A stretch of 64,000 bases of DNA from Azolla caroliniana (taxonomy: Eukaryota; Plantae; Polypodiophyta), in contig JBHGNT010000009.1 in assembly GCA_043228905.1 (NCBI GenBank), positions 5,146,001 to 5,210,000 of the forward strand. Direction: 5' to 3'. This document shows, in pieces, positions 1 through 64,000 of the stretch. The position numbers and the translations under genes are program-made. Position 1 is the first letter of the stretch; every line of letters begins with the position of its first letter. Below the pieces are notes generated by a model. It did not search any database. It had not been told where the DNA came from and saw only the letters and a program-made list of their open reading frames with translations.

Positions 1-508
1 CTTTATGAGGAGGAGAGGTGCATGGGCAAGCCCGAATGCTCCCTCGTCACGAGACGACCGAACGTACAAGGAAGACACAAACACACGCACGAAATGCTCG
101 TACGCCTTTATGAGGAGGAGAGGTGCATGGGCAAGCCCGAAACGCTCCCTTGTCACAAGACAACCGAACGTACAAGGAAGACACAAACACGCACACACAC
201 ACACAAATGCTCGTACGTCTTTATGTGGAGGAGAGGTGCATGGGCACGCCCGAAACGCTCCATCGTCACAAGACGGCCGAACGTACAAGGAAGTCACAAA
301 CACACACACAAATGCTTGTACGCCTTTATGAGGAGGAGAGGTGCATGGGCAAGCCCGAAACGGTCCCTCATGACAAGACGGCCGAACGTACAAGGACGAC
401 ACAAACACACGCACAAAATGCTCATACGCCTTTATGAGGAGGAGAGGTGCATGGGCAAGTCTGAAACGGTCCCTCATCACAAGAAGACCGAACGTACAAG
501 GAAGACAC
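1..508. repeat. Tandem array of ~105-113 bp units (about 5 copies visible), probably inside the 3' LTR of the minus-strand Gypsy element
   Basis: Unit CTTTATG(A/T)GGAGGAGAGGTGCATGGGCA...CGAACGTACAAGGA...CAC(AC)n AAATGCT restarts at 1, 106, 219, 324 and 430. Confidence 0.9.
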
Positions 509-822
509 GAGCAAAGAAAGAAGGAAAGACACGAATGATATTGTGAAATGCTCAAGATGTGAAATGCTCTCAAGAATAGCCCTTCTTTCATTATGTCTCA
601 AGTTACATTTTATAGACTCTCTCTTAGCGTGGAGGGTGTTCTCCCGCTCCAATTAGCTCTACTAATTATGGGGCTTGGTGGGGGCCTAGTTTGGGTGTGG
701 TGCATGAGGCTTGGTAGGGGCCTAATTTGGGTGTGGTCTATGTGTGGTGCATGGGGCTTGGTAGGGGCCTAATCTAGGTGTGGTCCATGTGACCACCACA
801 ATTCCCCCTTGTAAAAAAAAAG

Positions 823-1740
823 TTACTGTGCAGTTGAAGCGCGACGAGGCGTGGACGACGGTTCCAGACGGGGGGATGACACGGGCGTGGGCGTAGGCAT
901 GAGTGTGGGCGGGGGCGGTGGTAGTTGATGGAAGGGCTTCACGCGAGACTGGTGAGCAAAGGTAGAGCGGTTGTTGGAGGCGCGGCGGAGCAGGTATGTA
1001 GTGTCGCGTATCTGCTTTTGAACTTCGAAGGGACCGATCCATCGGTGCATGAGCGATTCGCTGAGACCGCGACGACGGATGGGGAAGTAGACGAGGACTT
1101 TGTCACCGACGTGGTATTGATGGTCGACACGGCCTATATCGTGTTGTCGTTTTTGGCGTAGTTGTGCCTGGTGCAGGTTGCTCGTGATGGCTTTGCGGAG
1201 GAGGGGCTGGAGTTGTTGTAGGTGGGACCACCAAGACACTGCGTCAGCGTGGAGTCGTGTGGTTGGTTGCGGGACTGCCACTTCTGGGGGTAAGCGCGGG
1301 TCCCTTCCGTAAAGGGCCCGAAATGGGCTAATGCGGGTAGAGGCTTGCACAGTTGTGTTGTAGGCATGCGTAACGAAGGGCAAGATTCGGTCCCAGGTTG
1401 AGTGCAGCGGATCGATGTAGGCTGAGATTTGTTGTTTTAAGGTTCGATTGAGGCACTCCGTCAACCCATTCGTTTGCGGATGGTAGGGTGACGTGAATAA
1501 CTGTTGGATTCCTAGTTGTGTTGAAACGAGGCGTAGGAGCTCACCGTTGAACTGGGGTCCTCGATCGGACAAGATTTGGAGTGGGCAACCATGGGGGAAG
1601 ATGATTTTCTCCAATAGTTTGGAGGCGATGGTCATAGCCTTTGCATCTGGGATAGCGGCCATCTCAGCCCAACGCATCAAGTACTCGGTGATGACGAGGA
1701 TGAATTTGTTCCCTCCTTGTGACTCGGGAAAGGGGCCCAT
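823..1740 (-). pseudogene. Gypsy integrase core and C-terminus (rve + GPY/F), 5'-truncated
   Basis: WDIMGPFP, ILSDRGPQF, TSPYHPQTNGLTE, SPFRALYGRDP and WIGPFEV motifs. Gag, PR, RT and RH are absent. Confidence 0.85.
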
Positions 1741-2725
1741 AATGTCCCATCCGACGATTTATAGACTCTCTCTTAGCGTGGAGGGTGTTCTCCCGTTCCA
1801 ATTAGCTCTACTAATTATGGGGCTTGGTGGGGGCCTAGTTTGGGTGTGGTGCATGAGGCTTGGTAGGGGCCTAATTTGGGTATGGTCTATGTGTGGTGCA
1901 TGGGGCTTGGTAGGGGCCTAATCTAGGTGTGGTCCATGTGACCACCACAATATCGGCCAAAGAAATAAATACGTGTTTGATTCCAACACAAGAGGACCCT
2001 TTATAAAATAGGGTTTGATTACAATGGCAACTTATAGTTAACCACAAGCTCAATCAAAACATAAATACTAAATTCCCTTAGAGACAAGAGCAAATCCGAA
2101 CACGGCGAAGATGAACACACAAGCACCACCAAAATGCCAATCCCAACGAAGCACGACCACCCGAACGGCGAGCACACGGGCTTGCAACGACGAACGGGGC
2201 AGAGTAACGTCGAACCAATGAAGCTTCGGCTCACGAGCACTTCGAGTGCCGACACGAAGAAGACGAGCACGTGGCGGTGGGGGGATGAAGGGGTATGAGA
2301 TGAAGAGAAGTGGTGAATAAGAAGATGAAGAGCTCCGAAGGAAAATTGGCGATAGTCTCCTCCTCCCAAAACGTCCTCCCCAAATGAGCCCCCCTCAAAC
2401 TCCTTTTATAGGAAAAAAGGAAGGGGGGTCGCCAATTTTCTCTTCAATGAAAAAGGAATAAAATTCCTTAAATCATGCTGCACTATAAGACTAGATTTGA
2501 ATCGTGCACCTCTAACTAGAAGTCAATGTGACTATCCACTAGCCCATTAACTCTCTCTTGTATAATATATAATTCTATCTCTATAAATTCATAGCCTATC
2601 TCCCCTCTACCTTTTATCTCTCCTCTCTCTTACTTTTTGCACGAGCTTCTATACCTCCTTTCCACCCTTTCTTTTCCCTTTTATTTTGCATATGCACAAT
2701 TAATCGCCTTTGTGTGCACACACAT

Positions 2726-3583
2726 TGTAGATGCACATTTTGACCCCCCCTTTCGCCGGTTTTTCCCACTCTTGAGCACGCCACATCATGACACCGGAGT
2801 CAGCTGAACAAAGGGGAGATGAATCCAAGAAGGGCGAGAAGGCCAAGACCAACACATGGTCTGATGTGGTTAAGGACCTGAAGACAGAAGACGAATTGGA
2901 GACAACCAATTCGGGCAAGAGTGGAAATGAATCAGAGACAACCGATTCGGTTCGAATGTTCAATTTGAAGACGCCGAATCAACTAAAGGCCAACCGGACC
3001 GCAACATCAAGGGAGCTGAGAAAGGCCGCACGAGCAGACAAGCCGACCGAAAGGGTCGAGGCGCGCAAAATCGAACGGGTCGAGGAGCGCAAGTGAGGTG
3101 TGAAGCCAGGAGAAGCCGAAGTGAAGATCCAGAAGAGTAGGCAGAACCTCAAGTTGAGCTTGAGTGGGAGTGTTGAGATACAAGCTCAACATTGGGTGCG
3201 TAAACCAGTACGTAGACTGGGTGCGTAAACTGTGTGCGCAACGAGAGGTCATTGGATAGATATTCCGCGGAGGAATATATTTTGGGAGTTAGTGTAGGGG
3301 CTCATTGATGAGCATCGAAGTACGAGTCAGTACTTCAGCCAGTCCATATGGAGTTGTATAAAAGTGCTCCCTGAGCACATCCTATGTACAGAGTTTTAGA
3401 GTATTGTTTTGGAGTAGAGTTTTCTAAGTTCTACTCTCTGTGTCTCTCCCGCATACGTTGTGTTGATTAAGCTTTCCATTAAACCTTCCTTATCTTCCTT
3501 GTCTATTGTCTTTTATCTGTTGTTACCCGCTTGTGTCTATTAAGCTTCCGCACGTATTCTTTTACACCTATGATTGGGTGTCA
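2726..3583 (+). mobile_element. Possible LTR-derived segment (boundaries uncertain)
   Basis: GA-rich U3-like block, TATA-like GTATAAAA near 3355, T-rich U5-like tail, and TGACACC (2789)...GGTGTCA (3583) inverted ends. No TSD found. Confidence 0.3.
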
Positions 3584-6500
3584 TGGAATTGGTGCTTGAT
3601 TGAGGCTAAGGTTGACCCACCATGTATCACATTTGGTTGTTGCATTATCGGCAATTCATTGTGTTTGCCATGTTATGTTCATGGGTAAGACTTAACTCAA
3701 GTGAATCGTAATAAGTAGTTCTATGACTCAACTTTTCTCAAATAGGTAGACTTAATTAGTAATGGAGATTAGTATGATAAGACAAACTTATTTTCTTGCT
3801 TAAATAGAGAGCAACCATACTTAAGTAAGATTAAAACAATATAACTCCTAATGTTCTTGTTTAAAGGTTACATGGGGATTACATTTGGTAGATATGTATT
3901 AGTGGCTTTATTTTCCAAACTTTTGAGTCCATATTTTTTAATTACATTCTAAATGGGTCATAAATGAGTTTTTAAAACCAAATTGTTTTTTTTTTCAATT
4001 AGGCTATTCCTAATGGAGACATTCTATCTACTTATACACATGCCCTCGTCAAGAGGCAACAACATGCATGTAGAATTGATGGGAATAAAAATGTCAACTC
4101 GGTTATCTTATGTTCATAATCAACCCAGGTGTAGGTATATTAAAGTCCCATGTCCTAAAAGGTCCCACAAATTCCTTTTAGAAAGAAAAGTCGTTATTGA
4201 TAGGAGAAGAACCCACATGTAGTAGGATAAGTCTAAGTATAATAATAAGTAAGAAAATAATTTCAAGCCTAGATTTGACAATTTTGCACAAGCAATGTCC
4301 TAAGAAATAGACCCATCAAGGCAACTCTTTGACAATAGAAGCATTTACCATTACTTCACGAGTGTTCTACACAACTATGACAGAGCTATCAAGAGTTGAT
4401 AAAGATGGGGAGGGTTGCAATTTCAACTAGGAGAAATAGAGGTTGCCTCGTTGGATATGTGTTGGCCATAACATACATTCCAATTTTTATTGCACAAATA
4501 TTATAAACTTTGAACGTTCTAATTTGAAAATTTTCCACTTGCTAATTTCCCTTTTGTTGATAATTGTTTGATAGAGTGTCCTATGAGAAAGCAATGATTT
4601 GAGTGAGTAGATGATCACATAGTTGTATGTATGAAGATTTGACAAAGAGGATAATATTATATCTGTCATAATGATTAGTATGTACAAACTATCAAATTAT
4701 CATAGAAATCTACCATTACACAAATTCTATGAACTATCAATTCCTATTACTTAGGCCTACCATACATGTTTCTAACAATAAAATTTCGTAGTACATGTAC
4801 GGATGTGAACCCTTAACCAATAGCAAACAAATATGTTCCCAAAAAGAATATTTAATTTAATAGAGAAATTTGGTTGGCGTGTCTATGTACAAATCAAAAC
4901 ATAAGTAAATAGAAGTTATTGAATCCGTGGAGACAACTTGCATCCCAAAAGGCATGTGGAAGGAAATTGGAAGTTGCGAAAGTTATGGTATGAATAATGT
5001 GAACAGTTTGTTTAAACTTTGATGCATTTGATTACGGTTCTTTTATTGAAAACAAGTCATCGTATTAGAGAAACACGAAAGGTCATATGGTATTCATTAA
5101 GTTAATAAAAACATGAACTTCAACATAGAATATCCCTATGGGCCATGTTGTACACATTAAATAAAGTTTAAGAAGATATGTCAAGCTTCGAAAAGAGTGC
5201 TAAAATGGACACTTATATTAAATAGCGTGCATGGAGATGGACATGAAGGTGCGTAAGAGGAATCGACGGCTTTTACATTTACGTGCATGATATAACAAAG
5301 ACATAATAAATTGATGAAGACATAAGGGTGTCTTAAGTCAAATTCATGTGATAGACTATGACATTGCGCTAGAAAAGGATAGGGTGGCACAATATTCAAA
5401 GATAGGAAGTGCTCGAAAAATAACCTTATATGAACAATGCAAAAGGTCACACGTCAACACATTTATTAGGTCAACCCTTATTTATTCGAATATCTTATAT
5501 GATAAGAAGGACCATTAGGGAGAGAAAATGGTATGGTCAACAAGCGAGCGGAGAATGGTTACAAAAATGGCGTATGTCAAGACATAAAGATCATGAAGTA
5601 ACATCTAGTGAAGGGAACAAATCATAAAAGAGATTTCAACATTCGTATGATAGTGCATTAGTATTGGCCAAGAAATAAAAACCAAGGGTTGTAGTGAATC
5701 AAGTTTTCCTAGAATGCTCAGAAACATTCTCTTTGTTATATATGCAAAATGGAAAGCTCTAATGCCATTAAACATAAGAGATCCCTCATGACGTGATGTA
5801 TTATAACACACAAAGGATGCATAACGACCATAGAAAACGTTTGCATTGGGTAAGAAAAATGTTTGAGAGTTGCAAATGTGTCGACATGTGAACCATATGA
5901 AGATCTCATAACATTGACAGATAAACAACGAACACGAAAACAAGTCTAGGAAGGCTTCATATCATGGGAGAGTCCCTTCAGAAGCAAACAAATGAAACAA
6001 GCGTTGACCATGACCAAGTAGTTGGAGATGGTGAAAAGAGGTGGGGGGCACGAGAGAATTAAAGAGTGTTTAGGTCATGTGGGGTAGGCAATGTAGCCTA
6101 GGTCTCTCCAAAAACATGGAATAACGACATAATGAGAGGAGGTGGTTAGACGACAACAACACAAACACACAAACGGTCTCTCTCTCTCTCTCTAACACCC
6201 ACATGGAGTTGATTGAAAGTGGTTCATTCCATGTAGACATCAAGGTTGGTTGGTCGGTAACATGATGGAGTCCATGTGGAACTAGAGGTTGGTCGGACAT
6301 CAATGTACTACACGACACTTCATGTCCATGGATAGATATACAAACAGATAGATAGATTCTCATGTGCCTTCATTCATGACACATTCACATGTGTGTGTGT
6401 GTGTGTGTGGGACACCATTTCAAAGCAATTTATTAATCCCTCCCCTTCACAAGTGAGTTGGTTTATATATATATATAGATAGATAGATAGATAGATATAT

Positions 6501-6823
6501 GGATGGATAATAGAGAGCATGCATTGCAATTAATTTGTGATCTCACTATTTTAGCAATTAGGGACTTCATGACCTCCCCTTAATTACCCAATCTAATCAC
6601 TCTCTTAATAATTCCCTGCCTCATTACTCCATTCCTTAGCTTTTAATCACCAACCTAATCACTCTCTTAATCCCAACCTTTTCAATTTGCTGGAGATATT
6701 ACCAAACATCTGCAAAGAAAAAAAAAACAAAGGGAAAAGGGAGCCTCACACAATTATACTTGACGTTTTTTTGTTAGCATTGCTAAAGTGTGAAAATCAA
6801 TTGTCCTGAATACTGAGAACTAA

Positions 6824-9800
6824 ATGGGGAGGAGTATGGGTGATGGGTTCATTAATTCTATGGCTCATTTGTTGGGTGGGTTTTCAATCCTAATCCTTCT
6901 CATTCATCCATCATATGTGCAATCGAGATACTCAGGTTACTTCGACATCACGCTCGGACAAACGAATGTGAGATCGCTAAAAAACGATCGAGTCTGGGAA
7001 TTGAGCCTCGACAATATCACAGGTAAATCTTTAAGTACATCCATTCCATCCCCCATTTTTCATGTAGATGCAATGACCCAATAAAATTAATTAACCATTG
7101 CAAATCTCAGATTGCCACATTTCCATCACCATTCATATCTATCTCAAATTCCTTAAGTGTAAAAGAAAAAACACTACAATTTCTCAATTCTATTCTATTT
7201 ACTTTACTTCCTCCATTCCTCTCAAGGAATCACAATTTGTGCATTTGTGTTAAAATCCTTTCATATCTAATTTGTTTTTTCAAGCTAATTTGTGTTTAAA
7301 AAAATATAGATCTAGATTCAATTTCTATTGTTCTTTTGTGCTGCAACTCTTTCTACGTTAATCTAGCGTGATTAATTTGATTTCAATGTGCTATAATTTT
7401 GTTTTGTTTTATTTGAGTGGAAATTTGATTAATTTAGGTTTACTTTTATGTGACTTAATTTGAGTTTATGGATAAAATTGGAAACCTCCATTTCTAATCT
7501 AAGTAATAAGTTGGTGATGAAAGAATCAATTTCAATAATTTTGCTTTGCTTTATTTGACTGGAATTTTGATTAATTTATGTTTAATTTTATTTGACTTAA
7601 TTTGAGTTTAGTGATAAATTTGAAAACCTCCATTTATGATCAAAGTGATGTAAATTAGTGACAAAAGAACCAAATAATATCAATAATGCCTTAAATGTGT
7701 TAGTATCCTTATGAACTAAACTCGGAAGAGTAGGTTGTTCGACATACGAGCTTGACCTAGTGATGAATAAGCTCAGATGTGAAATTTGGTCGAAGGTCTA
7801 ACATACCGTTAGATTCTTAAAGTAGTCGGGATGGAACAAGGTTGTTGCTTGTGGCCTAGGACGAGATAGATTAGTGTACATAGCTACTCCTTATGATCAC
7901 GAGGTCTTAGGTTCATATAGTACCACATATCACTCTAAGGACTCCTTAACACACATGAGTAAACATGAATGTGGATATGGATTAAATATGGCAAAACACA
8001 TGCTTAGACGTAGCGGTTGTTGGTCGCTACAATATGTTAATTCTATACCTTTCATTTCCATCACACATACCATTCATAATATCATGGGAGTTGTGTGAAA
8101 TTTGTAGGAGTATATGTATTTGTATATATAGGTATCACAATGGGGTAGAAAATTGGAAAGGCCCTAATTTCTAGATTTTCACGAAAAACAATAAATGACA
8201 AGTTTGGATGTCTATCCATACTACCTACAATTTGATCCAAAGCCTAGCCTAGTATTATATACTCCAAGATATTGGCACTTTGTTTATTTCAAAAGGTCGG
8301 CGTGCTTACTCGGAAAGATTTCTATCAATGTTTTTTACAGTTCTGTATTTCTTATACATAGTAGCATTGCTACCCTTGCCCAAGTACATGCTTCATTATG
8401 TATAGCATATTGTTCTCATGTTTATGGAGTGAAGTTTAGCCATTTATCTACCCCTCAATCTATGGTAGGGGTAATCGTAAGATATATGATAGAATCCAAG
8501 AACTTCTGTGGTATAAGAGTGTGCATTCAATGTAATGTAAAGCTCTAGAAACTTTGAAATGTGTAAAAGGCAAGAGAAAAATCTACCTATCAATAGAAAT
8601 ACGAGAATGCCCATCAACATTTGAGCACATCTTTCATTTGTGTACACTTATACGTAATACTTTTGTATGTAACTTGCCTTGAAAATGTTCTTCATCCCAA
8701 ACCATAATTTACATTAGTATAATTTATTCATAATTTAGAGAGCACATGTTTCAATTTAAACACTCCATAAAATATTCAATTATTGGTTAATTATGATCAT
8801 TGTTGTCTTGTTTGTAGCAAGTGGTATTGAGTCCAAGAAAAGTTACTTATATGGCAGCATTCAAATGAGCTTGAAGTTGCCAAGTGGCAACTCAGCTGGC
8901 ACTGTTACAGCCTTCTATGTAGGTATCCTTGACTATTATTGCATTTTTCACTTTAAAGATTTCACACAATGAGGTTGAGAGTGAAGGCTGAAGCCATGAT
9001 TACTATTTGGGCCTTATTTACCAATTGAATTGAATTCTTTGTGACCATTTTCATATGATAAAACATCCATTAATCATTTTACTTGAAAGTTGAAACTATG
9101 ATTGCGAGAAACAAGAGAAGATCATTTAGTGGGCTAGCCATTAAAGTGAAAATGGGTTATCATCAATAAGGAAATCAATTCAAATTACACTATACATTAT
9201 GAAAGAAAACAATCATAATAACATTTTTCAATCAAGCCATCATATATAGTCTTGGTATGCGATTATATAATTAACTTATCTTGGGATAAAATGTTTTATC
9301 ATATGTGAAACAAAGATCACCATCAATTTCAAGTAACCATTAATTCTTTGAACCGTGAGATAGATAGCATCTGATGGAACGGACCAAGACGAAGTAGATT
9401 TTGAGTTCCTAGGCAACGAAACTGGACAACCATATATCCTTCAAACCAATGTATTTTGGAGTGGGACAAATGGACGTGAGCAAAGAATTTATCTCTGGTT
9501 TGATCCTTCTCAAGCATACCATAACTACTCGATCATATGGAACCCTAACCAAACCATGTAAGCCCTAAACTCTAAAAACTTAACCAAATATTGTCATGCT
9601 CCTTAAATTGATTAAAGTCAAAATCATTGGTGCAAAACCTACTCACACATGCACGCATGCAAATATTACTAGTCAATGGTTAGCAAAGTTACACTTGGTA
9701 TGTTATTGCTGTCATTACTAACCTTGGAAGTGATTCAGTACATTAATGTTAAGAGCGCTATACAAATTGGTACATATATGGAATCCCCTTCAAACTTTAC

Positions 9801-10283
9801 TTTGCCACATTACTCTATGATTCTTTCACCAAAGTGCATCATCCATGCCATTGTATAAACCATGGGAGTGCATGTGTAACGAGTCTCGTTCTTTCTCTAT
9901 TAATATGCAGCGTTGCAGTGGATGGCATACCTATTAGACAAGTCAAGAACAATGAGTATGCTGGTATTCCATATCTAAGACATGCCATGAAAGTACATGC
10001 AAGTATATGGGATGGAAGTTCTTGGGCCACCCAAGGAGGTCGTGTCAAAATTGACTATAATAATGCTCCGTTTGTGGCTTCCTTTGGTCGATTCAAGTTT
10101 GATGTTTGCAAAAAATTAACAACAAAATGCTTGGCTACAAGATGGTGGAATTCTCCTGCATATTCAACATTAACCACCGACCAACAAGCAAGTTTTCAAT
10201 GGGTTAAGGATAACTACATGATATACAACTATTGTGATGACCGAGAAAGATATCCAACACCTTTCCCTGAGTGTTCAATATAA
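6824..10283 (+). CDS. XTH: Xyloglucan endotransglucosylase/hydrolase (GH16), 4 exons: 6824-7022, 8818-8918, 9364-9557, 9911-10283; ~288 aa
   Basis: All introns are GT-AG and the phases join in frame. Exons 2 and 3 are 101 and 194 nt, the typical XTH sizes. Hydrophobic signal peptide, [11 protein letters not shown], catalytic DEVDFEFLG followed by N-glycosylation site [25 protein letters not shown], and C-terminal [14 protein letters not shown]...EC. Confidence 0.95.
7408..7650. repeat. Diverged tandem duplication (~143 bp period) in XTH intron 1
   Basis: TTTATTTGA.TGGAA.TTTGATTAATTTA...GACTTAATTTGAGTTTA...AAACCTCCATTT occurs near 7408 and 7551. Confidence 0.7.
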
Positions 10284-10344
10284 TTGTGAAATGACAATGC
10301 AATAACATTTAACAAATCTCTACCATCACGATTCATTTTCAAAT

Positions 10345-10620
10345 AAAATAATACAACCATTCTCAGTGTTTCAATAACAAATACATCTCCCATAAGAATC
10401 CAATATTTAACATCACTTTGTGATGCCTTTGTATTGTAACACACATTCTAAATCTAGTAATAGAAATTCATGAACCTTTAAAAAATCTCTACAATCATGA
10501 TTCATTTTTTAATACAATAATACAACCATTTCCTGTGTTTCAATAACAAATATGTCTCCCATAAGAATCCAATATAAAATGACTTTGTGATGCCACTATT
10601 GTAACACGCATTCTAAATTT
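10345..10620. repeat. Tandem duplication (~170 bp period) downstream of the XTH stop codon
   Basis: AATACAACCATT...GTGTTTCAATAACAAATA..TCTCCCATAAGAATCCAATAT...CTTTGTGATGCC...TTGTAACAC.CATTCTAAAT occurs twice. Confidence 0.75.
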
Positions 10621-10820
10621 AAGACCTTTATCAAACTTATTACATCCCAAAGTGGCTCTCATAGGATCTACTTTAACTTCATAACTTTAATATATACAAG
10701 ATTTCATTGTCTAATGATATGTGTGTGATGTGTTTCCAATAAAGCATTTATAGAGCTCTTTTTTTTTCCAAAAAAAAAAAAACTCCTTCCATTAGTTATA
10801 AAATTTTACAAATGAGACGA

Positions 10821-11498
10821 TTATGTACAAATCCCTAAAGGGATGACCAATGACTCAAGAATGGGAGAGGACGACCATTGTTGGATGAAGGCTATGCGTT
10901 GTCTTTCAACTCCCTCGGAGCCACCTTTAAGGCCATCATATTGACTCTTCAGAGTGGCTACAATTTCACTCCATATCTCTTGCAGTAACCTTGTTGGATG
11001 GGTGGTTTGGTTGGAGAAGACTCGTCTACATCGTTGTTTCCATAGAATCCAAAGGGTTATTGGGCTGAAACATATATTTCCCCACTTGATTGAACCTTGC
11101 ACCTGGCATAATTGCAACAAGCGACCAACCCCCCGCCATATTCTATGGGACGTTGGGAAGTCCCACAGAGCGTGTCGTATGGATTCTACTGCATGTGGGC
11201 ACTCTACACAATTAGGAGAGCTAAGGTTCCCACGTTGCCATGCTCCCACCGGTAGGAACTTATGTATTAACAGCCATTGGAAAGTGGTAATTCGCCTCGC
11301 GTGTTGTTGCTTCCAGATTTTCTGCCAAAACTTGGTGATTATTGCGGAGGGAACTTGAAATGTGTGCCAGACCTTTGCAGCAGCCGGCTCTCGGGCGGCT
11401 TGAGCAGCTAGAATGTGGTGACCCAATCTAGTTGTGAATTGGAAGAAAGGGATGGGTTTGCTTCCTTGCCCCGCGTCCCAAAATGGGAAACCTTGCAC
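10821..11498 (-). mobile_element. L1-type LINE 3' fragment (ORF2 C-terminal zf-RVT region)
   Basis: FWQKIW...ITTFQWLLIH...CVEC..VESIRHALW...LWILWKQRCRRVF, and homologous to the other LINE fragments in the window. Confidence 0.8.
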
Positions 11499-11517
11499 AC
11501 AATATCCAAGATTTTCG

Positions 11518-11768
11518 TATTCCTAAATATATCACCAAATACGAGGCAACATGCCATTTCTTCTCAATTTGATCATGCAAATCTCACATGACACCACAAG
11601 TATTCCTAAATATATCACCAAATAAGAGGTAATGTGCCATTTCTTCTTAATTTGATCATGCAAATCTCACATGACACCACAAGTATTCCTAAATATATCA
11701 CCAAATAAGAGGCAATGTGTCATTTCTTCTTAATTTGATCATGCAAATCTCACATGACACCACAAGTA
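11518..11768. repeat. 83-bp tandem repeat x3
   Basis: TATTCCTAAATATATCACCAAATA... restarts at 11518, 11601 and 11684 with near-identical units. Confidence 0.9.
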
Positions 11769-12047
11769 TCATCGTTAAGAGTTTGATAATGTAGCAAAAA
11801 GTTTCAAGGGAAATGGAATCCAAATAATGCAAATGGTGAGCTTCATGTCTCATAAACCCATTGTGACTCGTAAGAGGGTGTCTTGTTGTTATCAACATAT
11901 TTGGATTCCCTATAATGAAAGATCATACATATACATTGAATTCGTTATCCTTTATATTTTAGTGTACTCTATTGTTAAGCATCAACGCATACAAAATTTA
12001 GTCTACATGAGCTTTGTCTTATACAAATTGCAATAGATTTGTTTTTG

Positions 12048-12717
12048 TGTTACTTATTGGACCAAGTGGACGGGCTGGAGGAGTGAAGTGTAAAAGATCC
12101 GAAGCCGAGTTGGACAAGGCCAAAGATAGTCAGAAGCCGATGCAGATAAATATATAAAACGGAGTAAATTTAGGAATTATAATCTTTGTAATAATGTTCT
12201 AATACGATAGTTGTACTGCGAATAGATATGTCGATTAGGATTAGTGTTTGAATAGACATGTTGATCTATAACAATGGCTTATGTAATCTCACATGCTTAC
12301 CTATAAAAAGGGGACATGTACATTGTAATAATTCGTCTGTTAATGAATTGTGTATTGCCTTACGTTTCTTCTTTGTGTTAAGTTTTGCATTGTTCTTTGT
12401 GTGACGGACCAGTCGGCGGCATAGCCGATCCGGATTGCTATTTGCATCCGATTCAGGCTGGGAAGTTGTTACTTTGGGTTGGACCGTGTGAAGATTGGTT
12501 GAACCCTATCCTCTCAGGGAATCTAACCTAATCTAACTATATTACGAATCTATCATTGTGATCCCTATAACTTTGCCGTCACTCCTACGATGATCTTTGG
12601 TGAAGGTTACTCAATAATTGAGTATCCAACCCGTGCTCCTAGGGATTAGGAACACTTATTGATCATAGGATAGTCATGAATACACATCCTATTCTGATCC
12701 AATTTATGCATACGACA
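12048..12717 (+). mobile_element. Possible solo LTR
   Basis: TGTTAC...ACGACA ends and an internal CTATAAAAAGGGG TATA followed by a T-rich region. The TSD is imperfect. Confidence 0.35.
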
Positions 12718-12814
12718 TTATTGTGGATCCCGCATTTATTCAAATCATCTTTTCAAATCCCAATCTTTTCTTCTAATATATTTGTATATATGTGGAGAGA
12801 GACAAAGGAATACA

Positions 12815-13253
12815 TGTCATGGTAAGACTCGAACCCATGACTTTATGCTGCATGGGTCGAGCTCTTACCATTAGATTATGAATTGTATTTTGTAGGATAT
12901 TATTTTCATTTATACTTTATCATAGAAAATTGATGTATATTCCAGATCTCTCTGGAACATTCTAGAAGCTTCAGGATTATTCCTAAAAACACTATAAAAG
13001 GAGGCACAAGGCATTGTTTTGAACCAAATTGGTTCAACGCCAGTCTTAAGCCTCTTAGCCGCTTGTACTTATCTTTTCACATAATATATAGCTGCTGTCA
13101 TCATCTCTCTCTCTCTCTCATTCTCGCTATCTCTCTCTCTCTCCTCTTCTCACTTCCTCTCTTGGGAATCTTACGCAGTCCCATCCTCTTAGTACTAATA
13201 GTACTGCTGTTCTTAGTACTAATTCCATCTCTGTTTTAGTACTATTCCTGATA
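12815..13253 (+). repeat. 5' LTR of chromovirus copy 1
   Basis: TGTCA...TGATA (terminal CA mutated to TA), TATAAAA at 12993, (CT)n tract, direct repeat of 18080-18518. Confidence 0.95.
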
Positions 13254-13322
13254 GTTTGAACCAATTTTTCCCTCTAGCCTACTTGTCACTCTCCCTCATC
13301 CTCCTACCCTTTTCCCTATACT

Positions 13323-14480
13323 ATGGCTACTGTTAGCGCCCAAGAATACCAATCCGTTTTCTCCGAGCTACAGTGCCTAAAAGAAAAGTTTGTTGCCCTG
13401 GAACAAGAAAACCAACGGCTGATAGGGGATCTGCAACAAATCGCTCTAGAAAAACAACAAACGCAACAACAACATGGGGAGTTAGCGTTACAGGTACAAC
13501 AACTCGAAGCAGCGTTGCAACAACAAGGATCCAGTCCCCAAGGATTTCATAAAGAGCCCAAGATTGGACTTCCTGTGAAATTTGATGGAACGCGTTCGCA
13601 ATTCCGGGGATTCCTTAATCAAGTACGCTTAGTCATCCAGATGCATCCTTCCCGATATCCCACTGATGCATCTCGAGTCGGCCTAATAGGCACGCTACTT
13701 AGCGGCTCAGCCTTGGCATGGTTTGCTCCGCTTCTAGAAAAACAATCACCCTTACTTAATAACTTTGAAGATTTTATTGGTGAGTTTAAAGCCTGCTTTG
13801 GAGACACCGACAGCATCAGGACGGCGATCAACAAGATCCGGCGATTGCGTCAAGGCGATCGTCCAGCCTCTGCCTACGCGGCGGATTTCCGCCTACTTGC
13901 TTCAGATATACCCTGGGATGATCAAGCACTAATGGAGCAGTTTCGCTATGGCTTGCGAAACGATGTCAAAGATCTACTTCTAACTTTCCCCGAAGAACCA
14001 AAGTCTCTTACGGAGGCAATCAGTCGAGCAGTTCGATGTGACAACCGCCTTTTTGAACGGCGTTCAGAACGTCAATTACAGATACCACACTCTAGGCCAG
14101 AGCCCACTTACGCCGCAGTCGCGGCTAAACCGTTTGCACGAGACATACCTCAAGCAAATACTTCGACACCGATGGAGATCGATACCATGCGTCAACGCGG
14201 CCCGTTATCGGAAGAAGAAAAGCAACGACGACGTGCCAATCGATTATGTCTTTATTGCGGTGGACCAGGACATATCGCCATCAATTGTCCCCATAGGCCA
14301 AGAAGACAGGTAAATAAAATCGTCGCCTGTACTAAACTCGAGTCAATTCTTCCCTTCGGAGTGTCTGATAGTATTAATAGTACTAATAGAGTGTCAGATA
14401 GTATTCATAGTACTAATAGCCCAAGTATCTCAAATAAATTTGAAATCCTTAGTCAATTAGATGAAGAGTTAAACGATTGA
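13323..14480 (+). CDS. gag: Retrotransposon Gag (coiled coil, PEG10/Ty3-like capsid, CCHC knuckle)
   Basis: PVKFDGTRSQFRGF, LRQGDRPASAYAADF, PMEID and CLYCGGPGHIAINC motifs. Confidence 0.93.
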   Translation: MATVSAQEYQSVFSELQCLKEKFVALEQENQRLIGDLQQIALEKQQTQQQHGELALQVQQLEAALQQQGSSPQGFHKEPKIGLPVKFDGTRSQFRGFLNQVRLVIQMHPSRYPTDASRVGLIGTLLSGSALAWFAPLLEKQSPLLNNFEDFIGEFKACFGDTDSIRTAINKIRRLRQGDRPASAYAADFRLLASDIPWDDQALMEQFRYGLRNDVKDLLLTFPEEPKSLTEAISRAVRCDNRLFERRSERQLQIPHSRPEPTYAAVAAKPFARDIPQANTSTPMEIDTMRQRGPLSEEEKQRRRANRLCLYCGGPGHIAINCPHRPRRQVNKIVACTKLESILPFGVSDSINSTNRVSDSIHSTNSPSISNKFEILSQLDEELND

Positions 14481-17400
14481 GTCCAGCCAAAATAGGAGCC
14501 ATTTGGTTGGACAGCAGCCCTAGATCTGTACAGCCCATTAGTGGTTCCATTCCTTCCAACCAAGTTAGCAATGTGTTCCTAGCCCAAGTCATTGTCAGTA
14601 CTAAAAGTACTCCCCCAGTACCCGTCCTATCACTTTTAGATTCCGGAGCTAATTCCTGTTTCATGGATCGAAATTTTGCCCAAGCTTCTCAGATATCCTT
14701 AAGAAAACTTCCTTGTCCCGCATCTGTAGTGGTCATTGATGGTCGTCCCATTGCTTCCGGGAATATTGTAGAAGAATCAGAACCCATTCAAGTTGTCCTA
14801 GGTAGTTTTGTGTGTATAATATCATTTAATATAATTAGTAGTCCAGAGCATCCCATTGTCCTAGGATTACCTTGGCTTGAATTACATAATCCAGCCATAG
14901 ATTGGAGAACAAGAGAAGTCCGATATCGACCACCCCAAGAATCAACTCACCGAGTTTCGACCATTTCACTCCATCAACTACGCGAACAAGGACCCAAGGA
15001 GGCAATGTTCCTATTTGCCATATCAGTACATCCTTCTAGCACTATTAAGAAGGACTCCTCAATACAACTTCCGGCAAAATATCATCCTTATGCCGATGTA
15101 TTTGACAAGGTAAAAGCCGGTACCCTTCCTCATCATCGTCCCTATGACTGTCCCATCGATTTACAACCAGGAACCGAGCCACCATGGGGACCAATTTACA
15201 ACTTGTCACCCACCAAGTTAGAAGTCCTTCGAGCCTACATAGAGGAGAACTTGGCAAGCGGGTTCATCCATCATTCGAAATCTCCGGCCGGTGCACCCAT
15301 CTTCTTTGTCAAGAAGAAAGATGGCTCACTTCGTCTTGTCGTTGATTACCGCGGATTGAATAAAGTCACCATCCGGAATAGGTATGCACTTCCTCTTATA
15401 TCAAGTCTTTTAGAGCGAGTTAATGGTGCCAAGTTTTTTACTAAAATCGACCTACGAGGAGCGTATAATCTCGTGCGGATCCGACCGGGAGATGAGTGGA
15501 AGACCGCTTTTCGCACGCGGTATGGGCATTTCGAGTATACTGTTATGCCGTTTGGCCTAACCAATGCACCCGCAGTCTTCCAACACATGGAAAATGATAT
15601 ATTCAGAGACCTCTTGGATATCTGTTTGATCATTTATCTGGATGATCTGTTGATTTATTCGAAGACCCAGGAAGAGCACGATTCTCATGTACTATTAGTA
15701 CTAAAGCGACTCCGCGAGAATGGTCTTTATGCCAAGCTAGAGAAATGTAGCTTTGACTGCAAGCAAGTGGAATTTCTAGGCTACGTCATCTCCTCAAAGG
15801 GCATCGCCATGGATCCAGCTAAAATCCGAACTGTACTAGAGTGGCAAATTCCACGGTCGGTACGAGATGTACAATGTTTTCTAGGCTTTGCTAACTTCTA
15901 CCGTAAGTTTATACAGGATTACTCGAAGATTATTTTACCTCTCACACAACTTACGAAGAAGGGCCAAGCATTTCTTTGGTCCATCGAAGCAGATATGGCT
16001 TTTCGGCATCTTAAGAAAACCTTTACATCAGCACCGATTCTAGCTCATGTGGATACAAGCAAACCATTCATCATGGAGGCCGACGCATCAGATTTCGCCC
16101 TCGGTAGCATCCTTTCTCAACAAGGCAATAAAGAAGAGTTGCATCCGGTGGCTTTCCATTCGCGCAAATTCAATGTCGCCGAAATCAACTACGAAATACA
16201 TGACAAGGAGTTATTAGCCATCGTGGATTCATTTGTACAATGGCGGCATTTCTTAGAGGGCTCTCCACATCAGGTCATTGTCTTTAGCGATCATAAAAAT
16301 CTTGCTTATTTTCAGAACGCTCGCGTACTAAATCGACGGCAAGCTCGGTGGGCGCAATTCCTCACACGTTTCAACTTCGAAATCACATATCGACCGGGCA
16401 AGCAGCAAGGAAAAGCAGATGCACTATCACGGCGTTCATATCTTGCACCTCGTCCTGGTGACGCAACATTTGATAATCAAAAGCAAGTAATCTTGGGACC
16501 AACACGATTGCACACGACGCGGATTTTTCACACCCCGATGGATTCACGGATTACCGATGACATACGTGCAACCTTGAAGACGGATAGTTTTGCTCAAGAC
16601 ATCCTGGCGCACATTGATACTTCTCGGGCATCCTGTTCTCAGTCTCAACAACCAGGTATTGACTACCGACAATTCGAATATCATGATGGTTTGTTATTCT
16701 TTAAAAAGCGTGTATATGTCCCCGATTGCTCCTGTCGCCTTCAAATCGTCCAACATTGTCACGACACCCATACGGCGGGACATTTCGGTAGTACCAAGAC
16801 GTTGGAGTTAGTGCAGCGATCTTTTTGGTGGCCCCACATGCGCCGTTTTGTCGACGACTACGTTCGGACCTGTGATGCTTGCTGCCGAGCAAAGATGCCA
16901 CGACACCATCCATATGGCTTGTTGGAACCTTTACCAATTCCAAGTAAGCCATGGCAGTCTATTTGTCTTGATTTTATCACAGATCTGCCGGTCTCGAAGG
17001 GGTTCGATGCTATCCTAACCGTCGTCGATCGATATACGAAGATGGCACATTTTGTGCCATGTACTAAAGCCATCACTAGCGAGGAAACCGCCGCTCTTGT
17101 TATGCGTGAGGTATTTCGGCATCATGGCCTACCAGACAGTATTATCAGTGACCGAGGCCCGCAATTTGTCTCCAAATTTTGGCAGCATCTCTTCAGGATG
17201 CTCAAGGTCTCCTGCAACCTCTCCTCCGGCTACCATCCTCAAACTGACAGACAGGCGGAACGAACAAACCAAACGTTGGAGCAATATCTCTGGTGTTTCC
17301 TGAGTTATCAACAGGACGATTGGGCCGAGATTCTCCACTTTGCGGAGTTTGCGTATAATAATGCTATTCACTCCTCGACTCGAGTCTCCCCATTTCTCGC

Positions 17401-17863
17401 TTATACCGGTTTCCATCCTCGCTGGTCGGTGATCGACACTCCGGAGCTACCTACCAACCCTCGTGCCAAGGACCATTTGGAGAGGCTACGCAAGATCCAG
17501 ATGGATCTCTCTACTCACCTTCGTCATGCTCAACACACACAGAAGACTTATGCGGATCGTCATCGGATGCCCTCCTCTTTTGCCATCGGAGATCGAGTAT
17601 GGCTCTTACGTCGTCACATCAAGACTACTCGACCGTGCGACAAGTTGGATTATCGACGACTCGGTCCTTTCCGTATTACGGGGAAGATTAATGATGTCAC
17701 CTTCCGCCTGGATCTCCCTCCGCAGCTTCAGGTACATCCGGTTTTCCATTGTTCTCTTCTTGAACCTTATAAAGCAAACACCATTCCCGATCGTGTGACA
17801 CCACCGCCGCCCCCGCCCGAGTCCAGTGTGGCCGCTGGAGTTGGACGCCGGCCCGGAGTATGA
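14477..17863 (+). CDS. pol: Pol polyprotein (PR-RT-RNase H-IN), reached by -1 frameshift; chromodomain out of frame
   Basis: LLDSGA (PR), YLDD (RT), DASDFALG/FSDHKNL (RH), HF..C..C and SDRGPQF (IN). Confidence 0.93.
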   Translation: MSPAKIGAIWLDSSPRSVQPISGSIPSNQVSNVFLAQVIVSTKSTPPVPVLSLLDSGANSCFMDRNFAQASQISLRKLPCPASVVVIDGRPIASGNIVEESEPIQVVLGSFVCIISFNIISSPEHPIVLGLPWLELHNPAIDWRTREVRYRPPQESTHRVSTISLHQLREQGPKEAMFLFAISVHPSSTIKKDSSIQLPAKYHPYADVFDKVKAGTLPHHRPYDCPIDLQPGTEPPWGPIYNLSPTKLEVLRAYIEENLASGFIHHSKSPAGAPIFFVKKKDGSLRLVVDYRGLNKVTIRNRYALPLISSLLERVNGAKFFTKIDLRGAYNLVRIRPGDEWKTAFRTRYGHFEYTVMPFGLTNAPAVFQHMENDIFRDLLDICLIIYLDDLLIYSKTQEEHDSHVLLVLKRLRENGLYAKLEKCSFDCKQVEFLGYVISSKGIAMDPAKIRTVLEWQIPRSVRDVQCFLGFANFYRKFIQDYSKIILPLTQLTKKGQAFLWSIEADMAFRHLKKTFTSAPILAHVDTSKPFIMEADASDFALGSILSQQGNKEELHPVAFHSRKFNVAEINYEIHDKELLAIVDSFVQWRHFLEGSPHQVIVFSDHKNLAYFQNARVLNRRQARWAQFLTRFNFEITYRPGKQQGKADALSRRSYLAPRPGDATFDNQKQVILGPTRLHTTRIFHTPMDSRITDDIRATLKTDSFAQDILAHIDTSRASCSQSQQPGIDYRQFEYHDGLLFFKKRVYVPDCSCRLQIVQHCHDTHTAGHFGSTKTLELVQRSFWWPHMRRFVDDYVRTCDACCRAKMPRHHPYGLLEPLPIPSKPWQSICLDFITDLPVSKGFDAILTVVDRYTKMAHFVPCTKAITSEETAALVMREVFRHHGLPDSIISDRGPQFVSKFWQHLFRMLKVSCNLSSGYHPQTDRQAERTNQTLEQYLWCFLSYQQDDWAEILHFAEFAYNNAIHSSTRVSPFLAYTGFHPRWSVIDTPELPTNPRAKDHLERLRKIQMDLSTHLRHAQHTQKTYADRHRMPSSFAIGDRVWLLRRHIKTTRPCDKLDYRRLGPFRITGKINDVTFRLDLPPQLQVHPVFHCSLLEPYKANTIPDRVTPPPPPPESSVAAGVGRRPGV

Positions 17864-18068
17864 AGTTGCTGCCATCCTCGATTCCAAACTTGTTCGCAAC
17901 AAACTTTATTACTTGGTCGATTGGCTCGGTTATAGTCCGAGCGAACGTACTTGGGAACCTGTCGAGAATGTTGCCAATGCACAAGATCTTCTTGCTGATT
18001 TCCACCGAAAGTATCCGGACAAACCCGGTCCGCAATTAGCGCCGACTCGTTCCACTCGTCGTCTTTAA
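17826..18068 (+). pseudogene. Chromodomain of copy 1 Pol, frameshifted by a ~22-nt insertion
   Basis: EYEVAAILDSK...YYLVDWLGYSPSERTWEP is in frame with Pol in copy 2 but not here. Confidence 0.85.
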
Positions 18069-18079
18069 GGGGGAGATAG

Positions 18080-18518
18080 TGTCATGACAAGACTCGAACC
18101 CATGACTTTATGCTGCATGGGTCGAGCTCTTACCATTAGATTATGAATTGTATTTTGTAGGATATTATTTTCATTTATACTTTATCATAGAAAATTGATG
18201 TATATTCCAGATCTCTCTGGAACATTCTAGAAGCTTCAGGATTATTCCTAAAAACACTATAAAAGGAGGCACAAGGCATTGTTTTGAACCAAATTGGTTC
18301 AACGCCAGTCTTAAGCCTCTTAGCCGCTTGTACTTATCTTTTCACATAATATATAGCTGTTGTCATCATCTCTCTCTCTCTCTCATTCTCACTCTCTCTC
18401 TCTCTCTCCTCTTCTCACTTCCTCTCTCGGGAATCTTACGCAGTCCCGTCCTCTTAGTACTAATAGTATTGCTGTTCTTAGTACTAATTCCATCTCTGTT
18501 TTAGTACTATTCCTGACA
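18080..18518 (+). repeat. 3' LTR of chromovirus copy 1
   Basis: TGTCA...TGACA, followed by TSD ATACA. Confidence 0.95.
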
Positions 18519-19199
18519 ATACATTTGCATAAACCAAACTAGTATCATTTGTCAATTAATAAGGATGTTTGATTCAAAGTAGGATATCATGCAATTCATT
18601 ACATATCATCTAGTAAATTTATGAAATATTCAAATGCTTTCAACCCTTACATAGTGAACAATTATCATCTCATAAATTGGTTTGCGTTGATCTTGGGTAT
18701 ATTGGTTGGTTAAAAGAATAGAACCTAGCCATAGTATTGTGAAATGTACATAAGAGATCAAAACCAACCTTATTAACTTCTTACTTCTTACTCAATTTAT
18801 AGTTGATACAAAGGTACCCATTTGGGTTGGCTTAGCTAAAAAGGGTGTGCTAAAAGAGTGGGTCGGCTTAGGTACATGCATTCTAAAAAGGGAATGTGAA
18901 AAGGGTGGCACAAAGGAACACATGCACACCACAATATATATATTATCCTTTGAATATGAAACAAAAAAGAGAGGGAACAAATGTGCGCATGAGAAACATA
19001 CTTGAAGGATTGCCTCACGCTCACAATTGGACGTTCATACATAAAGAATATCCTTACCTTAGTTAAGAAAAGCACAACATACAAATTAGATGTAAAGGAA
19101 ACCAAAAGACTTCTAAAACCATCATTTGAAAGTCAATGGTTGACCACATATCCTTCATTTATGTGAGGTAAGTAGATGGATGACTTTATATACATCCAA

Positions 19200-21560
19200 A
19201 GTAGCGGAAACAACCAACAAGACGGAGAGAATTGCCAGATCATCCTACAATGTTCCATCTACAAACTACAATATAGCTCCAAAGCTTCGGAAAAGCATTT
19301 GTAAATAATATTTCAGAATCCATATCTATAGGAAAAATTTCATATACAACTTTTAAGAACTCACCAATTCTAAGGAAGTGGAAGCAACACTTTCTTTAAG
19401 TAGCACTATTTGACCCTCATACATCAATACACACCCATCTTTCCACAAAGACTATAACACAATTGGAGCCAATTGATCCCACAACTCCTTTAATTGCAAA
19501 AGAACACTCAAGCTAATATTTGATCCTATAAGAAAGCTAACATCCAATTTGTTATTCCAAAAACATGATTGGAGTTCATCTCATAAGAAGAAAAAGAATT
19601 ATGTAATGGAATCCAAACCACATTGCCCCATGAAATGAAGCATATCAACCTCGCAATCATAAAAAATTCTCAAAAGCCAACTCTAAAATGTTTTGACCAA
19701 TTTACACTCCCCAAAAAAATACCGAATAGATTATTTTGATTGGCAAATTGGACAATTTACCTCAGGATGGTATATCAACATACCAACAAGAACTCTATGT
19801 TGAAACAATAGCCATTGAAAAGTCATAATTCTTTGAGCAATTTGCCTATACCAAATTTGACCCCAAAAACTTCTCAAGAAGTGGTTAGGAATCCCTTGAG
19901 CATTCCAATAATATTCCATAGCAAGATACTTAGGGTTCTTATAATAATAATATGTTACCTAACTTTATGAAGTATTGAATAACAATTATATCACTTTACC
20001 GTGGAATACAACTAGATTCGTCCAAACAAAATCTTCAAGATCCCATAATAACCGTACCAAAGGCCGGTTATCCAACACCAATAGAAACCATCCTGCTTTT
20101 ATATCCTACGAATTCAAGTCAATTAACCAATCATCAGATGATGTACCCACAACTCTTACCCTATGAACATTGGCTAACCATAAGACCTCCACATATGTCA
20201 CGTTAGGCACCAATCTACTATCATCCAAAACTTCAAAAGACTAGAACTCATTATTCCTTTGCATCATATTCACATTCAACAAGACTTGTAAAGGAAAAAA
20301 ATAACCAACTGAGATAGATCACAGAACATATCAATTGTGATTATTTTAAAAATAATTTGTTTGCAACATAGAATTTATGATATCAAACATAAGTCTACCA
20401 ACACGAATACTTTGTAGATAAGTCTTACGCATTGATTGAGACCAAGCTAGAAAAGCACATCAAGATGCAAACAATGTTACACGCTGAGAAAAATATTGTA
20501 AAGCATCAAATACTCAATCAAGATTCTCCTTTGTTCCTTCAACATACAATTTTGTATCATCTACAAATTCAACATCAAGCAAGGAAATCTGACCCATTGG
20601 CAAAAGTAATCCTCTAATATTAGCTTTAGAAATCTTCAGAAAACCCCATAGTTTTAGCATAAAAAATAAAAAATAAAAAAGGTGCCATTAAGCACCCTTG
20701 ATGAATCGATTGAGATAATGGCAACTTAGTTTATTTGCCCTAGGCTACCATCACCGAATTAACGGCATGAATGTGCAATGTTGTGACTCCACCAATCCAA
20801 TCCATTCCTCAAAGAACACCCATTTTCCTCAACATGGCTTATAAGAACTACCAATCGACTCTATCATAAGCCTTCCTAAAGTCTAACAAAAAAATAGCCA
20901 AGTCCTGACATGATTTCATTGCCAATACAACGGTTTCATAAAAAATAAAAATACTATGCAAAATGTTTATATCGTTAATAAAACATTGTAATCAAGTAGC
21001 CAAAGTTTTTGCATCCATCTCATATATAGTATTTAATAACATAATTGGATGCCAGTTAGCAATATCTTCTACTTGAGCTTCCCTTTTAAGGATGAAAAAA
21101 CCAAACCTTCTGATAAATCATGTGGCATACATCCTGTAGCAAAAATTCCATTAAATGTAGGACTAGTAGTGACACTACGTCTAATCCAAGACCAATACTT
21201 TTCAAAGATTGACTTTATTAGACCATCATTGCCAAGATGTGCTTTCAGATTCAACTCTAATAAAGTAGAGCAAATCACATATGCCGTTATTGGTTGCATC
21301 AAAGTTTATAATATCTGTAATGAGACCAAACACGGAATCCACTCAAGAATATTCTTCCTTGCCTACAAATCCACAGAAAAGGATACATCCATCAATAAAT
21401 ATTTGTAAAAAGCAAAGCAAGCATTCTCTTACACCAACATGATCATCACTTAATATACAATTAGAACGCCTTAAATGAAGGCTTTGAATTCTTGCATATT
21501 TCAACCCATGCATCTTCTTATTTCCTCTAAGCCCTAAATTTACCATGTCACGTATATTCA
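19200..21560 (-). mobile_element. Highly degraded L1-type LINE (RT to zf-RVT remnants)
   Basis: Minus-strand fragments FWGQIW...IMTFQWLL (19731-19919) and pre-RT-like pieces near 21000-21550, with many stops. Boundaries are approximate. Confidence 0.6.
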
Positions 21561-21851
21561 ATGATTGATTATAATGTTTTGAGTTTCACCATACTAGAGA
21601 AAACACATTATTTTCACTAGTGTCCTAACCAAGGAAACCTTTTGAACTTTTCCTTCCTCATTACAAAATATAATATTACGGAATGTGTATAATAAAAAAA
21701 GAACTAGGTGAGAGTTAGCGTAGGGGTTTGTCCCTTTCACTATGAGTATCAAATATTAACAAGACAATATGCTTTAAAGCACAATGTGAATGAGATGTCC
21801 GGACAAGCTATTGGTCCAATAGATCCACAATGTTGTCTTGTTGAATTCAAA

Positions 21852-22028
21852 ATGTAATATATATAAACATGGTAGTGTAATGATACAACGTGACGACGTT
21901 GTAATATATGTATATAAACATGTTGTTTTCTTTTCGCCATGATGTAATATATATAAACATGGTAGTGTAATGATACAACGTGACGACGTTGTAATATATG
22001 TATATAAACATGTTTTCTTTTCGCCATG
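21852..22028. repeat. ~90-bp tandem duplication
   Basis: ATGTAATATATATAAACATGGTAGTGTAATGATACAACGTGACGACGTTG... occurs twice. Confidence 0.85.
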
Positions 22029-23500
22029 CAAGTTGGCGTGTAAGATATGAGTTGTATATTATCCTATGTACATTGCCTTAACAAATGGAAGTAGTCTTTT
22101 TTTGGAATATATATATATATATATATATACATGTTACTTCTCTATTATGCTATGAAATATTAAATTGTTCATGAAATGCAGTCTTTGAAAAAAAGAAACG
22201 ATATTGGATTTCTCAACAACTTTTGGTATTTCATTATTGTGAATAAGATTTTGGTATTTCTCGACACCACATGAAAAACTAGTTAATAATATTTTCTTTA
22301 GTGGTGTTGTTGGCTATTTTATCATTTTATCACTAGAATATTATGAGTCACAACTTTAAACGAAGGATTGATTAAAGTACCATGCCAACAAAGTGGTCGA
22401 ATTCTTGGCAAGAGTTGCACTTTCTAGTATGTTACGTGTAAAGTTTTCATGACACCTTGTCAAGGCAACACCCTTTTCTAAAGAGATCCTATTGTAATGA
22501 GTTTAACAAATGATTCCCTATTTTTCTCTTCTTTCCATTTGCTTCGCAAACCAATTTTTTATTTTTTTTTATTTTTAAACAAAACTACACCATAGTTTCC
22601 ATTACCAATCCAATAAGCATATACAAGACATATAATGAATTATGATACAATCTAGTGGGGGGTAAGATATCCCCCATTATGTCATAATTGAAACCAACCT
22701 CCACCTATGGAGGAAACAACCATCGAGGGGGTACATATTGCCACTCCATTTTGTCATTTCTCTCCACAAAAACAAACAAATCCTTCCACTTGCCTTTAAA
22801 GGATTGTTGTTTCAGAAAAATCTTATCTTCATTACCGGTGAAGGAGTCATATTAACCTTTTAAAATTGAAATAAGCATCGACCAATTTTCTTTCACACAA
22901 TGAACAAGATTTTGCTTTATTTGTTGAAACACAATTTTTTTCCCATAAAAATATCCTCCATTGGTATTTACATAAAGTGGCCCAAGGCAATATACAAAAT
23001 AGTCCACTATTACAAAGAAAATTGCAACATAATTAACTAGAAAACTATTGAACGCTCGTGTAGCTTCAACAGTCTCAACAACACCGGGTTCAAAAAACCC
23101 CATCTTTTTACAAACTGAATATGGATTTTTGGCCTTTATCAGTGTAATCTATGCCACCTATATCTCAGCATCTCTTCTACTTTGATGCAATTTGATAGTG
23201 TCATATGTCATTCTATATCTCACATAATGCCTGCTAAAGGAGAATGAATGACTGGTCATTTTGATTATCCAACTTCTCCAAAGCATGCCTCAGCCCTGCT
23301 TCCAAGGTTCACAAAATGAGATTACGTCTCTCTAACATGCATACAAAATCAGGCACCTTTAGAAACCCCTGCAATCTTAATACAACTTTGCCGATGAATT
23401 CCAATGTTTGTTGTCAAAAAATGCATGCTGATGATAGCAACATGTAGAGCCTGGAACCAAAGTGATATAGATTTTCACAGTTTTCTTCCCCATCATGTAC

Positions 23501-23630
23501 AACAAAGAAAAGAGGAAAACACTCTCCAAATCTGAAAATTAATAAACACATATGCAATTCTCCCTTTCACTCCCTAGAAATGTTTCATCCTCCATTAAAA
23601 TCCTCCATCTCTTCCACAAATTTAGACGAA

Positions 23631-23670
<40 letters not shown>

Positions 23671-24627
23671 TTTTCCCCTTTTCCATCTATAAGGACGACT
23701 TCCCCAAACAAAGTTGTCCTTATAACATCAGCCATGTCAACGACGGATATCACCCACACGATGTACCTATGACAACAAAATGTTATAGTAACCGCATCAC
23801 CTCAATAAAAATGCTTCAGCCCCCAGACCATCTTCACTCATCCTTATCACAAAAAAACTTCATTCAGTCCACATAAACCATCTCGCCGAATATCGCCAAA
23901 TTCTTGTATAAATAACAACAAAATGAATCTAGATTATTTCCTCCTCCCCTAATGATTTGCTTCGGACCCCACATCATCATCACTCATCCTCTCGTCATGT
24001 TACTATGCTTCAATCCCGCGGCATCACCATCATCAGTCATCATAATGAGAAACCTAAAGTCTTCTTCATTTAGTCCACATAACAAAGAAAAGAGGAAAAC
24101 ACTCTCCAAATCTAAAAATTAATAAACACATAAGCAATTCTCCCTTTCACTCCCTAGAAATGCTTCATCCTCCATTAAAATCATCCATCTCTTCCACAAA
24201 TTTAGACAAAGTAAATATATATACATTTTTCCCCTTTTCCATCTATAAGGATGGTTTCCCCCATGCAAAGTTGTCCTTATAACATCAGCCATGTCGACCA
24301 CAGATATCGCCCAAACGATGTACCTATGACAACAAAATGATATAGTAACCGCATCATCTCAATAAAAATGCTTCAGCCCCCATACCATCTTCACTCATCC
24401 TTATCACAATTTTTTTTTCATTCAGTCCACATAAACCATCTCGCTGAATATCGTCAAATTCCTATATAAATAACAACAAAATGAATCTAGACTATTTCCT
24501 CCTCCCCTCATGATCTGCTTCAAACCCCACCATCATCACTCATCCTCTCGTCATGTTACTATGCTTCAATCCCGCAGCATCACCATCATCAGTCATCGTA
24601 ATGAGAAACCTAAAGTCTTCTTCATTC
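23501..24627. repeat. ~580-bp tandem duplication (2 copies)
   Basis: AACAAAGAAAAGAGGAAAACACTCTCCAAATCT starts at 23501 and 24081. The copies are colinear apart from a (TA)n length difference. Confidence 0.9.
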
Positions 24628-25049
24628 AAACCACATCAACATGTCAATGTCACCGACCATCTTGCCCTCTCGCTGATGCCCACCAACATCCTTCTCATAA
24701 TCAGCATTCAGCCCTAGAACATCATCACTCATCCTTACAAAAAACAGAAAATGAATTTCCTCCAATCCACATCAATCATCGCACCATCACTGATGATCAC
24801 CAACATATCAACTTCCTTCTCAAACACAAAAAATTCAAAAAATTATGTTGTTATGAAGGAAATATATTTCATCCCAACTTAAGAATGAAATAAGAAAGGA
24901 CTAGGCGGAGAAAACAACCATCATGGGGGCACATTATTCCAACTATTTTCATGTGTCCCCTCCAACCATAGAGGTATTGGCCACCATATTTGACGAATTT
25001 TCCTTCTTTTCTTATGCACCTTTTCTGTTGTTCCTTTGATATTATCATA

Positions 25050-26015
25050 CTCTCCCTTAACTGTATGTATCAAGTTGTCCTAGAACATCTTTATCATATC
25101 CACCACATTATACTCGATACCTTCATATTTCTTGATGCACCGACACTTCCACCACACCCATAAAGCATTAATCGAAACAATATTCTAAACAAAAGATTTT
25201 TTAAAATATTTACCACCCGCAATGTTCAGGAAAACCGTTTCAATTCTATTCTCCGATACACGCAATGCTTCCGCATATTGTTCCCCTTCGTACATGGATA
25301 CCTACACATCCAAAGACCCCAAAAATAGTTCCCCATGTAAAAATCGCTCCTCTATATTTACATGAAAACATCCTCAACATTCTTCCCCAATATTTTCGAG
25401 CTGCAATACAAGTCCAAAACAAATGTTTCAAAGTCTCCTCATGTAATTGGCAACACACACAGTGACGATCATCAACTTGTCCTTTTAGGTGAAAACCTAC
25501 AGGTAAAGCATAATGAAGTAATAACCACTTAAAAGAAATGGCTCTCCGCAGACATGGTAGAGCCCGTAAACTTTTCCAGTAAGCTACCAGATATTGAGAC
25601 AATATTGCACCTGACTCCCAATACTTTTGTGCAGCAGGACACAATGCCGATGCAACAAGAAGCATCTCCCATTGCCCACAAAATATTGGGAAAAAAGGAA
25701 TAGTCCTACTTTCTTGTTCATTTGTCGAGGACTTTCCAACCAACAACCATGCATAATCAGTCGGATCCCAATTAAGGTGTTCCATCGGCTTACTTTGAAA
25801 TGCCCACAATTGTCATGCATGATCTGCCAAAAAAGGGTTAGGATCTAGGAAAATCTTCTTGTCTAACCTAGCAATGACCCTAATGGGTTTTTGGGAGGTT
25901 AGTTGCATAAATTTAGCTTCTTCTTCCACTAAATATAAAAAACCAGCATCCCCAACCTCATAAAATCTTATTCTACCCTCGTTAGTGTATGCCTTGGCAC
26001 CTATTAAAATGCCCA
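25050..26015 (-). mobile_element. L1-type LINE 3' part (zf-RVT); its upstream part lies at 26913-28135 (+) because of an inversion
   Basis: YWKSL...FKWLLLHYALPVG...CVCCQLHEETLKHLFWTC; joins WYGLFSP at 28135 to LGILIGAKAY. Confidence 0.8.
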
Positions 26016-26351
26016 ACTCGAGCCTCGATCGGCGTCCCATACCACCGTCGTGGCGTCGAGTCGTACCTGGTGCTGGCGCGCTTGCTACAAGAGTTGACCC
26101 ACTACAAGACAGAGTCTCGACGTAGTCAACAAGATGATGAAATGAGGGTAGCTAGGCCTCTATTTATAGCGATACCCAAGGCCCCCAACCATGTTCACAG
26201 TTGGCCTAATGGGTTGACAGTCTCAATCCCGAGGATTTAAAAGTAATCCTCCCCTTCTTTACACTCTCATTTAACCCTCACACTTATCCACGTGTATAGA
26301 ATACTACGGTAAATTCTCACCACGGGATATTATATGGTCATGCCCGTAACA
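26016..26351 (-). repeat. Inverted 5' part of the 5' LTR of the outer Met-primed chromovirus
   Basis: Reverse complement of 47601-47931. Flanked by TAAGG, the reverse complement of TSD CCTTA at 48057. Confidence 0.93.
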
Positions 26352-26870
26352 TAAGGTATGGTTAAATAATAATATTCCTATGCATTCAATATTGGCATTT
26401 TGGAAATGGCTGTGGGCTCTACAGATTCCTCGCAAAATGATTACATTTAGATGGTTATGTGTCCACTATGCACTTCTAGTCTTGGAATGGATGCATAGGG
26501 AAAAGGGAACCGAAACTTGCTTTTTTGTGGGCTTCACTTGGAATCAATACAACATGCCTTATGGAACTATATGGCTGCATGTTCTGTTTGGAAACATATG
26601 TTGCGCCTCATTGATGTTGCGTATTGATTACATGGGGAAATGTCTTTTGGATGGATGTAAATGTGGATAAGTATAATTATGAAAGGGAAAAGATACTATT
26701 TACCCTTCAAACTAGGGGACGACAAGTTAAGGACATACCATACTCAAGCTCAAATCGGTTGAATGTGGATCCCACAGTATGGGCATCAGTGGTTCTATGG
26801 AATATTTTGATAGATCAATGCAGAAATGTGTTGAGCAAATTATTGTGTAAAACTTATAGAATCCTCAGAA
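26352..26870 (+). mobile_element. LINE ORF2 3' end (zf-RVT), continuation of the 48057-50420 LINE
   Basis: AKVWLNNNIPMHSILAFWKWLWALQIPRKMITFRWL continues in frame from ...PVA at 48062 across the TSD. Confidence 0.85.
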
Positions 26871-26912
26871 AATAGGATAAACTAGAACAAAGCACGAACA
26901 GAGCAAGGAGCA

Positions 26913-28135
26913 ATGGCTGAACAACAATGGATACTTGATTCGACGCATAGAGGGGGTTCCCGTGCAACTCCCGTCGATCCGCCTTCTAACTCTCCCCATA
27001 TTTCAGGTAAGGTCGTCTCACTCTCCTTGTCAGATAATGATATGACCATTGTGTTGGTAGAAATACATCGGCTAAAGGCGGTCTCTCTGGTGGCGCATAT
27101 GGAAGGATCAAGGCCGAATAAGCATGAGTTGCATCAAATGTTGTATGCATCCTTCCTAGAAGAAATCAATACTATTGTGGACATCCAATTCATGGGAAAA
27201 GGATGCTATCATTTGGAGTTTACAGATACAGTCTTCGTAGGTTGATCGTTTGTTGAAGATCAAACAAACATCGTTGTAGGGCAGTTGGATATCTTTTTAT
27301 AGGTGGACTCAGAATGTGGTTGCAGACGAGATTTTACAGCACAAAGAAGCCCATATGATATTTATGGCCATTTTTGTCCAGCTAATTGCCAAAATGGACC
27401 TTCCTGCCTCCTCAACCTCACTGTAGCCAGAGTGTGAGTTTTCCTTTGTAGGCGGCGTCTTCCTCTCCTCCACAAGATGTGATAACCCCAGGTTTTATTT
27501 GGGTACCCTGAGGAAAAGTAGTAAGGTATTTGGGTTGTCAAGTGGGGTTAGAATTGTCAGCAGAAGATATGGTAACACCCGAAAGTAAGGCTCTTCTTGC
27601 GAAGCATGTTGTGAGAGGATTTATGCCTGGGGATGAGTTCTGGAAAAAGTTATGGTTGTTGTATCTTAGCAACATTAAGCCTACCATAGGAGGATTGTGG
27701 CAGGATAGTTTTAGATGGTTGTTTAATTTTGAATTTCCAATTAAGGCTCAAAATGTTGGTTGTAGGTGATTTTTTACAGATATTTTGAGGGCATGGAAGG
27801 ACATTAGAGAGGCTCTTCTATTTCAACTGCCATCAACAAAAGCCTAGTTTCTAAGGCAACCATTGCTATGGAATCCTTTGTTTACTAATAACTCTGGTTG
27901 TGTTTGAGGTATTAGGCCGCATTTATCGTGGGGGAAAATGAACTTAGGACCAACTACAATTGTGACTGATTGGGAGCGGTTTCAATTTCTCTCAAATGAG
28001 GACAAACAACAATTCTTGTCTTCATTATGTGGGGGATGTTTGATGTCTGTTCACATTCAATAGGCTTTTCGGAATTGTCAAAGGAAAATTAACTTACATA
28101 ATAATTATACATGGTATGGTCTTTTCTCTCCTTTT
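26913..28135 (+). mobile_element. Internally deleted LINE: ORF1 start (26913-27245) fused to an ORF2 post-RT segment
   Basis: DUF4283-like IVDIQFMGKGCYHLEF, then LLAKHVVRG..PGDEFWK..RQPLLWNPL, homologous to 48412-48819. Confidence 0.7.
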
Positions 28136-28259
28136 GTCTCGATCCCTTCGCTCAGGGGTGGTCGGGTGGATCGGCACCCTTCTTTCTCTCTCTCCTTTCT
28201 TTCTATCTACCTAGATCTATCCTTATCTAATGCTTACTTTAGTACATGTCTCTAATATT

Positions 28260-28271
28260 TGGTATCTGAGC
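28260..28271 (+). promoter_or_regulatory. Primer binding site, tRNA-iMet type
   Basis: TGGTATCTGAGC versus canonical TGGTATCAGAGC, 2 nt after the LTR end. Confidence 0.88.
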
Positions 28272-28504
28272 TTATGTACTAATGTTTCTTTTGTTGGTCT
28301 TATCTTCTCGATGGATGGCGATCGACTGTTGTGCGGTTGGCCTTCATGCAAACAAGGATCAACAAGGAACTTCGGTAATCTTTCTTGTTATTTTTTGTCT
28401 ATTTTTTCTTCTCCCATCTAATCATGTGTATGGTTAATATGTAGATTATTTTCATTAATTAAATGATGTTGTAGTGGTATTTAATTGGTTATCTAAAACG
28501 CTTA

Positions 28505-28770
28505 CATATGTGCACAAGGTCAATACCTTGTTTGACATATAAATAATATGTGATGAGTGTCGTATGCGTACGAGGTTAATACCTCAATTACATATTATGT
28601 TCACGAACATATGTTATGTTTGCGTATGAGGTCAACACCTCGATTTTGTTGTAAATGATATGCGTTTGGTCTCGTATGCGTAAGAGGTAAATACCTCAAT
28701 TGCGTATTACGTTGAACCCTTATTTTTGGATGTCTCGTGTGCGTAGAGTTATATGCCTCGATTACGTATC
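28505..28770. repeat. Array of 5 hairpin motifs with a 56-bp period in the retroelement leader
   Basis: (G/A)AGGT-N4-ACCT(C/T) cores start at 28516, 28572, 28628 and 28684, with a degenerate copy at 28746. Confidence 0.75.
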
Positions 28771-29821
28771 TCGATTACGTCATTTTTGGCTATTAAATAT
28801 AACAATTTCTTTAATATAGGCATATGTGGTCACGTGTATACATAGTTGATCATATATATGTGATAATATACATATGTGTATATAAGTTATTATGTGATTT
28901 TAAATCGAATGTTTTCCTTTTCGGGGAAAGGTTCTTGGTGGCCGTCCTCACATTTTTGTGAGAATCGTGTTGTCACCATCCCTTTTTTCAACAATTTTTT
29001 ATTGTTGAAATCCCCATTGGTGACTTTGATATTTCGTTACGTAAAGAAACGCCAATAGCCATAATGATGTTGACTACGTAGGGTTTGACCCACTTCATGT
29101 GAGGTCGCTCTTATGACACACGTATCCAACATCCCTCCCTCATTACATGGATACGATGCCACCATGAGATCATTCTTACGAGAGGCATTCGTAATGACGT
29201 GATGAGCCACATGGGCCTACTACGAAAAGAGGGCTCATTTGGCTTGACCAATAGGTTGCACTTTGGCGTATGCCATCGTAATTACAAGACTTGAGGTTAG
29301 GTAACGTACCAACATAGTTGTAGTAAATGAGAGCAAAATAAGGACTCTTGACATATATGTTTCTTTTAAAAAAACATATATGGGCAAATGCCTCGCATAT
29401 CTCTTATACGCATGAAACATTAAACATTCAAGAAGAGCAACCTTCTTGGTTGGCTCAAGTGTTTAATGCATTTGTTCTCGAGGTCTCGAGTTCAAATATG
29501 ACCAAGACCATACAACATCCTTGATGCATATGATTATAACACATGTTTAGACTTGAGGTCTAAGTGCAGTTCGGGGTCCTCGTAATAGGACTTAAAGAGC
29601 CGAAACCACATATGTGGGCACCGAAACATAGTTTATTGTTAACATTTTTTTCGTGTATAAACTATTCATGACGCGAACATACATGGTTGAGCCTCGGGGA
29701 GCCACCATGAAAAAATCGATATAGAGATCAAGGAAAGACATTTATTTGTCACCCCCATGATTTTTAAAACACCTTTGTGTTACCATAGTAACCTGATCTT
29801 GAACCTCATCTCATACGATTA

Positions 29822-32356
29822 ATGTTTGCCCATGATAGGTTTACATCACGACAGGATGTTATGACTATCTCTCTGACCTTATCCTATTTCTTTTCCAGAA
29901 ATAATCATTTAATGGCTCAAAATAACGACCCGATGTCCTCCGCTCAAGCAGAAGGAACTCAAGGGAATCCTCCTGGACAAATGTCCATTGAGATGTATTT
30001 TTCGCAAATAACCCAATACCTTAGTTTCACCGCTCAACAGATGATTGAACTTCGGCAATCTCAAAGTGCTCTCGAGGCACGTGTCATTAGTCTACAACGT
30101 GAGACTAATAGACCTGATGAGCGACAGGGTGAACCATCGTTTGTCGTTAAGCCATTTACGGGAGACAAAAAGGAAAGAACCGAAGAAGCAATCTGCACGT
30201 GGTTGGGTCGATGGGAGTCTCATTTTGAGCTCTATCCCACGCCAGATAGTACGAAGATTTCATATGTCAACCGAGAACTAGGGAGTAAGGCCGCCGCCTG
30301 GTGGCGTGGGCTCCGTACTTTGGGGAAATTGCCCGATACCTGGACAAATTTTGTCACAGTTTTCAAGGGCCAATTTCTACAACCTCCATCTCGAACCGAG
30401 GTAGCACAAGCTTTAATGAACCTCTCTAGCAGGAAGTTTTCCTCACTAGAAGACTATGTCCACCATGCTAGAACCCAAATCCAAAAATCGGGTCTAGAAG
30501 GGGACAATTGGTTAATAGCTTGTTTTGTCAATGGCATCCCCAATTCGGACTATCACTGGATAGTGAATGATAAGGATCCAAAATCCTTCGAAGAGGCCGT
30601 TGAAATAGTTCTTTGCTATCAACGCACTTCGAAGAAGGACCACAATAAACCCAACGAAGCGCCCGGGACTAAGCAATCATAATTCGCTGGGAAACGCAAG
30701 CCACCCAACGAATTCATGGATCGCAATTGTAAGCGACAACATCCTTTTTGCGTATTCTACAAAAAGAAGGGTCATACAAAAGAACAATGTCGAAAGCTCC
30801 AACGGAAAGAGCACGAAAACAAAGCTAAACATGCAGACCATAAAGGTCAGATTCCTAATGTCCTTTAGGTCTATACACATCATTTAAGTAATTGTCAATG
30901 TTCTTTCCCTCACTATGTATTGGGTCCCAATCATTTACTACGTGCAAACGGGTATATCAATGGATCTCCCGTACAATTTTGTTTGATTCGGGAAGCTCAC
31001 ACAACTTTGTGAATGATCGTTTGGTTCAAATATGGGGAATCCAACCCACCGTAAGTGATCACACCTATTACGGTGCACTTGGTTGATGGAAGAGTACAAT
31101 ACATCAACAGGGTGATTCATTCATTAGGAATTTCTATTGATACTTATATAGAGGAAGTAGACTTCCATGTAATGAATCTTTCTACCACCGATGTAATATT
31201 GGGTTATCCCTGGTTTTATAATAAAAACTCTTCTTTATCTATTGATTGGGTTCATCATTCAATTACATTTGTACTGAACGATTGTACTCATTTTATTCAA
31301 TGTGTAAAAAAACAATCCCTCTCGATTGTTTCCTCGTGTCCATCAATATCCAAGTTGTCTTGTTCTACTCTATTTTATTGTGTACTTGATCCGAACATTC
31401 ACGTTTACAATATCAATAATGTCTCGGTTCAATTAACATATTTTGAACAACAACAACTTGATGAAATCTTAAATGATTTTCATGATGTTTTTCCGACTAA
31501 ACTACCAGATGGCTTACCTCCTAAACGTAATATAGACCATCGTATAGATATTGTACCTGGTGTTGCACCAATAAGTATACCTCCTTATCACTTAAGTCAA
31601 TCTGAAGAGGATGAGGTAGCTAAGCAACTCAAGGACTATTTACGAATGGGTTATATACGTTATAGCAAATCTCCATGGGGGGCACCAGTTCTCTTGGTTA
31701 AAAAGAAAGAGGGCACATGGCATATGTGTATTAATTACCGACGCTTGAATAAAGTGACGATCAAGAATTCGTATCCATTGCCCCGGGCTGACAATCTAAT
31801 TGACCGTCTTCAAGGAGCTCGGTATTTTACGAAACTTGATCTCCGTACTGGCTACCATCAAATTCATATAAGTGAGGACGATGTTCCTAAAACGGCATTT
31901 CGTACGCACTATGGCCATTATGAGTTTCTGGTTATGCTTTTGGTTTGACCAATGCTCTGGCTACATTTCAACAAGAAATGAATGACATTTTTCTAGAACA
32001 ACTTGGAAAATTTGTCGTTATTTTCTTGGATGATATTTTAGTTTATAGTTGTACATTACAAGAACATGTTAAACATGTCCACTATGTTTTACAAACATTG
32101 CGTGACAAACAATTTTATGCGAAGATCTCAAAATGTGAGTTCTTCAAGAAATCAATTACTTATCTTGGACACCTCATAACTGAACGGGGAGTTAAAATTG
32201 ATCCTTCTCGCATCAAGAAAATCAAGCTTTGGCCCACTCTTCGAAATATTCGAGAAGTTCGATCATTCCTTGGTTTTATCGGGTTTTGGTGAAAATCTCT
32301 TTGTAATTACTCCCAATTGACGACACCGTTTACTGATCCTCTAAAAGGTCAAACGT
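29822..32356 (+). pseudogene. gag-PR-RT of the outer chromovirus (stops and frameshifts)
   Basis: [62 protein letters not shown]. The likely true start is ATG 29912. Confidence 0.9.
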
Positions 32357-32974
32357 TGTCGTGAAGAAAACCGACCATAGGCGGAATCGGAGAGAAAGCG
32401 CGTAAATCGGCCCCTACATGGATGGACCCGTGACTGTATACTTTGTACACGAACCGGTGGATGTGACTACTAAGCCACACGCATTTATTAGAGGGGATTG
32501 TGCATATCCCAGAGAGGGGACAGGGAATAAAAGGAAGAAGGGAAGAGAAAAATGGCATCGCGCGCGAGGAGGAGGAGGGCGGTTGCTGCAGAACAGAAGG
32601 TGGAGCTCTCTCTCTTCGACTCGAATCGTCGCTCTCTGCGGGTGTCGGGAGGTCGCTGCCTCTGCTTCGTGGACAGCCCGTGTGCTTCCAACAGAGTCGC
32701 TCCCCTTCCACCTTTGTTTCTTTGAGTCGATGACTGTCGTCGGTGTGTGTGAGTAGGGTCCCCGTGTCGGGCCCGTCGCCGCTTTGTCGGTTGTAACTGT
32801 CAGAGTTTGTAATCTCTGTCATTATAATTAAGTGTTACGTTCTGTTTCTCTCTTTCTCGCTTCTACGTGTCGGTGAATCTGTCTCTCTCTCTGTCTCTCT
32901 TTCTCTCTCGCTCCTCGGTCCAAGACCCTCGTGGTCCCGCCCCTTTCTACACGCACGCGCGTAACAACGCGACA
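32357..32974 (+). repeat. 5' LTR of the Trp-primed element
   Basis: Direct repeat of 44385-44992 with TG...CA ends. Confidence 0.95.
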
Positions 32975-32978
32975 TCAT

Positions 32979-32996
32979 TGGTGAACCCGACGTGAA
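32979..32996 (+). promoter_or_regulatory. Primer binding site complementary to the 3' end of tRNA-Trp
   Basis: TGGTGAACCCGACGTGAA is the reverse complement of TTCACGTCGGGTTCACCA, the 3' end of plant cytosolic tRNA-Trp as I recall it. Confidence 0.85.
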
Positions 32997-33045
32997 AGGG
33001 CGGCAAAGGAGTCGAGAGATGAGGGGATTGGAACTAGCATAGGCA

Positions 33046-35109
33046 ATGGTGGTGGCCATCGACCGGCTGGTGAGCGCTCGTGAGGGAACGGGTACCCTCG
33101 ACAGAGCCATTGAATCGATCGTCAGCTCTATAGGCCGTTTCGGAGGGAAAGACGCCACAAGTTATTTGGAGGCTTACTGGGCCGAAATGATCATGAGGGA
33201 TATCTCGGTGGACAGGCGGTTGTCCGGATTCCCTCGGGTGGTGACGCCGGGCATCCATGCGGAGGTGCTCGAGGTGCTGGCCGGATGCCAAACTTGGGAG
33301 GAGTTCGAGCTGCAGCTCCTCGAGAAGTACGGTTTTAACAACTCGCTCCGGCTATCGAGGCGGGACTTCATGGCGTGGGTGGAAAGCCCCGGAAAGGGGA
33401 GGAACACATCGGTGCTCCTCCAGGAGTTCGAAAAACGGTTCGCGCGGTTGTCGACGCTAGACCAGACGGTGCTCAAAACAAGTCGAGTACTGTTGTTTGT
33501 CAAGTCAGTGGATACGCTCGACAGGGAAAAGGTGGGGCCCCTATTGGAAACAGACGAAGGGCTCACGACGGACTGGGCCGTGGTAAAACGGATCTGCAGC
33601 CGTTTCGACAAACGGCGCGATTGGAGCGACGGAAGCACGTCAGGGTCGGGGCCGGTCCCAGGGAGGAGGCTCGAGGAGCCGGTTTCGGTGCCGGCTGGGA
33701 GGAAGGAAGAGACCCGAATCTGGCCGGAGTCGGGGTCGGCATCGAACGACGTGGTCAGAGGCCCATCCGGAGGAGCGGCTCTAGAGGAGCTAACACAGAT
33801 GGTGCGCGACCTGCAGATCGCACAGGCCCGAAGAGACAACGGTGAACAACCTCGCGACCGGAGGCCGCCGGCTGGGCAGCGGTGCATGTGGTGTGACGCG
33901 ATTGGTCACATTCGGAAGGACTGCGCAGATTTCGCCGATGCGCTCAGAACCAACATGGTGTACCTCTGGAACGGGCGGGTGCACGCGAGCGAGACCCGAA
34001 GAGCCCTGGAACTGAATGCGGGGCGCGGCGGAATGAAGAGGTTGATGGAAGAGGTCGCGGCACGGCACGTCGAAGCCGTTAACTACTCAGTGTCGGCGGG
34101 AATTCGGGTCGGGGGTGATGAGACCCGGAAGGCGAAGGACTCTGAATTCTGGCCGCTAGTGCTAGAAGGCCTCTCCGGGGTTCGGCTGAGGAAGGAAGAG
34201 GCAGACCGCGCGGAACAGCGGGTCCAGGAGGTCACCGGTTGGGACGATCCGGTGGAAGAGAAAACGGGCTTCATAGAAGCCACTTGCCAGAACTACGAGG
34301 TTCTGGTGGAGGACAAACGGGCAGGAAAGGCTAGAGGGGTTGGGCCCCCGAGGTATGAGAACCAGTTCGGGCCAAAACCGACTGGTGCCGGCAACCCAGG
34401 CGTGCCAGATGGGAAGAAGCAGGCGGGGTTTCTGTTGAGCACCGAAATCGAGAGAGCAACGGACCTACGGAAGGTCCTTGAAGAGTGAATCCTCGACAAT
34501 AAAGTGGAGTTGTCGTTGCGGGAGGTGCTAGGAATCGCCAAGAGGGAGTTCCGCGACTCTATCGTAGACTTGGTAAAGCAGAAGAGGCTCTTGACGGAGC
34601 CGGAGCCGGAACCGGAGAATCCGGTGGAAGTGCGGACCACGCACTTGGAAGACGGAGCCAGGGCGACTACGAAAACCCATGTACGGATCGGCAACGTTCT
34701 AGAACCGGTGGTGGCGTTGGTAGACCATGGATCCGAAATCAACCTAATGTCCATGGATTTCTACAAGAAGGGTAAATGGCCGATCAACACCAAGCATGGC
34801 TGGAAGATATGGGCAGCGATGCGCGCCACGGAAGAACTACATGGGGCCTGTCCGAACGTACGGGTGAAAATCGGCGATGTCGAGATCGACCAGCACTTCT
34901 TCGTGCAGGAGACGTCCTCGCATCCGGTTATACTAGGAGAGCCATATATCACGGCGGCACGGATGGAGACCAAGGTGCTGGACAACGATTCAGCCTATGC
35001 AAGAGTCAAAAGCCAGGACGGGCGCCACTTGGTACAGTTCCTAACGGTGAGACCAAACCACGAGCGCAACCGCGACGCCCTCGACAGCGAAACCCGAGGG
35101 GATTTTTAG
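33046..35109 (+). pseudogene. Gag-protease of the Trp-primed element (in-frame TGA at 34486)
   Basis: Zinc knuckle-like CMWCDAIGHIRKDC and aspartic protease ALVDHGSEINLM. ORFs 33046-34488 and 34504-35109 share a frame. Confidence 0.85.
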
Positions 35110-35763
35110 AGAGGGCTATCAAGGCGTGGGGCCGCGATAGTCCGGACACCCGGGAACAACCCCACAAATGTACAGTACGGAAGAAGACTTGTACCATGGG
35201 TAGGAAGTTTTGGTTCTCCGACAACGGAGGTTGTACTATAACCGGCGTCAGCGGCTGGGAGAGGAAGCGAACGAAGGAGCGGCTCAAGGGATGCGGATTC
35301 CTCTTCCCCGACGAAGACATCAGCGGCGCCGTGGAGGCGGTCTCTTTTGACGACACCTTGGGCGAACTACGAAAGGTGATCGAAGACCTTAGAGATGACC
35401 GGACCGTTCCGGTAGGATCGATGGGATTGTACGAAGTCATCGTGGACTTCGGGGAAAGGATCAGGTCGGATCGGATGGCCCGCGTGGATACGAAATACAA
35501 GACTATGGACCAGAAGGTGAGGCCAGTCGCGGCACCCTTGCCGGAGGGCAGCGAGGAGCGGATAAAAGGGGTCGTGTCGGACCCAAGTTTACGGAATCCG
35601 GCTAGCATAGGGCACCGGTTCACCGACATAACGCTATGGGAGCTCAAGGTCGGTGGGGGCGGCTTCCTACTGCCGGCGGAGGAGGACCGGTTTCGGAGAA
35701 TGTTCGGAAGGCACGGGAAGGCTTTCGCATTCTCACCGGAGGAGATTGGGTGCGTAGACCCGA

Positions 35764-36053
35764 TGTCATAACTAGACTCGAACCCATAACCTTTTGTTAC
35801 ACGGGTCGAGACTTTACCATTAGGTTATGAGTTGTAATTTGAAGGATATTATTTTCATTTAGGTTTTATTAGGAAATTGATGTATATTCCAGATTTCTCT
35901 GGAACATTCTAGAAACTTCAGGAGTATTCCTGAAGACACTATAAAAGGAGGCGCAAGGCATTAGTTCGAACCAAATCGGTTCAACGCCAGTCTTAAGCCT
36001 TCTAACTACTGTTGTATATCTTCCGTCATATAATACATATATCTTTCGCATCA

Positions 36054-36109
<56 letters not shown>

Positions 36110-36242
36110 ACTCATTCCTTCTCTCAAAGTTCGACACCTCTCATAGTACTAATCCTTCTCTGTCTTAGTACTATTCCCCAACAATAGTACTAATCCTTCT
36201 TTTAGTACTAATTCCTTCTCTGCCTTAATAGAGTTCCTGACA
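35764..36242 (+). repeat. 5' LTR of chromovirus copy 2
   Basis: TGTCA...TGACA with TATAAAA at 35940. Confidence 0.96.
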
Positions 36243-36330
36243 GTTTGAACCGATTTCTCCTACTAGTCTCCCTCTTCCTTCTGTCTCTCTCCTTTCCTAC
36301 TAGTCTCTTATTTCCCTTTTCCTTCATCCC

Positions 36331-37500
36331 ATGGCCACCGTTAGCGCTGAAGAGTATCAATCCGTTTTCTCGGAATTTCAATGCTTGAAAGAGAAGTTTC
36401 ATGCTTTGGAACAAGAAAATCAACGCTTGTTGGGGGATCTTCAGCAAATTTCCTTAGAAAAGCAGCAAACGCAACAACATCATGGGGAACTTGCGTTACG
36501 CGTGCAACAACTCGAAGCAACCATCGTAGCAATGCAACAACAAGGGCACGGAGCACAAGGGATTCATAAAGAACCCAAGATTGGCCTTCCCACGAAGTTC
36601 GATGGAACGCGATCGCAGTTTAGAGGGTTTCTTAACCAGGTACGGTTAGTTATTCAAATGCATCCGTCCCGATATCCCACCGATGCATCACGAGTGGGTT
36701 TAGTAGGCACGTTGTTAAATGGCTCAGCATTAGCATGGTTCGCTCCGCTACTAGAAAAGGAATCTCCAGTACTAAATAATTTTGAAGAATTCATAAGTGA
36801 GTTTAAAGCATGTTTTGGAGATACTGACAGCATAAGGACTGCAATCAACAAAATCCGGCGATTACGCCAAGGTGACCGTCCAGCCTCCGCATATGCTGCA
36901 GATTTCCGCCTACTCGCCGCCGATATCCCCTGGGATGATCAAGCATTGATGGAGCAGTTCCGCTATGGTCTACGCAACGATGTCAAGGATTTACTCTTGA
37001 CTTTCCCTGAAGAGCCAAAATCATTAACAGAAGCAATCAGTCGAGCGGTCAGATGTGACAACCGCCTCTTCGAGCGACGTTCGGAACGACAATTTCAGAT
37101 GCCGAGGGCAAGATCCGAGCCTACCTATGCCTCAATGGTAGCGAAACCTTTTCAAAGGGAGTCACATAATGCGCCTCCAGTAAGTACTCCAACTCCAATG
37201 GAAATTGACACTACACGTCGTCGTGGGCCGCTATCGGAGGAGGAAAAGCAACGACGCCGAACAAACCGATTATGCCTTTATTGCGGTGGACCAGGGCATA
37301 TCGCGATAAACTGTCCCCATAGACCAAGAAGGCAGGTAAACCAAGTCATTGTTAGTTCTGACTATACTAAACCCGAGTCTATGTCAGTAGGAATCTCTGA
37401 TAATCCTCATAGTCATAATAGTCCTAATAGTACTAATAGTCCGAATCTCGCAAACAAATTTGATGTCCTTAGCCAATTAGAAGAAGAGTTAAACGACTAA
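36331..37500 (+). CDS. gag: Retrotransposon Gag (capsid + CCHC knuckle)
   Basis: Close paralogue of 13323-14480, with CLYCGGPGHIAINC. Confidence 0.95.
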   Translation: MATVSAEEYQSVFSEFQCLKEKFHALEQENQRLLGDLQQISLEKQQTQQHHGELALRVQQLEATIVAMQQQGHGAQGIHKEPKIGLPTKFDGTRSQFRGFLNQVRLVIQMHPSRYPTDASRVGLVGTLLNGSALAWFAPLLEKESPVLNNFEEFISEFKACFGDTDSIRTAINKIRRLRQGDRPASAYAADFRLLAADIPWDDQALMEQFRYGLRNDVKDLLLTFPEEPKSLTEAISRAVRCDNRLFERRSERQFQMPRARSEPTYASMVAKPFQRESHNAPPVSTPTPMEIDTTRRRGPLSEEEKQRRRTNRLCLYCGGPGHIAINCPHRPRRQVNQVIVSSDYTKPESMSVGISDNPHSHNSPNSTNSPNLANKFDVLSQLEEELND

Positions 37501-37526
37501 GTCCAGCCAAAATAGGAGCCGTTTGG

Positions 37527-40500
37527 TTGGACAGCCCTAGATCTGTGCAGCCCATTAGTGGTTCCATTCCCTCTAAGCAAGTTAGTGATGTGTTCGTAGT
37601 CCAAGTAGCAGTTAGTACTAAAAGTACCCCTCCAGTACATACCTTAGCCCTTCTAGATTCCGGAGCTAATTCTTGCTTCATGGATAGGAATTTTGCCCGA
37701 GCTCATCAGATATCTCTCAGAAAGCTCCCATGTCCAGCCTCAGTAGTAGTCATTGATGGTCGTCCCATTGCTTCTGGTAATATCATAGAAGAGTCGGAAC
37801 CCGTTAATATTGTCCTAGATAACTTAACATGTGTAGTATCATTTAATATTATTAGTATTCCAGAACATCCCATAGTTTTAGGATTACCATGGTTCGAGTT
37901 ACATGACCCAGACATAGATTGGAGGACAAGGGAAATCCGGTTGCGACAAACCCAAGGATCTACCCAGAAGGTTGCAACCATTTCGCTACGTCAGTTGCGT
38001 GAGGAAGGGCGCAAGGAGGAAATGTTTCTCTTTGCAATATCAGTACAACCCTCCAGCACCACCAAAGAGGAGTCCACCGTTCAACTTCCCGAGAAGTATC
38101 GTCAGTATGCTGATGTGTTCGATAAAGTACAAGCCAACACACTTCCTCATCATCGGCCGTACGACTGCGCCATCGACTTACAACCGGGAAAAGAGCCGCC
38201 ATGGGGGCCGATCTACAATTTGTCACCAACCGAGCTAGAAGTCCTTCGAGCCTATATAGAGGAGAATTTGGAGAACGGTTTCATTCGGCATTCGAAATCT
38301 CCAGCCGGCGCACCCATTTTCTTCGTCAAGAAAAAAGATGGCTCGCTTCGACTCGTTGTAGATTACCGTGGCTTGAATAAGGTCACAGTAAGAAATAGGT
38401 ATGCTCTTCCCCTTATCTCAAGTCTTTTAGAACGGATCAACGGTGCCAGGTTCTTCACGAAGATCGACTTACGAGGAGCCTATAACCTCGTACGGATCCG
38501 ACCAGGAGATGAATGGAAGACCGCGTTTCGCACCAGATATGGGCACTTCGAGTATACGGTCATGCCGTTCGGACTCACTAATGCGCCGGCAGTCTTCCAG
38601 CACATGGCGAATGATATATTTCGAGACCTCTTGGATGATTTTTTGATCATCTATTTGGATGATCTACTGGTTTATTCAAAGACCCAAGAAGAACATGATT
38701 CTCATGTACTATTAGTACTAAAACGACTTCGAGAACATGGTCTGTATGCAAAGTTAGAGAAATGTAGTTTCGGGTGCAACCAAGTGGAGTTTCTCGGCTA
38801 TGTCATCTCCTCAGAAGGCATATCTATGGACCCAGCCAAGGTCAAAACGGTGATAGAATGGCACACTCCGCGTTCGGTGCGGGATGTGCAATGCTTCCTA
38901 GGCTTTGCAAATTTCTACCGGAAGTTCATACAAAATTACTCAAAAATTGTGCTGCCTCTCACACAGCTCACCAGGAAGGGACAATCATTCATTTGGTCTA
39001 AAGAGACGGACATGGCTTTCGAGAGTCTTAAGAAGGCGTTTACATCAGCTCCAATTTTAGGTCATGTGGATCCGGAAAAACCATTCATTATCGAAGCTGA
39101 TGCATCGGATTTCGCATTGGGGAGCATTCTGTCACAACAGGGTAACGACGAGAAGCTACATCCTGTGGCTTTCCACTCCCGTAAGTTTGACGCCGCCGAA
39201 ATCAACTACGAAATTCATGATAAAGAGCTATTAGCAATAGTTGATTCTTTTATGCAATGGAGGCATTTCCTGGAGGGATCTCTTCATCAGGTCACTGTAT
39301 TCAGTGACCACAAGAACCTTGCCTACTTTCAAGATGCTCGTGTACTGAATCGACGTCAAGCTCGGTGGGCCCATTTCCTCACACGCTTCGACTTCAAAAT
39401 TACATATCGTCCGGGGAAGCACCAAGGGAAGGCAGATGCATTATCACGGCGTTCGTATCTAACACCACGTCCCGGTGAGCCAGCTTTCGATAACCAGAAG
39501 CAAGTAATCTTGGGTCCAGCACGACTGCAAGCAGCACAGATCTTTGACATGCCCGTGGATTCCGACATTACCAATACTATACGTGAGGACTTGAAGACTG
39601 ACGCTTTCGCCCAAGCTATACTAGCACAAATTGACCCCTCTCGAGCGTCATGTTCACAATCACAATCACCAGGTACGGATTATCGGCAATTCAAATACTG
39701 TGATGGATTACTCTTCTTTAAAGAACTTTTGTATGTTCCTAATGGTTCTTGCCGCCTTCGAGTAGTACAAAACTGCCATGACACATATACAGCAGGACAT
39801 TTTGGTAGTACTAAAACATTAGATTTAGTACAACGATCATTCTGGTGGCCCCGTATCCGACAATTTGTCGAAGATTTTGTTCGGACTTGCGATACATGCT
39901 GCAGAGCGAAAATGCCAAGACATCATCCATATGGTTTATTAGAACCATTACCAATTCCAAGCAAGCCATGGCAATCCATTGCTCTTGACTTCATTACAGA
40001 TCTTCCAGTCTCTAAGGGATTCAGTGCGATTCTCACAGTGGTGGATCGATATACGAAGATGGCTCATTTCTTACCATGTACTAAAGAAATATCTAGTGAA
40101 GACACCGCCGAAATTGTCATGCGGGAAGTATGTCGGCATCATGGACTCCCTGATAATATCATCAGCGATCGTGGACCCCAGTTTGTGTCAAAATTCTGGA
40201 AGCACCTTTTTAAAATGCTGAAGGTCACTTGTAACCTCTCCTCCGGCTACCACCCACAAACCGACGGTCAAGCCGAACGAACAAATCAAACACTGGAGCA
40301 GTATCTGCGGTGCTTTCTCAACTATCATCAGAATGACTGGGCAGATATTCTTCCGTTCACCGAATTTGCCTATAATAACGCTATCCACGCATCGACTAAA
40401 GTCACGCCATTCTACGCTTATACGGGATATCATCCTCGGTGGTGTGTCCTTGAAACCCCAGAAGTGTCCACAAATCCTTGCGCGGAGGATCGTTTGGAGC

Positions 40501-41084
40501 GGTTACGCAAGATACAAGCGGATTTATCTACTCAACTCCAGCAAGCTCAACAATCACACAAGGACTACGTAGATCGTCATCGACTTCCATCCAGTTTTAA
40601 CATTGGAGATCGGGTGTGGCTGCTACGACGACACATCAAGACTACTCGCCCATGTGAGAAGTTGGATTATCGACGATTAGGTCCTTTCCGTATTATCGGG
40701 AAGATTAATGATGTCGCTTTTCGTCTCGAGCTACCTCCGCAACTTCGGATACACCCGGTGTTTCATAGTTCTCTCCTCGAACCCTATCACGAGAGCACTA
40801 TCCCAGGACGTACTATACAACCTCCACCTCCTATCGAGCTCGAAGATGGACCTGAGTATGAGGTCGCTGCCATCCTCGATTCCAAGATTGTTCGCAACAA
40901 GCTCTACTATCTAGTCGATTGGCTAGGATATAGTCCCAGCGAGCGTACTTGGGAACCGATCGAGAATGTGACCAATGCTCGTGCTCTTCTAGAAGACTTC
41001 CATCGACGATATCCCGAGAAACCGGGTCCTCAATCCAAAACGACTCGTGAAACTCGTCGTTTTAAAGGGGGGATAGTGTCATAA
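37527..41084 (+). CDS. pol: Pol polyprotein PR-RT-RH-IN-chromodomain (true entry by -1 frameshift at ~37488-37494)
   Basis: LLDSGA, YLDD, DASD, GYHPQTDGQAER and EYEVAAILDSK..YLVDWLGY..TWEP all lie in one frame. Confidence 0.96.
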   Translation: MDSPRSVQPISGSIPSKQVSDVFVVQVAVSTKSTPPVHTLALLDSGANSCFMDRNFARAHQISLRKLPCPASVVVIDGRPIASGNIIEESEPVNIVLDNLTCVVSFNIISIPEHPIVLGLPWFELHDPDIDWRTREIRLRQTQGSTQKVATISLRQLREEGRKEEMFLFAISVQPSSTTKEESTVQLPEKYRQYADVFDKVQANTLPHHRPYDCAIDLQPGKEPPWGPIYNLSPTELEVLRAYIEENLENGFIRHSKSPAGAPIFFVKKKDGSLRLVVDYRGLNKVTVRNRYALPLISSLLERINGARFFTKIDLRGAYNLVRIRPGDEWKTAFRTRYGHFEYTVMPFGLTNAPAVFQHMANDIFRDLLDDFLIIYLDDLLVYSKTQEEHDSHVLLVLKRLREHGLYAKLEKCSFGCNQVEFLGYVISSEGISMDPAKVKTVIEWHTPRSVRDVQCFLGFANFYRKFIQNYSKIVLPLTQLTRKGQSFIWSKETDMAFESLKKAFTSAPILGHVDPEKPFIIEADASDFALGSILSQQGNDEKLHPVAFHSRKFDAAEINYEIHDKELLAIVDSFMQWRHFLEGSLHQVTVFSDHKNLAYFQDARVLNRRQARWAHFLTRFDFKITYRPGKHQGKADALSRRSYLTPRPGEPAFDNQKQVILGPARLQAAQIFDMPVDSDITNTIREDLKTDAFAQAILAQIDPSRASCSQSQSPGTDYRQFKYCDGLLFFKELLYVPNGSCRLRVVQNCHDTYTAGHFGSTKTLDLVQRSFWWPRIRQFVEDFVRTCDTCCRAKMPRHHPYGLLEPLPIPSKPWQSIALDFITDLPVSKGFSAILTVVDRYTKMAHFLPCTKEISSEDTAEIVMREVCRHHGLPDNIISDRGPQFVSKFWKHLFKMLKVTCNLSSGYHPQTDGQAERTNQTLEQYLRCFLNYHQNDWADILPFTEFAYNNAIHASTKVTPFYAYTGYHPRWCVLETPEVSTNPCAEDRLERLRKIQADLSTQLQQAQQSHKDYVDRHRLPSSFNIGDRVWLLRRHIKTTRPCEKLDYRRLGPFRIIGKINDVAFRLELPPQLRIHPVFHSSLLEPYHESTIPGRTIQPPPPIELEDGPEYEVAAILDSKIVRNKLYYLVDWLGYSPSERTWEPIENVTNARALLEDFHRRYPEKPGPQSKTTRETRRFKGGIVS

Positions 41085-41366
41085 CTAGACTCGAACCCAT
41101 AACCTTTTGTTACACGGGTCGAGACTTTACCATTAGGTTATGAGTTGTAATTTGAAGGATATTATTTTCATTTAGGTTTTATTAGGAAATTGATGTATAT
41201 TCCAGATTTCTCTGGAACATTCTAGAAACTTCAGGAGTATTCCTGAAGACACTATAAAAGGAGGCGCAAGGCATTAGTTCGAACCAAATCGGTTCAACGC
41301 CAGTCTTAAGCCTTCTAACTACTGTTGTATATCTTCCGTCATATAATACATATATCTTTCGCATCA

Positions 41367-41414
<48 letters not shown>

Positions 41415-41547
41415 ACTCATTCCTTCTCTCAAAGTTCGACACCTCTCATAGTACTAATCCTTCTCTGTCTTAGTACTATTCCCCAACAATAGTACTAATC
41501 CTTCTTTTAGTACTAATTCCTTCTCTGCCTTAATAGAGTTCCTGACA
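41077..41547 (+). repeat. 3' LTR of chromovirus copy 2
   Basis: Repeat of 35764-36242, followed by TSD CCCGA. Confidence 0.96.
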
Positions 41548-44279
41548 CCCGACAGTTGTCAAACCGATGGTGATCTTCACAGTACCGCATGTACCGTGGA
41601 ATCTCAAGCTGATTCCGGTGCCAAGAGCTCACATCCCGAAGTTGATGGAGCTCCTAAAGCAAAAGGTGGAGATGGGCATCCTCAAACCGTCGAGTGCCCC
41701 GTATTCGAATCGGTGGTTTACGGTGCCGAAGAAGAACGGCACGATGCGCTTCATCCAGGACCTACAACCGGTCAACAAGGTGACCATCCGTAATGTAGGG
41801 ATGGGACCGACCATAGACGAGTTCGCGGAGGCCTTCGCTGGAAGGTCGATCTATTCTGTCGGTGATCTGTACTCGGGGTATGATCAGTTCCAACTAGCCG
41901 TGGAGAGCAGAGACATTACGACGATGCGGACTCCTCTTGGCCTAGTGCGGATGTGTACCCTGCCACAAGGAGGGACGAACTCAGTGGCTCACATGGTGAA
42001 CACAATGAACAAAGTGCTCAGGGATTGTATCCCGGACATCACCATCCCGTTCTTAGACGACATCCCGATCAAGGGATGCCCGGTGGAGAAAAGGGACGAG
42101 GCAATCGGGCCGGACGGATGTCGAATTTTCGTGGCATCCCACATCGATGACTGCGAGAAGGTGTTGCAGAGACTAGAGCGCGCCATGCTCACCTTCTCCT
42201 GGGAAAAGTCGCCCTTCGGACAGTTGGAGATCTTGGTGGCCGGACACCTGTGTAGGCCTTACGGTAGAAAACCGTCTCCGGCAAAGGTAGAGGCCATCTC
42301 CGCGATGAGGAACGTTTGCGGGTCGGTCACGGAGGTCCGCAAATTCTTGGGGGCATGCGCATTCTACCACATCTGGATCCCGCACTACGCACATGTCGCG
42401 GAACCCCTCTACGGACTATTGAAAAGGGGGCGTAGCTTTGAGTGGAGGACGGAGCACACGGAGTCGGTTCGGAGACTAAAGGAGGCGCTTACGGCAGCGC
42501 CGGCTCTCCGTAAAGCGGTTTACGGCAAGGATGTTCCCATCTCGTAATGGTGGACACCAGCCCGACCGGGATCGGGTGGGTAATCAGTCAGGAGGACAAG
42601 GGCGGCGTACGATTCCCGATCTGGTTCAGCGCGAAGCTATTGAGCGAGCAGCAGCGAGCAGCAGCGAGGGTACGCCCAAGTTAAGCGCGAACTTTGGGGT
42701 GTCGTTTCGGCAGTCAAGGCTGACAAGGATTATCTGATCGGGACGGAGGTGATTATCGAGACGGACTGCCTGCCGATACTCGGCATGGTTTCCGGATGCG
42801 CGACGCCGGACCTAGCAATGCTCCGGTGGATAGCGTACATTAAGTCCCTGAACCCGGAGATACGGCACATCTCCGGAAAGGTCAATACCATGGCCGACAT
42901 GCTTTCGAGGGCAAGGTTCAACGACGAAGACGGCATGGTTTTGGAAGACGAAGAAGTCGGCGAGGACTTCTTTGGGTCGGCTAATGTAACGACAAGAAGG
43001 AAAGGGAACACTCCGCCGCTTAACGATTTTGACGAAAGCAGGTACGACAGGGAGTGGCTCCAAATCAGGAGGTTCCTACAGACGATGATATCAGACGTAG
43101 CATGGGCGAGAGAGGAGGCGAGCCGAATACGGAGGAAGGCGTACCGATTCTTCCTGCGGGACGGGTGCATATGGAAGCACCCAAAGAAGAGAAGCGGCAT
43201 CCCACTCCAAGTAGTGGCAAAGAAAGAAGCTGAAGGAGAAGTACTGGTGGCCGGGGCTATACCAGGACGTGCATCGGTTCGTAACGACTTGCGAAAGCTA
43301 TCAGGTGCACTCCGTAGTCCGACACCGGGATGAGCTCCACCCGACCTACCCGCCTACAGTCCATTTCAAGTGGATGGTGGACTTGGTGACAATGCCGATG
43401 GGGGTAGGATAGATGCGATACCTGGTGCTTGCAAGGGAAGACCTAACGAACCAGGTGGAAGGTCGTGCACTACAAAGCAAGACAACCGCGGCGGTATGCC
43501 AGTTCCTGATCGAAGAAGTAGTGTGTCAGTACGGGTGCGTCGGGATGATCGTGGCGGACCGGGGAGAAATGGATGCGCGGGAGGCCGAGGAGCTGTTTGA
43601 CCGGCTAGGCGTCAAACTCTCCCTCACCACGGCGTACAATCCGGAGGCGAACGGAAAGGTGGAACGTGGGCACAGACCGATTGTAAAGGCGTTGGTGCGT
43701 GCATGCGGTGGGCAGGTCGGGAATTGGCCGCGACTCCTTCCTTACGCGCTATGGGCGGACCGTACTACGCACAGTTCGGTGACGGGGTTTATGCCAGCGG
43801 AGCTAATGTACGGACAAAATCTGATCATGCCGGTGGAACGGACGGTTTCTTCGTGGGCGGCGGTAGATTGGAAGGACGAAATGAGCCAGGAGGAGTTGCT
43901 AGCGGCGCGGATTCAACAACTCGAGCGGAGGCCGGAGGACGTGATACAGGTGAAGGAAAAGCTGCAAGCGGCGAGGGAGCGGAACAAGACCCGGTTCAAC
44001 CGGACGCACCGGTTGCGACCAAAGAAGATCGAGGAAGGCGACTGGGTCTTGGTATACGACAGCAGCCTCGACAATCAGCACAAGGCGGTGCGAAAGCTTG
44101 CTAGGAGATGGTTTGGGCCCTACATGGTGACGAGCGCGAACGGCAACGGCACGTACCACCTCGCGGAACTCGACGGGACACGGTTAGCAGTGCCAGTGGC
44201 TGGAAAGCGGATCAAAGCTTTCAAAAAGCGGTTCGAAGACGAGCCGGAGCCTGCGAGCCAGAGCGACAATGACGATTAG
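41548..44279 (+). pseudogene. RT-RNase H-integrase of the Trp-primed element (frameshifts, stop, internal deletion)
   Basis: DLYSGYDQ, LPQGGTNS, FLDDIPIKG, IETDCLP, ADRGE, TTAYNPEANGKVER and WFGPY. It continues the 34776-35763 frame segment across the CCCGA TSD. Confidence 0.9.
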
Positions 44280-44384
44280 TTCGGGTCCGGCGGAGAACCG
44301 GAGAGCAACGAGTGAGGCCAGGTTTCATCGATATCTACCCGTCTCTGGCGCATACCGGTGGATGCGCGGTTTGGTGGGGGTGGA

Positions 44385-44992
44385 TGTCGTGAAGAAAACC
44401 GGCCATAGGCGGAATCGGAGAGAAAGCGTGCAAACCGGCCCCTACATGGATGGACGCGTGACAGTATACTTTGTACATGAACCGGTGGATGTGACTACTA
44501 AGCCACATGCATTTATTAGAGGGGATTGTGCGTATCCCAGAGAGGGGACAGGGAATAAAAGGAAGAAGGGAAGACAAAAATGGCATCGCGCGCGAGGAGG
44601 AGGAGGGAGGTTGCTGCAGAACGGAAGGCGGAGCTCTCTCTCTTCGACTCGAATCGTCGCTCTCTGCGGGTGTCGGGAGGTCACTACCTCTGCTTCGTGG
44701 ACAACCCGTGTGCTTCCAACAGAGTTGCTCCCCTTCCCCCTTTGTTTCTTTGAGTCGGTGACTGTCGTCGGTGTGCGTGAGTAGGGTCCCCGTGTCGGGC
44801 CCGTCGCCGCTTTGTCGGTTGTAACTATCGGAGTTTGTAATCTCTGTCATTATAATTAAGTGTTACGTTCTCTTTCTCGCTTATACATGTCGGTGAATCT
44901 ATCTCTCTCTCTCTCTCTCTCTCTCTCGCTCCTCGGTCCAAGACCCCCGTGGTCCCGCCCCTTTCTACACGCACACGCGTAACAACGCGACA
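44385..44992 (+). repeat. 3' LTR of the Trp-primed element
   Basis: Direct repeat of 32357-32974. Confidence 0.95.
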
Positions 44993-47614
44993 ACGCGTAA
45001 GTCTACAAAACCTATTGTGTGGAATGCTACACTCGACCTCACCTTTAAGGAACTCAGGGACCTGGTATGCAAGGCTCCTTCACTTCTTTTACCCGATCCT
45101 TCAAAACCTTTTGAGGTTGAAACCAATGCAAGCGATTACGCTATAGGTGATGTCTTATATCAAGATGGTAAACCAATAGCATTCAAGAGTAAGAAACTTG
45201 ATTATGCTCAATGTCGGTATACCGTTCAAGAAAAGGAATTATTTGCAGTTATACATGCGCTCAAAACATGGCGCCATTATCTTTATGGAAATCACTTTGT
45301 GGTAACTACGGACCACAAGTCCTTGAAATATTTTTGTGACCAACAAGACCTGAAAGGTCATAAGGCACGATGGGCTGATCTCATCCAGGACTCTGATTTT
45401 TCCATACGATATCGTAAAGGTTCCATGAATACTGTCATTGATGCACTAAGTCGCATCCGTGAAGTTAACATGCTTAGCTTCACTGAAATATCATCAGATC
45501 TTTATGATCACCTTCGAGGAAAGTATCCTGATGACAGTTGTTTTGCAAAATATTGGGCAAGAGTTGAGTCTGGAACAGACACCACCACATCCTCGAAGGA
45601 ATACTTCCACATTGCTAACGGTTTGCTCTACCGTAAGGGGAAGGTTTGTGTTCTAGATTTGCCTGAGGTCAAAAAGAGGATTCTTTTTTAATGCCATGAT
45701 GCACCCTCAGTAGGGCACCCTGGAATACATCGTACACTTGTTCTCATCTCCACTCAATTTTATTGGCCTAAGATGTGTCCTGACATACATAGTTATATGA
45801 CTAAATGTCACCAATGTCAGGTTAACAAAGCCGAGCGACTTAAAGTTGCAGGACTTTTACATCCCTTGGACATTCCCAATAATAAGTGGGAAAGTATATC
45901 CATGGATTTTATTGTTAGCCTTCCACGCACCCAAAAAGGCCATGATGCCATCTAGGCTATGGTTGATCGACTAACTAAAATGGCTAGATTTATTGCTACT
46001 AAAACCACGGTAACGGCTCCTGAATTGGCTTACCAATTCGTTGACGAGTTATTTCGTTTTTATGGGTTACCAATAGATATCGTGAGTGATCGAGATCCAA
46101 AATTTACTAGTGACTTCTGGATGCAAGTCTTTAAGAAGTTAGAAACTACATTGAGCATGAGCTCCACGGATCATCCTCAATCCGATGGACAGACAGAACG
46201 AGTAAATCAAATTATTGGGGACATGCTTCGAGCATATCAAAATGGGAACGTTATATCCCAATTTTGGAGTTTGCTTATAACAGCTCCAAGCATACGTCAA
46301 CGGGATATAGTCCTTTTATGTTGATGTATGGTTTGCAGCCACGAGCCCCAATTGATGTTAATATACATCATGATGAGTTGCGAAGTACGCAAAACTTTCT
46401 TCGGGATATGCAAGATATGTTGCATATTGCACGAGATAATATAAAAATAGCTCAAGATAGAGCGCATTTTTATGCTGATCATCATAGGCAACCTCGTGTA
46501 TTCAACCCTGGACAGAAGGTATTTTTATGTGTACCTCACAATTCTAAGACATTGTCTACGAGTAAGTGCGCTAAGTTAGCCCCACGGTTTTGTTGACCAT
46601 TTACAATCCTCAAACGCATTGGGACATCAGCCTATCGTCTCGCTCTTCCCGATGGTGTTGGAATTTGAAAAGAGAGATGATGATAGAAAAGAGAGAGAAG
46701 GAAGATATAGAAACCCAAATCTACAAAGATATATTAATAAGGAGTGATGATCATAGAAACAAGAGAAAGAAGATACATAAACTCAAGCCTACAAGGATGA
46801 ATTGATCACTAGAAAAAACGCACTACATGAATAGGCAAGAAAAACCCCACAAGAAAAAGGCTCTTCCTCACCACCTCACTCTTCTTGCTTTATATGAAGT
46901 TCTCCTCTAGTAGATAAGTTTCGCTTGCTTTCTTTTCCACGCTTTTTTTACAGCTTTTCCATCTCCTATTCTTAGCTATGACACAATGATCTTCTAATCG
47001 TCATATCTCCCTCATCCATGCTCCAAATTTAGAGTTTTAAAAAGCTACGGATAGCTCTCGTCATAAGCTTTCTAACCCATATTTACACGTGATATTTGGG
47101 TGTCAAACGAGAGAGTTATGAGCATTTGTTTCTGACTGCTTTTTGGTGGTCTGCTTTTTCCTTCTTTTACTTTTCTCCACGTGACTTGCTTTTTGTTTGA
47201 CTTATCCTCAAGACCTTAGCTCGTGATCTTGCCCTCCGGATGTGAACACACCATACCTTATATTCTTGTAGACTTTAATACCTTGAATTCTAAAAACACT
47301 TTCACAGAATTCATCCAGTCTTTCATGTGAGTCATCTAAAAGAACTTCTAGGTTTTGGTGACAATACAGTTACAACTGAAACTTTGGTTACTTCTGAAGA
47401 ATTATCTTCTAAACCACATGTACCAGAAAGAATTCTCGATGTTAAAACAAAACAATTACGTACTAAAGAAATCCGAGAATGTAAAATAAAATGGATGGAT
47501 AAATCAATAAAAGATGCCACATGGGAACGCGAAAAAACTCTAAGAACTAAGTTCCCTAACTTTCCATTGCAAGAGTGCAATGTTTTAAAGAGGGGGAGTA
47601 TGTTACAGGCATGA
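44993..47614 (+). pseudogene. RNase H-integrase-chromodomain of the outer chromovirus, interrupted by a solo LTR
   Basis: ETNASDYAIG, TTDHKSL, ISMDFI, SDRDPKF, HPQSDGQTER, and PERILD...KIKW...ATWE. Confidence 0.9.
46666..47306 (-). mobile_element. Solo LTR (641 bp) inserted in the outer element's integrase C-terminus
   Basis: TG...CA ends and TSD GAATT on both sides. Removing it restores LPDGVGIHPVFHVS. Orientation is inferred from a minus-strand TATAAA. Confidence 0.88.
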
Positions 47615-48056
47615 CCATATAATATCCCGTGGTGAGAATTTACCGTAGTATTCTATACACATGGATAAGTGTGAGGGTTAAACGAGAGTGTAAAGAAGGG
47701 GAGGATTACTTTTAAATCCTCCGGATTGAGACAACCCATTAGGCCAATTGTGAACATGGTTGGGGGCCTTGGGTATCGCTATAAATAGAGGCCTAGCTAC
47801 CCTCATTTCATCATCTTGTTGACTAAGTCGAGACTCTGTCTTGTGGTGGGTCAACTCTTGTAGCAAGCGCGCCAACACCAGGTACGACTCGACGCCATGG
47901 CGGTGGTATGGGATGCCGATCGAGGCTCGAGTCCGTCTCGATCCCTTCGCTCGGGGGTGGTCGGGTGGATTGGCACCCTTCTTTCTCTCGCTCCTTTCTT
48001 TCTATCTACCTAGATCTATCCTTATCTAATGCTTACTTTAGTACATGTCTCTAATA
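47601..48056 (+). repeat. 3' LTR of the outer chromovirus (456 bp)
   Basis: Follows the PPT, matches 26016-26351 (reverse complement) plus 28136-28257, and is followed by CCTTA. Confidence 0.95.
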
Positions 48057-50420
48057 CCTTAGCTGCAACTGGCACAATTGGATTCCTCCTTCGTTGGAAT
48101 TCCCTACCTAATTTTACAGATTAGTCAAATAAAGAAATCATCTTACCATTAGCATCTCTCCACCCTAATAGACTTCCACTCCACTAAATTGAGAAGGTCA
48201 GCCTCCATAGAGACGCATTGCAATTTTCCCTCCAAAACTATTATATATGCTAAGAAGGATTCATTAAATGTATAAGCTCTTGCTCCAATCAAGACATTAA
48301 AAGAAAAGAATGCCCCTTACCATATATCGTTTGAATTAAAAGAAGAAGGCAAAATCCTATTACAATCATTACTTATTTCTCGGAACATTAATGTACCACC
48401 TCTTATTGATTTCAAAACTTGTTCCTTAACATCCCTAGAGGATTGATTAAAGTTAACCAAGTACCAACATTAGCCGCAAATGCCTCATCAACCACTGCCC
48501 AATTTAATCTTGTCCTTCTTCCCAACATATTACCATAATCATCCTTAATCAAGGGGTTCCAGCAAATTGGTTGCCTTTTCCACTCATCCTCCCATATAGG
48601 ATGTTTATGCACAAGATTAGGCAGCAAACATTTCCAAGATCTTAACAAAGAGTTAAAAAATTTATCTGAAGAGAAAATAGAAGTCAAAAGTATATCCTCG
48701 TGCACAACCCACCACCTCACATTTCGCTTCCAATGTCCACCTCTAAACGGAACCAATTCCTTCATACGTTCATGAAGTAACAACTTCCATGGCTCATTCC
48801 CTAGCAGCATACTTCTCACAACAAATTTCCCAAGTAATGCTCTACATTAAAACATTGGGTCTATCAACCCTAATCCGCCCTCATGAGGAGGAGATATTAT
48901 TATCTTCCACACAACTTTAGATTTTGCATTTGCATCAAATGCACCCCATAAGAAATTGCGGACAAGCCTTTGTACCTAAGAGAGAACAGATCTTGAAAAC
49001 AACCAAGATTAGAGGATATACCACATCGAAGACAGAAGAACTTGATTAGCAATTACAATTCTTCCAGCCAATGATAAATGCCCCGAACACCAAAACAACA
49101 ATTTCTTCTTCAATGACATCAACAAGGGGGCAATAAGTTCATCATGAGTAATATCAACACCAATTTGACAACCAAGATATCATAGTGACCTCCCATTTGA
49201 AGCCATTGAAAATCCGGATGGGGCAACCAATGTGAAACTCTATTATCCTTCATTCTTATTCCAATGGACTTATTCCAATTTATAATAGCACCTGATAGCT
49301 CACAAAATTCGTGCACCACGCATTGAACATTACGCAAATTTTGTTCCTCCCCATCCACATATAAAGTTGTATCATCAGGAAATTCATTATCAAGCACTTG
49401 CTTATTATTGAATCCCCATTGCAACCCTTTAATTCTTAAGGCATGATTATTAAAATACACATGAAAAGCCTCAGTTATTAATAAGTATAGGAAAGGGGCC
49501 AATGGACACCCTTGCCTAACCGATTTTGAAATAGAGAAGAGAGCATCAACTTCTCCCGCCACATATATAGAGCTAGATGCATTCTTATACAAGGCTCTTA
49601 TCGCCATTACCCAAGCCATTGGAAATCCTAGCTTTAACATAACTTCCTTGAGGAAAGACCAATCAACTCTATCATATGCCTTTTCGAAGTCCAACAATAG
49701 CACCATTAGGTCATCATCCTTCTCTTTTGCTGAAGTTGTAAGCTCCCAAAACATGAAAATATTATCAAAAATAGAACGCTCTTGCATAAAACTCGTTTGC
49801 GATTTATGAATAATATCATTTAAATAAAGGCCGCATACATAAAGCAAGGACTTTAGCATAAATCTTATAGATAGTATTGAAAATAGTTATCAGTCGCCAC
49901 TTCTTAATGTCAACTACTACCCCCTCTAATTTAGGAATCAAAAAACTTAACCCTGCATTCCATTGATAAGGCATATCACCCAAAGTAAAAACCTCTTGTA
50001 ACGCTTCCGTTATACTGATTCCAATGTGATCCCAATAGCAAAGAAAAAATTCAGGAGGAAAACCATTGATGCCAGGACATACATTCTTACTTAAGGCCTT
50101 AATTGCAGCATACACCTCATGAACATTAAAAGGTTTAACTAATTCATTAGCCATAGAAAGATTAACTTTCTTCTTCATAACACACCATAATGTAGATCTT
50201 AAGACCAATTGCTCATGCGTAAATGACTGCCTAGTTAGCAAAGATTTATAAAAGTCTAAGGCAATTCTCCTAATCTCAACATCATCCGATGTTAATGATC
50301 CATCCTCCCTCTCTAATTGTCTGATTACATTCTTAGTACGGCCAATTTGATTTACACGAAAAAAATTAGCATTAACCTTATCTTCAAGATGAGACCATTT
50401 CGTTGAGGATGCACAAAATT
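48057..50420 (-). mobile_element. L1-type LINE ORF2 (RT domain), degenerate; host of the LTR nest
   Basis: CPGING, WRLITIFNTIYKIYAK, LLLDFEKAYDRVDW, SVRQGCPLAPFLY and EFPDDT motifs. Confidence 0.92.
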
Positions 50421-50691
50421 TGTGTTGAGCGCTATAACATCCTCAAATTGTTACATCACAACACGTGTTCGATGCAATTCAGCTCCAACCCACATAGTCG
50501 GTGATCTGGGTTGTCCCCCTCTCGACAATGAAGTTGTGGGTCAAAACCAAGCATTTACCCTTGAGCGAGCACAACCCTTGTGTTTAGTTGCCACTAGTGG
50601 AAAATTCCAGTGACTTCCCTTATTGCGTAATCTTTATCCTTAAAAAAGTCAACAATTAAATACAAAGCCTCAAAAATCATAGTGTCACGTC

Positions 50692-51896
50692 TGTCAGGAG
50701 TAGTACTAAGACAGAGAAGTATTGTTAGGAACAGTACTAAGACAAAGAAGGAATTAGTACTAAAAGATGAGGATTAGTACTAAGGGAGGTGTAGAACTCT
50801 CGAGAGAAGGAAAGAGTGAGAAAGAAAGAAAGAAAGAAAGATGTATTAACGTCTTCTAAGGCCAAATTTGGCCCATGAGACAATTGGTTTACAACAATAG
50901 AGTATTTATCCAGTCATCATAACTAAAAATAAAATTAAGTAAAAAAAATAGAACTTAAACTAAAAGAGTTCTAGTAGTGTACAATATGTAGTATACTCGA
51001 AAGTGACTATACACTAAGCCTAATTTTATTTCCACCCAAGCCTCTCGAAAAGAAGTGGGGGGTCAAAGGGTCTTAATGTGGGTTCCAATGTAGAGAGTGC
51101 CCTAGCCATGGCTTCTAGGCGGTGTAGCTCACGTTCCCTTATTTTCAATATTGCTTCCACATCACGTTGAGTTGCTTTGAAACCCGGCACCCGAGGACGT
51201 CTGGTTCTTCTCTGGTTTTCTGCCTCATCAATGGAAAGGCCGAGTGGTGCAAGTGTGTCGGCATTCGTTGTCTCCTCAGGTTCCTGAAAAACTGCATTTG
51301 TTACATGTTCGTGATCATTAGCAACATTATTGTCAACATTTTGTAATTTATTCTCTCTGTGTTGTTTTAGCTCTAGAATGTATTTGCCTAATTTCTTTAT
51401 ATCTAGAGTATCTAATAGTTTGGGGAGGGTGGGAGACGGACCAAGTATGTCTTGGTATTTTGCCCTTATCTCGGCATAGGTTGGACACTTGCATGTAAAG
51501 TGGTACTCATCCTCTATCTCTATGTGACATAACCTACATATCCTTTCCTCCCTAGGGACTCCACTAGTACGGCCACTAGAGAGAGAGAGAGAGAGAATGA
51601 TGATAACAGAATATATATATTATGTTAAGAGAATATACAATAGTAGCTAGGAGGTTTAAGACTGGCGTTGAACCGATTTGGTTCGAAATAATGCCTTGTG
51701 CCTCCTTTTATAGTGTTCTCGGGAATACTCCTGAAGTTTCTAGAATGTTCCAGAGAAAGCTAGAATATACATCAATTTTATATAGTAAAACTTAAAGGAA
51801 AATAATATTTTTTGCATTACAATATATAGTCTAATGGTCAAGAGCTCAACCCATGTAACATAAGGTCATGGGTTCGAGTCTTGCCATATCATGACA
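50692..51896 (-). mobile_element. Solo LTR of the Tcn1-like family, interrupted by a non-LTR fragment
   Basis: Reverse complement of the 12815/35764 LTRs at 50692-50820 and 51579-51896. TSD ACGTC on both sides. Confidence 0.93.
50822..51578 (-). mobile_element. 5'-truncated non-L1 LINE 3' end (RTE-X/L2-like Cys-His C-terminus) inserted in a (GA)n tract
   Basis: Minus-strand translation GVPREERICRLCHIEIEDEYHFTCKCPTYAEIRAKY, with a (CTTT)n tail. Confidence 0.7.
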
Positions 51897-52896
51897 ACGT
51901 CACTTTGAAATTTCTCCCACATAATTGCTAAGGAATTATCTCTTATTTGCATTAAAAAACTTGAATAATTATACATTTATAGTCAAATCTAGTCATTAAT
52001 TGAATAATCCCTACTACAATTCAAAATGGAGTTATCATTTTTGTAAATAGAGTAAGGCGAACAACACTGTAGGTGGGTCTTCTCCAATCAAACTGTAGAC
52101 CAGGCGACGGTATTGCAGGCGATATGGAGTGAAGTTGTCGTCATGCTAAAGAGCCAATATGATGACATTACAGGTTTATCCAATGGACCCAAAAGACAAC
52201 GATTAGCCACCATCCAACAATAGTCATCCTCTCCCTTTCTTGAGTCAATGGATCTCCACATAAGATGGAACTATCGAGTCCCTTCTAGGATTTGTATATA
52301 ACATTCTCAACTATAAAATTTGATAACTAATGGAAGAGTTTTGTTTTTTGGAAAAAACAAAAACAGAATAAGGTGAAAGATTATAAGAAATCATGGACAT
52401 AACTATGATCGCATAGAAATACAAATCATATGAACAAAACATCTTGTATCCTACAAACGGAATCTGTGTTACATGGTCTTACTAATGAGGTAATTGTTTC
52501 CTTCATGGAAAATAGTTGTCTAGAATCCGGTACACGTCCTTTTGCGGGTGAGGTGGGCAAAGAGTGAATGTTAATCCACCTTCAAGTGAACTAACAAAAT
52601 ACCTATTTTTCATTAGAAATTTCTCTTAACTACTATTGATATTAACCTTTCAACAATGATGCTTGGTATGGTAATATACTAATGGAAATTAACTTACGCG
52701 TTAAGAATGCAAAGAAAATATTAAGAAATCACAAAAGAATTATTACAGACCTAGTCGTGCATATTCCTCAACAACTAAAATATATGCATTTGCTTGCTCA
52801 TGAAAATGTTACAAAGATTAGATAGGCTTGAACAGGTTAGAGTAGGCTTATAAGAGAGATTAAGGATATAAGAGGTTTTGGGAGCTCTAGCTTAGA

Positions 52897-53937
52897 GAGA
52901 TAGATAGATAGATAGATTCTATTATCGTCTTCCGAGGTCAAATATGACCTATGAGACTAAAAATATTACATTTCAGGTGATACATGTGAAAGTGAGTAAT
53001 GAATGTTGCAATCGAGAGTGCACATTGTGGTTGTGTGAGGAATTCGTGCAAGGATTGGACTTGGTCGAAGATGTGTGGAAAGCATGGTCAAATATGATCA
53101 AAGATAGAGAGCATTGTATCAAACTATGATATTCACATTCTTGAACTTGTTTAGGGCAAAGTGTGCATAATCGACCACTCTCATCACTTGTGCCCCAATG
53201 CCTCGTCTCACATCACAATGCATGTAAACTAAGTCGCATGGAAGCAATGGTTTGAATGGTAGACAACGAGATGGGCTCTAACATGTATCGATGTGTATAG
53301 TTTCCCTATTTTGCGAAGAATATAGTTTTGTGGTTAGGTGCAACATGTGTAGTATAATGTGTGAAGCGTGAGCCTCCACATTTGTCCCATGTCATGATAC
53401 ATTGGCATTGCAAGAAGCCCTCATTTACAAAGGAATCTAGTGATGCATCATGAAGCAAATGTGTTGCATCCCATCTACCAAACGACTTTTTCATATCTTG
53501 CATCCAGTCGGAATACAATTTTGCTTTTATGCATCTTTTGGATCCTTTTGCTTGCTTCCCATGCAATTCTAGAAAGTCGATGCGAGGAACTTTTTTGAAC
53601 CTTAAGCAAGTATTCAACAACCCTTTCCATGGCAATGATCTTAATGGGAAGTGACCCCGTCTCAAGGAGGAGGAGGATGTATGGCATTTGTTTCTTAACT
53701 TGTAGAAACTTTGTAAGAAAATGTTCTTGCACATTTTCAAACTCTTTCCAAGTTGATTTAGGGATGTTGGCACCCATACAAAAGCATCGGTGTCACCAAA
53801 GTGTCGAAAAGATATTTCTTGAGAACCCAACACTTAATATCTACTGGGTTGGATGCGTTCTCAAATGCATAATATGCTTGCTTTCTTGCCTCTAAATGGC
53901 GTATTGCACATTCATTCCATCTATGATTTGAAGGAAC

Positions 53938-53940
<3 letters not shown>
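52897..53940 (-). mobile_element. 5'-truncated non-L1 LINE (RTE-X/L2-like) 3' region
   Basis: WKEFENVQEHFLTKFLQVKKQMPYILLLLETGSLPI, then RLCTLC...ECEYH. (ATCT)n tail, and the 5' end abuts (GA)n. Confidence 0.72.
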
Positions 53941-53970
<30 letters not shown>

Positions 53971-54938
53971 TAAGACCTAGGGCTAGTAGTGTAACAACTT
54001 ACCACAAGGGTAAGGTATTTACGATAGAGAGAGAGAGAGAGAGAGTTGGAAGTACTTATCAAAGATTTGCCAAATGTTATCCTGTTGTTATTTGATGCCA
54101 CAACAATAGGTTATTGTTTATTATGTTTAAAATTATCAAAATGATGCATTGGAGATCTTGTTCCAATTTTTATGATAATGGGGATTGTAGCGCATTTGGA
54201 ATATGTATAATACTTTCATGTTTGATGATAGGCATAACCTATGTTAAGAAGTTGAAAGGCATTCTTGGAAGTTTTAACTGTTCGAGTATTTCGGGATCAT
54301 CTCCTCAAATGCATATTCAAGGTTTCTAATGGATTCAGAGAGGTCCCTCTACCTACATAGGTATGTATAGAAGGCTATGAAGTTGTGGGTTTTACATACA
54401 TTTAATATTATTGTGTGCTTTTACCACACACACAAACACAAACAAAATCCAAAATCAAGGAGGAGGAGAAGAAGAATAATAAAAGACTATATTTTCAGTT
54501 TATACTTTTTTTACATTTTTGTTATTCGCGTATTAGGCCACCTTTGGTACCCCCTTTTACATAAACCCTATTCCATGAAGTTCTTTTTGAGAGTTTCAAG
54601 ACATGGAAAGTTCTCCATTGATCTATATTGTTTGTACCCCATTCTAGTGTAGTAGAATGTTTCAAACCAAACATTAATGTTTTATTAAATTTGCCTACAC
54701 AAGTACCAATTGACACTTTTCTTTATAGATATAGGTGTTAGGTAAGGTAATGTATAATCCACTTTCTTCAAATAGAACGGCGATATCCAACACCAAGTAC
54801 CAAAGTATATTGGTGGGTGACCTAGTTTTGGGCATATGACAATCTCATTCTTTCTGTACTTCATTTCAATCTCCAGTATCCTTACTTATACTCTGCCAAG
54901 AAAATAATCATCCTTCAATTGTATCACTTGTATGTGGC

Positions 54939-55138
54939 GTCAAGTTACAACGTTATAAGTTGGATTAATTCTCATTGTGTAAGTGTGCTAATTTCCCAAA
55001 CAATGACATAAATGAAAGCATGACAAGGTTCGAAACATATAACTAGTGTCAGGTTACGACCTTATAAGTTGGATTTATTCTTATTGGGGAAGTGTGTTAA
55101 TTGCACAAACAAAGACATAAATGAAAGCATGTCAAGGT
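54939..55138. repeat. ~109-bp period tandem duplication
   Basis: GTCA.GTTAC.AC.TTATAAGTTGGATT...GACATAAATGAAAGCATG.CAAGG occurs twice. Confidence 0.75.
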
Positions 55139-56199
55139 CTGAAAGTGGTCTAAATACATTGCAAAATATTTTTGTCAACATGGCTAAGACATAATAATGG
55201 ATTTTTATGGTTTACTATATGCAAAACCCCTAATACAAGGTACCATTTTTATACCATATCTATATAGAGAAATTTAAAATGACACGTTGGTGTTGTAAAT
55301 CATTTGTAAAAATATTGTTTTAAAAATCCTCTTCGTGACGTATGGTTACATAAGTACTAGGGAATCCCCGTGTATATGAAGCTATAAAACTTATGAAACT
55401 AGTCTAGCACAAGGTTATCCACATGATTTGTGAAAAATGGTGTCCAAGTTTTCCCTTATAATTGAATTCAATACATGTAACACAATTTAGTTTATGTTCA
55501 ACAAATTGTTTTATGAAGATGACTATATAAAGAATCACAGCATAGTCCTAATCAATTAAGGATTCAATCGAAGCACTATAAAAGTTACTAAATTGACCAA
55601 CATGTCAATTTCCAAATAACAAAACCCCAATCATTGGCCCTTATGATTGTCATAAGATGATTTTTGGGTCTAACGTATTTAGTTGTTGACTTGACATTGT
55701 GCATTCAAGAGTTGTATGATTATTCACGACTCACTATTTAGCAAGTAACCAGGCACAAAAACTATTATCGTGATTGTATGCAAATTAGAAATTAAAATAC
55801 AACATTTCAATAATGTTCATTCTAGGCCATATCTTTTAGAGAGTAGGCTTTGACTTGCACATCAACCATGGTCACATTTCCTTTCAATTAGTGTCTATTT
55901 GTGATAACGGCAATACTTCATGATCATTTTAGCACAAGAGGCTACTTGAGATTGTGAACAAATTTGCAAGCAATTTATGTTTATTTTCTTCCATAAGGGG
56001 ACGAAGTTAGTTTGAGTTCGCAATATTGAAAGCATTAGGCAATATGCTTGATTATCTTTAATTCATGGATTTATTTGACACGTGCTACATCAAAACTATA
56101 CATGAGAAAGGTTTAATACATCATAACTAAATATGATCTCCTCGAAGGATACCTTGCAACTAGATTAAGTGAAATGGACATAATAATTAACCATGATTA

Positions 56200-56350
56200 G
56201 GTTTGGAACAGCCAAGGAAGTGCTGGAAAAGTTTGTTTTTCAAGATGTGAATAGCTTGGAATGCACTCATTATAACATATGTCCAACATGGACAAGGCCA
56301 CAAAGCACTTGATTCATTTGAACAAATGCAAAGCATGGGCATTTCTCTGA
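56200..56350 (+). pseudogene. Degenerate PLS-class PPR gene remnant
   Basis: With one frameshift it reads DV/IAWNALIITYVQHGQGHKALDSFEQMQSMGIS, a typical P-type motif of RNA-editing PPRs. Confidence 0.65.
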
Positions 56351-57079
56351 TTTGGATAATGGTATGGCATCATTGTAATTTCTTTGCCTATAAAGATTGG
56401 TGAGGGGTTTTTTTCTTACTTATCTTACCTAGAAAGATTGGCTAGAGTCATTTGGCATGACTTTACAATATTCGAAGTAATATTAGACTATTTTGTACAT
56501 GGCCTCTGACCACTTTCATTTTAATACCAATGGAGGATATTTTTTCAGGAAAATAATAATAATAATTAACCATGATTAAACTATGCAAAAGCATTTCCGT
56601 TCTACATCATTAATGAGAGATTAGACCCTTGTTCCTTATTGGTTCCTCATAAACATACAAAGATTGTGCTTTGGAACATTAGGGCTAGGTTGTGAGTTCA
56701 AATCTGAATAAATGCAACACTTGGTACTTTCTCTTTGAAATCATGCAATATTAAGATTCCCTTTAAAAACTTCCATCCATTTTACTAAGTACAACAAAGA
56801 TCAAGAATTTTTCTAAAACTCTCTTTCATAAAAATAATTTGGTAATGCTCTTAAAACTCTTCTTCAATAGAAGTATTTTATTACATAGGACCAACATATA
56901 TGGCACATATGCTCAATCAAACTATCGATACTCATGTAAACACAAATTATGGATAGTGTGGATTTACCAAACAGTTCTACACATGGAGAAATTTGTATAG
57001 AGTTTCACAATCTTATTAGATGATTTTGATGGATGGATGAGCAACATTCATAATGACAAATACCATAAGCTTATGTATT

Positions 57080-57081
<2 letters not shown>

Positions 57082-57126
<45 letters not shown>
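57082..57126. repeat. (GA)n microsatellite
   Basis: Uninterrupted AG run of ~22 units. Confidence 0.9.
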
Positions 57127-57128
<2 letters not shown>

Positions 57129-57605
57129 TTATAGAGGAGACTTAGACACACATATGGCCCCAAAAAATAGAGAGAGAAAGAGGACAATAAATTTTGTGGA
57201 GAAGAGATGAGAGGATTATAGGTTTGAAAGGAACCGAAGTAGAAGCATTGTTAAAATGTGATTCGAATCATAAACGAGAGAGTGCTTTCGAATGGAAAGC
57301 TTGGAAGAAGTTGTGGTTTATGTAGTGGTAACATGTAGGTTTCGACCATTCAAAGGCATATGGTGCAGTGCAAAGATGATAGAGAATGTTTAGAGAGATA
57401 GAGAAAATGGTGTAAGAATAACATTTTGTAAAGAAAGATGATGGAGAGAGACCAAAATAAAGTTAAAGAGAATATATTAAATTATGTAGGGGGGTCATAG
57501 ACTAGAGAGAGGGGCCACAAAAAGATATGAAGAGAATAAAAGGGCATGTAGGAGGATAGTGATCCTAATTCTAGTTGTGGAGAGAGAGAGAGAGAGAGAA
57601 GGCAA

Positions 57606-58208
57606 CTATGCGAAGATGAACTCGTACTTGAACCAAAAGAAGAGGTTCCCATTGGAGTCGGTGCCAGAGTCAGCGAGAGGATATGTGATGGCAACACCTG
57701 TAGCAAGCGTGAAGTCATCGGTGCCTCCAACGATAGGTTTAGTGCTATTGAGGCCAATATACTCCAATCCAACAGCAGAGAAGGTTCCATTCAATCCCCC
57801 AATCGAAGCCCCATTATCGATTACGAATGATTCAGACACAAAAATGACTTTACCATTGTTTTGGTCCACAAATGTGTATGTCCCACGAACGCGACCGAGC
57901 AAGGTTGATGACAAGCTCTGGGAAGACAACAAAGGCATGTCGAATGTGTAGCCATTCCCGAACTCGAGGGGTTCAGGGATGGTAGGCCTAGATGTGAGGA
58001 CTGTGTTGTATCCGCTCCCGACCGTGGTGTTAGCGCCTCTCCGAGAAAGATAGTTATATGCGGTTATGGAGGGTAATTTCTTCTTCTTCAAGATCTTAGC
58101 ATGATTTTGGTGTGCCGCGGTTGGTCGCACATATGTTGGCATGGCTATGGCGACAACAAGTAAGGTAGTTATTAGAAGACAATAGCTAATAGAGATTCTT
58201 GAAGCCAT
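57606..58208 (-). CDS. Dirigent-like secreted protein, 200 aa, single exon
   Basis: Signal peptide, FGNGYTFDMPL...SSTLLGRVRGTY (compare FG.V.DDPL...GRAQG.Y), NGTFSAVG, and PIVGGTDDFTLATG (compare IVGGTGDF..ARG). Upstream TATAAAA near 58340. Confidence 0.85.
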   Translation of the reverse strand: MASRISISYCLLITTLLVVAIAMPTYVRPTAAHQNHAKILKKKKLPSITAYNYLSRRGANTTVGSGYNTVLTSRPTIPEPLEFGNGYTFDMPLLSSQSLSSTLLGRVRGTYTFVDQNNGKVIFVSESFVIDNGASIGGLNGTFSAVGLEYIGLNSTKPIVGGTDDFTLATGVAITYPLADSGTDSNGNLFFWFKYEFIFA

Positions 58209-59382
58209 GGAAGCTTGAGGTTTAGGTTACAAATTTTGTACTTAAGAATATTGCCTTTAAGAAGATGACCTTTGTAGCAATATTTTAGGGGTAGGGGTGA
58301 TGAATTGTGTACATTTTGTTAGTCTTTAGAGGATGGGCTTTTATAACAAAGTTATTGCTCAATATTGTCTTCTTTTGACCATTCTCCATCCAAAAACAAA
58401 ATGGCAAACTTTGTTTCTTCTCTTTTAACTTAAGTATAACAAGTTGTCACCTATTCTTTTGTACTTTATAATGCTTCATGCACATTGCGCACATAGTACT
58501 TAACTGCAACCTCATGATTATTCTTTTTCTTTATTATTCAATTTGTCTCCATGGACACACAAAATTAATACCATATGTTGCTTTTATAATTTCTCATATA
58601 TAACAATTCTTGTCTTATTGTTCTACGTGTTGATGTAGTATCCATAAACAAACTACATCTCATGAACTAGAGTATTGACAATTCTTATCTACCAAGCCAA
58701 TCTTGACAAAGACCTCTCCAAAGATGATGTATCCAAAGATGTTATGACTTGGGCTAATGTTTAACATCAACATTATACTAATTGAATTATTGTTGCAATA
58801 TTTCTATTATAAATTATAAATGAGATGAAAAATAAGCTTAATTCAGTCTAGCATCAAAGAATATACATATAACATCATGTCAACTTGGACTAAAATGTTC
58901 AATAGGCTACTTTCCAAGGTCATATAGTAAACCATCATTACAAGTTACAACTTAATCCTAAATGAGCTACTTTCATATATTAGACAATAACATCGCAACA
59001 ACGACGTCTTGAATAAGCTAATTTCATATGCTCTATGATAGCTTGTTGCCTCGCTTCAAGTCATTCTACACCTTCGATAATAAGAAAAACTACATGTTGG
59101 GTGGTGTATATTAAGTCGTTGGACAATATCATCCATGCAATACAATGACATGAGGTACTTCCAATGTTGTTTAGCTTGTATTGGGAGTGCAAACTATTTC
59201 ATCCACAATAATTAACCTTAGAGACATGGTTGTGCCATCTTGCATCGGCTTGTTTTCCACGGTTGATGTTTCAAGTTGTTGTAAACCAACCTAAGCCAAA
59301 TGAAATCAAGATATCATGTTCCATATAGAGATTGAACTATTGAAGTAAATGCATGGTTATTATGTCAACCCAAGAAGACGTT

Positions 59383-59697
59383 AGGTAGATATTATGAATT
59401 AACACATGGGAAGAGAGTTGAAGGGAGAGAATCTAGTAGAAAGCTAAAGGTCTTGACTCTTGGACAATAAAAACAATTCTACTTTTTTAAATACAAAAGC
59501 ACTAGTATTTTTGTGCTTGGAAGTATTGGTTTTACGAAGGCTTGGTAGATATTATGAATCAACACATGAGAAGAGAGTTGAAGGGAGAGAATCTAGTAAG
59601 CTAAAGGGCTCGACTCTTGGACAATAAAAACACTTCTACTTTTTTATACAAAAGCACTAGTATTTTTGTGCTTGGAAGTATTGGTTTTACAAAGGCT
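59383..59697. repeat. ~161-bp tandem duplication
   Basis: GGTAGATATTATGAAT.AACACATG.GAAGAGAGTTGAAGGGAGAGAATCTAG...GGTTTTAC occurs at 59383 and 59544. Confidence 0.88.
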
Positions 59698-62437
59698 ACT
59701 CAAACTACATTTCGGATTAGATTGCATCTTTTGAGTTGCAATGCTAAAAACATTTTGGCTCCATAAACATCTAAGATTTACACAATTTCTCATACATGCA
59801 CTCCAAAAAGAAGATGACATATCGTTTGTTATATATGCAAATTTGAACCTTAAGCTGAAAATAAAAATTCTCTTGCATTTTCTTATATCAGGAAATTTAA
59901 CTTTAACCTAAGGCTTATGGTACTAAGAAACTAGGGGCAAAAGACAATGATTCATCACAAATTACAATATTATATCAGTCGTTAATGTTGCCTAACTACT
60001 ATATACTAGATGGTATACTATACTTTTTTCAATTTGTATTTCTCCTCTGTGTTCCAAAACATAATAAGAACACTAATGTCAACTTTACAACAAAGGCAAA
60101 TGTTTAATGCCGCAAAGACAAATTATCAATAGTAATGTAACAATGATTTGTTAAATATGTAAAAAATGTTAACTTAATATTGTTAGCATGTTTGAATGAT
60201 CTTCATGTGCAACTACGATGGGCAATAAATTAATAAATTTACTTTTAACAATTCTAAGTAGTTTTGAAAGAGACGTTTGTTCAAATATAATAGGCCCATG
60301 TGTTATTCCCTTAAAAATGCTTCATGATAGACGCCAATGTGAAAAATGTGTTCCATCACTTGCATTCCTATTGTAGTTTACATTCGAACATATATTGTCT
60401 TGACTCTTCTTTGTAAGTCTGAGAGAGTCTTACTTGCAAATCTATTACATGATCTTTGGATGGAAATAGTGGTCAACAATATCAAACTACACGTGAAGGT
60501 TACAAGTATTGACATAACTTATGATGCTAGAAAATTTTAATGTTTTTAATTTACATCTTATGTGGACAAAGTGGTGCAATGTAAATAATGCCTTTTAGTT
60601 CAAAATTTTCAAGCTATAGATATTTAAGAAACCTATGACATTTTGAGAGGTTGTGTAAAGCTTGTGGAGTTTATGTGTTATGCGGAAACGGTGAAAGAAG
60701 TGCTAGCCTTTCTTGATCATCTATATAACTATGCTACGAGGTGCAATGTGTGTGGAGCATAGAGACCATTAGACCTTCGTGACATGAGCTCTTGTATTTG
60801 TACAAAACGTACAGCTTGTAGAACTTTCGGTACTATTTAAATGTTAATCAAAATTAATTTGAAAGGGAATATAACCACGAGTCATGTCTCAATATTATGA
60901 ATACATCATAAACACCCCCATATTGTGGAAGGAAGATACCTGATAATGTGGATTGGTTGCACATGGCATTGTCGTTAAGTTAATGTGTTGAATATTGTCT
61001 CTCTACAGTGTTTTACCTTTATTTCCCTATCGTAATTGTCTGAAGCAAGTATTGTGATAATTAAGTGGTTACTCGAGTTGATTGCAAAATCCACGTGGCC
61101 AAGTAACAATTCAATTGTCTACGTGTCACATGTTCAAACAGATCATGACATGGAATGCACATGGTACGACTTAAAAATGCATTTGTGTAGAAATTAGCTC
61201 TCTACCATAGTAATGGAGCATGTGTTTTTCAAAATTTGGAGATCACACTTCACTCCAAGAATATAGTTGATTTATCTTAGTGTTCTTGAGTCTTTGTCAT
61301 TTAGTTAGTGAGCCTCCTATATTGATGTGTTCAAAACTCATTTTAATAATTGAGCTCACAAAATAAGGGTGACGTGCAAAACTGTTTAAGATTATTAGGA
61401 AACATTGCCAATGCTTTACATGCTGGCATCATTTGATTAATGTTTGTCTTGGAATGATTTGTTTGTCTCTATCATTACTCATTCGTTAAATGATCACACC
61501 ATATTTGTGTCATCGTAATGAATTGCGTAAGATAATAGAGTATATGTTCAAACACATTGAATGGAGACAATATGGTCATTTATCACCCAACATGGTAATA
61601 AAATGCGGACATGCGATTTTTTTGTTGATTTATCATGTGAAAACTAAATGTCACATACTTTCTGAAGTGTAGTGACCCCGAAGTTGTTGAAGGTACGAGA
61701 CTCATGAAATGTGTTTCAGCATTGAACATTAAGTACTTTAATCTCTAGGATATGGGAAACCCCATAATGAATGTATGCATTATCAAATATTTATGTATGG
61801 ATTTCTGTTGAGTGTTTTACCTGAATTTATTGTCTAAAGAGGATATTTGTGCACACTATTTACCAAATCTCAAAATTTTGGCTAGATTTTCTCCAACATT
61901 ATTTAGTGATGGAACTATGGCAATATTGAGCTAAGTTTTACACAATATTGGAGAAATAATAATCTAGGAAAGGATAATTAAACATATGTCATTTTATTGT
62001 TTGAGTTATAAAAATTATTTTGGTTTGTGTGGTGTGTCAAGAAAATCATGCGGTGGACTCTTACACTTCATGACTCGATGGGTCAAGAGGAACTGAAGTA
62101 GAAATATCCCTTCTAAGATAAAGTTCAATGGAGTATTTCTCTTAATAAAATTCGGTCCATAACTTAATATTCAGTGCTCCATGGGACACATGTATGTTTG
62201 ACTTATCATCATATCGTACATTTTTTTTTGTTTGTTCCTACAATTGGTCTTGTATGCATTATCAACTGTTGGTCCACTGCCACTTAGAATCATTCACTTC
62301 ATCATCGAGACAAAATCTAGCATGGATGGTACATATTTATGTTTGGTTTTAATAATGGAATTATGTAATAAATTTTCCTTATATGTATATATCATATTAG
62401 AATACCTTTCGATTTAAGGGCCACCGTAGTAGGGTCA

Positions 62438-63065
62438 TGTTGATGTAGAGAGCGAACTAATGAAATCTATGTTCAAACAAATTTATAATAATATGTACGG
62501 GAAGAGCGATATGTATAGAGAAGCAGAAAATAATACTTCAATATACTATTATGAAAATAATACATTCTAATTTCGTAGTTTCTAAAAATAACCACAACAC
62601 CAAAAAACTACTTTAATCTCAATGACCTAGTTGATAATAGTATTTCCTTCTTCGCTCCTTCTTCCGCTAAGCCCCATCTCACTTTTTCAAACCTTCCATT
62701 CTCCTTTATGACTAAGAATCCCCTCCTATTTATAGGTTTTTCATTGCATTATTCTTGCTTCTTTTAAAAAAATATATACTTTTTTTATATAACTATCTCC
62801 TCTATAATCCCAAATTTGGCATACAAGATACTTTTGGAAAGCTCTTGTTGTCAGTTTTTTTTTAATCTTTTCTTTCGAAATTTGGATATCAGATGAAGAA
62901 GTTATGAGCTTTTTTATCTATCCAATCTTCGTATCCATGCCTTGCTCTTTTTATCTTTTAAAACCGCCTCTATCTTTATCCATTCTAGTTCCTTCCTTCT
63001 TTGATTTTTATGGTACTTGAATCATTCATATTGAGCTTTATTCTTGGGCATCCTAGCATCCAACA
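62438..63065 (-). mobile_element. Possible solo LTR
   Basis: TGTTGATG...CATCCAACA ends, CCTATTTATAGG TATA motif, and a GAAGTTATGAGC motif resembling 46666-47306. No matching TSD. Confidence 0.45.
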
Positions 63066-63231
63066 TATTTGCTACAATGATTTCACAATATGGTTCATCG
63101 GATTGATTACTTTTTAAGAATCACATATATGTGACATGAGTGTCACCTTTAATTTGAAAACTAAATATTGTGTTATATATCATTATCGTATAGTCACATA
63201 TCTATTTTTCTAGTGCATTTGAGATAGTGCA

Positions 63232-63447
63232 TATGTGATCTTTTGTGAGTACATGATTTTCAAACTTTACATATCATCGATCACATCCAAAATCATGTTC
63301 AACAAGGAGAGCTTTGTCGTAACTTGCATAAACTCATACAAGCCTCAAAATATGAGACGCATGAAACAAAACTTTCCTTGTTGAACATGATTGTGGATGT
63401 GATTGATGAGATCGTTTGAAAACCATGTACTCATGAAAGATCACATA
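63232..63447. repeat. Long inverted repeat (~75-bp arms, ~65-bp loop), MITE-like
   Basis: TATGTGATCTTT..GAGTACATG..TTTCAAAC...ATCACATCCA.AATCATGTTCAACAAGGA is mirrored at 63375-63447. Confidence 0.8.
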
Positions 63448-64000
63448 CACTTGAAGGGTTATATTATAATATCGTGGCTAGAATAATTGAAGGTACCTTA
63501 ACTAAACTCACACTAAACCCAATGGACATTTTAAATATGAGATGTGCAATATAATCATAATTTGACTTGTGATATTTCTTGAAAAGAGCATAAGCATTGG
63601 TAATTTTGTTTGCTTCTAGTGTCTCCGTTTGTTTGAACTATGTCCATATATTCTAGTGTACATCGTGATACTTCATCATTCCTTTATTTGGTTTCAGTGT
63701 TAGAGTTTATTTTAGCATTGCCTAAGTGGTGGTGATCCATTAGTTTGTGGCTCCTTTTGTTCGAGGTTGGTGTCTTTGCTTTAATCCTCTAGACTTTATC
63801 TTCTCTAATATATTTGGTTGCTTGAAGGTTAGAAATGATTGTGCCTTTTAATAGGATTACCAATCTTGTTCTTGAGCTCTTTAACAACATTGAGAGCTTC
63901 AAGAGGAGGCATAACCTCCACACTTTTCTGATAATTGGCCCAAACGCTTAGGTAAGTTTTGAGCATTTCCCCCATTTGTGTTTTTTATCTTTGACTAATT

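Follow-up and report, generated by a model that had tools for sequence, protein, structure and literature searches.

Why would retrotransposons that prime their own reverse transcription carry, reversed and at the outer end of every long terminal repeat (LTR), promoter boxes like those of a tRNA gene? The question arises from a 64,000-nucleotide stretch of Azolla caroliniana DNA (here called the window; positions count from its first letter), in which two chromoviruses and a solo LTR represent one family with three subfamilies. The original prediction, made from the letters alone, proposed an outward-facing, tRNA-derived Pol III promoter or insulator in these LTRs. We find that antisense boxes at the LTR edge are a real and conserved feature, and weigh what they may do.

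Results

A self-priming chromovirus family

Element 1 (12815..18518, + strand) has 439-bp LTRs with 8 substitutions seen between them, a target site duplication (TSD) of ATACA, gag (13278-14480, +), pol (14465-17863, +) and a chromodomain (17835-18035, +) in a frame that differs from that of pol. Element 2 (35764..41547, +; TSD CCCGA) has LTRs at 35764-36242 and 41077-41547 with 0 substitutions and an 8-nt repeat indel between them, gag (36304-37500, +) and a pol frame that includes the chromodomain (37473-41084, +). Both elements, of ~5.7 kb, encode gag, RT, RNase H, integrase and chromodomain in the Ty3/gypsy order, with the chromodomain C-terminal (PF00385 in element 2; out of frame in element 1). 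The chromodomain carries Y, W and Y, picked out by eye, which we take to be the aromatic-cage residues. The solo LTR (50692..51896, - strand; TSD GACGT) is genuine and is interrupted at ~50843-51577 by an unrelated 735-bp insertion, which sits in its CT repeat ~250 nt from the A box. This insertion holds a 197-codon open frame with no Pfam match, and no second copy of it was found within the window.

A TATA-like box, with a presumed Pol II role, was located in the 5' LTR of element 1 (12993-12999, +) and of element 2 (35940..35946, +), ~110 nt inward of the A box and of opposite polarity. A polypurine tract (PPT) precedes the 3' LTR (element 1, 18067-18079, +; element 2, 41064..41076, +, within the last pol codons). 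The pol frame crosses the PPT and ends in the first bases of the 3' LTR, both in the window (41064-41084) and in many of the related loci L009-L052.

The primer binding site (PBS) of 13 nt (element 1, 13255-13267, +; element 2, 36244..36256, +, just after the 5' LTR) is complementary to the LTR itself. Its partner in the R region (element 1, 13026-13038, +; element 2 5' LTR, 35973..35985, +) lies ~33 nt beyond the TATA box and is complementary at 12/13 positions, and the two elements differ there by a compensatory change. Pairing is maintained through changes in both elements, in L014 and in the LTRs at L016 ~815 and L018 ~505, which bears out the prediction that this element does without a tRNA primer. 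The same self-priming arrangement is reported for Tf1/Sushi and Tcn1 in the available text of PMC6317226.

We label the elements Tcn1-like chromoviruses by their features; no named reference Tcn1 protein was among the database matches. As described in the parts of PMC2864245 and PMC6317226 at hand, the Tcn1 clade shares with them gag-pol, an aromatic-cage chromodomain, ~440-bp TG...CA LTRs, a 5-bp TSD, a self-priming PBS and a plant host. Those parts mention TATA and CAAT boxes in SM-Tcn1 LTRs and do not mention Pol III boxes, whereas the elements described here carry A and B boxes.

The window as a whole is repeat-rich land-plant DNA. Element 2 is nested between 94%-identical LTRs (32357-32974 and 44385-44992) of an older, non-chromovirus-like Gypsy element, and RT and RNase H pieces follow it at 41546-43333. 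Host genes are represented by an XTH exon (GH16 and XET_C; 9753-10283, +) and by a dirigent-like gene (57606-58226, -) that has few relatives and a fern sequence as its closest named match (56%).

A reversed tRNA-type promoter layout in all five LTRs

The solo LTR shows the module on the + strand, with letters and positions as predicted: an A box at 51827..51838 (tRNA positions 8-20; core AATGGT, 51833-51838), a variable-loop-like block at 51862..51867 (positions 43-48; AGGTC, 51863-51867) and a B box at 51871..51880 (positions 52-61), which starts 44 nt past the A-box start. The same layout, at tRNA spacing and antisense to the LTR, stands at the start of the other four LTRs on the - strand: 12826..12878 (B box 12826-12835, A core 12867-12872) and 18091..18143 (18091-18100, 18132-18137) in the 5' and 3' LTRs of element 1, and 35775..35827 (35775-35784, 35816-35821) and 41088..41140 (41088-41097, 41129-41134) in those of element 2.

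Five exact copies of the B-box 10-mer lie in the window (minus strand at 12826, 18091, 35775 and 41088; plus strand at 51871), each of them within the first 30 nt of an LTR and antisense to it. A joint A-core/B-box pattern, set post hoc after the data had been seen, gave 5 matches in the window, all of them modules, against 0.01 per shuffled window. We also built a tRNA profile HMM from 31 short-arm tRNAs of E. coli and phage T5; on the 64-kb window the modules took ranks 1-5 of its 8 matches, with an E-value of 0.008 for the solo LTR and of 0.2-0.3 for the other four. The proposed tRNA-like origin is thus backed by a profile made from unrelated tRNAs.

Resemblance to a tRNA stops at the primary sequence. 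Neither the window nor 53 related loci yielded a tRNA with ARAGORN (relaxed to 80%, its calls were scattered everywhere and were rejected as noise), and Rfam gave no tRNA match at E ≤ 10 for the solo LTR, L014, L049 or L048. Cloverleaf pairing in alignment A3 was 57.7%, no better than shuffles (30/500 equalled or exceeded it), and the anticodon stem was only 36% paired. The module is therefore tRNA-gene primary sequence without tRNA structure: by these tests it does not qualify as an actual tRNA gene, and the covariance-model similarity that was to be checked failed to appear, as would be expected of a promoter-only relic.

For the source isotype, a blastn search against phages gave only matches with E of at least 2 (3/12 records annotated as tRNA-Met or tRNA-Val), and two motif searches were empty. 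The 3' side of the L014/L016 module is, as we see it, presumably reminiscent of plant tRNA-Val. A free SINE was considered and rejected: DNA contigs that continue unlike the LTR make up a share of 0-0.02 at 80% likeness, and the module ends at the LTR terminus.

Presence and polarity in related lineages

Relatives were collected from metagenome contigs by a chromodomain scan that was blind to the motif, which gave 53 loci of 42-99% identity. LTR starts were defined by PPT and TG only, with at least 130 nt available; 36/53 loci could be placed, 17 were dropped (12 without PPT and TG, 5 at contig ends), and the three window LTRs were added (n = 39). Allowing ≤ 1 mismatch, the B box was found antisense in 35/39 LTR starts and sense in 0/39, with 1.7% in shuffles; it was missed in L046, L053, L058 and the distant L061. 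An A core lay 37-38 nt upstream of the B box in 30/35. The tRNA profile matched 35/39 LTR starts, all antisense and 22 at E ≤ 0.05, and among the dropped loci it matched L013, L027, L048 and, weakly, L050.

Module-bearing loci fall into about six groups of a chromodomain tree that is based on 67 columns and weakly resolved: the window clade, L014/016/026/034, L043/049, L036/041, L038/039 and L042/044/045. Their contigs come from related lineages and are all of one accession series. No B box was found in the 348-600 nt examined of the outgroups L056, L061 and L001-L008 (the last being distant outgroups from a viral collection), while L054 and L055 were too short to judge. Two further viral scans and a prokaryote scan for relatives returned no loci. 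Over the first 330 nt of six representatives, sharing at a common place was limited to the terminal heptamer and 5-mers of the three blocks. The strict motif was located in LTRs, apart from one unplaced case at the contig end of L048.

Several loci show further arrangements. The first 150 nt of the L036 LTR contain local duplications of the LTR start and the A-box segment, which displace the B box to 63 nt from the end with the A-B spacing still at 38. Further LTR types with antisense module, PPT and self-priming PBS occur at L018 ~505-590 and L016 ~815-900; each of these two contigs joins two LTR types and is probably a collapsed or chimeric assembly. L048 (4985-5062) carries a GC-rich, more tRNA-like A/B module with a strong hairpin of its own (-40.6 kcal/mol), at a contig end that, on the opposite strand, begins with TG; this module may mark where an LTR of another family begins, or it may be a SINE head. 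A separate tRNA- or SINE-head-like stretch lies outside the chromodomain-adjacent LTR at L014 1013-1056, and also in L017, L019 and L020.

Boxes conserved where their surroundings are not

The original prediction singled out the boxes as invariant across the window's three subfamilies. Among these subfamilies the TATA/R region is just as conserved, so the window alone cannot show special box conservation, and the support comes from distant relatives. On 25 aligned modules in nine lineages, between-lineage identity was 0.82 for both the A core (51832-51838) and the variable-loop block; the B box reached 0.81, a figure that is partly circular because the modules were excised anchored on the B box (the A core and variable loop were unanchored). 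Elsewhere it was 0.43 (upstream), 0.52 (positions 8-12), 0.47 (D-arm 3' side), 0.44 (anticodon-arm region) and 0.38 (3' flank). Across lineages, then, the boxes are more conserved than their flanks, as predicted (0.81-0.82 vs 0.38-0.52).

Position by position, in 13 high-coverage contigs and two window copies (n = 15), B-box positions 52-56, 58 and 61 were invariant, and 57 (G/A), 59 and 60 (T/C) varied, which coincides with the variable positions of the 31 real tRNAs. C56T was absent from these copies, though the sister CpG change G57A was common. A43, A44, G46 and T47 were invariant (15/15), more so than in the reference tRNAs. The strict A+B pattern was intact in 13/13 high-coverage vs 5/15 low-coverage non-redundant contigs (Fisher p = 2.5e-4), a test in which both threshold and pattern were post hoc, coverage stands in for copy number, and contigs of low coverage may hold errors. 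In DNA contigs from three related organisms (368-2104 contigs per run), variants above 8% fell at 51810-51831 and 51848-51860 in solo-LTR coordinates, and none among those listed fell at 51832-51847 or 51861-51896.

Hairpin and LTR terminus

A long imperfect hairpin overlaps the B box (51840..51884 in the solo LTR, no strand assigned) and is strong in only part of the clade. The hairpin foreseen for copy 1 is real, at about -30 kcal/mol. Within the window family it is strong (z mostly -3.5 to -7; L029 -2.6), and it is moderate in L036, L040 and L041 (z -2 to -3). By the antisense fold (z above -1.4) it is absent from L014, L015, L016, L022, L026, L034, L038, L039, L043, L044, L045, L049 and L051, and all 13 of these keep the B box. 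We therefore regard the hairpin as a separate feature, kept in only part of the clade, that does not account for the boxes. Nor does the integrase att site explain them: across relatives the gap between B box and LTR end ranges from 11 to 63 nt, too variable for such a site.

Two-sided changes were seen in 9/15 hairpin pairs (2-4/500 shuffles on three measures), in an alignment where 10/25 rows belong to one family that was also the source of the structure; this covariation hints at an RNA-level role of the hairpin in part of the clade, a point against the barrier reading discussed below. Between the two LTRs of element 1, a pair of neighbouring bases is changed (12822-12823 vs 18087-18088) in a way that makes the 5' LTR hairpin perfect, and this could be a hairpin-templated (quasi-palindrome) mutation.

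Discussion

A candidate TFIIIC barrier

Our preferred explanation, to which we give a probability of roughly one-half, is that the outward-facing boxes bind TFIIIC and would act as a portable tDNA-type barrier for the inner Pol II promoter. It starts from what is seen in the LTRs: tRNA-like boxes, antisense and at fixed spacing, sit at the LTR start, and they are conserved where spacer, flanks and cloverleaf pairing are not. Judged from this comparison, they very probably go back to a single ancient event in which a tRNA gene or SINE head was captured, and were retained by selection for TFIIIC recognition. If so, TFIIIC, with or without TFIIIB and Pol III, would occupy the interval that separates the flank from the Pol II TATA box, and by analogy we lean slightly towards its holding that promoter open. 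Chromodomain integrases likely deliver the elements into heterochromatin, and, with the two promoters diverging, Pol II in the 5' LTR would be spared collisions. That a reversed tRNA promoter may serve clade-wide as a built-in TFIIIC/Pol III insulator in heterochromatin-seeking autonomous chromoviruses is a more tentative suggestion.

Published barriers offer a precedent within the accessible parts of the sources. In S. pombe, tDNA barriers function whichever way they point and depend on the A box, TFIIIC and Pol III, and B-box-only barriers also exist (PMC2040200). These barriers and mouse B2 (PMC8136502) have A/B boxes at a border between chromatin states, as proposed here; they are host loci or SINEs, whereas here the boxes are built into an autonomous LTR with a presumed barrier action. 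The moss chromovirus RLG1 is described as lying in heterochromatic islands, yet being transcribed (PMC7466625). Counting against the barrier reading, the mouse B2 boundaries are reported to have blocked active and not silent chromatin (PMC8136502). The S. pombe tDNA barrier also requires an upstream Pol III TATA element (PMC2040200), and no common element of this kind could be picked out in the AT-rich sequence here, which likewise speaks against it. The highly invariant A43, A44, G46 and T47 lie outside the usual B box, and TFIIIC binding gives no obvious account of them. Contigs of runs X15 and X23 span the module; that these are RNA is only a guess, and being unstranded and possibly DNA they are not evidence of expression.

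Other readings of the boxes

The main rival, which we consider unlikely, takes the boxes as a functional Pol III promoter with a product that matters: transcription out of the 3' LTR would cross the PPT and the end of the chromodomain coding region and yield an antisense, SINE-like RNA which, as in Ty1, would limit copy number or reverse transcription. Antisense control of Ty1 is described in the available part of PMC12786077. Retention of the A box alongside the B box fits such a promoter, as does the long hairpin that the window family, L040 and L036/L041 have and in which some changes are compensatory, but the hairpin is missing from several lineages that keep the boxes. Antisense T4 runs in the last 150 pol codons number 5 observed vs ~18 expected from codon shuffles, a deficit drawn from 11 non-independent homologues and seen also in outgroup L056 (3 vs 5.5). 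There is moreover no conserved terminator (the first T4 comes at distances ranging from 17 to >600 nt), and T4 falls between the boxes in L026, L034 and L045.

Less probable again is that the U3 of the sense RNA anneals to the D and T-psi-C arms of a host tRNA, much as the bipartite PBS of Ty3 does, and so would aid dimerisation, packaging or strand transfer. Place and polarity match the U3 component of Ty3, which pairs with those same two arms of its primer tRNA in the consulted part of PMC5371799, and annealing would explain positions 43-47, invariant or nearly so outside the B box. Ty3, however, is primed by that tRNA and matches one species, whereas the present clade self-primes, its PBS holding no tRNA, and keeps box positions only. 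Conservation runs in separate blocks with positions 45, 49 and 59 free, G52, G53, T54 and T55 never show the changes that G-U wobble would tolerate (15/15), and the hairpin of the window family would hide the site in RNA.

The two least favoured readings begin with the boxes as a neutral relic of an old tRNA or SINE insertion, or as a by-product of the U3 hairpin or att site. It could appeal to the missing cloverleaf and the blank Rfam and ARAGORN results, and to hairpin arms that are both as invariant as the boxes within the window family. It is largely refuted by the 13 loci that keep the boxes with hairpin z above -1.4, by a spacer that drifted to 0.44 identity while the boxes stayed at ~0.8, by the B-to-end distance of 11-63 nt and by box defects that concentrate in low-coverage contigs. 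Slightly less likely still is that a TFIIIC site, lying as it does near the cDNA end, tethers that end to TFIIIC-rich nuclear sites or makes the LTR a landing pad for Pol III-targeting elements, given that ARAGORN finds no tRNA gene near the three insertions in the window, that the insertion in the solo LTR lies in the CT repeat ~250 nt from the A box, and that loose ends are not piled up just upstream of the A box among the matches listed.

Relation to known LTR promoters

The LTR of the fungal chromovirus marY1 is said to have SINE-like A/B boxes, which would be possible prior art. They are not stated in the available portion of PMC10627285. A tRNA-dimer insertion in a mosquito LTR (PMC3286476, as far as its accessible text goes) was set aside as a one-off and a different thing.

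The closest precedent is Helenus/TRIMp3 (Kojima 2024, PMC10886601; described here from part of that paper), with tRNA-derived LTR sequence whose conservation centres on boxes A and B, no functional tRNA, a 5-bp TSD, an occurrence in plants and fungi and one family in Selaginella. The elements described here share with it tRNA-derived A/B boxes within the LTR. Helenus is non-autonomous (311-1263 bp) and tRNA-primed, whereas these elements are ~5.7 kb long, encode gag-pol and have a PBS that pairs with their own R region. The Pol III promoter of Helenus is proposed to transcribe the element; here the antisense boxes of the 5' LTR are directed out of the element, so that they cannot make genomic RNA, and a Pol II TATA box is kept. 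We therefore reject membership in Helenus, three of the four features tested (non-autonomy, tRNA PBS and self-transcribing promoter) having failed. The Cassandra and Ajax TRIMs, in the same portion of PMC10886601, likewise have a Pol III promoter from a small-RNA gene in both LTRs, but theirs is 5S-derived in non-autonomous elements, and that of Cassandra drives its own transcript, whereas here it points outward in autonomous ones.

In the text at hand, Kojima also points to similarity with a stretch of tRNA in "not a few LTRs" of Repbase, the autonomous ones being left without analysis (PMC10886601). The original prediction knew of no description of such a module. For tRNA-derived A/B boxes in LTRs this does not hold, as the non-autonomous Helenus shows; for the antisense arrangement in autonomous elements it does, in that no account of antisense tRNA-type promoters in the LTRs of autonomous chromoviruses came up in a full-text literature that covers few subscription papers. 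What sets the present case apart from Helenus and Cassandra is the autonomy of the elements and the antisense direction of the boxes.

Implications

Should the barrier reading be right, Pol III promoters in LTRs would extend beyond non-autonomous TRIMs, which they presumably transcribe, to autonomous elements that they are unable to transcribe. A tDNA-type barrier built into the LTR would also offer a concrete mechanism in cis by which heterochromatin-targeting chromoviruses stay transcribed: each insertion would bear its own anti-silencing wall. The family is abundant in several related host species, which would mean many added TFIIIC sites in these genomes, with thousands of copies and solo LTRs seeding TFIIIC boundary sites across the host genome.
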